A DNA stretch of 63,626 bases, counting the filler, from Collodictyon triciliatum (taxonomy: Eukaryota): assembly GCA_043381765.1 (NCBI GenBank). It is 8 parts of 8 records of this genome, joined end to end, with 100 filler letters (N's around TTAATTAATTAA, not from the genome) between each part and the next. Parts side by side here need not be neighbours in the genome. Positions count along the whole stretch, not along the records: positions 40,191 to 50,122 come from JBHJMP010002847.1; 7 more parts are not named here. One strand, written 5' to 3'. The translations under genes and the position numbers were made by a program. The notes below the pieces were generated by a model. That model did no database searches, was not told where the DNA came from, and saw only the letters and a program-made list of their open reading frames with translations. This document shows positions 1 through 63,626 of this stretch, one piece after another. The first letter of the stretch is position 1; the number at the start of each line of letters is the position of its first letter.

Positions 1-189
1 GACTCCAAAGTGGTAGGAAAGCCGAAACGAAAGAGGGAAAAGAAAAGAAAACGACGGAGCAAGATGTTTTGTGCGCTTATACGACGCCACGATACCAGGG
101 AATCCAGAGACGAGGCCAAGGTATTACCGCAGAGACCCAGCAAGGATAGACATTATTCTCTCTCTCTTTTTATCTTTTTATCTTTTTAT

Positions 190-308
190 CTTTTTCTCTT
201 TTTCTCTTTTTTCTCTTTTTCTCTTTTTTCTCTTTTTTCTCTTTTTTCTCTTTTTTCTCTTTTTTCTCTTTTTTCTCTTTTTTTCTCTTTTCCTCTTTTT
301 TCTCTTTT
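190..308. repeat. (TTTTTTCTC)n-type simple repeat
   Basis: Directly visible tandem array; it produces the FSLFSL/FFLFFL artefact ORFs 10..381 and 71..331. Confidence 0.9.
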
Positions 309-377
309 TACAATTTTCCTTTCGTGCATAAAATTCTTCATTATATTATGCGTACGACAGAAGCTTGTAGAAAAAAA

Positions 378-1097
378 ATGAGCCTCGCTCGCATCTGCGT
401 CACTCAGCTTCGAGCGTGGTCAAAAAGACTCTCCCAAGCGCAGAATGCTCTTATGACAACAAAAAGTAACCCGCAAGAGTCACAGTCCAAGGCGGAGGAA
501 CTGATTTATGGCTCAGAAGACCGTCCGTGGATGGATGGGTTTGACGCGTTTGTGCAACGCTCAAGAAAAACTTCAGACTCTGTGTGGACAACAAAGAGCG
601 ACTCTACATCATTACCATCCTTTGTGCCCCAAAGTACTTTTTTCATATATTTAGTAGCGCATATATACGTAGACTAATTCTTCTGCTATTCACGTCATTA
701 TTGATTTGATTTCTTAACTCTCCGCCAACTAATTATGCAAGGAACTGTCGTTGCTTCCCGTCTGTGGGAAGTCTCCAGAAAGATTGTTGTTGATTCAACC
801 ATCGACCGGACCAAAATGACGTTTGCGCCAAAGGTTAATGACTGAATAAGTAATACAGCGGCTATGCTGCATCAACTCAAAATAGATGTTATATATTCAT
901 ATCCCACAGAAAAATAATCGATAAAGTGCTCATTTCCAATGGTAGAAAATCACCGATTCATTCAGCGAAGTAATCATTCCCTTTGGGTCAAACCCGGGTC
1001 TCAGAGACCTTTATTCTACATCAGACGGTCGTTTGCGGTACCATCTTTCATTAGATGGTGTGAATATTCGGAATTTAGTCGATTTATTTGGTTACCT

Positions 1098-1143
<46 letters not shown>

Positions 1144-3383
1144 AACTACAGAATGATTTTTATTTAGTCTTTCATACTGTTGAATGATTTAATTATAGAT
1201 TCGGGCTGCTTCTAGAGGATTTGGATGCCTTTGCTGGACATGTAGCGTACAAACACTGTGAAAATCCCGACAATCCGTCCGTCCACAACCAAGTTATAGT
1301 TACTGCATCAGTGAATCGAATTGACCTTCTCAATAAGCTTCATCCTGACAGAGATCTTCGCTTTCGCGGTTTAGTAGCTCGTTTTTTTTTCTAGACAAAA
1401 TGCACAATTTCTAGCACGAAAAGAAAAATGATAACGTGGACATGAACATGAAACCTATCACATACTTAGAATTCATATCCTTAGGTTGTGTCACTTGGGT
1501 CGGTCGTTCCTCTATGAACATACTTATAAAAGTATCATCATGCAGAATCGGTATATCAAACGAGCAGACAAGGCCTAGCGACTGGAACCCAATCAGTAAC
1601 TCGATTTTTTTTTAAAAAAAAATAATTGACAAGTAAATATAACAAGTAAAAGAAAAATATTTAGTATTTAGCATATATTGAATAGTCTCTCCAAATCAAA
1701 TCTAACCAACAAAACGTAAAAACAGTATCTGCAAACTTTATGATGGTTGCGCGATGCCCAAATTCAAACACTGCTGTTCCTGTTCCACGACTAGACATAC
1801 AGAATGACCTTGAACAACGGTGGTTCGATGATGGCGAAGGTTTATCTCATAATGACCAGATTATGTATTTCTTTAATTTTAACTCGATACATACATATAT
1901 TAAAAAAACGTGTCTTATTCGCGACTTTGGCTGCTGGTAACTATACCAAGTCCCAGCACACCTCGACTAAACAGGAAATTTAAATACTGGTATCCGATGG
2001 GAATATTCTTGCATTTATCAAGCTCAATATCATAAAATATGTAAATATTTTGAATTTCAGAATCGCACAAGGCAATGCTTCAAATGAGGGAATCGTCTGT
2101 TTTCCATAAACCACCGGTATGATAGTGATGGCATTATCAAACGATTCATAGACCATGCATTTGAATTTTCATGACTCACATGCTCTGGATACAGGAACAA
2201 TATTCTTGATTTGTTATGTATATCCTACATCATCATGTCTTGTCATTATTGCAAAAATCTTACTCCCAGTCAAAATGAACAGACTGCTACCGAGAGCGAG
2301 CTCATCCATTCGCTTTATCTTGAAAATTCGAAAAACAAAGAAATCCAACCTGAAAAATCCTTTCGCTTTATGAGCCAGACTGCGACTCAGTCGGTTATAT
2401 TTTGTCATCCTCAAGTGGGTCTATGCGATAGATAATCCATTTGGTCCTAACTGGTTATATATTTGGCGATGGTTCTCTGACACTATGCTAGATTCTGAAT
2501 CATGACTAAATAAATCTCGATTTTTCATATTCCCAACTATTCTTCCATACAATAATTGATGAGCCTTATTTTCCTTCTTTTTCTTTTTCTTTTTCTTTTT
2601 CTTTTTCTTTTTCTTTTTCTTTTTGTCTTTTCTAGGAGCGCAACATCCACAACAAAATATTTGGAGGATTCCTGATGCGACAGGCCTACGACTTGGCCTT
2701 CACAAACGCATACCTATACGTAGGCGACCGCCCATACTTTCTCGCCTTGGATGATATCAGGTACATCCCTTCACAACTGAATATATCAGACAACTATAAA
2801 ACACTCGGTAACGTTTCGAAAAGTGTCGCCCATGAATAGAATTTCTCTTCACTGAGGACATCTTCTGTTTTATTTTTTTCATAGTACAAAAAGAGAAAAG
2901 TGAAGAAAAAGAAAAAAAACCAAATTGATTTCTATTCACACCATATCCACGTATAACTTCCGCCAGCTTCCTCAAACCAGTGGAAATCGGCTCCATCTGC
3001 GACTTCAAATCCAAAGTTGTGTATGCACAAGGCTACCCACACGGTTCGATACAAGTGCAGGTATCAGCCGAGGTGGTGAATCCGAAGCTCAATACACGAG
3101 ACGTCACAAACGTGTTCCACTTCATCTTTGCATCCCCTTCCACACGTGTCAAGAAGGTTATACATCGATTATCCTATATCGCATGCTTGCTCATTTTATA
3201 TCACCCACACACCAACACAACAACTAAGATGCTGCAGTGAGCCAAACAAATCCTAAAGAAATCCCCAACATGCAGCTCATCCCAGAAACCTACTCGGACT
3301 TCCTTGTCTACCTGGACGCAATGCGCAGACATGTTCGCGGGCGAGACAAACGCGTGGCCACATCCCTGGTGCAGAGCTATTGA
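378..3383 (+). CDS. ACOT9: Acyl-CoA thioesterase 9-like (double hotdog fold), copy A, 11 exons, probable mitochondrial presequence
   Basis: GT-AG exons join in phase: FGLLLEDLDAFAGHVAYKHC, IVTASVNRIDL, GCVTWVGRSSM, ANFMMVAR, HPQ|ERNIHNKIFGGFLMRQAYDLA, FLKPVEIGS, TNVFHFIF, LIPETYSD. ATG at 378, TGA at 3381-3383. Confidence 0.9.
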
Positions 3384-3509
3384 TTGCCATCACAATTGTA
3401 ATCACAACCACAATCACAATTACAATCACGGAATGGAATTGAACAGGATGAAGGACAAAAATATAAAGAAATAAGGGGAAAAAAAGAATAAAGCTTACAA
3501 AAGGCCACA

Positions 3510-3810
3510 AAACACCGCACGCGACCGACCATATATGGCCATATCCAAAGCAACACCCACGCTCACTGTTCCAAAACAAACCGCACGCACGCGACAAGAG
3601 GCCGACACCATTTGCAGAACCGCACCAAATCCGTCCCAAATTCACTGAAACCCGCCGAAACAAAGCGCACGCGCAGACCCCGCACGCGCACCAACGCACG
3701 CGCACAACTCAGAGGGAGCGGCAGGGCAGCCAATATGGAGAGCGTGCGTGTAATCAGAGTCGAGGGTATATATAGAGCCAATAGATATAAGATTCAGCCA
3801 GCCCAATGGT
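3510..3810 (+). promoter_or_regulatory. Putative promoter of the second thioesterase: CArG-like CCATATATGG (3529-3538), repeated CGCACGC motifs, three CCAAT boxes, TATA-like TATATATAG
   Basis: The motifs are visible in a CpG-rich stretch 130-430 nt upstream of ATG 3941. Function is inferred only. Confidence 0.4.
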
Positions 3811-3940
3811 GCGCTGTGTCTGAATCATATCTATCCTCACAGCATGAATCATAGGCAAGACTAAAATCAATGTCGTCATCATCACTACTATCATCATCAT
3901 CATCACCATCACAACAGAAAGTCTTCGCGCAAGCCCCGCC

Positions 3941-6701
3941 ATGCTGAGCTGGTTTGGAATGCCGGCCAAGGCCTCGCAGACCGTCTGCGCCGGATGGCAG
4001 AGCGCCAACCGCGTACAGCAGCTCAAGAACCTGCACGCGCGCCACGGCAGCACGGGCGACGTGAACGCATCCGCCGACGAGAAGGACGACGAAGACCGCG
4101 ACGACAACGTCACGTCCTGGACAGACACCTTTGACGACTACGTCCTCGAGAAGGCCACCGCCGAACCCTCTGTCTGGGGCTCTGCCCGCCCCGCCGCCGC
4201 CCCGGGCTCCCACTCCGCCTACGTGGGCCACCGTGAGTCTCCCCTGCCGCCTGCACATGCCTTTTATGGGCCGTGCCCTCACGCCTCTGCTCTCTAGGCA
4301 CCATCGTGGCCTCCCGCATCTGGTCCGAGGCAAAGACCCACTCGTCCGTCCAGATCGTCGAGCTGCGCTTGCCCGACTACAGCAAGGTTTGCCCCTGCAA
4401 CTCTCTTTTCTTTTACTTTATCTATTTCTTTTTCTTTTTCTTTTTCTTTTTCTTTTTCTTTTTCCTTTTCTTTTTCTTTTTCTTTTTCTTCATTATCTTT
4501 TCTGTTCCCTCAGTATGCAGCCGATTCGTTCTGTGAGGTGATCCTCCCTTTCGGCTCGGACCTGAGACTCCGCGAGCAGTATGTTACGCACTATGGGATC
4601 CTACAGTAAGTGTGAGCCGCGCTTGAAGCTCTGCGCATCCCTATTTTCCCATTCCATTTCTTCTTTGCCGTGCTGTTTTATTTAATTTATTAACTTTTTA
4701 TGTCGATTTCGGGTCCGCCTCTATGCTTAATGATTGCGCTATCGAACTCAGATTCGGCCTTGTCCTGGAGGATTTGGATGCCTTTGCCTGGTATGTGGCC
4801 AGCAAGCATTGCCAAGATCCCGCAAATCCTTCGCACAAACCGTATAACATTGTGACGGCCTCTGTTAACCGTATCGACCTGATCAATAAGCTCAAGTCTG
4901 ACCGAGACCTGAGAATGAGAGGTATGGATGATTTGTCTTACCTTCCCTGCAAAAGTGAGCAGGATGCATCACGCTCCTCTCAATTCTAACAAGACCTGCA
5001 ATTATATCAGTTATGTGTTACCAATTGAATGTATTTCTATGCGATAAAGGCTGCGTCACATGGGTGGGTCGCTCCTCCATGACCATCCGTATTCAGATCT
5101 CCTCCTGCCGTGCGGGCTCGTATACACCTGACACAAAGCCAAGCGACTGGCGTCCAATCAGTAATAACTTGATTGTATATATCACGTCGGCTATCCCATT
5201 TATTCTCAGGAGCATTTAAATTATCATTGAGCTCAAAGGATCATTTATCCTCGCTCGAATCTTACAATTGATTGCCACGTTAGTCTATGCCAACTTTACA
5301 ATGGTTGCTCGTGATCCCTCCACAAACGAGGCTGCAGTTGTCCCGCGTTTGATCATTTCAAGCTCCTTAGAGCAGAAATGGTTCGATGAGGGTGTTGGTG
5401 AGTTCACACATACCCTTTTACACCATCATCAAGATTATATTTTCCTCGTCTTGTTTGCATGTGCAAAAAAAAAAAAACCGGATCCGACCAACAAGTCTCC
5501 TCCATCATAATAGAAGCTCATAAGCTAATTCAGCAATCCAAGGAAAGCTCGGTGTATAAGAAACCCCCGGTGAGTACTGAATATCCTAATCACGTGCCAC
5601 TCATTCAGCATTCCTTCTCAAATTATGGCTTTATTCACACTGACCACCAACAAACAGACTCTAGAGGAAAGCGATGTAATCCACAAATTGTATCTCGAGA
5701 ACCAAGAAACAATTGCCTCCAACGGCGACAAACATTTCACTTATATGGGCGATACTACGATGCAATCCGTCTCATTTTGTCATCCCCAGGTAAACTTGTG
5801 TAGTTATACTCGTTTTTTTTCTTGTTTTTTGTTCGCACTATGTTACATGATACAACGTCGACCGAAATTGACGAGGATTGAACCGTGCAGGAGCGAAATA
5901 ACCACTACAAGATTTTCGGAGGATTTTTGATGCGTCAAGCTTACGACCTGGCGTACAGTAACGCGTTCCTATACACAGGCTATCGCCCGTATTTCCTGGC
6001 CATGGATGACATCAGGTAATGCAAAAAATAAAACTGCCTCATCGCCCATTCTTAAAACCGCATAATGATGCCTAAACATCTTGGTACGTACTCTCTCTTG
6101 CGTGGTATTCTAACTGGCTGTCATTCTCTTCTCTTTTTTTTTTTTTTTTATCAACTATTTGGCAGCTTCCTGAGGCCTGTGGAGATAGGCTCCATTCTAG
6201 ACTTCAAATCGAAGGTTGTATATGCCCCAGGATACCCCAGCGCATCTATTCAAGTGAGTTGTGAATCATCATGAGTGTCATATCGTCATTCACGTAATTG
6301 CTAAACTACCCTCCTGCTTTTGTCGGCGGCGATATGATCGATTTTATATAATTATAGGTTCAAGTGTCTGCGGAAGTCATCAACCCAAAGTTAAATACTC
6401 GTGATGTGACGAATGTGTTTCACTTCATCTTTGCTTGCCCTCACGCCCACGTGAAAAAGGTATGGCATTATCTAGTTTCAACCTGCAAGTTCCTAGAATT
6501 CTGGAGGGAAAAAAAAACCAACCATCATGTGTTCCTCGACATATGGCACCCACAGCCTCGATACTCATCGCAATCAATCAACTCAAATGACAGCTCATGC
6601 CAGAAACATACTCGGACTTCATGGTGTACCTTGAGGCCATGCGCAGACACGAGCGCGGAAGAGATAAACAAGTCGCACCGTCGCTCGTTCGCAACTACTA
6701 A
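3941..6701 (+). CDS. ACOT9: Acyl-CoA thioesterase 9-like, copy B (tandem paralogue), 12 exons
   Basis: Same motifs as copy A: FGLVLEDLDAF, IVTASVNRIDL, GCVTWVGRSSM, ERNNHYKIFGGFLMRQAY, FLRPVEIGS, LMPETYSD. TAA at 6699-6701. Intron positions are shared with copy A except one extra. Confidence 0.9.
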
Positions 6702-7569
6702 TATCAATGTACATGATGTCCGGTGGCCCGTGACTCCCTCTCCCTCGCTCTCTCTCCCGCTTCGTTGCTCACCTTTGCACCTAAAAAGGAGCTCCCAATA
6801 CCATTGAAAGTTAATGACCAGATGGCGGCTGGAAACAATGCTCCTGTATTGTCTAAAACCTCCATTCCAATACTCTCTTCCTGTTATCATCTCCCCCTCT
6901 CCATATCCACACACATGCGTCAATATCCAGCCCCAGATAGCAGAGAATCTCTCGGAGATGTTTCCATACCCTGAAGGGTGCTATCCATCTTTATCGTAGA
7001 ATAAAATCACAGAAAGAACTTGCATTATCGAAACTAACACTGAATACTGGGCGTAGAGACCGCTTGAGACCTGAGTCAGTAACGTGAATACTTGCCCGGA
7101 CCGTGGATAAAGGATTAATTTATTTTTGTCCCGAGGGCGCATATTTTGACAGAAGGCACCGAAAAGAGCCCTGTAATCTGAGTTGCTCCACCCGGCGCGG
7201 TTAACTAGAGATGTATGGACGGACAAATATAGCCCAGTGATGAGTCGTTTGGTTCACCCCTCAGATGGCCGCTTTCCTATAATTTGAAAGAGTGATTCGC
7301 TGCAACTCTAATATGTGGATACTTCGAATCCAAGAGCGGGTTTTTTTTTCCGTGTATGTAAGTTGGTCAGTAGACAAACCAATTGCCGAATATTTGCTAG
7401 AATACAATTGGGTGTGAGATGAGCTAGGACAATGGAAACACCGATTATTTTAATATTATTTTATTTTATGATTCGAACAGACAAACAAAATAAGTGAATC
7501 GACCAGGCGTTCTCACATGCCATCAAAGTCTGCACAGGCAGTAATACAGTGCTTTGTTTTATAGGCTGC

Positions 7570-9954
7570 ATGGGGGATTTGGATGGCCCCTTCAAAGGAC
7601 ATGATGAAAATGCACATGTGGGCGAAATACAAGATTCACAAGCTGGCCCATCATTGAGCACGCCATGCGACGAGGTCTCCATGGTGTTGCCAGAACATAC
7701 CTCTGACTGCATAAAAATGATGAAGGAAAACGCAGTCTCTAACTTTATGATTGGCCATGACCAAGAGGCTCGTCGACTCCTTCAAGAACTTGGTCGGCTA
7801 ACTATTCCAGGTTATCCAGAGTGTTGCACAGAAACCATCCACGTTGTGGCTTGGCATGGTTTGGTAGATATTGTGCCCTTACTATTGGGCAAAGAACACT
7901 CACTTGATGCTCTTGATGGCTTTAACTGGACCCCGTTACATGCAGCAGCTTACGCGGGGCAAATAGACTTTGTAAGGCACATAATTCGTTTCTATCCGGC
8001 CTATTTTCATATTGATTCGCCTGACGAAGCGGGATGCACTCCTTTGATGGCCGCAGCCAGGCAAGGGCAAAGGGATATAATTGAAATATTACTTAGAAAC
8101 GGTGCTGATTTGAGTCGGTGCGATGCTTCTGGGCGGCATTGCTGGGATTATGCCAGTGATGGAGGCCATAAGCAATTGGAGGATTATCTGATTGACATGT
8201 TTCGTAAAACAGTGATGGAGAACACCAAAAGTCCTAAAACTTCGAGTGTCAACACCCTCGCTCAAGCAAAACTTGGGACATCAAATGCAGAAATAAGAGA
8301 GTGTACAGAATTTGAAACATACACGGGCGTTGGCGAGCGATGGGTCAATCAGGAATCTCATCAGGAACAGTTTTTCATAAAACCCGTGAGCGAGGGATTT
8401 CATGGCGCCGCTATTAAAACGGCAGGTACAATCTGTTTGGCATCTGTGTATTGTACTTTTCCATATGATAAATTATTGCTTTTTGGTACTGAATACGTTT
8501 TTTTTTTTTTCATACATTTGATACGGTGGAAGAATTCTTTTTGATTATATTTTTTATTTTTACGAAACGTATTCATAATGAAATTACTATCCCTTGTTGC
8601 AGTATATAGAAAAGGTAAAGAACACAACCCAGAGATAGCCGAGCAACCGTACAATGACATTCCCATGCCTTCGAAACCAGTATTTCTGTCGCTCGTTTCC
8701 GTTGCTCAAACTGTCTTGTTGATAATAATTTTGAACAACGGTGGGATTGTATCACTAAAGTAATAGATCATTTGAATCATCGCCTTTGATAGTCTTTAGC
8801 TATTTACAAAAGATTGGCCTTTTTATGCGCTTTCTTCCTTATAAATGCAGTTTTGTCTACACGTATGATGAAATCTATATTTTGAAATGGTTTACTATAT
8901 TTATTGAACTGCCTGTTTTGCCAGAGAAAATCATGCCCTCGGTCCAGAGTTGAGTGATGTCCACATGTACGGTATGAACTTGACGTGCCTTCTCCATATT
9001 GAGCAACTACAGCCGTGCCAGATTACATCTCATACAAGAAATGTTTTAAATGGATATCACACTAACGATATGAAGAATCAATTGGTTCATGATAGGTGCT
9101 AGAGACACAGAGAAAATCATGGAAGGACAATGGTGGCGATGGCTGACGGCGATGTTTGTGCATTCAGGAATCTTTCATATGTTATGTATACTATTTGGGC
9201 ATTGGTGCGTTTGCCAACACATCGAGAGAAAGTACGGAACTTTCCCAGTGGGAGTTGTCTACATAGGAGGCGGGATAATGAGAACACTTTTTTCTGGTAA
9301 TATATTTGAACATTTGAGGGGATCCGAAATAATGTTCGCATCTATGATATATATTTGTTCCTCATCAACGAGAAATAGAAAAACACGCTACCGTGCTAAT
9401 GAAACTATGTCTGCATTTGAGCCAGAGCTTTAACAAATATGCACTTTACTTAGCACTTTTTCAGCCCTTGGAAGTTAGCTATGGCTCCAGTGGTGCTATG
9501 TTTGCAACTTTGGCTCTCATACCGGTTGATTTGATAAAGAACTGGGAGATTATTGTCCAACCGACCAGAATTATCGTTATTTATACGATTTGTGTAGGAT
9601 TGTCGTTTGCTGCCGGGCTTCTTCCTTTAGTACTATGCGTTAATGTTTTAAAATCATATCATTTATAAATTGAAATATTTTTCCACCAGTGCTTTTTTCT
9701 ATGTATATCCGTTAACATTATATATGCGAAAAGATAATCTTCTGATTTTATTTGATAGGTAGACAACTTTTCACACATCGGCGGTTTTGTAGGAGGCTTC
9801 TTCATTTCCCTCTTTGTTGTTTTGGACATCCCTAGAAATTGCTTATATATCCGCAAATTGGCTCGACTGGCTGGTATCATATTATATCTGGCGCTATTGA
9901 CAGCCTCCTTTGTGTGGGTATATACCAGTAAAAAACCATTGTGTGACTGGTGCC
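7570..9954 (+). CDS. Ankyrin-repeat rhomboid intramembrane serine protease (3' end cut by contig end)
   Basis: Exon 1 has ankyrin repeats (WTPLHAAAYAG, CTPLMAAARQG). Phase-compatible splicing leads to ENHALGP, GQWWRWLTAMFVHSGIFH, YGSSGAMF (catalytic Ser), DNFSHIGGF (catalytic His) and a final CDWC. Confidence 0.82.
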
Positions 9955-10054
9955 NNNNNNNNNNNNNNNNNNNNNNNNNNNNNNNNNNNNNNNNNNNNTT
10001 AATTAATTAANNNNNNNNNNNNNNNNNNNNNNNNNNNNNNNNNNNNNNNNNNNN
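9955..10054. other. Artificial contig linker N44-TTAATTAATTAA-N44; identical linkers at 20003-20102, 30048-30147, 40091-40190, 50123-50222, 60153-60252 and 62282-62381
   Basis: Seven identical 100-nt blocks with stop codons in all six frames. Confidence 0.99.
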
Positions 10055-11340
10055 AACAAACTTTGGGAAGAGTCCATCCAATTGCGCTTACCGGACAGCG
10101 AAGGCCTTTGCCTGATCGCCTTCCGCACTGCAGAAAACGCCCGAAAGCTTCTGAAGCTGAAGTAGGTAAGTTTGATCGATATTACGAGCAGCTTCAGCAG
10201 AAGTAAACCAACAGAGACCTCGGAGATGCTCTACCAACTACCGCTGGACGTGTGGCTGCAACTCCTTCGTGAGGAGCTGAAGCCGTTCAGACCGACCCAC
10301 GCGGACATCAAAAAGGACAAAGGCCTCTTTACAGATACAGCCGTGGTGAAGTTTCTTTGTCACAAGAACCAGCTCCCTGCAAAGTTTACGGTCATGTGCA
10401 AAAAGGTGTCCAAAGCGCATCCTCAAAGAGCGTCCGCCAGCCGCGAAGAACGAACGACAAGTAAAAGCCCCACAAAAGAATACACCTGCCAAGTACACAA
10501 GCAACAACGGGGTCGGGGAAGCCTATTCCAGGCAACAACAGAGTCCAAAAGACCCACAGCAGATACGCGCATACAGCGACAGCGACGGTGACATGGAAGG
10601 AAATCTCGGTTCCTCTTCAGAATCCTCGCATTCGAGTCCTCCATCACCACTGCCAACGCTGGACAAGCTCGCACATCGCAAGGCCCAAGAGCAGCGCATC
10701 TCCAAACCCGAAAGAAATCTCCTTAAACTAACCATTCAGACTGACTTGAGTATGGTTGACATAGGAGTCATCAAGACAGTCTTCGTTACTTATCCGAAAG
10801 GATACCTCAAAGCGAAGGCATCACAAGAACCAGCGCCCACCAAAGATAGTCCGTTTATCCTTTCCCAGCCCGTCGCACCGAGAACAAACAGCACAAGTCG
10901 AATCCAAGCTTGGAACTTCACAAAATGAAGACAGTCCGAGCAAGCAGGAGCAAATGTTTCTAAAACCACAAACGCGTATCCATACTCCGGTTAAGCAAAG
11001 TCCACTGCCGGCTACGCATGGCTCCGAAACCAGGGGATGTTCAAGCTCCACTTCCACTAATACCAAAGAAACAACGATGTATCGCTTTTTGTCTGAGTCG
11101 CCCAGCAAGAAACGCAAGGAAAGTGGCCCGTTGTCCCCTCAAAAGACTCATCCTGTGTAATGAAATAGGATGTAAATCTTGTCTGAGAAAGATGGTTGAA
11201 AGGACTCGTCTGAATCGATTCTCGAAGCAACTGATGTGTGCGTACTTTCATCGACCCGACAACTTTATCCGCTCTTCTTTCAGTCTCGAATACAACCAGA
11301 AAGACACTGGGGCTGATTCACCTCGGGTAGAATAGTCTGC
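10055..11340 (+). mobile_element. Possible degenerate non-LTR retrotransposon ORF1 (gag/RRM-like) relic
   Basis: Intron-free coding-like stretch (LIAFRTAENARKLL*...LYQLPLDVWLQLLREELKPF...KGLFTDTAVVKF) with an in-frame TAG at 10163 and fragmented S/P/K-rich ORFs downstream. The ORF1 RRM resemblance is by eye, and no RT is seen. Confidence 0.3.
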
Positions 11341-12208
11341 GTATGAGGAAACTTTCTCTCCTTTCTATTCTTCTCCTTTTTTTTTTCTTTTCTTCACCCA
11401 TAACACAAAAACTCCAACCACACAATCTGGGGGTTTCATCTATCTTTTTTTTTTTTCGCTGCCGGCCCCTTTCCTTATAGGCAGCAAATCATATTATAAT
11501 CATCATTATCAGTATCACATTTATTACTATCGTTATTTTGGTTTTGTTACATGAAAAAGTTGAATGGCGAAGAGAACACACCAGAAATTACCTAAGCAAT
11601 AGATAAAGCAGTCAAGATCTTTGGATCACCTTATCGATCAATATCTACAGCGCCTCTCCACCTTTGCCCGGAAGAAGGGTTGAATCGCTGCCGGCTGCCA
11701 TCACACAAAAAGCAAAAAAACAAAATTCGTTCTGACTGCCCTGATTTAGCATGATTTCTCGGCAGCCTTGCTCCAGATGGTGATTCATACCATTCCCGTC
11801 CACCGTTTGAATTTTCGAAACAATGACAGCAGGGAAGTAATCAATCACCAAAGCAAACAAAATCAAACCAAAACCAAAACAAAACAAAAAGAGTGGAATA
11901 AGGATGCGAGATCTGTCTCGATGAATCAACATGGTTGACGGCCACAACGCCCAACTGTACTCTTCGTTCCCCTTCCTTGTCCAACCCTGCCAAACCTGCA
12001 AGATTATTCCGACCCATCCATAATATAGACATCCACCAGAGAAAATAACATGCCTGTTCTCATCTTCGAGGCAAAAACAAAAAAATAAAGATAAAAACAA
12101 AACAAAACATAAAAGAAGCAAAAACAAAATAACTTTTTGTTTACAACGCGGATAATAGAAAAAAAAGAAAGGACAAGGGTTCAACTAGGCCAGCTCGACA
12201 CGCTTTGA

Positions 12209-12678
12209 ATGGACTTGGAGGCACGGGCTTTGGAAAATGACTTCGGCGACGAACCAATGGACTCGGGCCGAAACTGTGCTGATATTTTCCAGGCATTTGG
12301 CCGCTTCTGCTGCGAAGCCAAAGCCGAAGGCAGTTGCTGGTTTCGAACATATTCTGTCTGGAATGGTGTGTTCTGGTTATTCAGTGTCTGCACTGTCTTT
12401 GCCATGCTTCTGGTTCTCGCCTTCTTTGGGCAGCTGTTTTGGGCGCTGTTGGAAACCCGCCCTGTGTGGAATCTCACAACCCCGCTCAGCGATCCGCTTC
12501 GGTTTTCCCACGAGACGTATTATGCTGTTATCAAAATTCAGCCGCAGGTGTGGACAAATCCTGTGTCTGTGAAGTGGACTCACGTGGATACGCGGGATAG
12601 TTTTGTGCAGATCATAGGAATTGGTTTGCTTTTCTTTAGCCATTTTATCTTATCCGTTATAGTGCTTTTATGATGATG

Positions 12679-12714
<36 letters not shown>

Positions 12715-15541
12715 GCACAGCTCACTTTTTAACGTCCTTGACAATTATGCGTTTTTTTAAATATGTTTTCATGAGGCTAAATTGTTCAATCATTTCTCTC
12801 TCAGAAATATATTCTATCATACATATGTAATAATGCTAGATAAATACAATTCATCTATTTGATATTGATTGATGAATAATTCAAATGAAGGACGGCAAGG
12901 CCACGCTCTGATTTCTGTCGATGATGTGTTTCCGTTCCAATCTGATGAGCGCAGCTGCCTTTCGTTTGAATATAATACTCTGAAACCGGGTTCGTATACG
13001 CTTGAGTTAATATATGACAGGAGGTATGAAATAAATAAAGGAAAATCTTCTCCAAGTATGAATGAGACGCTCGAGTACTTGCCTGAAAAATGCAATCCTT
13101 TTTTCGAGAGGGATGTATTCCATTCTACCAGCAACGATAATGTAATTAATTTAATCGAAACTACATCGAAGTGCATTTATATTTATTACCTGATTTTATT
13201 CAAACTTTTGTTAGCCGGGATAGTTGTGTGTTTTTTATCCCTTAGGAAAAAAACTGCACGTGATTTAACAAGGATAATTGCTGCACTTTATCTTTACTGC
13301 TGTATCTTGGACCCATCTCATGTATCTCAGAAAATCGACAGAGGCCTATCACTGACTGTGCATAATTTCTTCACACTTTTCACTCAGGTTGATGTAAAAT
13401 ATATTGAAAATGAGGCTATCAAAGAGTTTAAGATTTACCGTGGCGTCTCAATGTTACTGTACCTAACTTCTCGATTGAGTATCGGTTGGGTATATTACTT
13501 GCTCGCATCTTTTTCTTCTCTTCTGCTGATTTCTTTACTCTGGGTCTATCGCAAGGTTGGTGCGTATCCGAGATGATACATTTTTATAATTATTGTGTGC
13601 CTTAATCGATGAAATCATGTCTACTCTTATTCTTCTCTGGCTTACCCCGTTAACTGCAGTACACACGAATCAAATATACTGGATACACCTTGGTGTGTGT
13701 GATGGTGGGATTGACTATTGCATATGGATGCACTCTCCCATCTGCAACCTCATTTCCTCTCTTCGTCGCCTCTGTCACCTCTTTGTTAAGTCCCGTTATC
13801 ATTCTACTTTATCTAGTCCAAAGAATAATTGCTCAGAGGAGGTTTCAATCAAATTTCTGCATAATGTGATATGCAAATGAATTATCAAGCTTGATAAATC
13901 CATTTTTTTTGAATCTCTACGGAAACTGAAATTTTGTATTCATGAAAATCGCAGAACAATAGAGCAGATTGAATATTCTTCGAGCAATCGCCTATTGGTG
14001 ATTATTCGACAGCTGCAAGAGGCTGGATTCAGTACCGAGTCATCAATTAAGACCATCATTCAGCCAAAAAGAAACTCCAACAACGAAGGCCCAACATTCA
14101 AATACTATTGTCCGATATGCATGCTCTATTTCAAAGGTATTTACGCCCATTTTTATTATTTTTATTTTTATTATTATTATTATTATTATTACTATTATTA
14201 TTATTACTTTAATAGCTCGATCATTTCAAACCAAATGTTATTTATCTAATGTCCGCTTATTTCCCTGAAATTTCTTTCAATTTTGTATTATGTTATTATA
14301 CCCGGCAACAAAGAGATAATGAAAGCGACTTGCTGTGAGCAATATATATGCGAGGACTGTGCGAAATCATTCATTTATGGTTTTTTTTTTAAAAAAAAAT
14401 ATACTCCTAACATCATATCTATAGTCTGGTAGTTCATGTCTCCTTTTTTTTTCTGGACGCAAATCTGACAATCTCAATATTTATAAACGAACACTCCAAG
14501 CTGATTAACTGAACTTTTGAATCAAGCGTCTGGAAAAGTCACCGTATCAGCTGATGTGGACTCTGTACCAGACATTCTGCCATCTTTGCCGTGTCCTTAC
14601 TGCACGCAAGAGCCTTTTCAGGTATGCTTAAAATCTATTTATGACGGTTTGGAAGGCATTCAAACGACTAGCCAAGCTGCGCTGTATGTGCGTACATGTT
14701 TGTACTCTTCTGGAATCTAAATTTACCATAGAGTATAATTACGATTCTAGTTATTACACCCTAAGAAATCGGAGCCCACCAGAAGTTACAAAGACGAAGT
14801 TGGAAGCAGCAAGAAAACAAAATCGAGGAATGCTGCATTGAAAATCGGCGACTCTTTCGAGGACATGAAGGTTTTGTATTATCCAATGTCATATGTCCTT
14901 TGTGATATTTTTTTGTATTATAACCCAGAACATGGAAATATAATAAAGCTCATCAACTTCAGTGCAAAATAACTGGTATAACCGAAACGTTGTTGCGATT
15001 TAATATTTTCTCTCTTTTTTCAATTGATGAATGTGACCTGTAGAGAAAGATGATATTATTTGAGGACATGGATAAAGGAACACGCCAACCAGAGCAAGAC
15101 AAAAACGAATTTAGGTGAGTTACATCTTATAGGATTTTTATAAGCAAGTTTATATTTGTGTCTTTCTATCATACAAAAATAAATGAGTCAGTCGTTTTCC
15201 TCCATGTTTTTGCTCATTTTTCTTCATCATCCGTGGTCAGACCACCAGGCGCTCCCTTCCCGGCTTTCATTCATTCATCGCCACACCCAGCACACCAGAG
15301 ACACGATGGGGGTTTGAACGTTGAAGATTCGCCCAGCGCTGCACCCAATCCGAAACATATTCTACCACCTATCAGAAGGCTGGACTTCGGCTTCCATAGC
15401 GACCATTTGGCAATGTCGATGCCCGGGTCTGTGCAAGCATCTCATGGAAACGAATCGGGTCTTGTCCCATCTTTGCCCAACACACCGCATGAAGTCTCAG
15501 AACACGGAACGGAAGGAACTGAAAGGATTATAAGGAGCTAG
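12209..15541 (+). CDS. Multi-pass membrane protein with a C-terminal SIP5/GW2/DA2-type RING finger (putative membrane E3 ligase)
   Basis: Hydrophobic segments in 12209-13841 splice in phase into CPICMLYFK|EIMKATCCEQYICEDC...LPCPYC, then LKIGDSFEDMK|RKMILFE. TAG at 15539-15541. Confidence 0.7.
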
Positions 15542-16103
15542 GCAATCCCTGTGTCACTCGCTCCTCGATTCCTATACAATTGCTTGTTAGTGTATTATAC
15601 TTTTGTTCTCTTATGGAGCTTCCTGTACAAAAATTCTGGTAGGATAGTGAATGTCTCAAAAGTTGTGTCTAGATACATAAATAATATCATCATTTTCACC
15701 ATGTTCACCTCTGCTGCTTGCGTGATAATCGTTGCTGATTTTCCTAAAAATTAAACAAATAAAAATCGCTGACGAAGTTGCATAAACCTCACTTGAGCGT
15801 TGTCACGCGGACGTATGAATGATTTTGGGAAAGATGAGTCAAGTTATGATGGCAATTGTAACTGTGAGGCATCTTCAGCCTCTTTGTTATTTTTTTTTTT
15901 TAAAAAAAAAAAGTCTATTGAATAGTATTTTTCTGCATGAAACAACTGGGCTTTGTGACTGAAAGAACACAAGAATTTGATTGTGGAAAATATTCTCAAA
16001 AGATATATCCTTATTTCGTTCTTTCGAGATATTATTCCCAGCCAAACACAGAGGACTCAGTTAACAAGCTTGAAATTATTTTGTTGGTAACTTGTCATAT
16101 ATT

Positions 16104-16165
16104 ATACTCGCAGGCCAACACTTTTGAATCGAATAAAGGGAAAAAAAAATACTCGCAGGCCAACA
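16104..16165 (+). mobile_element. 28-bp 5'-truncated retroelement tail (CTTTTGAATCGAATAAAGGG-A8) with a 17-bp target-site duplication
   Basis: ATACTCGCAGGCCAACA occurs at 16104-16120 and 16149-16165. The insert matches those at 36109 and 47456. Confidence 0.75.
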
Positions 16166-16898
16166 AATGACACACTGGAAAGCGACGAGTTCGTGATGTG
16201 ATAAACAACTTTCTGTTTATGCAACAAATGCTAATTTGGACATGACTGGAGGATGTAATAATAATATGCAACCTGGCAGCCATAACATTTCTATACATAC
16301 CGTATTCTACTGACCATGAATACGAAGCGTTGCATATTAGAATTAAAAAATAATATATTACCTGAAATTAAAAGGAATTTCATAAGGTTTAGGGTATAAT
16401 AAATTATATTACAAATATAGAAGATAAGAAAAATATAGGCCGCATTAAAATTCACTGAATGAGTGATGGTTATGTTCTACATCCTGCGCTCTATTCACAC
16501 TGATTTTTTTTGGTTAGGCAGCATCCGAATCCGTAAAGCAGGGTTGCATGAGTTGGACAAACCACGCTCGTAAATGACCGGCCGAATCACTGCAGCAGGG
16601 AACATTTCTGTGGGCGATTCAAATACTTGGAGATTGGCGGCTGCCTCCGTGTTATCCAGAAAAAGAGAATTCTTGTCGAGCGCACTGCTGCCATTGCCGT
16701 GAACAAATGCTCTGCCGAGATTGTCGCTCGAATTCTCTCAGTATAGAATCACAGGGCTCGTTTTTGGATTTCTGTTTTATTGTTAACAAAACCTTTTTTT
16801 TTATATATGTGCATATTTATTGAAATGAGCCCATCGGTTTAGGTACAACAACGAATACGTTCAAAAAACTGCCACTTTTGATCGCATCTGGATATTAA

Positions 16899-19800
16899 AT
16901 GCTGGTAGGAACAGTCTCCACTTCCAAAGAAAGCCTCCTTATCCAGCTATTTCTCTGATTTGTTGCTTCACATGTACTTACTTGCACAAACGCCTTTTTA
17001 CCACACTTTGGAGTGGACATGGAACATGACATCAGGTAGTATCCCGAACAGAAGAATGTATTTTTGCACAGCTTCCATCGAAAAAAAAATATTTTAATAA
17101 TAAAATTACGAGAACACCAAGCACATCCATAGTATAGGATGAAATTACTTCTATCTCGTGTATGGCAACTTGTAATCCACAAAGTAACAACCAACGCATT
17201 CTTTCAACAAGCTCTACATGTTTGGAGGGAGGATTGCTGATTCGCCAGAGAGTAGCAACGATATATACTCACTCGATTTAGAAACGTTTGAATGGGAAAA
17301 GGATTCACATACATCGCCCGATGTACCATCTCCAAGAGCTTACATGAGTTGCTCCTCATTACGAGACCGAATTTACATGTTTGGTGGTATTGCAAATTCA
17401 CGTTCGACAGAACTTTGGGAGTACAACCCAGGTTTCGTTTTGAGATTTTTCTATTATTTTTATCACAGTTTTTATATCTTAGCTAATAATTTGTTGGCAG
17501 AATGAACCATTATAAATTAAATAAATTACATTCAAAATGAAGAAAACAGTCATCTGTATTTTACATTAGTTTTGAAATATTGGAAAACTATCGTTCCGAC
17601 GAAGAAGGAGGAACAAAATATCCCACTTGATATTAATGCCTTCATGGCCACGTACCGGGACGCGCTTGTAATATTTGGAGCCTCAACAAAGAACCCATAT
17701 TATTATGATGATATCCCAAAAATATGGATGTACAATTTGAGTAAGTATAAGGCATATCCAACTTATGCATAAGTCATATTGCAGCTTACTACGGATATTC
17801 TTTTTGCAGACTCGAGTTTCTTTGTTAATAAAGCCCAATAATCCCGAATGTACCCATAGCAATAGGAGAATGGACAACACCTACCGAAGTTTATCAAGAC
17901 TATCCCTATTTCAATGTTGCCACATTATCTATATATGGCGATCTAATGTGTGTGATTGGTGAGGCGGTAGACGCTGATTGGAATATTGTATCCAACACAT
18001 TCGTCTTAAATCTTGGTAATTAGCAGCTTTCTTACCGTTAAAATGTATGAAATACTTGCACAAATTATCCTCTTTTTAGAAATCTATCAACAGTTTTATA
18101 CGATTGTAGAGACGTATGAATCTTACGAGCAAGTTATCGCTCCATTTGAATTTCTAAAGAATTACCCCATCGACTCGCCATCATCACGCACATATGCAAC
18201 TTCAGCATCCTTTGAGAACAAGTTTATTGTGATTGGTGGAATAAGCTCCATTTGCCCACAAAATGATGTTTGGGTTCTCGATACAGGTTAGTGTCCATCT
18301 TTTGGTACATGAAATTAGAAATCGTTAGAAAAATCATCATCATCATAATAATAATCATAACCCTAATCAAACAAACAAACCAACAAACAAACCAACAAAC
18401 AAACCAACAAACAAACCAACAAACAAACCAACAAACAAACAAATAAACAAACAAATAAACAAACATACATAAATAAATAAATAAAAAAGGAAAATGAAGA
18501 AGCTCCTTCTGATTCTCATATGAGCGCAATTTATTTGCAGTGGAGAAGAGGTGGAGCGACAGCAGCATGGACAAGTATCCCCTGGGCAGAGTAAACCCCT
18601 ATCTTGCTGCCATTGATAAAGGCAGACTGGCAATGTTTGGGGGAGGAATATGCCATTCCAAATCTCAGCCAATCAACGACTTTTGGATACTCTCCACAGG
18701 TTCTATACATGCATAGGAAAAAAAGCAAATAAGGCAAAATGCCACTTTCTAGATATCCTGTTTTTATGCATACACGTCTCAGAACCCTGTTTATTCGAAA
18801 ATAGAAATCATGAAATGGGAACGTATAACTCAAGAGTCAGTTTGCCACCCAAGCATGTCCGACTGTGCCCCGGCTCTTTCTGATGCCGTAAAAATATTTA
18901 TTATCTTTTCTCAAGAAAAATAAGGCTTGAAGTGATTAGAGCACTAGACCATTCCTCACTATACTTTATTTTATGTGCTGCATTTTTCAGGCTTTCTCGT
19001 ATTGGAACGGTAATTTCTACCTCATAGGAGGATTTTTCTTTGGGTTCAAAGAGCCGATACTCAGAAAATTTTCTTTAAGTGAGTCAAAAGAAGGAGGAAA
19101 TATTGTTTCTATATCCCGAATCTATCATGAAACTGCAATATTCGGAAATAGTATCATAACTCAAACTAATGGCTCCATCTCAGTAGAACATCAAATTATC
19201 GTTTGAGGATGTGATAAAACAATTACTCACTCAATTAAATCTTAGCATCCATGAATTAGTCCTATATGAATACTTCTGATACCTTTTGGATGGATCTTGG
19301 GGTTCGTTATCTATCTGCAAGCGCAATCATCGGAGACAAGCTTTTCATGTGGGGTGGAATGCATGTCAACGGGACAGTTCCCCCATCCAATATATATGTT
19401 TACCATTTTGACGAGGGGTTTGGTATTACAATTCCAAATTCTGACGACGGACCGGCGATTCGACTATCGGCTGATGGTATTGTTATCAATAAGCAGTTTT
19501 GCTTCTTGGACGTCAACATTTACGATTTACCCGGAGCTTTTCGTGAAATTTGGTGTTGGAATGAAGGTATCATTTTTTCGGGACCAATTTTGATTTTTTT
19601 TTAAATTATGTCTTAATGTATAAATATATAATATGTATATTCAAATTATATAATAAATAAAAGGGCTCATTTCACTCTGCAGATATTAACAAATGGAAGA
19701 AAGTTGCAACTTATCCACCGGGCATTTCAGTCGGCTTTGTAGCTGTTCATTTATCAAATCTAATGGCTTTTGGGGGATTCAACCAATGGACATTATCCTC

Positions 19801-20002
19801 CGATACGTGGATGGGAAATTGTAAGTATACAACAAAAAATTTTTCAAAGTTCCAGAAGATCTCCAAAATTTTCAGTAATCTTTATGCATTTCTTTTGGCA
19901 CTTGGAAGGGTGATACTAATCCAGTTTTTCCCTAGTAAAATCTGCATACTGGGCAGAGCTACCGTCCATCGAACAAGCCCCTCCTGGAAGGGTGAGGTCA
20001 TC
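16899..20002 (+). pseudogene. Kelch-repeat (beta-propeller) protein gene, probably secreted, apparently disabled and 3'-truncated by the contig end
   Basis: Repeated Kelch motifs (LYMFGG, PSPRAY, RIYMFGG, FIVIGG, LAMFGG, FYLIGG, LFMWGG, LMAFGG). Lesions: in-frame TGA at 16956, a frameshift near 17005, AT instead of a GT donor at 17089, and in-frame TAG at 19257. Confidence 0.65.
18368..18470. repeat. (CAAACCAACAAA)n intronic minisatellite
   Basis: Visible 12-nt tandem array inside a Kelch-gene intron. Confidence 0.9.
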
Positions 20003-20454
20003 NNNNNNNNNNNNNNNNNNNNNNNNNNNNNNNNNNNNNNNNNNNNTTAATTAATTAANNNNNNNNNNNNNNNNNNNNNNNNNNNNNNNNNNNNNNNNNN
20101 NNACTAATTTTTTAAAAAAAAAAAATACATGAAAAAAAAAAAAAAATTTCTTTAATTAAAAAACTAAAAAAAAAAAAAAAAACATAAAAGTATACTTAAA
20201 CTTAATCAGATCCAAACCAATCCAATATGGCACACATGAACAAGCAATTAATGCCAAAAAAGAAAAGTAAGGTACCATGAAAAGAAGAGAGATAAAGAGG
20301 GAGGAGACGTTATTTATTTTGCTGTATGGCACGAATGAACCGAATTGCTGTTCAAGTGGCGGTTTTGGCCGGAACTGGTCGTCCTTCTTTTGCGGCCGGG
20401 AATACACACAACCCGAAAGAGGATACACCCGAGTGTTTTTTTTTTTTTTTCAAA

Positions 20455-23400
20455 CTATTCGGCCTGAAGGCTTGATGGTGGACTGAGAGGAGAGGCTTCC
20501 TGGGAGGACTCGGTTGCTGGCATGTGCTGACGTGGTTCGTACGCATACTGCAGACGCTTTTTGTGGATGGATGTGAGTTCCGTTATCATTTTCTCCTCAT
20601 CAACACGCAACCGCTCCAATGCCGCTGCTCCTCCAACTTTACCGATGCGCATTCTAAGCGTAGCAATTTGTTGCTCTAACGGGCCGTTCCAGATTATTTG
20701 GTCGGGCCGGTCAGGTCGAGGCTTTGAGAGGGGATAAAGGGGATGAGAGGATATTAAAGCAAAGACATAATAACAAAATAAAATAATTTGAAAGGAAGAA
20801 TAAAAAAATAAAAATAATAATAATTGAACTGATTTTCTACATAGAAAATACACGATATATCTTCGGATACATAAAGTAATTGTGAAATACGAACAGCAGA
20901 CTCCGGACCCAGGATAAACTTCCGAGTTCTAACTAAGTCTAAGTAGTCTGCTTTGAGCTGATTCTCCATATGCAAAAGGTCACATCTACGCCAGACTTTA
21001 AAGCTCTGTATATATGACTTCCAGCACCACTCAAATCGAAGTAGGTATTCGGCATACGGCGAGCAGCTATGGAATACGATATTTTTTTTTTGAATTTTAA
21101 CATGAAAGATAAATGATTTACATATTGTCAAAAATTATGTATCATTCCAGATAAATTTCATCACATTAGATGGTTCTTATTCCCCATAGTTTTTTTTTCA
21201 GTTTCAAGATTCAGAATATCTGACCATAAAGCAGGACATGAATGTTATGTTTATCATATATGGCATGAATAAGACGTATACGGGTCAGCGACGTTAGAAG
21301 GTCCTACACAGTGCTCCCCAAGTTTTTCCAGTACTCCCAAAAGAACTATTGATGACCCCAGCAGAGCGCTGATTGAAAGGCAATAATAAAAATACAATTA
21401 AAAAAAGACCTTTGAATTACGGATGAACCAATGTGATTTCCCTCGCCAATTTGAAAGGTTATAATATATGGAGAGACCTTTCTTGTTGCATCGTCCCTCC
21501 GCAGCTGAACGTTGAAGGATGGCTTATAATTATATAAGCTGACAAAATGGCACGGGCGTTGAAAGTTAAAAACTTATAATTCCTGGGAAATCTGTAAAAT
21601 GTTCAATACAAATGAAGTTTTCTTGAATAAAACTAATACGAAATGTGTGTGCATGAAGATATTTCATTTTCTATCCTTCCCACTTCTTTTTCTCCACTCT
21701 TGCCATTAATCAAGACCAATCGTAACAAAATATGAGCGCAACTATTTGCGTGTATTTTCCTTGAAAACAAACCTTCCGGTTTTTTGTAATAGTTGGAGAG
21801 CGCTTTGAAGCTTCGAAAACAATTCACTCGCGATTGCTTGTATTCTCTTGGATTGTATAAGCGCTTCTGCCTCTTCGAAGCGAAGGGTCTTCATATTACA
21901 GGTGGTGAGTCCAGCGCCAAAGAAGCTCCTCCAAGACTCGCGGTCGTTCCTACTCCGTTTTAATTAAAGACAAGCGCCTATAATTCTTTTTAATTTCATT
22001 TTTTGGAAGGGATTATGTGAATACTGCGATGCTTTGAATGGTTAAGGGATATAGGCAATTACAGACCTCCTTTTTCTGTACCAAATTTGTATTCTAGATG
22101 CTGCAACAGCTGGAGTCTATTCATTTACGTTTTAAATATTAGAAGGAAAGGCCCAATCCTTCGGAAAAATGGACAAATTTGTTGCATCCTCAAGATTTTG
22201 ATCGTTACAGTTGAAAGAAGGAACACACCATTGGGGAAGTCTTGGGGCTATGCCTTTTTTGTCTAGCTTTACGCTCCTGTACAATTGTCCAAGATGGTGC
22301 ATGCCCGGCGCTCGAATGAGCCTACAAATTATCCAGTAAATGAGAATTATTTGTTAGGCTAGACACGAACACATACTTTCTAAATGAATTATATGCTGAA
22401 CTACACATGCAATACTATGATCAACAAGGGTGTGTGAATTGCGCAGCTCACAATCGAAGATGAAGCGGAGTTAGCAGAAGGGCCACCAAGATTGAGAATG
22501 CCATTTAATCTGTTATATAATTTTTCAGATTCATCTATGGTTTTTCATGAGCACAATTTAATGATAGGGATTCTGTCGTTGATCGGCTGTCCTCAAAAAC
22601 AAAACAAAACAATAACCTCACCGTCTTGCACAAATGAAAAGGAGGAAGAATAAAAAGAATATGTAAATAAAACCATGCCAATAAAGGACAGCGAGGTAAT
22701 ATCAAAACTATTCATCTTGACACAAATGGCAAAGTATAAAAAAAATCCAATATAAAATGGAGTAAAGTAAAATAAAAGTAAAAAAAATAATTCACATATG
22801 ATACAAATGAATAGGTAAATAATAATAAGAAAAAGAAATAAACGCACTTAGCCATGGCGCTTGATCCAACTCGTTGGTAAAGTTCAGAGTTAACAGAGGA
22901 GGATGAAATCTTCGGAGCAAGAATACCCCTTTCTTGTCGAATGGCATTGATTTGCATGTTCTTCTGAATGCTCATCTTAGCCCGGTTTACCTTCCTTTCT
23001 CTTATCTCCTAAAAATGTATTAATAGCAAATGTTACATAAGACATAGGTGTTAAATACAGATCAAAATGGTATTCGATACATCTGAATATTTCTTTGGCC
23101 AATAATACTACATGCTACAAATCATAAAGAGGGAGAGTGGTAGGGAGAGAAAGAGGAAAAAAAGAGGATATTTTGAAGGCCATAGTGGCCGTTAGTTGAA
23201 AAATGAAGCTGGTCATTAACATAAGAAAGCACCTTTCTTCTCCTTTCAGCCTCCATCTGACGCTGCTCTAAGTCCTGGGCAGATATTTGTGGTCGTCTGG
23301 TGGAAAAGGCAGCGCCAGACCCCTCCTTTTCTTTGTGTCCATGTTTCCCTTCTTGATCGAACACAATTGCAAATGAAACCCCTTTTACCGGTGCTGCGGG

Positions 23401-23721
23401 CAAGACATCCCCACTATTTTCCAATGGTGCTGTACTTTGTGAGAGCTGGCGATTCTCTTTCAAAACGGGCGACCCGCAAGACTCTGGAACAACCGGCAGA
23501 ATCTCAGGCGAGGAAAACTCGATGTCTGTGTCGGCGGGAATGACAAAGTCGGGCTGGTTTTCGTTGTCATTTTCGCCCTCCTCGTCGCAACTGGAAGGAA
23601 ACAGCGCCTCCACATCCGAGTCGGTCGGAATGAGCTGAGCTTCTTCTTCCATAGTGGCCGAGAGTTTCTCGCTCGCTGTGTGTGTCAAGTCATGTTGTGC
23701 GGCTTGATTCATCTGATTCAT
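20455..23721 (-). CDS. TCP11 (T-complex protein 11)-family-like protein with an IQ motif; start uncertain
   Basis: Spliced exons give AASRIQIWYRKR (IQ), MKTLRFEEAEALIQSK, FNARAILSAYIIISHP, FEWCWKSYIQSFKVWRRCD and RIGKVGGAAALERL, resembling the N-terminal and central blocks of plant/fungal TCP11 proteins. Confidence 0.6.
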
Positions 23722-24738
23722 CTGGGCTGGCTTGCTTGCTGGCAAAGTATCACCGTCCGACTGGCTGCGAGGTCTGTCTCTGTCAGTCTCTGTCTCTCTC
23801 TCCCTCTCTCTCTCTCTTTCTTTCGGCTCTTTGGTCTCCTACCGATGAAAAGGTGCTGGTCAGAAGGCGTGAGATCTCAGCGCTCTGTTTGACTCAGTCG
23901 GGATGGCCTTGGACCCTGCAGCTTGGCTGGCTGGATAGTGCCTGCTTGGACACTGACCGGAAAGCCGCGCGTGTCTCACGGGTTTTTGACCTTTGATGCT
24001 ATCCGCAGAGCCTGTGCCAGTTGCGATTACCACGAAATACACTCACCCGGTTTCCTGGAATTGTGTCGTGTTATGGTACGGTACAAAATTTCCAAATTTG
24101 TCAGTTGCCGCCGTGTATGTCTAATGGTCTGAATTACAAATTTGGATTCGAGCTCATTGTGTTGTTTGGCTCCACCGAAAAGCGGGCACTCGGAGCAGTG
24201 GAGGAGCTGCCTGCGGATTTTTGAAAGCGGCCCACAAAACACACACAAGCAAATCACACCAATATTAACGAGAGGAAAGAAAAGAAGAAGAAAAAAGGAT
24301 AAGGGAAAGGTGTGAGCAAAAAAAACCCAGCGAGGAGGACACCACAGGCCTGGACCAGATTTGGCGTGGCTGCGCACAAAGACATGCCTCCATCATATCG
24401 TTCCAAAGCTGGCAGCTCGAGCTTCGTTTGAAGGGTTACCCGCAGTGGAAGGAAAATTTCTGTCAGTGTTACTCTCTTTTCTAATTGTTTCCACATATGG
24501 CTGTTTGGGTGCTTTTATTTTCTTTGGCCGTCCATCAGAAGGCGCTTGTTGCCTCCTGCGGGCTTGCGTGTTGGGTATCCGCCCGTCTGTTTGATCACAT
24601 GCGCCCAAACGTCCCTGCCTGCCCGATCCCCCACGCCCAAACAGATGGCATAATTGATTCCAGACTGGATCACGCAGCACACACACACACACATGCCACC
24701 TTTCAATAACAGAAGTATCCAAAAGAAAATATACATGG

Positions 24739-24826
<88 letters not shown>
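24739..24826. repeat. Long poly(A) tract in the divergent intergenic region
   Basis: About 88 nt of A with a single C interruption. Confidence 0.95.
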
Positions 24827-24830
<4 letters not shown>

Positions 24831-25142
24831 ACGAGAAAAAACCAAATAAAAAAAGGTGGAAAAAAATGATCCTAAGACGGGCTTACCACCCATCCTTACC
24901 TTTCGTACCTCAAAAAAAGTAAAAGTAAAAGAAGTAACGTGAAGACAAAGAACAGTGACAAACATAATAACAAGACAAAGAACACGGCAACCTGTCCAAT
25001 ATTATCACAGGCAGCGGTATATAGCCAAGCACGATCGACAGCCACGCAAACCGTTCTGCGGAGGCGTATTTTCGTTTGGCAGGTGCCAGACTCTAACGCT
25101 GTTCCATTTATCTGTGCAGCTCCATTCAGGCGCGTCAGATCG

Positions 25143-27956
25143 ATGGAGCTCGGCCACTCTTCTCGCGCAAGCGGATCACAAGGGCCGATCACCCTCGCTG
25201 CAACTTCTGCATGTCCCAAACACGCCTTTCCTGCCCTGCTGGGTTCGCCAGCCCTTTCCAGCGCGACAGGCGTGGGAATACCGGCCCGTCAGTACGATCA
25301 TACGCAGCACATTCAGACGCCGAATGAGTCTGGTTCAGACTCGGTCAACTACTCGACAGGCACACACCAGACCCTGACCTCTGCGTCTGCTGTCGACTCG
25401 GCTCTCACGTCTCCAATGGCCTCGTCGTCATCAAATGCGGCGCTCCCACCGCAGCAGCCTTCCCAAGAGGAGGCAAACCCACATACCTGCCATGGTATCG
25501 GCCGAGATTCCTACAGCCTTGCGCCCCAGCAGGCCGCATTGCTTGCCAGCCCCTCGGCCCAATCGCAGCAAAATGCAGAGACATCCTCTGTCTCCACTAG
25601 TCAGGGGTACCCTGCGCCTTACACACCCAGCTCGGCATTCCAGCAATATTCTATTCCGTCTCCTGTGAATATCCACCTACAATCTCAGATGCCTATTTCG
25701 ATGCCAGCGCGCATGGTTGCAGCAAGCACATCGCCTCCTGCTTTTCAGTATCCGCCGCAACTGCAGATGCCCATCCCGATGCATCAGATGGTTGCGATGC
25801 ACTGGGGGCAGCAGCATTTTGCCCCTTTTCAAAGAATGTATCCCAATCAGCCCGTATTTGAACCTCAAATGTCTCAGCTTTGGCTCTATCCTCAAATGCA
25901 ACAGCAAATACAACAACAGCAGCAAATACAACAACAGCAGCAAATACAACAACAGCAGCAAATACAACAACAGCAGCAAATACAACAGCAGCAGCAAATA
26001 CAACAGCAGCAGCAAATACAACAGCAGCAGCAAATACAACAACAGCAGCAAATACAACAGCAGCAGCCATCACAGCTTATACAACAAAATTCATCTCGGT
26101 CACAACCTCGATCCATCCATAGTGCACATTCTGAGAGTGCCACAGAAATCCCACCGAAAGCATCAGAATATCAGTTGGGGGATGTGCAATCATCCGACAT
26201 ATCCAAAGCAGAACCAAGTGCAACCCCGAAAGGGTCCATGCTGTTCAAAAGTTCCTTAAGAAAACACCCCGAATCGAATGATTCACAATTACATCACGAA
26301 GTGAAGGGCAAAATCTCCAGCCCAACACCATCACGCAAGAAACCAAAGATTTTCAAAAAGCTAGGCTCAAAGCGTGTCAGCCCAGCAAACTTTGATGATT
26401 GCCATGACACATCGGACAACACACCAAACAGCATCGTGATAAAGTCACCTACCAATAAGGGACAATCTGGTGACGGGGATGGTGCAATATCACAGTCGCC
26501 ATTACGTCAAAGAATAGTCACAGTAGAGGATGAGGACGAAGTAGACCCAGAAACAGAGCCCGATCTTCTCAGGGCCGTAGCAGCACTGCATTCGGCCAAC
26601 GGCACCCAACCTCCTCCAGGCACTAGAAATATGAAAACAGTAAACCCTGTGACAACTTCTTATCATCCATTCTCAACAACCCAATCCAAATATCAAGAAA
26701 GTGCGCAGACTACTCTGGTCCATAACGTTCCTGTAGATAACGAAGGCTCCCAGCAACTTGGTTGTCAAAGTGAAGCGATGATGTCACCAAAGCGGTTTCC
26801 TATCGCTTCACTGAATGAAAATTCATCTAAAGAGCACAGAGAGAATTCAACTTTCGAAAAGTCAGAACTCTCTTGTCCTGTCCCCTCTGATAATGAAGAC
26901 AATGCGGCATCTGGAGTTGTTGGTGAAGAACCTCCAAATCGAGATGACGCAGCTGTCTACGACGCAATCGGAAACTGTGAAATCGAACAAAAGTATCATG
27001 GTAACGCTCTTGAAGAAGAGCACCCAAGTCAGTGCGCGTCAGGCATTTGCCAAACCGAACCGCATGGACACCCACACCAGCGACAGGAAGCACCGAGTAA
27101 CACTAGATGGCCTGTACAACAAACGCTTCATGGCTACAATCGTCCTCCTCCTATTCAGATTCCAGGCCACCGGACATCTGCGCAGGATTCTCCTCACATG
27201 ACTATGCACAGTGTGAGCTCCAGCAGCAATCATAATCTCAGCGAAACAGCACTCCATCACAATTATCTCATTTACGCCAACATCAACGACCGCCAGAGAG
27301 TCGCATCGCATTTCAGTCCTCAGCGCGACTCTTACACGAGCACTTTTACCGAGTCTGAAAGCTGCATGTACGCCCCAGGATACTCTCCCCAGCACGACAT
27401 CGACGCTTCTAATGGCCAGCTCACCGTCCCGGCACATCATGACCAGTTTCTTGCCACACGCCACTTAAGTCTGACACCAGCCATGCTACCGACCGAGCAT
27501 AATTCAAGGTTGTTCATTTAACGGCCTCCACACAAGAAATATCCACATATGCGAGGTTATCAGATGGGAACTTTTCACACTTTTTCATTCCATTTCAATC
27601 CCAAAATGTCAGAATAGAAACCCCTATTTATTTATATTCATTCGCTCAGATCCGAGACATGTGTTCAGAATCCTCCATTCTATCTGTAAAATTCTAATCA
27701 CATAAATGCACAAGTGTACGCAATTCTATTTGGAGCCTGGAACGAGACGATGTAGTGGGACTGACTTTTTTTTGTTTTTGTTTTTGCTATGAACCATAGG
27801 TTTCTGGCTGGATTCCTGCTAACCCCGGTGGTGTGGCCTATTGGAATTTGGTGGTGGAATCACGACGACCCTGCGTGTAGGCGCTGGGCCCGAGTCAACA
27901 TATTCTCTTTTATTCTCGCCGGGCTCATATTCGGGATTCTACTCTTTATTTTTTAA
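25143..27956 (+). CDS. Large intrinsically disordered Q/S/P-rich protein with a C-terminal membrane anchor (3 exons)
   Basis: ORF 24939..27521 (first ATG 25143) splices via 27509-27649 and 27686-27799, both phase 2, to ...PPFYLFLAGFLLTPVVWPIGIWWWNHDDPACRRWARVNIFSFILAGLIFGILLFIF*. Confidence 0.7.
25898..26067 (+). repeat. Coding 18-bp minisatellite encoding (QQQQQI)n
   Basis: CAGCAAATACAACARCAG units, about 9 copies. Confidence 0.95.
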
Positions 27957-28374
27957 CAGCTATATGTATTCCCCGCTAATGTCTCACAAGAGGGCTATTC
28001 TGCTTATTTATTAGTCGATAGTTTGAAATGATAGTCATGGAGTTACAGGTAAAATAATAACAACCTGATTTATGGAATTGGAAGCTTAATGAATGGTTAA
28101 CATCCGCAGTCTCCTTTGGCCCCTCACCCTAACTTAGACTCTTTAAAGTTTTTTCTTTTCTGTTCTGCTTTGTTTCATGTGTAGAATAAAATACATTAAT
28201 ATAACACTGCGGTAGAGAGAACGAGCAAAAGAATAGAGGGGTATTGAATTCAATCTGATTAATAGTATGCCAAATTCTTCTGTTTATTCCTTATATATAT
28301 ATATATATATATAGTTGGTTATCATTTTAGCACCAAGATCGACGTTTTCAACACAATATCCTTTAAATTATTTA

Positions 28375-29875
28375 TTAAAAAGTTCCAAATTTCACGTCTT
28401 CGATCAATCTGGTCATGAATCCATAAACGAAAAAAGTGGCCGCGTTCACTGGGAATGCCCGTAGTAAACAAAGATGAATGCCTCGGAAAAAAAAACCTAT
28501 TCCCTCGCTCTGGAAGATATTGACTGCAATTCTCCAAGAGGATAACTTTTTCTTATCTACACCGCAGCGTTATTTTAGACAGGACGGGTAATTTATTTAT
28601 TTATTTTTTTTTAAAAAAAAATGAAACAATAGCAGAGATGCTAGAGTTTTGTAATATTTAATCTGAAGCTTACTCGAGTCCAGTGGACTGGCCTGTATTC
28701 TGCTTTTCACAACATCAAAAGGGTATATCATCGCCCATGAAACCACACCAGCCATTCCTTTTACACATCCGTGAGTAAAATTCAGATTTGTTTGTCTTTT
28801 AGAGACAAAATCATTCATGGCGATGGCGAATATTGGACATATAAATCAACATGCAATAGGTAAAAAGAAATAAATAAAATGGGAAGAAGACAAACCGCCG
28901 ACGATTGTATCTGCTACACCCATTGAAACTACTCCATCAACTCCAAGGGCATGTGTTGCACTTCTCCAAGAGACGATACCGTATTCGTAAAAGGCAAAAT
29001 AAATACCATAGCTCGGAGTATCTCGCATCATAGTCATCGTCAGGCCTTTAAAGCACCCTCTAACGCCCTTTTAATTTATCCAGTTTTCTCTATTAAATCT
29101 CAGTATACGATGCAATACAAAGTATGCGAGAGCTCATATTTTAGACAATCAATTAAAAATCATGATTTTCTCAACACAATGATATTGCGACAAATATCAT
29201 GAACTTTTTTCTTTGAATATCTCATCTACATCTTTATCAATATCTTAATAACGCCTCGTTGTCACATATGACAAGCCTCTTTTATTTCTTCATTTCCTCT
29301 CTTAATTTCAAAAAAAAAAAATTAAAATATTGACAGAAATTCTGAAAATGACAGGAATAGTAGATGAATATGAATGTACCTCTCTAGATATTAGAGTAGA
29401 CGACATATATATGAAAGCTATTTACCTCAACTCGGATGATTTTCTGAAGTTCTGCAATAGAGGACCGCTTTTCCTTGTCAGTGGATACTTGAAGTCTTAC
29501 TTTAACCAATTCAACTGGAGTAGTAACAAGTAAATTTGCAGTTCCTGCAGCCATTCCGCTCACAAAATACTGTAAAAGCGTCGGGGATGGGTCCAATCCA
29601 GAAGAGTTATTGAACTTCGAAAAAGCGGTCTAATTTCAAACATAAGAGCAATTGTTTCGGAAGTTTTTTTTTTTTTATGAATCGCGGATTATCATCTCAG
29701 AAACTCAACTATTTGCTTATGTATGGAGTAACATTATATAATGCGTGACAGAATAGGCCTCAACAATTGATATGTATTTCCGTACCTTTAAACCGCCATA
29801 CACAGCAAATAAGATGGAATTCTGAATACCGACGCCCACAATCGGGGCACTGAGACCTTTAAAAAGGGAGGTGAC
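28375..29875 (-). CDS. Mitochondrial carrier family (SLC25) protein, carnitine/acylcarnitine or basic amino-acid carrier-like, 5'-truncated
   Basis: [53 protein letters not shown] and [18 protein letters not shown] match the Px[DE]xxKxR carrier signature. Confidence 0.9.
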
Positions 29876-29940
29876 CTATTTTTTATGTTATTGAAATAGA
29901 AAATCATGCTTATTAATCGACATGTAGATAACATATCCAT

Positions 29941-30047
29941 ATGTATGTATTTATGTATGTATGTATGTATGTATGTATGTATGTATGTATGTATGTATGT
30001 ATGTATGTATGTATGTATGTATGTATGTATGTATGTATGTATGTATG
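29941..30047. repeat. (TATG)n microsatellite at contig end; (AAT)n starts the next contig at 30148-30245
   Basis: Directly visible. Confidence 0.95.
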
Positions 30048-30147
30048 NNNNNNNNNNNNNNNNNNNNNNNNNNNNNNNNNNNNNNNNNNNNTTAATTAAT
30101 TAANNNNNNNNNNNNNNNNNNNNNNNNNNNNNNNNNNNNNNNNNNNN

Positions 30148-30247
<100 letters not shown>

Positions 30248-30331
30248 CATTAAAATGATAGTGTTTGTCTACAAAGTACACCGCTAAATAATTAGAATAT
30301 GTAAAGATTTTTGAATGATTATAACTCTTAC

Positions 30332-31758
30332 GTCACGATGTGCTCTCCCGATTTTCCATGGTATTTTTCATCTCCAGCTTCGAAGCATTGAGATTTTTTA
30401 AAGTATGGAAGCACTTCTTCATATGACCAGCCCTTTATCATTTAGAAATATGATTCCATTTAATATTGGATGGATGGCTTTTTTCCCCCATCCTTTTCTT
30501 TTACACTTCATGTTAGTTTATGTTTTATTGCAAAATAAATGGTGAGTTATTTTGAATATTTTGAATGTGATATTGCACTGTAAGTCACCTTGCAACCTAA
30601 AGCAGCCCACCCGTTAAAATCATTTTTATCTCCTCGGGTGTAGAGCATGTAGTTAATGGCGGACGATCCACCCAGAGTTCTTCCACGAGGCCAGCAGCTT
30701 ACTCTATGGCCCATTTCCTGCGATTTAGAGAGAAAAATATGGATGAGATTGTCGTTTTCCCTGTAAGGGGATAATTAAGTTAGAAAATACATGTATGGGA
30801 ATAAAAAAAATAGTTTAGTAACCGGGCCACCTTTTGAGGCTCTGTTCGGTATTGCCAATCATATTCTGTCTTCTGTAAGAGAGCAGCCGTGATAGGAATC
30901 CTGATTTTCTGCAGAATTCATTAGAATTATCATATATGTCTCTGTATATTATGTTTTTCATTACCGTGTCATGACAAGTCATCTTCTCTTTTAATTTTTC
31001 ATTTTCAAATTGAAAAAAAAAAGAAAAAGAAAAGACAAAAACACCAAACCAAGTCTTTGTCATTGATTCCAGCCTCCAGCAAAAGCACAGTGACGTTTGG
31101 ATCTTCCGACAAGCGGTTGGCAATAATGCATCCAGCAGAACCCGCACCCACAACAATATCTAAATACATTATAATTTAAAAACTCGCACTCATTGTAAAA
31201 TTCCTCCTTTCTGTCACTCCTCACCTCGAGAATATCAGTATATAGATAAAGATAGAGTGACTTTATATCCGTAATTAACAATACACATAATTTATATGGT
31301 ATTACACATAGTTTTGTTTTCGTATTGTGTGGTATGGTTATTTCTTGTGGATGAAAAATAGGAAAGGAGGAGGAAAAGCTGTTTACTGGGAGAAAAAAAA
31401 AGAAGGAAACATATGCACAGGTACTCACAGTCATACTCTTCAAGCACGGGTACAGTCTCAGGATTGGCTTCTAGAGATTTTTTTATTGCGTATACACCGC
31501 CCAAAACAGCAGCAGCACCAATGGCCTTCTACATAAGAGAAAAGACGAGGTAATCATTCAGAAAGTGTCAAAGGTTTGAAGAAGGTTATGCAAAAAGGAG
31601 GATGAGAGTGATAGAAAACACGAAGTGGCAGAAGTCGGGTCACAGACGAGTTTTTATGTGATCACGCCATGATGAGTTGGTTTTTTTTAATATATAATTG
31701 CACTAAGTCACTTTATATGTATCTTCAAACAAACCTGCGCTGTGCTCCCACCGTCCAT
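30332..31758 (-). CDS. GMC oxidoreductase (choline/glucose dehydrogenase family), 3'-truncated
   Basis: [34 protein letters not shown] (FAD Rossmann fold), [46 protein letters not shown]. The start ATG at 31758 is inferred from a short first exon. Confidence 0.92.
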
Positions 31759-32298
31759 GCAAACTTTAAAAGTAGAGTCTGTTAAGAGTTTGAGAACTTC
31801 TTGTTAAGGCCGCTCCTTCGATCGAAATGAATGCACTTCTTGCCAAGAAAACAGTATGGTTTTTTTTTTTTTATCTCTCTGCCCTCTTTGTTTTATTATT
31901 CGTTATTTTCGTATCTGTGCGCTTCATCAAAGGAGAGTAAGTGAATTCTTAGAGCACGGCATTCACATGCAGCCATGGGCAGAGAAGAACCACTCACCCT
32001 TAGGGGCCTTCCAAAGCGCACTGACCCGAGCGAGTGCTTTTTTGTTTCCGAAAAAGAAAAAAAAAAGAGTAGAGCGAAAAACAATCTGTCAAAGAGGCGA
32101 CGAAGCACAGTGTCAGTTTTCACCCACTGCGTACCAACTTGACGTCACTCTGTTTCCCCTTTTTTGGATTTGGTTATTCTTTACGAGGAACTGAGGCCGC
32201 AACAGTGGCTGTGCCGAAACGTCGTGCGGTGGTTCATGGCTGGTGTTCGCGGGCCCAAAGGCGTCAGAGGGTATCAGTTGGTTTATGTTCTCCTTTCT

Positions 32299-32379
<81 letters not shown>

Positions 32380-32867
32380 AATCTTTCTTTCTATTGGGTA
32401 TTGTGCAGTTGTTTTCATATTTTGGGGTCATCCGAAAATAGAGTCGATAGTTGAATGAATCTGATTACAACAAGGAGATATAATGATAATGTGGCACCGC
32501 AGAAAAAAATAGAGAAAAAAGGGAGATATTCTTCTAGAAACATATTGAAACATACAACTGTAACCCAAAGCATAAAGCGACACGCATGTGTTGTGGTATA
32601 CTTTATTGAATCGAAGGCCTCTTTCATATCTCTTCAAGTGCTGTTCTTAAACAGCATCCTATGGAGAATCTTGTTGGCTCAGACCTGCAGAAAATATACT
32701 ACACCAAGAACCAGAGCCACGTCCAAAGGGGCAGATGAAAAGCATAAAGATATTAGAATTCAATTAGCGAAATTAATTTCATACGTTCATGTAATACGCA
32801 CCATCTCGTCAGCTGCAGAAGGAAATGTTTATATAAAGGAATAAATATTAGAATCCGCATAAGAACC

Positions 32868-37359
<4,492 letters not shown>

Positions 37360-37989
37360 TTCCGTGTAGAGTTCAAATTGTTTTCTGTGAAAGAAAAATG
37401 GATAAAATAAAAGAATAAATATAAAAACAGGAAGACTATGAGTGTTGTGGACACTTGATAAGTTAGAAAACATGACAAAACAAAACTCTATTTTCTAAGC
37501 CCCTGGTAAACAAAGTGCCGGCAGCTCCATAAAAGATTACTCTTGAACTGACAAAGACCTTCTTTTTCTTGTTTTTTTATTTTATTTTATTCTTTTTTTG
37601 TTTTTTTACGAATATAAAGTAAATTAGTCATAAAGTCCTTAGCACTGTACATGATTCCGTTATGATCAGCGCAACTCCAATGCCACAATGCTCACGCCTC
37701 CAAACAAGTCTGTGGTTTCGTAATACCTTCATTGATTGGTTTTGTGACAGATGCAGATTAACCTGATCCGCCGCCCAAAAGAGAACCCATATGTCAACAT
37801 TCCGTATCAAAAATTACACCGTACATATAATATCGTAAGTGTAACATATATATGGTATGAACAACTATCTCTTCACAAAAGTCATCTGTCACAGAAAAGA
37901 AAGACGGTGCGCGATTCTGACAAAAGCAAGAAACCACGATCGACACAAGCGACCCCAGAGCCACAAACACCTTCCCTCGAAAAGCAAGA

Positions 37990-38856
37990 ATGCTGGATGA
38001 CTCGCTCTCCCACCGCAGACCGCGCGGGCTGAATGTCTCTGGAGACGAAGACGCGGGCTTTCTGCCAACACCTGCAACCTCGGGCAGCTTCCAAGCGTCT
38101 GTCCACAACGTCTTCAGTGACAGCCCAAAAGGCGCCTCTGTCTGGCCTGCAGGCACACGAGGCCTCTCGATTGGGCAGGTCCACCTAACCCCCATGTCCA
38201 GAAACGACACGCTCTACCGCATTCGCGTATACTCTGGCCGGGCCGTCGGCGTCTTCATGCTTCTGGTGCTGGCGTATCTTTGCCTGTGGCGCGTGCCAAT
38301 CTCCCTTGTGAAGCGCATCATCCAAAGCGAAGGCGAATCGCTGCAGCTCGAGCAACCGCTTGGCCTTCGTGTGCGCCACACAAGCGCAACAACCTTGCAG
38401 GTCGGCTGCTTTTGTCTCTCGCCTTCAAATGCCGATGTTTTCCAGGCGGCCCACACGCAGAGAGAAAACATCTTTGTTCATCGCTACCGCTCACCCATCA
38501 CACTCGGCCCGGCTTTGGACGCAGATCAAGAAGGCAATCAAGGGGATTACCTCGAGTGCCCAGCCTCGGCCTCCTTTCTTGTAGACCCTGAAAGCCCAAA
38601 GACTTCCCCTTCCTTGTGCTTTTTGGTCTATGCGAAAGGCCGTGCGCTCCCGGAGAGACTGGGCTGGGAGGTTGTTCGTCATTCGCTCCATCACCCAAAG
38701 GCAGACCATACAAAGTGGAAGGTGATGCCTTTGGAGCCTGTCTTATGGGAGCCGTCTGAGCCGAGCGTCTTTGACACGATTCTGAGCGTCTTTGGGGCTC
38801 AGAGGAGGTCTGATGGAGAGGCCGAAGCGTCGCCGGAAGTCTGGCTGGATTTCTGA
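37990..38856 (+). CDS. Hypothetical single-exon protein with one predicted TM helix
   Basis: 288-aa uninterrupted ORF, GC-richer than its flanks, with the hydrophobic segment AVGVFMLLVLAYLCLW. No family recognised. Confidence 0.6.
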   Translation: MLDDSLSHRRPRGLNVSGDEDAGFLPTPATSGSFQASVHNVFSDSPKGASVWPAGTRGLSIGQVHLTPMSRNDTLYRIRVYSGRAVGVFMLLVLAYLCLWRVPISLVKRIIQSEGESLQLEQPLGLRVRHTSATTLQVGCFCLSPSNADVFQAAHTQRENIFVHRYRSPITLGPALDADQEGNQGDYLECPASASFLVDPESPKTSPSLCFLVYAKGRALPERLGWEVVRHSLHHPKADHTKWKVMPLEPVLWEPSEPSVFDTILSVFGAQRRSDGEAEASPEVWLDF

Positions 38857-39123
38857 TAGTGCTTCGGAAGACCCCAATAACGTATGTGGCTATGCAGTTG
38901 GTTCCTGAAGGAATGAAAAGCAAATAAAGATAAAGAATTTGTTCGAGGGTGATGTAATCAAGATAACCATCGACCTCTAATTGTTAATTAATAATAATAA
39001 TAATAAAAAAAATTCTTGAGAAATAGGAATAATAACATTTGGTTTGTTTTATTTTGATCGCTCCGACACCTCGCACTTTTTTGTTTGAATTCTGTACACC
39101 AGTGTGATGTGGCATGTGCGCCA

Positions 39124-39826
39124 TTATGATATACAGCATTGTTTGGAGGATGCTGCGTGGGACTGGCTTGGGGAAGCATCTTGTGATTCAGTAGATGTGA
39201 CTGTGAAACTTTTGTAATTCGGCGGTGCGAAGGTTGCCTTGGTGCGAGACTTTTCAATATATCTCCGGATTGTGTCTGGACCTTGACTGCAAACTGACAG
39301 TGGTGGGTTTACAATTGGGTTGAAGCGGACATCAAAGACCTGCAGATTGCGAAAGGCAAGAAAGTCGCCCCCAAGCGACCTCAACTGGTTATTGCTCAGA
39401 TAAAACTCTTCAAGATTCCGATGGATTGGCATCGCTTGGGATTCGCCTGAGTCGAGACTATCTGCTTCGTTAGCCTGCATAGGAATCAAGAGGGGGTTGA
39501 TTGGCTTGGAAAAGAATAAATCTTGTAGTTGATTGTCTTCCATATGTAGAATCTCTAGAGACGGGAGCTTTGCAATCCACTCTGGTATATTGTAGAACTG
39601 GTTCTTGCTCAGATTTAGGGCGCGAAGCTCAGGGAACCCACGAAAGTCACCGGGGAATGAACCGACATCTAGAATGTTCCCACTAAGTGATAGAGCTCTC
39701 AATAATGGCAAAGAGCTCATGACTGATGGGATAATGCGAAGCTGGTTGTTATCGAAGTTTGCCACTCGAAGAGAGGTGATGCAGGAAATGGACTCAGGGA
39801 TGGACCGGAGCTGATTGTTAAAAATC
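39124..39826 (-). CDS. Leucine-rich repeat protein (RSU1/LRRC58-like repeats) with C-terminal CaaX (CCIS), last exon only
   Basis: LxxLxLxxN repeats (LRALSLSGN, LRALNLSKN, LEILHMEDN, LEEFYLSNN), the LRR cap PPLSVCSQG, and the ending KQCCIS*. Confidence 0.85.
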
Positions 39827-39940
39827 CTGTAGAAACCAATAGTACATGAACTCAGTCATACCACACATTATTGAGAAGTCATCCAATTTCTAGAATGTTT
39901 GCTTTCATACTCCCGTAATAAATGGTGTTTTCAATTGTTT

Positions 39941-40090
39941 CTTTTTTATGTTTTTTATGTTTCTTTTTTGTGTTTCTTTTTTATGTTTCTTTTTTATGTT
40001 TTTTTATGTTTTTTATGTTTTTTTATGTTTTTTATGTTTTTTTATGTTTTTTTATGTTTTTTTATGTTTTTTTATGTTTTTTTATGTTTT
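39941..40090. repeat. (TTTTTTATG)n-type repeat at contig end
   Basis: Directly visible. Confidence 0.9.
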
Positions 40091-40190
40091 NNNNNNNNNN
40101 NNNNNNNNNNNNNNNNNNNNNNNNNNNNNNNNNNTTAATTAATTAANNNNNNNNNNNNNNNNNNNNNNNNNNNNNNNNNNNNNNNNNNNN

Positions 40191-43100
40191 AATACATGAT
40201 TTGTTTCCATATGAGCCGGAGTTTGAGTTGAATGAGCCTTTTGGACAAGCGTAGCATGATTTTGAGTATTTCATTATGTCTTCTTTTTGGTAGAATCCTG
40301 ATGAACATAAGCTGCATGATGCGCTTCTTTCTGAGCTGTAGCTTCCATCTGGACATGAAATGCATGATGATTGATTGAATGAGCCTGTTTGATTGTTGAA
40401 TGTACCAGCTGGACATGATGTGCATGATGCCTGACCATCTCTATCATTCCAAGTACCTTGGGGACATTTGATACATGATTTGTATCCATATGAGCCAGAG
40501 TTTGAGTTGAATGTGCCTTTTGGACAAGCATGACATGATTCGGAGTCTTTTATGATGCCTTCTTTTTGATAGAATCCCGATAGGCAAAGGCTGCATGATG
40601 CGCTTCTTTCTGAGCTGTAGCTTCCATTTGGACACGAAATGCACAATGATTGATTGAATGAACCAGTTTTATTGTTGAATGTCCCAGCTGGACATGATGT
40701 ACATGATGCTTGGCCATCTCTATCATTCCAGGTACCTTGTGGACATTCACTACATGATAAGTTTCCATATAAACCAGAGTTTGAGTTGAATGTGCCTTTT
40801 GGACAAGCATAGCATGATTGTGAGCCTTTTATGATTCCTTCTTTTTGATAGAATCCGGATAAGCATAAGCTGCATGAAGAGCTTCTTTCTGAGCTGTAGC
40901 TTCCATTTGGACACGAAATGCATGATGATTGATTGAATGAGCCCGTTTTGTTGTTGAATGTACCAGCCGGACATGATGTGCATGATGCTTGACCATCTCT
41001 ATCATTCCAAGTACCTTGTGGACATTCAATACATGATTTGTTTCCATATGAGCCGGAGTTTGAGTTGAATGTACCTTTTAGACAAGCATAGCATGATTGT
41101 GAGTCTTTTGTGATTCCTTCTTTTTGATAGAATCCTGATGAGCATAAGCTGCATGATGCGCTTCCAACTGAGCAGTAGCCTCCTTTCGGACATGAAATGC
41201 ACGATGATTGATTGAATGAGCCATATTTATTGTTGAATGTACCCGCTGGACATGATGTACATGATGCTTGACCCTCTCTATCATTCCAAGTACCTTGTGG
41301 ACATTCAATGCATGATTTGTTTCCATATAAGCCGGAGTTTGAGTTGAATGTGCCTTTTGGACAAACATAACATGATTCTGAATCTTTTATTATACCTTCT
41401 TTTTGATAGAATCCTGATGAGCAAAAACTACATGATGCGCTTCTTTCCGGGCTGTAGCTTCCATTTGGACATGAAATGCATGATGATTGATTGGATGAGC
41501 CAGTTTTGTTGTTGAATGTACCAGGTAGACATGATGTGCATGATGCTTGACCATCTCTATCATTCCAAGTGCCTTGCGGACATTCAATGCATGATTTGTT
41601 TCCATATGAGCCGGAGTTTGAGTTGAATGTACCTTTTAGACAAGAATAGCATGATTGTGAGTCTTTTGTGATTCCTTCTTTTTGATAGAATCCAGGTGAG
41701 CATAAGCTGCATGATGCGCTTCTTTCTGAGCTGTAGCTTCCATTTGGACATGAAATACATAGTAATTGATTCAATGAGCCAGTTTTGTTGTTGAATGTAC
41801 CAGCTGGACATGATGTGCATGATGCTTGACCCTCTCTATCATTCCAAGTGCCTTGTGGACATTCAATGCATGAATAGTTTCCATATAAGCCGGAGTTTGA
41901 GTTGAATGTGCCTTTTGGACAGGCATAGCATGATTGTGAATCTTTTGTGATTCCTTCTTTTTGATAGAATCCTGATAAACATAAGCTGCATGATGAGCTT
42001 CTTTCTGAGCTGTAGCTTCCATTTGGACATGAAATACATAGTAATTGATTCAATGAGCCAGTTTTGTTATTGAATGTACCAGCTGGACATGATGTGCATG
42101 ATGCTTGACCCTCTCTATCATTCCAAGTGCCTTGCGGACATTCAATACATGATTTGTTTCCATATGAGCCGGAGTTTGAGTTGAATGTGCCTTTTGGACA
42201 GGCAAAGCATGATTGTGAATCTTTTGTGATTCCTTCTTTTTGATAGAATCCAGGTGAGCATAAGCTGCATGATGCGCTTCCAACTGAGCAGTAGCTTCCA
42301 TTTGGACATGAAATACATGATGATTGATTGAATGAGCCAGTTTTGTCGTTGAATGTTCCAGCTGGGCATGATATGCACGATGCTTGACCCTCTCTATCAT
42401 TCCAAGTACCTTGTGGACATTCAATGCATGAATAGTTTCCATATGAGCCGGAGTTTGAGTTGAATGTGCCTTTTGGACAAGCGTAGCATGATTGTGAGTC
42501 TTTTGTGATTCCTTCTTTTTGATAGAATCCTGATAAGCATAAGCTGCATGATGCGCTTCCAACTGAGCAGTAGCTTCCTTTCGGACATGAAATGCATAGT
42601 AATTGATTCAATGAGCCAGTTTTATTGTTGAATGTACCAGCGGGGCATGATGCGCATGATGCTTGACCATCTCTATCATTCCAAGTACCTTTTGGACATT
42701 CAACACATGATTTGTTTCCATATGAGCCGGAGTTTGAGTTGAATGTGCCTTTTGGACAAGAGTAGCATGATTTTGAGTCTTTTATGACTCCTTCTTCTTG
42801 ATAGAATCCTGATAAGCACAAACTACATGATGAACTTCTCTCTGAGCTGTAGCTTCCATCTGGACACAGAATACATTGTGATTGGTCAACCGAACCAGTT
42901 TTGTTGTTGAATGTACCAGCTGTGCATGATGCGCATGATGCTTGACCCTCTCTATCATTCCAAGTACCCTGTGGACATTCGTTGCATGATTTGTTTCCAT
43001 ATGAGCCGGAGTTTGAGTTGAATGTACCTTTTAGACAAGCATAGCATGATTGTGAGTCTTTAGTGATTCCTTCTTTTTGATAGAATCCAGGTGAGCATGA

Positions 43101-43770
43101 GCTGCATGATGCGCTTCCAGCTGAGCTGTAGCTTCCATTTGGACATGAAATGCATGATGATTGGTTAAATGAGCCAGTTTTGTTGTTGAATGTACCAGCT
43201 GGACATGATATGCATGATGCTTGACCATCTCTATCATTCCAAGTACCTTGTGGACATTCGATACATGATGAGTTTCCATATGAGCCGGAGTTTGAGTTGA
43301 ATGTGCCTTTTGGACAAGCATAGCATGATTGTGAGTCTTTTGTGATTCCTTCTTTTTGATAGAATCCAGGTGAGCATAAGCCGCATGATGCGCTTCTTTC
43401 TGAGCTGTAGCTTCCATTTGGACAAGAAATACATGAAGATTGGTTGAATGACCCAGTTTTATTATTATATGTACCAGCTGGACATGCTGTGCACGATGCT
43501 TGACCATCTCTATCATTCCAAGTGCCTTGCGGACATTCAATGCATGATTCGTTTCCATATGAGCCGGAGTTTGAGTTGAATGAGCCTTTTAGACAAGCAT
43601 AGCATGATTGTGAGTCTTTTGTGATTCCTTCTTTTTGATAGTACCCTGATGGGCATAAGCTGCATGATGCGCTTCTTTCTGAACTGTAGCTTCCATTTGG
43701 ACATGAAATACATAAAGATTGATTGAATGAGCCAGTTTTATCATTGAATGTACCAGCTGGACACGATATA
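40191..43770 (-). repeat. Coding 279-bp (93-aa, 10 Cys) tandem repeat, about 13 units
   Basis: Twelve GTWNDR motifs spaced 93 aa apart plus a partial first unit; the array runs off the contig end. Confidence 0.95.
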
Positions 43771-46700
43771 CATTCACTTTTATCATAATTTCCAAAAGTT
43801 CCCATTGGACATTTGATACATGATGCGTTACTTTTTTTTTCAACCCCTGGGTTATAAGTTCCTAGAGGACACTCAAGGCATGAACTTTGACTAAAATAGG
43901 GATTATACGAACCAGGTTGACAAATATGACACGTTGATTCCCCTGCATTTGATGAAAATCTTCCTTGTGGACAAGGCTGACAGCTGCTTATACTGGTTGA
44001 TGCGACATTAGGATTGAAAGTACCAGCTGGACAATTTTCACAGGTGATTGATTTCGTTTTATTCGAAAACTTTCCTGTTGAACACGGATAGCAAAACGGT
44101 TTACCTTTCTCGTCCATGTAAAACCCAGCAGGGCATTCGAAACAACTTGATTTTCCATCGACACTGTTGTACATTCCTGGTTCGCATAGCAGACAGGATG
44201 AATTCCCAGCACCTCGAATTCTCGGATTAAAGGCTCCGGCTGGACACGGAGCACATGACTTGTCTCCGGAGTTGCTGTAAAAACCAGCAGTGCAATTATT
44301 ACATGCCACTTGCCCTTTTTGATTTGTGAACGTACCAGCTTCGCATTTTTTGCAAATTGATTGACCCAGAAGGTTATTGAATGTTCCTTCCTCGCAAAAA
44401 ATACAATCTTTAATGCTTGTGGAGCCGATTGATGGATTATAAGTCCCCGTTGGACATAATATACAAAAACTGAGCTCATTTCCATTATTGTAAGAACCAG
44501 ATGGACATTTTTCACATATATTTGACTGCTGGTTGAAAAAATATCCTCCTTGGCATGGACTCCAGACTTTGATAAATATGTCAGAGCTCGCTGAAATTAT
44601 TTTTGAATCTGAAGTAACAAAGACACTATTCACTGAATTGGTGTGACTCAAAAGTGATCTAATTTCTCTTCCATCTGAGATTGACCATATTTTGACTGAT
44701 TTATCACTGCTTCCAGAATACACTTTCGTTCCGTCTGTTGATACCGAGATGCTATTTACTGAGCTTGTGTGCCCAGTGATTGTTCGAATTAAGGAACCAT
44801 CTGACATGTTCCAAATTTTGATTGTGTTATCACTGCTTCCAGAGATAATTTTTGACCCATCTGGAGAGGTAATAACACATCTGACAGCATTTCCGTGTCC
44901 AGTTATGGTTCTTATCAGTATTCCATCAGATAAATTCCAAACCATGAGGGAAAAATCAGCACTTCCCGATATAATTTTTGTACCATCAGGAGTGATAAAG
45001 ACACAATTCACTGCCTTTGTATGCCTTGACAAAGTTCGAACTAAAGTTCCATCTGAAACTTTCCAAATATTGATATTCATGTCGTCTCCTCCTGATACTA
45101 TCGTTGAACTATCTGATGATATTGCTACGCTTCTAACAGCTTCAGTATGTCCACTTAATGTTTTTAATAGTAAACCATCTGAAAAATTCCATATTTTTAC
45201 AGAATTGTCGCTGCTTCCCGACACAATTTTTGTTCCATCAGCTGACACAACCACACTATTCACAGTACTTGTATGGGCATTTATCGAAAGTGCTTGAGAA
45301 CCATCAGCATAGTTCCAGATTTTTATTGTGTTATCACTGGCTCCTGATACAATTTTAGTTTTATCTGAGCTCAAAAAAACGCTATTCACTGAACTTGTGT
45401 GGCCTGAAACAGTCAAAATCAAGCTGAAATCAGGAAAGTTCCACATTTTGATTGTTGTGTCGTCGCTTCCTGACAAAAACTTTGTACCGTCAGAGAAAAC
45501 TGATATTCCGTTTATTGTAGCTCCGTGCTCGTTCAGTATATGTGATGTCACTCCACTTGAAAAGCTCCATATTCTAACTGTGTTATCGCTGCTTCCAGAA
45601 ATAATCTTGGAGCCATCCGGAGATATTACCACTGCTTTGACAATTCCAGTATGCCCATTAAGAGTGCGAATTAAACTTCCATCTAAAATGCTGGTAATTT
45701 TGATTGTTTTATCGCTGCTCCCAGAAACAATTTTTGTTCCATCTGGCGTTATGGAAACAGAGTTTATAGAATCAGTGTGAATTTTTATATCTTGAATTAA
45801 TGAACCATCAGAAAAATTCCAAACTTTTATTGTTTTGTCAGCACTTCCTGAGATAATCTTAGAACCGCCAGGATTTAAAATCACACTTGTAACGCTGCTT
45901 GTGTGACCTGTTATAGTGCGAATCAAACCTCCTGAAATATTGGTTATTTTGATTGTTTTATCGCTACTCCCTGAGACAATATTCCTTCCATCCGCGGTCA
46001 AAGTAATGTAATTCACTGAATCTGTGTGAATTTCAAGTGATTTAATCAAAGAACCATCATTTATATTCCATATTTTGATTGCTTTATCAGTGCTTCCAGA
46101 AATTATTATGGTACTGTCAAAGCTCAAAGCTATACCATTAACAATATCTGAATGACCTGTCAGTGAGAGAAGCAATGTTCCATCTTGCGCATTCCAAACT
46201 CTCACAATATTGTCTGAATGTCCCGATACAAATAATGATTTGATATTAGATACTTGTATGTTTGTAACTCTGGAGCCTTTGGAATAAATAAGCATTCCAT
46301 CAGTGAAATTCCAAACTCGTATTGCTCTGTCCCAAGATCCCGATACAATCATTGAAATATCAGAAGTTACAGAGACACTCGATACACCTGCAAAAGGGCT
46401 CACAATAGTTCGGATCAAAACTCCGTCAGAAATCTTCCACGTTTTAATTGTTTTATCTTCACTAGCAGAAACAATCATCGAACCGTCAGAGGTAATACTT
46501 ACACAGTTAATAATATTAGCATGACCAGTGAATGTGAGAATCAAAACTCCATCAGAAAAATTCCAAACTTTGATTGTTTTATCACTACTTCCCGAAACAA
46601 TTTTCGCACAATCAGGAGTGACAGTAACACTAAGAACAGAACTTGAATGACCCGTCAGTGTGCGAATTAATGCTCCATCAGAAAGATTCCAAACCTTGAT

Positions 46701-47328
46701 TGTTTTATCACTACTTCCCGAAACAATTTTCAAGCCATCAGGTGTAACAACCACACTGTGAACCCAATTGGCATGACCTATTAATGTGTAAATCGATTTT
46801 CCATCTGAAATATTCCATATTTTTACCGTTTTATCAGCACTTCCGGACGCAATTAATGTACTATTTGGACTCGCATTGATTGAAAAAATGTCATTTGAAT
46901 GACCAGTAAGCGTTCGAATCGGTGTCCCATCTACCAAATTCCAAATTTTTATTGTTCTGTCCCATCCTCCAGAAGCAATCTTTGAGCCATCAGGAGTGAC
47001 AGCAACACTTAAAATTGCATAAGTGTGGCCTCTTAAAGTGCGAATCAAAGCTCCATCAGAAAGATTCCATATTTTGATTGTTCTGTCATCACCCCCAGAA
47101 ACGATTTTTGAGCCTTCAGGAGTAACAGCAACACAACGGACGAAATTTAAATGACCAGTTCCAGTTGTGTAAATTGATGAAACTTGACACATGCAGGAAA
47201 CAAAAATGCACATGAGAATCAGCCCTAATATAAATTATAATTTAGACCATTATCTAAAGTATCGATATTGCAGACTTACCTTGAGTCCATATTGCACGAA
47301 ATCGTGAAACTGGATTTTTTTCTCTCAT
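40191..47328 (-). CDS. Giant putative cell-surface protein: signal peptide + 21 WD40 repeats + Cys-rich (GCC2/GCC3, ephrin-receptor-like) repeats; 3'-truncated
   Basis: Exon 1 (ATG 47328) plus a 55-nt GT-AG intron (47225-47279) gives MREKNPVSRFRAIWTQGLILMCIFVSCMC. A ~7-kb exon follows with GH..V.SV..TPDGSKIVSGSSDKTIKIW repeats and then CPxGxY/F...CxxC repeats. Confidence 0.88.
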
Positions 47329-47445
47329 TCGTAACTAAGGAAAGCAAGTTATAAATTATCTTCGTGGTTTTTTATATTTCTGAATAATTAGAGCGCCTGA
47401 AAATGAAAAAAAATGAAATGAACCAAAGTACATATGTGTGAATGC

Positions 47446-47494
47446 ATAGCACTTCATTTTTCCTTTATTCGATTCAAAGAAGTTATAGCACTTC
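47446..47494 (-). mobile_element. 29-bp truncated retroelement tail (AACTTCTTTGAATCGAATAAAGG-A5) with a 10-bp target-site duplication
   Basis: ATAGCACTTC at 47446-47455 and 47485-47494 flanks the reverse complement of the tail seen at 16121 and 36109. Confidence 0.7.
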
Positions 47495-50409
47495 TTAGTC
47501 AAACTTTCTCTTCATAGATATAATCAGTATCAAGATACGACTCAGCACTTAGAGTTCAAATATTAAATAATTTATTTATCCAACAAGTTAAGCATTAATT
47601 TATCATAATTTTGATAACACTAACTATATTCACATTAAGGCTCTGATATTTTAACTATAATTATCAGTTTGAAAAGAGTGCATAAGTAAACATTATCTCA
47701 AAATTGCTATCATTTATCGATGTAATTATTATAGTAAGTTGACAATATTCTCAACTAAGCGAATGGATAACATGAAATGATATTAAAAATGCTATTTATG
47801 GTATAAATAGATAATATTCTGAAATTATATAAGTGAAAAAGTGAAATTCAAATATTATCATTCAATCTGAAGTATTGACTGAGACTAATTTTGTAGTGGG
47901 CATGCTCTATGATTGTTAAAAATTTATATTTGCGTATAAATCAATATTATGAATTATTGTTTGGGACTAAAAAATCTTTATGTTATATAATTGATTTTTA
48001 CACGGATGTCTGAATAGAAATTGGAAATACATATGTATACCCAATTTCATGACAAGAATAAACTACAATTCGTAAAATATATATATAATGTTTCAAAATC
48101 AGTGGAATGATTACGTGCAACAATTGTGGCCAACCACAAGATGTAAAAGATAAAGTAAAAATCTTTTTGGGAATAACCTTTGTACTCATCAATCAGATTT
48201 CCCAAAAAAAAATTACATGAATGAAATATGTATTTTGTTCATGTTGACTAAAAGAACGGTGATGGAAGTAACTTACCTTTCCTATAAACCAGCATCTAGT
48301 CCTGCAAACGTGAACACACCAAAACATTTTTTTATTCATACTTAAATCTCATTTGGTGTATCATGTGGTGAGTATAAGTAATAATTATCTTCAAAATCGA
48401 ATCAAAAATCTCATTTTACACTATTTAAATATCATATGTGATTTTCGAATTTTAAAGCCAGATCTTTATGTTTCCAATATAAGGTTTGATTGAAATTTTT
48501 GCATTTATGACAATTATATTCGATTGTAAATATGAATAACGATCATGTATATCAATAGAAGATTTTGATGACCAAGACTAGATTCAGTACAGTTTTTTCT
48601 TTTTCTCTGATATTGATCATGAAGCGGCATTAGCTTGCATTAAAAAAATCACCATATTATCAATTATTCATACGTGTCATGAAATCAAAATGAAATTGAA
48701 AATTTTGTATTGTATACTGAAATTTTTCGTCTTTATTATGGACTGGCAATCAAAAGATATTTCATGAGCTTTTTCTTCCTTCGAAGAAATTAACTCTGCC
48801 ACTTGAGTAATGGTGGGATATTTTTTGATGCTAGGCTAGTAAATTTATGATGTTGACACTTTGAAAAGATATAGGACCCGCAATATTGTGTATTGCAATT
48901 ATGATAATTAAGATAAAATTTCTATCATTCAACGTCTCATAGTTCTGAGAAACGTAACAATGATTTTGATATGCACCTTAGGAAGACTTTCATGACTACA
49001 GATAATTGATATAACAGGAAATGAGTGTATTCAGATACAACTGACTGATATCGAGAAATCATAAAGTTTTGGCTCGTCAGCAGTTCAATTATATTTTATA
49101 TAATTATATATCGATATAATCACAAAAAAAATCAAATATGCTGGTGATAACTATATTGGCGATGCTTTTCTTTTTCCTTCACTGCCTGCAACACTCGAAC
49201 TTGACTAGAAGAGGGGCTGATCTACCAGAAACAATTTTAGAAGGTAAAATATAAGTGATTATAGATTGAAGCAAACTTCTTTTCTATTATTTGGCGATTT
49301 TTTTTCTCATTCTCTCGTGCTTCTTTTGGCTCGTCGGAAAATATCCTCGATGATAGAGCAAAGAGATGATCGTAACATTCGTGCACTGTATTTTTAGAGG
49401 TATTCGCGAGGAGTATGGGTAGAAAACCACAAGGATGGTAAATAAATCGTTCATGCGATGATCAGAGGCTTGAAGCAAGGAGGAAAAAATGATCGCAAAG
49501 AGCAGTTTCATAAGCCTGCTGCCTTTTAAAAAGCAGGCACCTGACGACATAGCTCGTGAGCAAGCGACATTTACACCTCCAATATGGCGCTCAATAAAAC
49601 AAGGAAGCTGAATCAGTCTGAGAAAGCCGTGCTGTGCAGTCACAGGGATCTGGTGTCAGTGCTGTGTTTCCACACAACTTACTTTCAGGCGACCACGAAT
49701 TATTTCCAACCCCGGAGTGGCGTGATTCTTGTGTCTTGATTCATCTCCGGGGCACAACACGTTTACCAACTCAATTACAAAGTTAATTTATTGTGGAATT
49801 TATATTAAACTAGCATTCTGTGACTTCGTTTATCGATAATTAATTCATGGGAATCTAGTTTTTTCTTTATTCTATTCAAAGTGTAGCGAGGTTATACCAT
49901 ACAAAGGGGCGAGATGGGTGTGCGTGGCAGTGAGCAAAAGCAAGTTGAAGACGCTACCGTGGAGAGGGTAGCACTGGAAAGAAATCAGCGATAGCGAGTT
50001 GGTCAGGTGGGCGTCCCAAACTAGTTGATTGGTTGCGTGGGTAGCAGGGGTTGGATATGCTGTGGGAGATATCGCACGACACATTCCCACATCTCTCTTC
50101 GCTTGCGGTCAGAGTAGCGAAGNNNNNNNNNNNNNNNNNNNNNNNNNNNNNNNNNNNNNNNNNNNNTTAATTAATTAANNNNNNNNNNNNNNNNNNNNNN
50201 NNNNNNNNNNNNNNNNNNNNNNAAAAAAAGAGAGAAAAAAAAAGAGAGAAAAAAAAAGAGAGAAAAAAAAAGAGAGAAAAAAAAAGAGAGAAAAAAAGAG
50301 AAAAAAAGAGAAAAAAAGAGAGAAAAGAAACTAGCCCCCCTCTCCTGCGAAAGAGAGAGACAATTAAAGACTGACTCCTCACTGGACACAGCTACGCAAC
50401 AGCAGCTTC

Positions 50410-53400
50410 ATGAGCCGAGCCAAAGCAGCTTTACGCCGGCCTCTGCAGACACTGCCAACCATCCGGGAGACAACCGGACTCACACATCCAGACGGAGCCA
50501 ATCACGAAGCATCAGCCGCACACCTCCCACCGCTGCCCACATGTGCCTTACCGGAGTCCTTTATGCGTCTGTGGACAGCAGAAGCCTTCCCATTCCTGCA
50601 AGTGACCAACCCTGTGGCCCCGTTCTTACCACAGCCACAACCACAGCCACAACCACAGCCCCATTCGCTTAGCCTCCACATATCCGGCCCATTGCAGACT
50701 AGTGCAGCAACCACATTCCAAGCACTGAGTCCTGTAGAAGCCGATGCAGCTGCCAAGAGCCAGACCCAGAGCCAGACACAGGCGCAGCCAGGCAATGGTC
50801 CACGCGCTCCGCGGCCGCTCTACAGCACGAGCGACTGCTTCTCACGAGCCACGGCCCATCTCCACATTGCCCCTTTGCAGACAGGCTCTGGCCAGCCGTC
50901 CCACGTCTGCATCAAGGATGAAAGCGCCGACAACTGTGATGATTTACACGCCGACAGCGACGGGGCTGAAGCGTGCAACAACCGTGGCAAGTGTGATGAT
51001 GATGATGATGATGATGATGATGACGGTGATTGTGATGGCGACGGTGGTGAGGACGAAGACAATAAATACAGTGGCCGTAGTAATGTACAAGACAGGCGAA
51101 AGCGTGCTCGTTCAAGAGGCCGAGTCAGTGCAAGTCAACGTCGCACCGGGGTTGCTTTACTGCGAGTCTCCATTGTCCTCCGCACGGCATTGTATACATT
51201 CCCATTTGTGTGCTGCTTTCTTATGTCTTTTGCGCCAGTCCATCCATTTCATGAGTTGAAGTCTCCACAGCAGGCACCGTTTTCCTTTCCGTCTCTATTC
51301 ATTAGTGGCGCATTCTTTCCAGTTTTGATGGTGACATCTGTGCTACAGACGTTAATTGCTCTTGGCATTTGGCGAATTGGATTTCTACCACGGTGGAGAA
51401 GGAGGGATGTGAAGTGGAATCGGCCCGTTTCTCGCCTGATGGACCTAGCTATTGGTTGTGGAGAATGCTTCAACACTCTCCTTTTGGCTGTGTCTGTGCC
51501 CATATTCACCATTCAGTTTTCAACACTCTCATGCTTTGATTCTGGTCGAAATGGGATTCCACACAACCACCCTATATATCCTTCCATAGAATGTTGGTCG
51601 CATCGCCACATTGCTGCACTGGTGGTTGCAATGTCTTGCACACTCTTCTACTGCATCATCATTCTCTGGTTTCGCATCCGAATATACTCTGCTCTCGAGC
51701 GTTCAAAGCATCGCCATGCTGGGCACATGCAACAATCTCAAGCAGAAGCGAGTCAGCCAAAGAATTCAAACCGAATTCCTTTTCTATCTTCGCAAGGCCG
51801 CGCCCAAAGACCTACGAAGGGCAATCAAATCACCACAGCGTTTGCCCCTCATTGTCATCCACACGGCACCATGGACTTTTTCTACGAATCAAACTGTTAC
51901 TCTTTTGTGACCAGATTTTTGCTTGTCTTAACCTTTTCAATTTCATCGATTGTCCTTCACCCATTTGCAAAGATTCCAGCACAAGGACTGTTACTGGGGC
52001 TTTGCTTTGCTTATGTATTACTGCTAGTTGTGCACCCGTCAGCCGTGAACCCAAGATTTCATGGATTTCAGTTTGGCGTGGCATGGGCGCTTTTCGTTGC
52101 CCAGATCGGAATGTGGATACAAGAGTCTTGGGCGACAAATCAAATAATCGGTTCATTTACTACACTTTTATCACTGTCATGGTTCCTGGGGTATTTTTTC
52201 GGTGTTGCTAGGAGTGTTTATCCAAGATACTCTACCCTCCATCGGCTTTTAGACGAGAACCCAACTATTGGACATTCAAAGTTAGAGGAAAAAGCTGCAC
52301 ATAGACTTTTATCATCATTTCCTGATGGCCAGTACTCGATCAACAATCATGTGTTGGTGTTGTGTGGGAAAGTAGCAGACTGTCATGCTATATTTCGGTA
52401 TATGTGGTGTCCTGTTCTGGCAAACCCCACATCGATTTTTTACACAACCTGGATTGAACAAGTGATTGCAATTGATTTGTCTGACAATTTCCTGTCTTCT
52501 GAAGACGTCGTTGTCCTCGCTAGTGCTTTAGTTTCAAGGTCGTCGGTTGTCCAAAAGCTTGATTTATCTCGGAATTCCCTCACATGGGAGGCAAGTTTTC
52601 CACTGTCTGCCTTGATTAGAGGACAGCCACATCTCAGAGAACTCATCCTGGACTCGAATCTCGGGTTTTGCGTGAAAGGGCTGAATGTTTTGGTGACCGA
52701 GATTAGTTCTGGGTCTAACAAACACTTGAAGCATATTAGTTTTAATTTTTGTAACTTTGGACCGCAATCAGCTACTATTATTTCAAGACTCTTGTGCTCT
52801 CAAAGCCATCGACTTACTCTGATCAGTCTGAAAGGCAATAATTTGGGGATGAAAGGTGCTGAAATTATATCTGAAGCAATCATACTCAATGGCCATCGTG
52901 ACATTCACCTCCAATTGAGCTGGAATAACCTCAAAAAGCAAGGGGTAGAGATGTTGTTGAATAGTATCCAGCTGGCTCCCTCGCAAAGTGCAGATTCTGC
53001 GGAAGGGAATTCATCCACAACGGTATCGAGTCGCGGTGGTATCCCTATCTCGTCACGGTCTATTTCGTCGCTATGTTCCGCACCTTTTTCTCATCCAATT
53101 GATATATCCAGCAACGGGTTATCTCATGAAGAAGCCGCAGAGCTATCATGCTCATACATGGTACCCCCACCATTCCTAGCTCCGTGCTCAATCTATGGAG
53201 AGAAAGTGAAAGAAGACAATCATATACTTTTTCAGAGTCACTCACGAAACGATCGGGGCATGCATGAATTAGGAGCCAACGAAAACATTTGTTTGAATGA
53301 CAGTAATGAGCAAGTGAATATACATAAGGGACTCTTTTCACCTACAACATCAACCAAAACACCGGCTCAACCCCTTTCTTTGACAAATTCACCTTCATCT

Positions 53401-53961
53401 TCAGTTCTCGTCACAAACTCGACAATCAAGTCATCAGAGGATGGAATTTCATCCGCCGCTTCAAAATTACCTGCCCAGGACCACAGGGGTTCTTTACCTC
53501 TGGTTGACACGATTGGGGGTGAAGCATTGTTGAAACAGGTCATTGAGGATTTTTACATACGAATTCTTGCAGACCCTACACTTTATCCGATATTTGCCCG
53601 GTCTGATATGACCATTTTGCGTCTTCACAACCAGATATTTATCTCCTCACTCTTTGGAGAGCGTGTCCATCACCAAAACTATCCGCTACGGCAGATTCAC
53701 AAGAGTCTCATGATTACAGACGACCATTTTGATGCCTTTTTGACCCACTTCGTATCCACTTTGACAGAACATAACCAGAGGGTATCGCCAAATACATTAC
53801 AAAAAATTATCAGGAACATGGAATCTGTCCGGCCCCTCATTGTGCAAACCGATAGGGATTCTTCATTTTCCTCCCAGGAGTCGCGCAACTTCTCTGTCTT
53901 TTCATGGATAAGGCGCCTGTTTCATCGCGATTTGGTCCGCGCATATAACGAGGGTGCCTAG
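50410..53961 (+). CDS. Intronless multi-pass membrane protein with RI-type LRRs and a C-terminal group I truncated haemoglobin (2/2 globin) domain
   Basis: About 8 hydrophobic helices (51160-52215, including P.IECW..RH), LRRs (IDLSDNFL, LDLSRNSL, LILDSN, ISLKGNNLG, LQLSWNNL) and the globin LVDTIGGEALLKQVIEDFYIRILADPTLYPIF...LHNQIFI...LRQIHKSLMITDDHFDAF. Confidence 0.9.
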   Translation: MSRAKAALRRPLQTLPTIRETTGLTHPDGANHEASAAHLPPLPTCALPESFMRLWTAEAFPFLQVTNPVAPFLPQPQPQPQPQPHSLSLHISGPLQTSAATTFQALSPVEADAAAKSQTQSQTQAQPGNGPRAPRPLYSTSDCFSRATAHLHIAPLQTGSGQPSHVCIKDESADNCDDLHADSDGAEACNNRGKCDDDDDDDDDDGDCDGDGGEDEDNKYSGRSNVQDRRKRARSRGRVSASQRRTGVALLRVSIVLRTALYTFPFVCCFLMSFAPVHPFHELKSPQQAPFSFPSLFISGAFFPVLMVTSVLQTLIALGIWRIGFLPRWRRRDVKWNRPVSRLMDLAIGCGECFNTLLLAVSVPIFTIQFSTLSCFDSGRNGIPHNHPIYPSIECWSHRHIAALVVAMSCTLFYCIIILWFRIRIYSALERSKHRHAGHMQQSQAEASQPKNSNRIPFLSSQGRAQRPTKGNQITTAFAPHCHPHGTMDFFYESNCYSFVTRFLLVLTFSISSIVLHPFAKIPAQGLLLGLCFAYVLLLVVHPSAVNPRFHGFQFGVAWALFVAQIGMWIQESWATNQIIGSFTTLLSLSWFLGYFFGVARSVYPRYSTLHRLLDENPTIGHSKLEEKAAHRLLSSFPDGQYSINNHVLVLCGKVADCHAIFRYMWCPVLANPTSIFYTTWIEQVIAIDLSDNFLSSEDVVVLASALVSRSSVVQKLDLSRNSLTWEASFPLSALIRGQPHLRELILDSNLGFCVKGLNVLVTEISSGSNKHLKHISFNFCNFGPQSATIISRLLCSQSHRLTLISLKGNNLGMKGAEIISEAIILNGHRDIHLQLSWNNLKKQGVEMLLNSIQLAPSQSADSAEGNSSTTVSSRGGIPISSRSISSLCSAPFSHPIDISSNGLSHEEAAELSCSYMVPPPFLAPCSIYGEKVKEDNHILFQSHSRNDRGMHELGANENICLNDSNEQVNIHKGLFSPTTSTKTPAQPLSLTNSPSSSVLVTNSTIKSSEDGISSAASKLPAQDHRGSLPLVDTIGGEALLKQVIEDFYIRILADPTLYPIFARSDMTILRLHNQIFISSLFGERVHHQNYPLRQIHKSLMITDDHFDAFLTHFVSTLTEHNQRVSPNTLQKIIRNMESVRPLIVQTDRDSSFSSQESRNFSVFSWIRRLFHRDLVRAYNEGA

Positions 53962-53968
53962 TTGTAAA

Positions 53969-54031
53969 CCTTTCCTTTCCTTTCCTTTCCTTTCCTTTCC
54001 TTTCCTTTCCTTTCCTTTCCTTTCCTTTCCT
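53969..54031. repeat. (TTTCC)n microsatellite just 3' of the stop codon
   Basis: Directly visible. Confidence 0.95.
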
Positions 54032-55259
54032 AATGCACATGAATGCTCTTGGCTCTTGTCGATACGTTTGTGACTGCAACACACTTTGCCGGCTCAGTGG
54101 AGCCGTACGAGGTTGGAAATTCTCCGCTACACAAATAAAGAAATTTATATTTCTTGCACATCTTTATTCTTTTTATATAAGTTTTCTACCTTGCATCTTC
54201 GAGAAGTTTTGCGATAGGACTACCGATTCCAAGGGATGAAATAAACCGAAGGGCAGAAGAAAATAATGATAAAAAGAAAGTAAATACTAGACAAAAAATA
54301 TGGTATAATTTATATCGTATATCTGCATACAGGAAAGATGTAGTGCCCCCTTATTTTTCTTCCAGAGTGGGACGGGGCAAATCGAGCGGCACCACAAAGA
54401 ACCGAGACGCACCATTCCACAATAGGGATATTACTAGCACCTGCAACTACAAACACTGCTTATCGGGATTTTCTATTTGTGCATATAATGTCTATACTCC
54501 AATTTAATTTTCAATTTTTTTTAATTCTCTTCAAAGCAAAGCATGGGTCTATTTAAAGCGCAATGCAAATCCGATTTCGAGAATAGAGAATGTCGTTTTT
54601 TTTTTTTTAAATATTTAATTCCAATAATCATTTCCACCGTGTCGGGTATTTCTTGATTCAGTTTCAACTCACGCAAAAGAAAAAAGAAAATATAAAAAGA
54701 CAGACAGAGACACATACACACAAGCATATTATCCACCCAGGTGCATCTTCTCCTGGGTCTCCATTATCTTTCTGCAACTCCCCCACGTCCCTTGCCGCCT
54801 TCTCTCCGTCTCTCATCAGAGGCCACTGATTTAAAACGTAAACAAAATAAACAAATAAACAAACAAATAAATAAAAAGAAAACGAAAACAAGAACAAAAC
54901 TAAAGCACAGAACAGAACAGAACAGAACAGAACAAAGCAAGAAAGCACCAAAACAATACCATTAAGCAAATACATAAATAAATAAAAAAAAAAAAGAGAG
55001 AAAGAAGGAAAAGTAAGCAGAATGAGAATGAGACCCAAACTGCATCCACACCCACATCTCACTATACACAAAGACGCCAATTCACAGGATGATGCCCGGC
55101 TATCCTTTCCCCACTCGTCCACAAATCAACGAAACCAATAAAAAAGGAAAAGAAAAAAAGAAAAAAAGAAAAAAAGAAAAAAAAAGAAAAAAAAAGAAAA
55201 AAAAGAAAAAAAGCAAAAAGCAAAAAAGAAACACCCCGATGCCACGCAATAGGAGTCCC

Positions 55260-55541
55260 ATGCACCCAACGCCGCTGCACACGCGCGAGTGCCCGTTCTG
55301 CGGAGCCCCCCTCAGCGTGCGCGGCGCCTTCTGCCCACACTGCGGCAGCCGCCTGCCCCGCAGCGCCCCGGCCTTCGCAACGGCCTTCGCCCCGCCCCCG
55401 CCCCTCCGCCACGTCGCCTGGGACCCCCGCCTTGTCGCCACATACGCCCCATCCGCAGCCGCATCCCCAATCGCAGCCGCATCCCTGCAGCAGTCCCTGC
55501 GGCCCCTGCGAGACTCCCACCACCGCGAATCCGCCCCGTAG
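55260..55541 (+). CDS. Very GC-rich exon encoding a zinc ribbon (CPFCG-x8-FCPHCG); gene extent uncertain
   Basis: MHPTPLHTRECPFCGAPLSVRGAFCPHCGSRL. A possible GT donor lies just before the TAG. Confidence 0.5.
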   Translation: MHPTPLHTRECPFCGAPLSVRGAFCPHCGSRLPRSAPAFATAFAPPPPLRHVAWDPRLVATYAPSAAASPIAAASLQQSLRPLRDSHHRESAP

Positions 55542-55637
55542 GCATTCTCTACCACTGTCCACTCATTTCGCTTCTTTGCACGTCCATTCACTCGATTCGA
55601 CGTGTCTACATGCGGTCGCGCATTCCTTGCTCAAAAA

Positions 55638-55737
<100 letters not shown>

Positions 55738-56589
55738 TCTTCCTCTTTCGATTCATGGAATTGCATTGCATTCGCTCGATGGTGGAATCTTTGATTGATT
55801 TGCTTTGATTAGATTTGATTAGATTTACTGATCACTTTTTTCTTTTTCTTTTCTTTTCGTCTCCGTGTACGATAGAAAAAGCTGCTCAGAGGTCTCCTTT
55901 TTGGCTTTGAAAGGATTTCTCGTGATCTTTATTGCCGCGTTGACGTGTCGTCCGTGCATCGAAGGCGATTGGAATTAGTTGGATGCGTGTCATTGTTTCT
56001 CTTCATCTTGTATCCTTGTTGTGTTCCTTCTGACTTCAAATCACACATCTTTCTTGGGTGGTTGTTTTTTTTTTCTTTATGTTTTGTTTCTTCCATCTTC
56101 GCTTTGGTATTACTACTACCATTATGATGATGATTCAATTTTCAGTCAAATCTCTCTGCTCGTTTGTGTGTAAAAATTATTCAGGTGATGTTCAGTCATC
56201 CTGTACATGTTGCTCCTCACCTATCAAATGATTTCTTTACTATCTTATATCCTTTTTCTTCTCACCCTGAATTGTTTTCTTCTTTTTTTCATATTTGTAT
56301 TAAAACAAAACAGAAAATACAAAAATCAATCATTGAGTCAGAAAAAAAAAAGAGAGAGAAGAGGAGAATGAGGAACGATACATACATCTCTATTAAACAC
56401 ACCAAAGTTTTAATATACATTTGCTTGAAATAATGGTCTATATATTTTTTCCATAATATTCAATCGGTCTGTGCTATCCAAACTGCAGACCACTTCGTTT
56501 TTTCTCTCTCCAATCTGCAAAGCACATCATGAAGTATAATACCGTAGGATATCATCACAATGACAGAAAGATAAGGATGATGACCATAG

Positions 56590-56954
56590 TCAACAGTGCT
56601 CCGATAGGATTCTCCTTGGGCATTTCGGCCGTGGCATTTGATTGATCTCTTCATACGCGCAGAAATGATATCGTTGATGATGGATGGGACAGTCGATCAA
56701 GACAGCCCCGCAAACCAAACTGATTCGCAAAACCTCGCAGATCAGCCGTTGGGGCGCCTTGAAGGTATCATATGAATAGAGAAAGGTTTGTTGGAGAGGA
56801 GATAACTGCCCAAGGGATATGAGAATCTCTCGTACGCATTTGTCCTCACTACAGGAGAAAATAGACAAAGTTCTTTCTCCCTTAAGGAACAGACAAGAAA
56901 TATAGAGAAAACAAGAGAAATGAAAACATTTAATCAATCATCCTGTTGATAAGC

Positions 56955-56990
<36 letters not shown>

Positions 56991-57840
56991 AAAAAAAAAA
57001 ACCTTTTTAAAAGCAAAAAAAAAAAAAAAAAAAAAAACAACAACTGATCAGCAAAAAATGAAGTGGGATGAGATTGATGGAAACAATTTGTGACGAACAA
57101 GAGTTGAGAATCCATCCTTGCAGCTCTTTTCTTGACAGGATATTTGAAGGTTACAAAAGGTGGCGAAAGGGACATGTAGAATCTTTCTGCGATATAACGG
57201 GATGTGTACGGACCAATCTCATTCAATTAGTGTGATTGATAGAGATCAGGAATCAAAGTCAACTCGATTAAACAGGAAAATAAATAAATAAATCGTGATA
57301 AATAAATAAATAAATCGTGATAAATTTCAACAAGACAACACAAAATGAAAGAACAAGGGGAATATTGAGGAAGCAGGTGGATGGTGTGCACATAGTTTTG
57401 TCTTTGATAAAAAAAAAGTACATCCGACACGACGTGGTAACCGCGACAAAGTTCCGTTCACCTCATCACTCACATTAAATCTTTGGAAAGACAGAATAGT
57501 GTAATTATACAACCTATCCTTGCAAAATTAAAACAAAATCACATGTAAATAAATAAAAAAAAAAGAAGCTGAAATCGCACAGCATTTATTCTTTTTCTTT
57601 TTTTTTGCAAAGTGACAAGGTACATTTACTCATAGATATATTCTTCAAACTGCTCTATCTTTACACAGGGAGCACAGTTTATCCTATCAAATAACAATCT
57701 ATCACACGGACCATGACTTGAGCTTTTATCCTGTATTCTTTCAAATCATCTTTCTTTTCCACACATCCTCACCGCTGAGTCCTTATCTTGTCGGATTCTT
57801 CCTGGCGTCCAGCCTCACGGCCATGATTCCGATCGCCACT
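56590..57840 (-). CDS. Hypothetical multi-exon protein, 5' end unresolved
   Basis: Several GT-AG bounded segments (RINCAPCVKIEQFEEYIY; YIAERFYMSLSPPFVTFKYP; FEDKCVREILISLG...RILSEHC*) that mostly join in phase. No family recognised. Confidence 0.4.
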
Positions 57841-58396
57841 TCAACGCTGGTTATCGCACTGGGGTTAAATTGTCCATTTCCGATGATTCGTTTTTTTCGG
57901 TTACTTTGCTAAACATTTGTAACCGCTTTCAGTGAAAAACCTTTTCTGGAATATCAAAATCTTTTCTGGAATTTAAAAGCCTCAGGGAGTTTGCGACTAT
58001 CGGTGGGATAAGCCGTGGGTGGCATATCGCGGCTGCGAGCAAAGATGGGGGCTCTCTCAACCAGCCGAGATATCGTTGAGTGGATAAAGAGTGACAATCC
58101 TCATGCCAATGCAAGGGGATATCCATTTTTCAGTGGTGTCCTTTGAATATGGGGTGAAGAAATGGCGCATAAATACCATCCTTTTTGAAGGAGGGATATG
58201 ATGGCTTTGTGTAGCCAACCACAGGTCACATTTCTTTCATTTTTCATTATTATCCCACCTCGTTCCTATCCTTAATGTCTCTCTTTATTTTATTTCTTCC
58301 GTCATATTTAACACATTATCTCATTTCGAAAGTTCATCAAATTCTTTATATTTTCTTTTCGTCTCTTTTTTTTTTTCCCTTCATGTCGAAGCTATA

Positions 58397-59954
58397 TTAT
58401 GAAGTCTCCTTTATCCTGTGTTCAAAATATAAGGCTAAAGAGAGGGCCTTCACTCTCCTTTCCACGTATTCTTGCACTTGTTTCCATCCTATTTCTGATC
58501 TTGTTGGATTGCTCTTATGGAGATGAGTGACCTCCGCCAAGGCACCTAATGTTCAATCCATATTTTGTTTACATGTATGATATGTTCTTAAGTGGAGAGT
58601 TGGGTTCTAGTCCGTGAGAACAAAAGATGGAAACTGTCTATGACTTTATGTGCAGGGAAAAAAAAAATACGATAATTTAAAATTTTATCATCCACTTATA
58701 AATATTAAACAAACGCATTATAAAAGTGCTCTCTGAGGTTGCCAAGATGCATGCCCATCGACCATATCCATGTCTTGAAAATAATGATTATGTAAAGTAC
58801 GAGCCGTTGTTATTGTTGTATATTTTGGAAAAAAAGAGTTATGGAGGATTCTATAAAAACGATATTGTCGAAGAATAGAAAATCACGAATGTATAGAATC
58901 TGGTTAAATGGGAGAAATAGGAAAGAAATATCAGCGTATAAACAATTCATTTTCCAACATTTTAATGAAGGAAAACTGATGGTATAAACTTTTTCATACG
59001 GCAAGCGAAAAAAATAATTAAGAGAATAAAGAGAATAAAGAGAATAAAGAGAATAAAGAGAATAAAGAGAATAAAGAGAATAAAGAGAATAAATAGAATA
59101 AAGAGAATAAAGAGAATAAAGAGAATAAAGAGAATAAAGAGAATAAAGAGAATAAAGAAAATAAAGAGAATAAAGAAAATAAAGAAAAATAAAAATAAAA
59201 ATAAAATGATGGAAATAAGAAAAACATGTACGAAGGCTGGGAAGCACACATATAAATAAGATGAATGAGCTTAAAGGTGTTGAGATTACTTACAACAATA
59301 TTCCCTTAAGCATGAAGAAGTCGTATAACTTCGTCCAATGGCGCGAAAGACTCCTGTAATAATATTGGCATAAGCAGTATTATTAATGTCCTGGTCGTAG
59401 TTTCTTACAGCTGTTTAAAAGACATTAAATCTAATGAGAACATATAACCAAGGATTGAAGTCTGAATGAAAAGAAGCTAGAGAATTTATGGAGAAGTGTA
59501 TTTCGAAGAAACCAGTATTCATGTATCCCAGAAAGGTTTCGGTCAACGATGTTAAATTCAGTTTTCTTCTCGGACTAAAACGCCAAACAAATATGTTCCA
59601 ATTTTTTAATAGCACAATTTTAGGTATCTTTTCGTTATTCAAAGGATTGATTTCTTTTAAAAATCAAATAAAATTGATGGCCAAGGAAATGATGGAAATC
59701 CTGAGAACCTCTATTATCTTCTTTTGAATTAAATCCAGTAGCATCATACGAGCCAAGGTGATATCACTCTTGATGTCTTCTTTTGGTAAGCCATCTTTAT
59801 ACAAATATTTCAACATTCACTATTATTACTCAAGTAGAGGCACATCCTCCAATAATGTTTCTCGATATTATGAAAAAAAATCCACTTTTCACCTGAGTAG
59901 AACGATGTATCATTCTCTGGCTCGTTCAAATGCATCAAAAACAACACGATATAT
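58397..59954 (-). CDS. C-terminal part of a CHD3/4/5 (Mi-2/PICKLE)-type chromatin remodeller, 5'-truncated
   Basis: YIVLFLMHLNEP...DGLPKEDIKSDITLARMMLLDLIQKKI (DUF1086-like) and WTKLYDFFMLKGILLHGYGRWACI...YVERRVKALSLALYFE (CHDCT2-like), assembled across phase-compatible introns. Confidence 0.8.
59021..59190. repeat. (AGAGAATAA)n intronic nonamer repeat
   Basis: Directly visible in a CHD intron. Confidence 0.95.
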
Positions 59955-60048
59955 CTACATGTAGTTAAATTCAAAATAACATGTGAATGAAGACCTTAGC
60001 ATTTTTCCAGCAAAAGCGTATTGTGTGGTTTATAAATAACCATGGTGG

Positions 60049-60152
60049 TAAAAAAAAGACTAAAAAAGACTAAAAAAGACTAAAAAAGACTAAAAAAGAC
60101 TAAAAAAGACTAAAAAAGACTAAAAAAGACTAAAAAAGACAAAAAAAAAGAC
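60049..60152. repeat. (TAAAAAAGAC)n decamer repeat at contig end
   Basis: Directly visible. Confidence 0.95.
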
Positions 60153-60252
60153 NNNNNNNNNNNNNNNNNNNNNNNNNNNNNNNNNNNNNNNNNNNNTTAA
60201 TTAATTAANNNNNNNNNNNNNNNNNNNNNNNNNNNNNNNNNNNNNNNNNNNN

Positions 60253-60311
<59 letters not shown>

Positions 60312-60465
60312 AAAAAAAAACAAAAAAAAACAAAAACAAAAAAACACTTCCAGACCAACATCAACTGAGTGCCACGTGCTGGAAAAGTACTTCTCTGTGG
60401 ACAGCATATAATTCACCCGGCAAACGCTCATGTTCTAACATTTTCAGTAACAGGTATAGTAAAGG

Positions 60466-62112
<1,647 letters not shown>

Positions 62113-62449
62113 TCCCGCGGTATCTCTGCAGACGTGAGCCAGTTCCGTCTATACTGAACCACAAGTGAGTTTACTGTCATTTAGGTAGAATGTAAAAAAA
62201 AAAAAAAAAAAGAAATGAACTTTGCTCTTTCCCCTCTTTCCCCCCTACGACTATCTTGATTCTTTATACTTGCGTTCTTTTNNNNNNNNNNNNNNNNNNN
62301 NNNNNNNNNNNNNNNNNNNNNNNNNTTAATTAATTAANNNNNNNNNNNNNNNNNNNNNNNNNNNNNNNNNNNNNNNNNNNNCTTGCGATATCCTCTTTCC
62401 ATATATGCCTCTTTTTTTTTTTTTTTTTAATTTTGTCCCCTTGCATCAG

Positions 62450-63347
62450 GATGTCTCAGGTTCCTGTCCAATCCTGAAGGCTAGTTGCATCAAGTTTGTT
62501 ACGGTATTCAGAAACCAGGTAAACTCATATTTCTATCCTACTGTCGCCCATAAATCGAAAAAAGGGGATACATCCGTCTCTCCTATCCTACCTACCTACC
62601 TACCCACTCTCAAATGCATACTTCACTAAGAGTTTTCTGTTATAGTTTTTTTTTTGATAAATGCATTTACCACGAAAATATCAGATTCCAGCAAGTTTAT
62701 TCCCGGAAGTTTTCCCTCTACTTGTAAATTTCGTGGCCCATCCCAACTTTGTTGTATCGTCTTATGCGGCAACCTCCATCGAGCGATTGATGATTGTTAA
62801 GGATGGGCAAACTAACAGGTATAGATTTCGTTTGATTTTTTTTATCATCAGATAGAAACCCCTACATTTAAGCGTGACCAGTTTATTCTTTTTATGACAT
62901 TACATGTCATCGTACTGACCTTAGAAACGACAGGTACGGAAAGGACCAAATCAGACCCTACTTAACGGCTCTTCTCGGAAACCTCTTTGGAGTTCTGCGC
63001 CGCCCAGATTGCTTGGAGAACCATTACATCATGAGATGTAAGTCCCACAACTTGAATTACGACATTTGTGAACACACCATAAGTTTAAACCTTTGTAGGC
63101 ATCATGAGGGCTTGTTCGGTCGCCCAGGACGAAACTGGTCCCCTGGTTCCTACATTTATCGACCAGTTCAACACCATCATCGCTACTGTCTGTAAAAATC
63201 CTACGAATCCAGCATTCAACCACTACCTTTTCGAAACGATTGCATCTCTGGTGAAGTTTGTTTGCAGTGCCAACTCAGCAAGTGTGACAACATTCGAGAA
63301 TCTGCTATTTCCTTCGTTCCAGTACGTGCTGCAGACAGACGTTACTG
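62450..63347 (+). CDS. CSE1L: Exportin-2 (Cse1/CAS), internal fragment
   Basis: PILKASCIKFVTVFRNQ, VVSSYAATSIERL, ENHYIMRCIMR and VCKNPTNPAFNHYLFETI match Cse1/CAS motifs. Confidence 0.92.
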
Positions 63348-63560
63348 GTAATCTATTTATTTATTTTTATCTGAACATAACATCCAATTTTTTTTTTTAG
63401 CACACCTAAAAGAAAAAACTACGATAATACTACCCGTTCTGATTGGAAGAAGAATCGAAACTTATCATTCTATTACCATCCACTCACATCCTGTGACAAA
63501 TGAGCCCCAGCTCTCTAACAGCCCCCCCCCCCCCCCCCCCCCCCCCCTCTTCTTTCTTTT

Positions 63561-63616
<56 letters not shown>

Positions 63617-63626
63617 CTTTTTTTTT

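Follow-up and report, generated by a model that had tools for sequence, protein, structure and literature searches.

Canonical WD40 propellers in eukaryotes are textbook intracellular scaffolds, and the locus analyzed here raises the question of what it means when a long array of them is read in one frame with a cysteine-rich stalk. The open frame encodes a single hydrophobic segment at its N-terminus, followed by an array of WD40 repeats and then by a long series of Ephrin_rec_like repeats. The window, i.e. the whole stretch of 63,626 nucleotides of DNA from Collodictyon triciliatum that was analyzed, is a chain of unrelated contigs, each about 10 kb, linked by N44-TTAATTAATTAA-N44, and the contig bearing the gene occupies positions 40191-50122 (9932 bases). 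The gene is whole at its 5' end and cut at its 3' end by the contig edge at 40191. Its proposed exons and the elements at its 5' end are as follows.

47368..47376 (-): TATA-like box (TATAAAAAA), about 48 nt 5' of the proposed ATG; resemblance to the consensus only
47280..47328 (-): proposed exon 1, 49 nt (ATG and 16 codons, ending on the first base of a Gly codon)
47225..47279 (-): proposed intron, 55 nt, AT-rich, with the ends GTAAGT...TATTAG, predicted from the sequence
40191..47224 (-): exon 2, a single frame of about 2345-2348 codons, still open where the contig ends
47175..47224 (-): hydrophobic core of a signal-like peptide, with its likely cleavage region (Kyte-Doolittle scan)

We infer exon 1 and its splicing from the sequence. 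An in-frame TAG lies 9 nt 5' of the exon 1 ATG, and removal of the 55-nt intron puts exon 1 in frame with the long ORF. Exon 1 would code for the basic n-region of the signal-like peptide, which is followed by a 13-residue core with an average Kyte-Doolittle value of 2.59 and by small residues after the core. On the same scale no other segment of the 2348 aa reaches 1.6 over 19 residues, leaving the N-terminal segment as the only hydrophobic one. The observation made in the first-pass annotation holds as a whole, and the spliced hydrophobic N-terminus that it put forward is consistent with the ATG after an in-frame stop, the GTAAGT...TAG intron and the sole hydrophobic segment of the frame. 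The coordinates of that annotation (44560-47328) cover the head but leave the Cys-rich part outside, as it lies at 40191-44561 and continues off the contig end. The open frame lies in DNA of 37% GC, it gives no sign of stop-codon reassignment, and the 2.8 kb of AT-rich DNA 5' of the gene hold no ORF longer than 122 aa.

The WD40 array spans 44562-47174 on the minus strand and could be segmented manually into 21 units; a length of exactly 42 aa is shared by 18 of these. Pfam PF00400 matched the protein in 19 stretches (E 1.3e-172; 553.5 bits, cutoff 27), and a repeat HMM built in this analysis recognized 20 units.

46311..47174 (-): WD40 repeats 1-7, putative propeller 1 (segmentation; AlphaFold2 pLDDT above 90 for the most part, the boundary being marked by a dip at model residues 302-304)
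45441..46310 (-): WD40 repeats 8-14, putative propeller 2 (segmentation; pLDDT dip at model residues 591-594)
44562..45440 (-): WD40 repeats 15-21, putative propeller 3 (segmentation, translation, AlphaFold2 model)

The AlphaFold2 model of the head has a mean pLDDT of 85 and contains 83 strands, or about 21 blades of four. The dips in pLDDT fall at the 7/8 and 14/15 repeat boundaries, which suggests three consecutive seven-bladed propellers and agrees with the earlier reading of the 21 repeats as three times seven. Repeats 7 and 8 are the most degenerate, as the GH is gone and one unit is 39 aa long. The best Foldseek match was 2ymu_A (E 1.4e-55, 42% identity, TM 0.72 normalised on the target), a cyanobacterial, highly repetitive WD40 double propeller. 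The array ends at a clean repeat boundary, with the first stalk cysteine only two residues past its last Trp.

Within its 873 aa the head has 5 Cys and no per-blade disulfides. NxS/T sequons number 12, where shuffles of the same composition give 12.7. Their density of 1.37 per 100 aa is higher than in 95% of 116 homologous arrays (95th percentile 0.91), but the excess exists only relative to these homologues, and we rejected it as evidence that the head is secreted. With sequons at expectation, 5 Cys and no blade disulfides, the head is thus without clear adaptation to an oxidising environment.

The stalk comprises at least 1456 aa with 161 Cys and at least 35 Ephrin_rec_like repeats, and it is still open at the contig end. 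The Ephrin_rec_like family (PF07699, GCC2_GCC3-type) matched in 35 stretches (E 1e-218; 707.5 bits, cutoff 23.1).

43767..44561 (-): non-tandem stalk, about 265 aa, CxxC-P-x-G-type Ephrin_rec_like repeats (PF07699, translation, PDB match to MST1)
40191..43766 (-): tandem stalk array of 279-bp units (TRF: period 279, 89% matches, 12.8 copies, array cut by the contig end)

Each tandem unit encodes 93 aa with 10 Cys and 3-4 sequons, and the 12 complete units are 85% identical at the protein level; their copy number and order are perhaps unreliable in such a short contig. This identity shows that it is the stalk rather than the head that evolves by repeat homogenisation and copy-number change. In the stalk as a whole we counted 44 sequons against 27.7 expected, a number reached in only 1 of 2000 shuffles. 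The disulfide-type Cys repeats with many sequons that had been noticed in the first inspection are thus borne out for the stalk.

Since no membrane span was found in the hydropathy scan between the WD40 head and the stalk, and the sole hydrophobic segment is N-terminal, both the head and the disulfide-type stalk must end up in the same compartment. The gene product is best read as extracellular, and it is in terms of sequence analysis only (the N-terminal hydrophobic segment, the even codon composition along the gene and a parallel in the metagenomic protein P0151, described below) that the extracellular WD40 head on a Cys stalk, as first proposed, finds support. We infer both the signal-peptide function and the extracellular location of the protein. 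According to the mechanism we propose, a cleavable signal peptide (or signal anchor) would bring the chain into the ER, and the mature N-terminus would consist of the three consecutive seven-bladed WD40 propellers. They would be carried at the tip of a rigid disulfide-ladder stalk that bears N-glycans and is made up of at least 35 Ephrin_rec_like repeats. This stalk might keep them tens of nanometres off the cell surface if the disulfide spacing of about 11 Å described for Chlamydomonas MST1 (PMC10602792) can be extrapolated to it. There the propellers would bind a protein or a glycan as the head of the molecule, and the missing C-terminus would provide a membrane anchor or an assembly element. 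It appears rather probable to us that the gene encodes such a giant secretory-pathway protein, an adhesin or receptor with a triple WD40 head on a Cys stalk, and we give the same moderate credence to that reading and the locus being a real eukaryotic gene taken jointly. Our verdict is that the protein probably adds a rare and new form to the "head on cysteine stalk" type of surface protein in protists.

The alternative that survives best, although we regard it as unlikely, keeps the protein extracellular but makes it a polymerising structural surface filament or hair, mastigoneme- or coat-fibre-like, in which the propellers would be assembly interfaces between subunits and not a recognition head. 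It draws on the closest solved relative of the stalk, which is MST1 (PDB 8tx1 and others; E 3.4e-34; residues 123-403 of the query align with residues 1542-1816 of the chain). This glycosylated protein is reported (PMC10602792) to have nine Ig-like domains, six ephrin-CRD-like domains that form a disulfide ladder within an extracellular ciliary filament, and a polyproline-II helix. The homogenised 93-aa units of the present stalk would also fit a structural spacer. MST1 has an Ig-like head, a polyproline-II tail and no WD40 repeats, whereas Pfam found no Ig-like domain in the present protein. Moreover, the match is limited to the Cys-rich region, and repeats of this type are common to thousands of unrelated surface proteins (25831 matches at E <= 0.001).

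A parallel in overall layout to the adhesin or receptor that we favor is found in the plant receptor kinase CRINKLY4/ACR4, where the ectodomain is described (bioRxiv 10.1101/2020.08.10.245050) as a signal peptide, a seven-bladed propeller head that carries the function, and a Cys-rich domain. The order of signal peptide, propeller head and Cys-rich part is the one proposed for the present protein. The modules are different, as CRINKLY4 has one RCC1/BLIP-II-like propeller with a disulfide per blade, one short TNFR-like CRD, a TM helix and a kinase, whereas the three propellers of the present protein would be of the canonical G-beta WD40 type, with no blade disulfides, and its stalk is longer than 1456 aa. 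In the literature searched, extracellular WD40 came up only in connection with CRINKLY4 and cyanobacterial orthocaspases, and no protein with both WD40 and Ephrin_rec_like repeats was described there (supplements aside).

Among the relatives in databases, WD40 repeats were present in 1 of the 247 stalk relatives examined, namely P0151, and the other 246 were without them. This metagenomic protein of 4656 aa (ENA) is hydrophobic only at its signal-like N-terminus; it has two consensus-type WD40 propellers with 42% identity to the present head, Cys-rich sequence throughout, and Ephrin_rec_like-type repeats at its end. It is not an orthologue. Its two propellers are internal, have at most seven repeats each, and neighbour EGF-like and other Cys-rich modules. 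The architecture is unusual but not unique. P0151 was also the only one of the best 120 matches listed among longer proteins in which both repeat types occur together, and they did so in none of the best 120 listed among near-length proteins (at least 1291 aa). When the last WD repeat and the stalk were used to query a representative library of proteins of all lengths, fused relatives numbered 0 of 150 (best identity 41%). In metagenome contigs 35 loci were found with a best identity of 44%, and a Cys-rich tblastn match accompanied none of them; viral contigs gave no match in a pattern search. The Protein Atlas returned only generic WD40 and generic Ephrin_rec_like clusters with scores of 0.86 or below. 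Because no orthologue was found among the relatives and the best identities are 41% for the stalk and 51% for the head, conservation of the WD40-Cys fusion cannot be shown.

Protist Ephrin_rec_like giants with TIG/IPT, RCC1, F5/8-C or other heads belong to the same stalk family at 31-41% identity, and in two of them (P0204 and P0133) RCC1-type propellers sit inside the protein. By hydropathy, stalk relatives frequently seem to be anchored in a membrane: a TM-like segment is present beyond residue 60 in 191 of the 247, and within the last 400 aa in 90. On the head side, a signal-like N-terminus directly precedes the array in 24 of the closest 115 WD40 arrays, these 24 being bacterial-type proteins, and a hydrophobic segment lies just ahead of the array in 26 more, with the reservation that such hydropathy screens of homologues are crude. 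The earlier statement that HET-E-like arrays are typically cytoplasmic therefore proved too narrow. The bacterial exported-type homologues (P0041 and P0094, labelled Gemmataceae, and JGI entries named "WD40 repeat protein"; all uncharacterised) share the consensus 42-aa repeat at 26-51% identity, and their arrays are often multiples of seven, several with 21 repeats. Unlike the present protein, they and 2YMU are prokaryotic and lack a Cys-rich stalk; many of the former also carry a kinase, AAA/STAND or M56 peptidase domain, and their export is only suggested by crude hydropathy.

These comparisons bear on a second alternative, in which the N-terminus is no true signal and the protein stays in the cytosol, with metal-binding or reduced Cys repeats and the WD40 array as an intracellular scaffold or sensor. 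Canonical eukaryotic WD40 proteins are, as far as is known, overwhelmingly intracellular, exon 1 and its intron are predicted from sequence alone, and the head, with its sequons at the composition expectation and no stabilising disulfides, would be at home in the cytosol. Nevertheless, the ORF opens with the 13-residue hydrophobic core whichever start codon is used, the stalk sequons are enriched, and Ephrin_rec_like repeats are lumenal or extracellular in MST1, ELAPOR1 and proteins of the ephrin-receptor type. Exported WD40 arrays also appear to exist, judging from P0151 and the 24 of 115 bacterial-type homologues, and we consider a cytosolic protein improbable. Equally improbable is that a WD40 gene was misjoined to a Cys-rich gene in the assembly or that the locus is an unexpressed pseudogene, in spite of a contig of 9932 bases that ends within a repeat array in a chain of unplaced contigs and of the lack of a fused orthologue in protein and metagenome searches, because the join is in frame and falls exactly where the last WD40 repeat, itself complete, gives way to the first of the Cys repeats, the GC3 is the same on either side of it (head 0.28, unique stalk 0.29, tandem stalk 0.30, i.e. 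even along the gene), the only candidate for the signal peptide that the stalk needs lies 5' of the WD40 array, and seven kilobases without a stop in AT-rich DNA speak against decay.

Returning to the stalked surface protein, the first-pass annotation had derived its head from an NLR-type recognition module like that of HET-E, and this part of the interpretation fared poorly. Podospora HET-E/HET-D (HNWD) proteins do resemble the present head in having a regular array with the consensus GH...SGS-D-T-[IV]-[KR]-[IV]-W, and fungal NACHT-WD40 proteins are found among the head matches at 41-45% identity. HET-E differs in having HET and NACHT domains and in being cytosolic, whereas no NACHT, other NTPase or N-terminal effector domain was found in the present protein by Pfam. 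In HET-E-type genes the repeats are 80-100% identical within a gene and variability is confined to seven positions on the top face (10, 11, 12, 14, 30, 32 and 39 in the numbering of PMC12222747). The present repeats are on average 47% identical as protein (range 29-71%; 18 units of 42 aa) and 58% as DNA, which is below the HET-E range and close to the median (0.51) of 92 other WD40 arrays. The variation reported just after GH and before the Asp is real, but positions 2, 6, 12 and 22 are equally variable, and the per-position variability follows the mean of the 92 other arrays (Spearman 0.73), as in a generic WD40 pattern. Repeats of this class occur both in STAND/NLR immune receptors and in exported proteins of bacteria. 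It is a doubtful step, to which we give still less credence than to the filament, to see the surface array as the tip with which a giant stalked receptor reads its ligands in the recognition of non-self, prey or mate. Such a receptor would be the equivalent, outside the cell, of NLR-type WD40 sensing, and it perhaps arose by fusion of a bacterial-type exported array to a protist Cys stalk.

The extracellular propellers known in eukaryotes are of other families (YWTD, integrin, Sema, Kelch, and the RCC1-like type, for instance CRINKLY4). If our reading is true, a triple WD40 head folded in the ER and carried by a disulfide stalk would add to the kinds of binding modules known outside the cell. 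Along with P0151 and the many bacterial arrays that bear a signal, it would make the WD40 array a transferable recognition head, usable on both sides of the membrane. Resting as it does on one 3'-cut gene, the finding is for now a lead rather than a result. The triple-propeller head also offers a concrete construct that could be expressed to find out what heads of this kind bind.

No further copies of the gene were found elsewhere in the window, and an Rfam scan and a tRNA scan found nothing. The GC3 of ORFs on the other contigs is 0.41-0.64 compared with 0.28-0.30 in the WD40/Cys gene, and because of this difference the contig might belong to another organism of the assembly. Pfam applied to 17 ORFs of the other contigs returned only ankyrin, LRR and a truncated-globin domain. 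On the next contig, an ORF of 1197 aa gave seven weak matches to LRR regions of fish NLR proteins at 25-28% identity.

The gene was read on the minus strand of a single contig of the window, with the following features.

40191-50122, contig carrying the gene
47328-47280 (-), proposed exon 1, beginning with the ATG
47279-47225 (-), proposed intron
47224-40191 (-), exon 2, running to the contig end

A single minus-strand frame of 2348 codons runs without a stop from 47234 up to the end of the contig (40191), and a stop at 47235-47237 blocks its upstream extension. The ATG at 47328, 46 nt further up, has an in-frame TAG 9 nt upstream of it, and the 49 nt from this ATG are followed by a perfect GTAAGT donor. 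Removal of the proposed AT-rich intron of 55 nt, which ends with TAG at 47225, would restore the long frame and agrees with the spliced N-terminus of the first-pass annotation. A TATA-like box is found approximately 48 nt before the proposed ATG. On the upstream side of the gene the contig continues for another 2.8 kb, with 33% GC and no ORF longer than 122 aa. The intron and this gene-poor flank indicate a eukaryotic gene. None of the 2348 codons is TAA, TAG or TGA, and thus nothing hints at reassigned stop codons.

The N-terminal hydrophobic stretch is followed by 21 consecutive WD40 units (the head), 18 of exactly 42 aa and the others of 39, 41 and 41 aa; Pfam WD40 matches the protein in 19 stretches with an E value of 1.3e-172. 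An AlphaFold2 model of residues 17-960, made with a 16-row homologue alignment, showed 83 strands and a mean pLDDT of 85. Within the model, confidence is low at just two places, residues 302-304 and 591-594 in model numbering, and these coincide with the 7/8 and 14/15 repeat boundaries. The model thus fits the proposed division into three seven-bladed propellers, with a pTM of 0.43 that does not fix their mutual arrangement. Among solved folds the best match was 2ymu_A (E 1.4e-55, 42% identity), which is described as a “highly repetitive propeller structure”. At repeats 7-8 (46200-46450, the first propeller boundary) the GH dipeptide is lost, one unit is only 39 aa long and the AlphaFold2 confidence is lowest, which could point to a hinge here or to a blade that has degenerated.

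Two residues past the last Trp of the head the first cysteine repeat starts, and from there to the contig end the stalk comprises 1456 aa with 161 Cys, matched by Ephrin_rec_like in 35 stretches (Pfam, E 1e-218). Its first approximately 265 aa are non-tandem; the remainder is a 279-bp tandem array of 12.8 copies with 89% DNA identity, in which twelve 93-aa units are 85% identical and carry 10 Cys and three to four sequons each. The contig breaks off within the array, which leaves the number of copies uncertain and the protein without a visible C-terminus. The stalk has 44 sequons against 27.7 expected, a number reached by one of 2000 shuffles of a sequence whose repeat units are not independent. 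The cysteine-rich repeats with many NxS/T sequons described earlier are upheld.

Among proteins of solved structure, the stalk is closest in sequence to MST1, a mastigoneme protein of Chlamydomonas (8tx1, E 3.4e-34); ELAPOR1 (5.9e-10) comes next. The ephrin-receptor-CRD-like domains of MST1 are described as a disulfide ladder with a spacing of approximately 11 Å in an extracellular filament on cilia (PMC10602792), and if this spacing applied to the approximately 80 disulfides of the stalk, it would form a rod of roughly 90 nm or more. The same relationship speaks for the main rival reading, a mastigoneme-like structural polymer, which we regard as unlikely. The nearest functional analogue for a propeller combined with a Cys-rich domain is the ectodomain of the plant receptor kinase CRINKLY4, where the propeller is reported to carry the function; that propeller is RCC1/BLIP-II-like with one disulfide per blade (bioRxiv 10.1101/2020.08.10.245050). 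Plant GEX3 is described as another extracellular propeller, acting in gamete adhesion (PMC13589550). On the best reading, which is rather likely, the protein would be an adhesin or receptor whose binding head is held outside the cell on a stalk.

By a Kyte-Doolittle scan the protein has a single hydrophobic segment, which is N-terminal and has a 13-residue core averaging 2.59. With exon 1 included, a basic region precedes this core and small residues follow it, as in a classical signal peptide, which by rule of thumb it would be; without exon 1 the N-terminus remains hydrophobic. As no membrane span separates head and stalk, both must be on the same side. Ephrin_rec_like repeats rich in sequons and of the disulfide-ladder type make the lumenal or extracellular side the likelier one. 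The head itself shows little adaptation, with only 5 Cys and 12 sequons against 12.7 expected from composition; its sequon density of 1.37 per 100 aa is above the 95th percentile (0.91) of 116 homologous arrays. That the protein is cytosolic, as the low degree of adaptation in the head might suggest, appears quite improbable given the stalk.

An assembly artefact or a pseudogene seems equally doubtful, and misassembly of head and stalk is unlikely: the reading frame is kept across the join, which falls precisely where a complete WD40 unit meets the first Cys repeat, GC3 is even (head 0.28, unique stalk 0.29, tandem stalk 0.30), and the stalk needs ER entry, for which the sole signal-like segment is the one ahead of the head.

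The first-pass annotation had taken the head for a HET-E-like array, for which the comparisons gave no specific support. HET-E-type repeats are given in one account as 80-100% identical with variability at seven positions (PMC12222747), whereas the head repeats have a mean pairwise identity of 47% (58% at the DNA level). In pairwise identity the head, at 0.49, lies close to the median of 0.51 for 92 other multi-repeat arrays, and only 4 of the 92 reach 0.8. The homogenisation typical of HET-E was found in the stalk and is absent from the head. The protein has no NTPase domain (Pfam), nor does the upstream flank hold an ORF over 122 aa. The positions after GH and before the Asp are indeed among the most variable, as had been noticed, but so are positions 2, 6, 12 and 22, and the entropy profile follows the mean of the 92 arrays (Spearman 0.73); head variability appears to be the generic WD40 surface pattern.

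A near-length protein search listed 115 WD40-only and 5 Cys-only proteins. Among those listed the closest match to the head is a cyanobacterial AAA-like protein (51% identity), and fungal NACHT-WD40 proteins match at 41-45%. A crude hydropathy screen of the 115 was unexpected in its outcome: 24 have a signal-like N-terminus directly followed by the first GH, the same arrangement as in the protein described here. In 26 more the array comes after a large N-terminal domain, with a hydrophobic segment at most 200 aa ahead of it; 21 have a hydrophobic segment of neither class and 44 have none. The 24 (P0031, P0060, P0055, P0094, P0041 and 19 others) are about 1300-2700 aa long with a very long WD40 array, and several either carry the label Gemmataceae or are unnamed metagenome proteins; as a group they look like a large class of bacterial multi-propeller proteins that are exported and so far uncharacterised. 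A review predicts extracytoplasmic WD40 domains for cyanobacterial orthocaspases (PMC7475262). Together with the 24 homologues this makes it too narrow to take such arrays as a mark of cytoplasmic STAND sensors. On these sequences a bacterial exported array would be as plausible a source of the head as an NLR, and identities to the head do not separate the two classes.

A full scan of 1.84 billion representative proteins, with the final WD unit and 509 aa of the stalk as query, gave 25831 proteins at E <= 0.001; identity is 31-41% for the top 150, most of which have a length of 2000-8000 aa. With our own repeat HMM, WD40 repeats were found in one of 247 collected Cys-repeat proteins, P0151, a 4656-aa protein from a metagenome assembly (ENA). 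Its signal-like N-terminus is the sole hydrophobic segment, Cys-rich modules (EGF-like and others) occur throughout, with Ephrin_rec_like-type repeats C-terminal, and two consensus-type WD40 propellers lie at about residues 1240-1530 and 3330-3640 with 0-1 Cys each. P0151 is not an orthologue, and its architecture makes it an independent case of WD40 propellers within giant Cys-rich proteins of the secreted type. The heads of other stalk relatives differ: P0204 and P0133 have confirmed RCC1-type propellers, and one has a TIG/IPT head according to its source's name. A TM-like segment is present after residue 60 in 191 of the 247 and within the last 400 aa in 90, so many look membrane-anchored. 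Metagenome contigs gave 35 WD40 loci of at most 44% identity, none with adjacent Cys repeats; the viral contigs searched gave no match, and literature searches found no published description of a WD40 plus Ephrin_rec_like protein. The parts and the general design are already known: Ephrin_rec_like stalks bear varied heads, and propellers also occur extracellularly. What is new is a eukaryotic stalk of this kind whose N-terminal head consists of three canonical WD40 propellers, a combination that by these sequence counts is rare and known here from one gene cut at its 3' end.

The 63.6-kb window consists of several contigs and is not a single locus. Its linkers, N44-TTAATTAATTAA-N44 (n=7), are

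9955-10054, linker
20003-20102, linker
30048-30147, linker
40091-40190, linker
50123-50222, linker
60153-60252, linker
62282-62381, linker

and delimit contigs of 9954, 9948, 9945, 9943, 9932, 9930 and 2029 bases, followed by one more piece that the end of the window truncates. As this is a chain of unplaced contigs, the sequence should not be read across linkers. Several contig ends carry microsatellites, among them (TGTA)n, (AAT)n and A-rich repeats. The contig that follows the WD40-stalk contig in the window has an uninterrupted 1197-aa frame at 50368-53961 (+) with a C-terminal truncated-haemoglobin domain (Bac_globin, E 3.3e-11), an odd combination without a close relative in a search with its C-terminal half: residues 600-1197 matched only 7 proteins, weakly and with 25-28% identity, and in every case the match was to the LRR region of a fish NLR protein. 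Three more contigs have repeat-protein ORFs (7498-8544 (+), 32868-33488 (-), 39124-39855 (-)), with ankyrin repeats on two of them and leucine-rich repeats on the other, and Pfam found no family in ten more window ORFs of 151-311 aa. Long ORFs on neighbouring contigs have a GC3 of 0.41-0.64 against 0.28-0.30 in the WD40-stalk gene (40191-47224), which may reflect a differently composed part or compartment of the genome, another expression class, or another organism in the assembly.

What the first reader, a model, noticed from the sequence alone, without database searches (positions are those of the whole stretch)
50410..53961. Multi-TM + LRR + truncated-haemoglobin fusion: candidate membrane O2/NO/redox sensor
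Seen: one uninterrupted 1183-aa ORF with about 8 TM helices, then ribonuclease-inhibitor-type LRRs (~52460-53130), an S/T-rich linker and a 2/2 globin (~53500-53845). Known: group I truncated haemoglobins are usually small stand-alone proteins, and described globin-coupled sensors mostly link globins to kinase, cyclase or chemotaxis domains. The globin keeps the AB-hinge GG, B9-B10 Phe-Tyr, CD1 Phe and the proximal His F8 (LRQIH). Inference: a haem-based gas or redox signal is coupled to a membrane transporter/receptor module through an LRR scaffold. I do not know a described protein with this architecture.
Basis: partly seen in the sequence, partly recalled or inferred. Interest (0 to 1): 0.88.

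Follow-up and report, generated by a model that had tools for sequence, protein, structure and literature searches.

The report
Membrane-anchored LRR–truncated haemoglobin fusion protein
One uninterrupted eukaryote-type gene encodes a membrane protein with eight predicted membrane helices, a leucine-rich-repeat domain and a small haem-binding globin, and it belongs to a little-known protist family that may link gas or redox chemistry to a membrane function.

Summary
ORF 50410-53961 (+) encodes 1183 aa. It has a low-complexity N-terminus and eight predicted TM helices, and a positive-inside count puts both termini in the cytosol. It has 6-7 ribonuclease-inhibitor-type LRRs, a disordered linker and a group I truncated haemoglobin (PF01152, E=3.2e-11, above cutoff). 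The modelled globin matches solved HbN, Paramecium and Chlamydomonas trHbs at TM 0.83-0.91. B10 Tyr, CD1 Phe and F8 His are kept; E11 is Asn instead of the usual Gln.

The architecture is not unique. Seven of the 151 relatives tested match both the LRR and globin parts. With two cluster mates they represent six distinct proteins, and one fetched locus adds a seventh. All seven carry hydrophobic N-terminal segments. A profile of six relatives' TM parts hits this protein at E=1.1e-5. One relative is an algal transcript. An LRR + T1-globin chimera was noted in Allomyces in 2012 (PMC3287990). My searches found no described TM + 2/2-globin protein.

The TM domain matches no Pfam or PDB family. The sensor function is inferred and untested. 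The window is a concatenation of contigs, so only 50223-60152 is true context.

Verdict: real gene, undescribed family, new variant of chimeric globins; interest 0.55.

The parts
50410..53961 (+). Whole ORF, 1183 codons plus the TAG stop, single exon
   Evidence: In-frame stops upstream at 50332 and 50365. Chance of staying open about 2e-25.
50410..51144 (+). N-terminal low-complexity extension, residues 1-245 (QP repeat, poly-Asp, basic cluster RRKRARSRGR just before TM1). Relatives lack it.
   Evidence: Translation. Alignment A1 shows relatives start about 50 aa or less before the first helix. GC is 0.59-0.60 here against 0.41-0.50 in the rest of the ORF.
51145..52224 (+). Polytopic membrane domain, residues 246-605. 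Eight predicted helices at about 253-273, 305-325, 346-366, 401-421, 495-515, 522-542, 550-570 and 579-599. Predicted topology is N-in, C-in. No known family.
   Evidence: Hydropathy, AF2 helices (pLDDT 51.6) and K+R of 35 inside against 4 outside. A profile of six relatives' TM parts hits residues 362-446 at single-target E=1.1e-5; the best of 200 shuffles scored 7.9 bits against 12.2. No Pfam hit and no PDB hit at E<=10.
51508..51609 (+). Predicted extracytosolic loop between TM3 and TM4, residues 367-400, with two Cys and the CWSHRH motif. With the following helix and the LE.SK motif it forms the best conserved TM-domain stretch.
   Evidence: Alignment A3 has the second Cys invariant. HMM alignment. 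Loop composition.
52459..53166 (+). Ribonuclease-inhibitor-type LRR domain, residues 684-919. Six strand/helix units at 684-864 plus a separate terminal unit at about 895-919.
   Evidence: PDB phmmer. AF2 pLDDT above 90. Foldseek RI E=7.6e-7 and NLRP1 LRR TM 0.78-0.79. Invariant L735, L795, N810, W838, N839 and G845 across eight family members.
53167..53493 (+). Linker, residues 920-1028, predicted disordered, Ser-rich in its second half
   Evidence: pLDDT below 50. Composition. Relatives have much shorter linkers.
53494..53841 (+). Group I (N-type) truncated haemoglobin domain, residues 1029-1144. Tyr B10 is codon 53554-53556 and proximal His F8 is codon 53698-53700.
   Evidence: PF01152 E=3.2e-11. 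HbN E=4.6e-11. AF2 pLDDT 88-96. Foldseek TM 0.83-0.91 and rmsd 1.4-1.7 A to group I trHbs. Y1049, F1062 and H1097 in 20 of 20 rows.
53842..53958 (+). C-terminal tail, residues 1145-1183, with a predicted helix (about 1163-1180: FSVFSWIRRLFHRDLVRAY)
   Evidence: Secondary structure (pLDDT about 50). Sequence.

Best explanation
What it is (confidence about 0.9). This is a real, single-exon eukaryotic gene for an integral membrane protein. After a roughly 245-aa low-complexity head come eight TM helices of an unrecognised family. Both termini face the cytosol, and a conserved Cys-containing loop faces outside. The cytosolic C-terminal half carries 6-7 ribonuclease-inhibitor-type LRRs. A group I truncated haemoglobin follows on a disordered tether of about 110 aa, with an intact haem pocket (Tyr B10, Phe CD1, His F8). 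It is a divergent member of a conserved but undescribed protist family with the same domain order.

How it most likely works (inferred, about 0.4). The globin binds haem and reports O2, NO or redox state at the cytosolic face of the membrane. The change in ligand or oxidation state alters how the globin sits on the LRR horseshoe or on an LRR-bound partner. That in turn modulates the activity of the 8-TM domain, which would be a channel, transporter or receptor. This would work like a globin-coupled sensor whose output is a membrane domain. It is comparable in layout to channels gated by a cytosolic LRR domain (LRRC8, recalled from memory).

Shown here: the ORF, the domains, the predicted topology, the conservation of the haem residues and the recurrence of the architecture. 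Inferred: haem binding, any ligand response, any LRR-globin contact and any activity of the TM domain.
For: ORF and domains.

Topology: K+R is 35 against 4, which places the LRR and globin in the cytosol. Both domain types normally work there (established knowledge of RI/NLR LRRs and of globins).

Haem pocket under selection: F1048, Y1049, F1062, H1097 and L1100 are invariant in 8 of 8 family members at about 21% overall identity.

Recurrence of the three-part order: 7 of the 151 proteins tested match both LRR and globin. With two cluster mates these collapse to six distinct proteins, because P0083 is part of P0155 and P0133 is part of P0157. Hydropathy shows several N-terminal hydrophobic segments in all six, although P0050 is cut at its N-terminus. 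L001 encodes a complete 827-aa TM + LRR + globin ORF.

TM homology: E=1.1e-5, and 0 of 200 shuffles reach the score.

The conserved polytopic domain has its own conserved outside loop. That is more than a plain membrane anchor would need, which argues that the globin serves the TM domain (inference).

The label 'TM-LRR-globin' is clustered on the globin tree: 3 changes against a shuffled mean of 6.9, 0 of 500 shuffles as low.

The LRR-globin stretch is transcribed as one unit in a relative, an MMETSP Phaeomonas parva transcript (P0133/P0156) that overlaps the 895-aa P0157.
Against: There is no functional evidence of any kind.

The TM domain has no match to any channel, transporter or receptor family (Pfam; PDB profile). 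Its AF2 model is unusable (pLDDT 51.6).

The LRR-globin linker is about 110 aa and predicted disordered. Described globin-coupled sensors use short helical linkers (PMC8076648, passages).

E11 is Asn where 17 of 20 aligned globins have Gln, so ligand stabilisation may differ.

On the ML tree this protein's globin lies outside the clade of the six relatives. It sits with three other globins of 131-469 aa (SH-aLRT 75/94). Its E7 and E10 residues (Leu, His) differ from the family's (Met, Leu). The fusion here may therefore be independent, or the globin may have been replaced. A single clade is nonetheless not rejected (AU p=0.233).

No transcript evidence exists for this gene itself.
Confidence: 0.4

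Rival explanations
1. Tethered enzyme rather than sensor. The globin would be a membrane-localised NO dioxygenase or nitrite reductase, held by a flexible leash at the cytosolic face. The LRR would dock its reductase or another partner. The TM domain would only place the chemistry at a particular membrane, or next to its own substrate flux.
For: The long disordered linker fits a leash. Group I trHbs of algae and mycobacteria are best known as NO dioxygenases (recalled). 2/2 Hb domains fused to nitrate reductase or kinase are on record (PMC7082302, passage). Tyr B10 is intact.
Against: A conserved 8-TM domain is far more than an anchor needs. Relatives have short linkers. E11 is Asn, not Gln. 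No reductase domain is present in the ORF.
Confidence: 0.3
2. Redox or electron-transfer module. The globin would be six-coordinate, using His at E10 as in cyanobacterial GlbN (recalled). It would pass electrons to or from the membrane domain or its partners, as proposed for the Geobacter TM-linked globin.
For: His occupies E10 (H1073), as in 13 of 20 aligned group I globins. GsGCS, a globin joined to a 4-TM domain, was proposed to act in membrane-bound e-/H+ transfer or redox sensing (PMC8076648, abstract and passages).
Against: The six relatives have Leu at E10. No metal- or cofactor-binding motif was recognised in the TM domain. The idea is an analogy only.
Confidence: 0.12
3. The globin domain is a haem-free relic that serves only as a structural or protein-binding module.
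For: E11 is atypical, and this globin sits on a long end branch (0.68 against a median of 0.43).
Against: The proximal His, Tyr B10, Phe CD1 and both hinge Gly are kept. The Pfam score is twice the cutoff. The fold is modelled with confidence and matches solved trHbs at 1.4-1.7 A.
Confidence: 0.08
4. Artefact. The ORF would be an assembly chimera, or would not be expressed as one protein.
For: The assembly is fragmented into pieces of about 10 kb. No run holds more than a tenth of the sampled words. No contig bridges the TM-LRR boundary.
Against: The same three-part order occurs in independent proteins and in locus L001. Independent public contigs with 0-3 differences tile 52140-52290, 52664-52942 and 53178-53962 (the last with a 41-base gap at 53329-53369). 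One of them runs from the linker into the globin (53370-53605). The frame stays open for 1183 codons.
Confidence: 0.04

Closest known systems
Allomyces macrogynus AMAG_16521T0, a 1129-aa chimeric protein with an RI-like region, LRRs and a group 1 T globin (Hoogewijs et al. 2012, PMC3287990; passages read)
   Same: RI-type LRR domain followed by a C-terminal group I truncated haemoglobin in a eukaryotic protein of about 1100 aa.
   Different: Its N-terminal 20-560 was reported as RI-like, and no TM domain is mentioned. The paper's supplementary tables were closed.
Group I truncated haemoglobins: M. tuberculosis HbN (1idr), Paramecium (1dlw), Chlamydomonas (1dly, THB1 4xdi), Tetrahymena (3aq5)
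   Same: Sequence E=4.6e-11 to 1e-7. Modelled fold TM 0.81-0.91, rmsd 1.4-2.0 A. GG hinge, Phe B9, Tyr B10, Phe CD1, Leu E7 and His F8.
   Different: Those are stand-alone proteins of 116-164 aa. Here the domain ends a 1183-aa membrane protein. E11 is Asn, not Gln.
Globin-coupled sensors and TM-linked globins (Geobacter GsGCS with globin + 4 TM; C. elegans GLB-33 with 7 TM + globin) (PMC8076648, PMC1457004; passages read)
   Same: A globin covalently joined to a polytopic membrane domain. GLB-33 also has the TM domain first and the globin last.
   Different: Those globins are 3/3-fold or S-family types, not 2/2. There is no LRR between the domains. Their TM domains are PsiE-like or GPCR-like, whereas this one matches nothing known.
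Other chimeric and multi-unit T1 globins of microbial eukaryotes: tandem trHb repeats, trHb-ankyrin, and trHb in raphidophyte nitrate reductase (PMC7475203, PMC7082302; passages read)
   Same: A group I 2/2 globin used as a module in a larger eukaryotic protein. The top eight database hits (P0005-P0012) carry 3-12 tandem trHb units, and P0012 also carries ankyrin repeats.
   Different: None of those eight has TM helices plus LRRs.
LRRC8 volume-regulated anion channels (recalled from memory, not tested)
   Same: Layout: an N-terminal pore-forming TM domain with disulfide-bearing outer loops and a cytosolic C-terminal LRR horseshoe that influences gating.
   Different: No sequence similarity was found; the profile of the TM part has no PDB hit at E<=10. 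LRRC8 has 4 TM helices and no globin.

Membership tests
Truncated (2/2) haemoglobin, Pfam PF01152 Bac_globin | Profile match above the curated cutoff | tested here: met
   43.9 bits against a cutoff of 21, E=3.2e-11, profile positions 3-115 of 121.
Truncated (2/2) haemoglobin, Pfam PF01152 Bac_globin | Proximal His at F8 | tested here: met
   H1097 aligns with HbN His81. It is His in 20 of 20 rows of A4 and 8 of 8 rows of A1.
Truncated (2/2) haemoglobin, Pfam PF01152 Bac_globin | 2-on-2 helical fold | tested here: met
   AF2 pLDDT 88-96 for residues 1029-1144. Foldseek TM 0.83-0.91 and rmsd 1.4-1.7 A to solved trHbs. This is a model, not a structure.
Truncated (2/2) haemoglobin, Pfam PF01152 Bac_globin | Binds haem b | not testable with these tools
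   Needs expression and spectroscopy.
Group I (N) truncated haemoglobin | Closer to group I than to group II/III; Tyr B10 with Gln E11; G8 is not Trp (criteria recalled) | tested here: inconclusive
   Group I chains score E=4.6e-11 to 1e-7. Group II chains (1ux8, 2bkm, 2bmm) score 1.3e-4 to 0.014. B10 is Tyr and G8 is Phe, but E11 is Asn where 17 of 20 have Gln.
Ribonuclease-inhibitor-type LRR | Repeats of about 28-29 residues with alternating strand and helix; similarity to RI/NLR LRRs | tested here: met
   PDB phmmer RI 5e-7. Six strand/helix units spaced 28-32 residues apart. Foldseek RI and NLRP1/3 hits. Pfam LRR_6 is below its cutoff in this protein, but 8 of 8 family members match it at E<=1, best E=3.7e-12.
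TM-LRR-trHb protist family (unnamed; P0088, P0155, P0157, P0134, P0051, P0100, P0050, L001) | Same domain order: polytopic TM, RI-type LRR, C-terminal group I trHb | tested here: met
TM-LRR-trHb protist family (unnamed; P0088, P0155, P0157, P0134, P0051, P0100, P0050, L001) | Homologous TM domain | tested here: met
   A profile of six relatives' TM parts scores 12.2 bits, single-target E=1.1e-5, over residues 362-446 only. The best of 200 shuffles scores 7.9 bits. The match is weak and covers about a quarter of the domain.
TM-LRR-trHb protist family (unnamed; P0088, P0155, P0157, P0134, P0051, P0100, P0050, L001) | Globin domain falls in the family's globin clade | tested here: inconclusive
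   It lies outside the 7-leaf clade on the ML tree. One clade is not rejected (AU p=0.233).
Globin-coupled sensor (S family) | N-terminal 3/3 sensor globin followed by a transmitter domain | tested here: not met
   The globin is 2/2 and C-terminal. The Pfam Globin match is below cutoff and Protoglobin gives no hit at E<=1.
Fungal/algal TRP-like channel, Pfam PF06011 | Profile match of the TM domain | tested here: not met
   It appears only as a low-ranked language-model lead (0.85 and 0.82; 25% of cluster members carry PF06011). hmmscan gives no hit at E<=1.

The most novel reading that the evidence does not exclude
These proteins could be a previously unrecognised class of haem-regulated membrane channels or transporters of protists. 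An 8-TM domain of a new fold would have its activity set by O2/NO/redox binding to a cytosolic 2/2 globin acting through an LRR horseshoe. That would be the first truncated-haemoglobin-based sensor with a membrane output, and a eukaryotic counterpart of bacterial globin-coupled sensors.
Probability: 0.2. Interest if true: 0.8.

Novelty: new variant of a known kind. Interest (0 to 1): 0.55.

Why it matters
Truncated haemoglobins are studied almost entirely as small soluble proteins, and their physiological roles in eukaryotes are mostly unsettled. A conserved family places a group I trHb on the cytosolic side of a polytopic membrane protein, behind a protein-docking LRR domain. That gives a concrete, testable setting for what the haem chemistry is for: gating, local NO removal or electron transfer. 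It also flags an 8-TM domain with no known relatives, and it extends the short list of globins covalently joined to membrane domains from 3/3 globins to 2/2 globins. Several members are complete ORFs without introns, so the globin domain and the full-length protein can be expressed directly.

Tried and rejected
**Source genome and earlier findings**
- Whole-genome look-up: no genome is held for this window.
- Earlier findings by place, sequence and words returned nothing.

**Homologue searches**
- Word-index searches were of little use. The full-length query gave only a coral NOD2-like LRR protein. Profile A1 gave only an EF-hand/LRR protein. TM profile A3 with longer lengths gave only P0051. 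The protein itself is not in that collection.
- The top hits of the exhaustive search looked like orthologues by score. The eight I scanned (P0005-P0012) are tandem multi-globin proteins.
- The search for related loci with A1 found no conserved stretch to search with. With P0001 alone, none of 584 pattern matches encoded a relative.

**TM domain**
- The AF2 model has pLDDT 51.6 and pTM 0.42, too poor for a fold search, so none was run.
- The profile against PDB gave 0 hits at E<=10.
- The protein atlas gave only unnamed clusters at 0.87-0.90 and a TRP (PF06011) cluster at 0.82-0.85. These are leads only.

**LRR-globin contact**
- Complex prediction of LRR (655-905) + globin (1022-1160) + haem scored 0.00, verdict 'no answer'. 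This is neither support nor evidence against.

**Sequencing runs**
- No RNA holder is listed and no run holds more than 0.10 of the words.
- Laid contigs include many hits to the QP-repeat at 50628-50660 from unrelated sequence, plus a few true near-identical pieces.
- X1 is only guessed to be RNA, so it is not used as evidence of expression. Parts without cover say nothing.

**Other**
- Rfam and tRNA scans of the window found nothing.
- I could not name the source organism.

**Literature**
- Hade et al. 2017 (IUBMB Life) is not held. Vinogradov et al. 2013 (Microbial eukaryote globins) was seen only as a citation in a reference list, and I did not request it. Either may list this architecture.
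- Paper supplements were closed. Tables S1 and S6 of PMC3287990 were not seen.


Full report
**1. Context of the window**

The window is not one stretch of genome. Pairs of 44 N flank the all-frame stop spacer TTAATTAATTAA at 9955, 20003, 30048, 40091, 50123, 60153 and 62282. They cut the window into pieces of 9954, 9948, 9945, 9943, 9932, 9930 and 2029 bases, plus a last piece that ends with the window. These look like separate contigs joined end to end.

The ORF's true context is therefore only 50223-60152. That is 187 bases of AG-rich microsatellite upstream and about 6.2 kb downstream. The downstream stretch is AT-rich and full of microsatellites, and it holds only one small zinc-ribbon ORF.

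No whole genome is held, and no tRNA or Rfam family lies in the window. The composition is eukaryote-like: GC-richer ORFs sit in 33-35% GC spacers. I could not name the organism.

**2.

ORF 50410-53961 (+) is open for 1183 codons from an ATG. In-frame stops lie at 50332 and 50365, and the only in-frame ATGs before the membrane region are codons 1 and 52. With its own base composition, the chance of such an open frame is about 2e-25.

*Globin.* Pfam gives PF01152 (Bac_globin) at 43.9 bits against a cutoff of 21, E=3.2e-11, residues 1032-1137. phmmer against PDB sequences puts group I truncated haemoglobins first:
- M. tuberculosis HbN, 4.6e-11
- Chlamydomonas eugametos (1dly), 5.4e-10
- THB1, 9.8e-10
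- Tetrahymena and cyanobacterial GlbN, about 1e-7

Group II proteins trail at 1.3e-4 to 0.014.

*LRR.* Residues about 673-863 match ribonuclease inhibitors and NLRP LRRs at 5e-7 and weaker.

*Model of the C-terminal half.* An AF2 model of residues 640-1183 (20-row alignment A4) has pLDDT above 90 for the LRR part. That part has six strand/helix units at residues 684-864 and one more at about 895-919. The globin (1029-1144) has pLDDT 88-96, and the segments between domains are below 50.

Foldseek against PDB finds two groups of matches:
- RI (E=7.6e-7) and the NLRP1 LRR (TM 0.78-0.79) for the LRR part
- HbN (TM 0.83-0.86, rmsd 1.6 A), Paramecium (0.91), Chlamydomonas (0.88) and Tetrahymena (0.89-0.90) trHbs for the globin

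*Haem-pocket residues.* The alignment to HbN is ungapped up to the F helix, so query residue = HbN residue + 1016. With my recalled HbN numbering this gives:

| Position | Residue in this protein |
|---|---|
| GG hinge | 1036-1037 |
| B9 | Phe 1048 |
| B10 | Tyr 1049 |
| CD1 | Phe 1062 |
| E7 | Leu 1070 |
| E10 | His 1073 |
| E11 | Asn 1074 |
| F8 | His 1097 |
| G8 | Phe 1110 |

In the 20-row alignment, Tyr B10, Phe CD1 and His F8 are present in 20 of 20 rows. E11 is Gln in 17 rows, Met in 2, and Asn only in this protein.

**3. Membrane region and topology**

Hydropathy shows peaks between residues 253 and 600. A low-confidence AF2 model (pLDDT 51.6) shows eight long helices. I took the most hydrophobic 21-mer in each. 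The loops on one side then hold 11, 7, 10, 1 and 6 Lys+Arg (35 in all), and those on the other side hold 1, 2, 1 and 0 (4 in all).

By the positive-inside rule, the N-terminal extension, the long TM4-TM5 loop and the whole LRR-globin half are cytosolic. The TM3-TM4 loop, with its two Cys, faces outside. A cytosolic location is what RI-type LRRs and a haem globin would need.

**4. It is one of a family**

The exhaustive profile-free search found 1232 proteins at E<=1e-3, of which 150 were listed. The eight highest scorers that I scanned are tandem arrays of 3-12 trHb units, not the same architecture.

I re-scored the 151 proteins then held locally:
- 104 match only the globin
- 40 match only the LRRs
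- 7 match both: P0050, P0051, P0083, P0088, P0100, P0133 and P0134

With the cluster mates P0155 and P0157 these represent six distinct proteins. P0083 is a part of P0155, and P0133 is a part of P0157. Hydropathy shows several N-terminal hydrophobic segments in all six. P0050 is cut at its N-terminus and keeps only the last few. Their sources are JGI/IMG, ENA and Logan assemblies. P0133/P0156 is an MMETSP transcript that UniRef assigns to the alga Phaeomonas parva.

A scan of metagenome contigs with the closest three relatives returned 13 loci. L001 carries a complete 827-aa ORF with hydrophobic N-terminal segments, LRR_6 and Bac_globin, both above cutoff. L002 holds a partial one. The other 11 loci match only the LRR part.

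All eight aligned members hit Bac_globin and LRR_6. They share 14 invariant positions, and five of these lie in the haem pocket region.

*TM-domain homology.* I built an HMM from the N-terminal parts of six relatives and scored this protein. It gave 12.2 bits, single-target E=1.1e-5, over residues 362-446 (end of TM3, Cys loop, TM4 and the LE.SK motif). The best of 200 composition-matched shuffles scored 7.9 bits. The match is weak and partial but specific.

*Globin tree.* The tree has 111 rows and few columns. The six relatives plus one 164-aa fragment form a clade. This protein's globin sits elsewhere, with P0081, P0052 and P0151. The label is clustered (3 changes against 6.9 expected, 0 of 500 shuffles), and forcing one clade is not rejected (AU p=0.233).

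This protein also differs from the six at E7 (Leu against Met) and E10 (His against Leu). It carries a 245-aa N-terminal extension and a much longer LRR-globin linker.

I read it as a divergent member. An independent fusion or a globin replacement is not excluded.

**5. Independent traces of this exact sequence**

No public run holds more than a tenth of the sampled words. When four runs were laid, most hits were to the QP-repeat. A few contigs match with 0-3 differences:
- X2: 52140-52290
- X3: 52664-52814, 53178-53328 and 53581-53840
- X5: 52680-52942
- X1: 53370-53605 and 53669-53962

X2 and X3 are labelled freshwater metagenomes. This hints that the organism, or a near-identical one, lives in fresh water. 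The X1 piece at 53370-53605 runs from the linker into the globin. X1's RNA status is only a guess, so this is not evidence of expression.

**6. What the TM domain is**

Unknown. There is no Pfam hit at E<=1 in any of the eight members apart from single chance-level rows. There is no PDB sequence hit at E<=10. The language-model atlas returns only unnamed eukaryotic clusters. The same Oomycota-labelled cluster comes up for this protein (0.90) and for P0088 (0.89). A TRP (PF06011) cluster comes up at 0.85 and 0.82, which is a lead and not a finding.

**7. Mechanism**

Shown: the domains, their order, the predicted topology, the conservation of haem-contact residues and the recurrence of the architecture. 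Everything else is inference.

I favour (about 0.4) a haem-based O2/NO/redox sensor whose output is the membrane domain, with the LRR as the surface on which the globin or a partner docks. A conserved polytopic domain is more than an anchor. The three parts also stay together across proteins that are only about 21% identical.

The main rival (about 0.3) is a leashed NO-dioxygenase-type enzyme. The 109-residue disordered linker in this protein fits that reading well.

A redox or electron-transfer role (about 0.12) is suggested by His at E10 and by what was proposed for Geobacter GsGCS (PMC8076648, passages). A haem-free relic (about 0.08) and an artefact (about 0.04) are unlikely, for the reasons given under the rival explanations.

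**8. Comparison with what is known**

Papers were read as passages only.

- Hoogewijs et al. 2012 (PMC3287990) reported a 1129-aa Allomyces macrogynus protein. It has an RI-like N-terminal region, LRRs at 578-800 and a group 1 T globin at 826-944. The LRR + T1-globin pairing is therefore already in print, without a TM domain.
- Keppner et al. 2020 (PMC7475203) state that chimeric and multi-unit T1 globins occur in eukaryotes.
- Huwald et al. 2020 (PMC7082302) mention 2/2 Hb fusions to kinase and nitrate reductase.
- Hammerschmid et al. [quoted passage not shown] Both are 3/3-type globins.

My full-text searches found no description of a TM-linked truncated haemoglobin or of this three-part architecture:
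- combined 'truncated hemoglobin' with 'leucine-rich', 'transmembrane', 'transmembrane helices', 'chimeric' and 'multidomain'
- combined 'globin', 'chimeric', 'LRR' and 'stramenopiles'
- searched 'multidomain truncated hemoglobins' and 'domain fusion'

Two likely sources were not read. Hade et al. 2017 is not held. Vinogradov et al. 2013 appeared only in a reference list, and I did not request it. All supplements were closed.

**9. Verdict**

It belongs to an unnamed family that joins an 8-TM domain of unknown kind, an RI-type LRR and a group I truncated haemoglobin. It is a new variant within the known kind 'chimeric globins', not a categorically new system. Its function is open and directly testable.

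Noticed in passing
window 9955-10054, 20003-20102, 30048-30147, 40091-40190, 50123-50222, 60153-60252, 62282-62381: Each site is N44 + TTAATTAATTAA + N44, an all-frame stop spacer. The window is a chain of separate contigs of decreasing length (9954 down to 9930, then 2029), so genes in different pieces are not neighbours.
   Followed up: partly
window 40191-47213 (-): A 2356-aa intron-free ORF that runs into the spacer. By eye it holds many WD40-like repeats followed by dozens of Cys-rich CxxCPxGT repeats (not scanned against Pfam). Its GC3 of 0.29 differs from the globin ORF's 0.36-0.62, so the pieces may not all come from one genome.
   Followed up: partly
window 55089-55541 (+): A 150-aa ORF with a zinc-ribbon match (PF13248, 28.4 bits against a cutoff of 27) in a GC-rich island 1.1 kb downstream of the globin gene. 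It is the only other candidate gene on this contig. The relative L001 begins with a CxxC...CxxC motif of its own.
   Followed up: partly
window 50223-50330 and 53969-54022: The ORF is flanked by microsatellites, (A)n(GA)n units upstream and (CCTTT)n directly after the stop codon. More repeats, (GA)n and others, lie at 55700-55800 and 58990-59250.
   Followed up: no
window 24939-27521 (+): An 860-aa ORF rich in Ser, Pro and Gln, with nine copies of a QQQQQI repeat. It was not scanned against Pfam.
   Followed up: no
P0088, P0050, P0155, L001 and L002 (C-terminal tails): The closest-knit relatives share a conserved tail after the globin (KA.P[FY]F.G..W.TG..K.R ... HP.[LI]... CCP). The paired Cys could be a lipidation site.
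   Followed up: no
P0155 residues about 249-296: A 48-residue Pro/Arg-rich insertion absent from all relatives interrupts the TM domain. It is possibly an unspliced intron in that gene model.
   Followed up: no
P0005-P0011 (database proteins): Seven proteins carry 3-12 tandem group I truncated haemoglobin units, up to 1882 aa. P0012 joins three such units to ankyrin repeats.
   Followed up: partly
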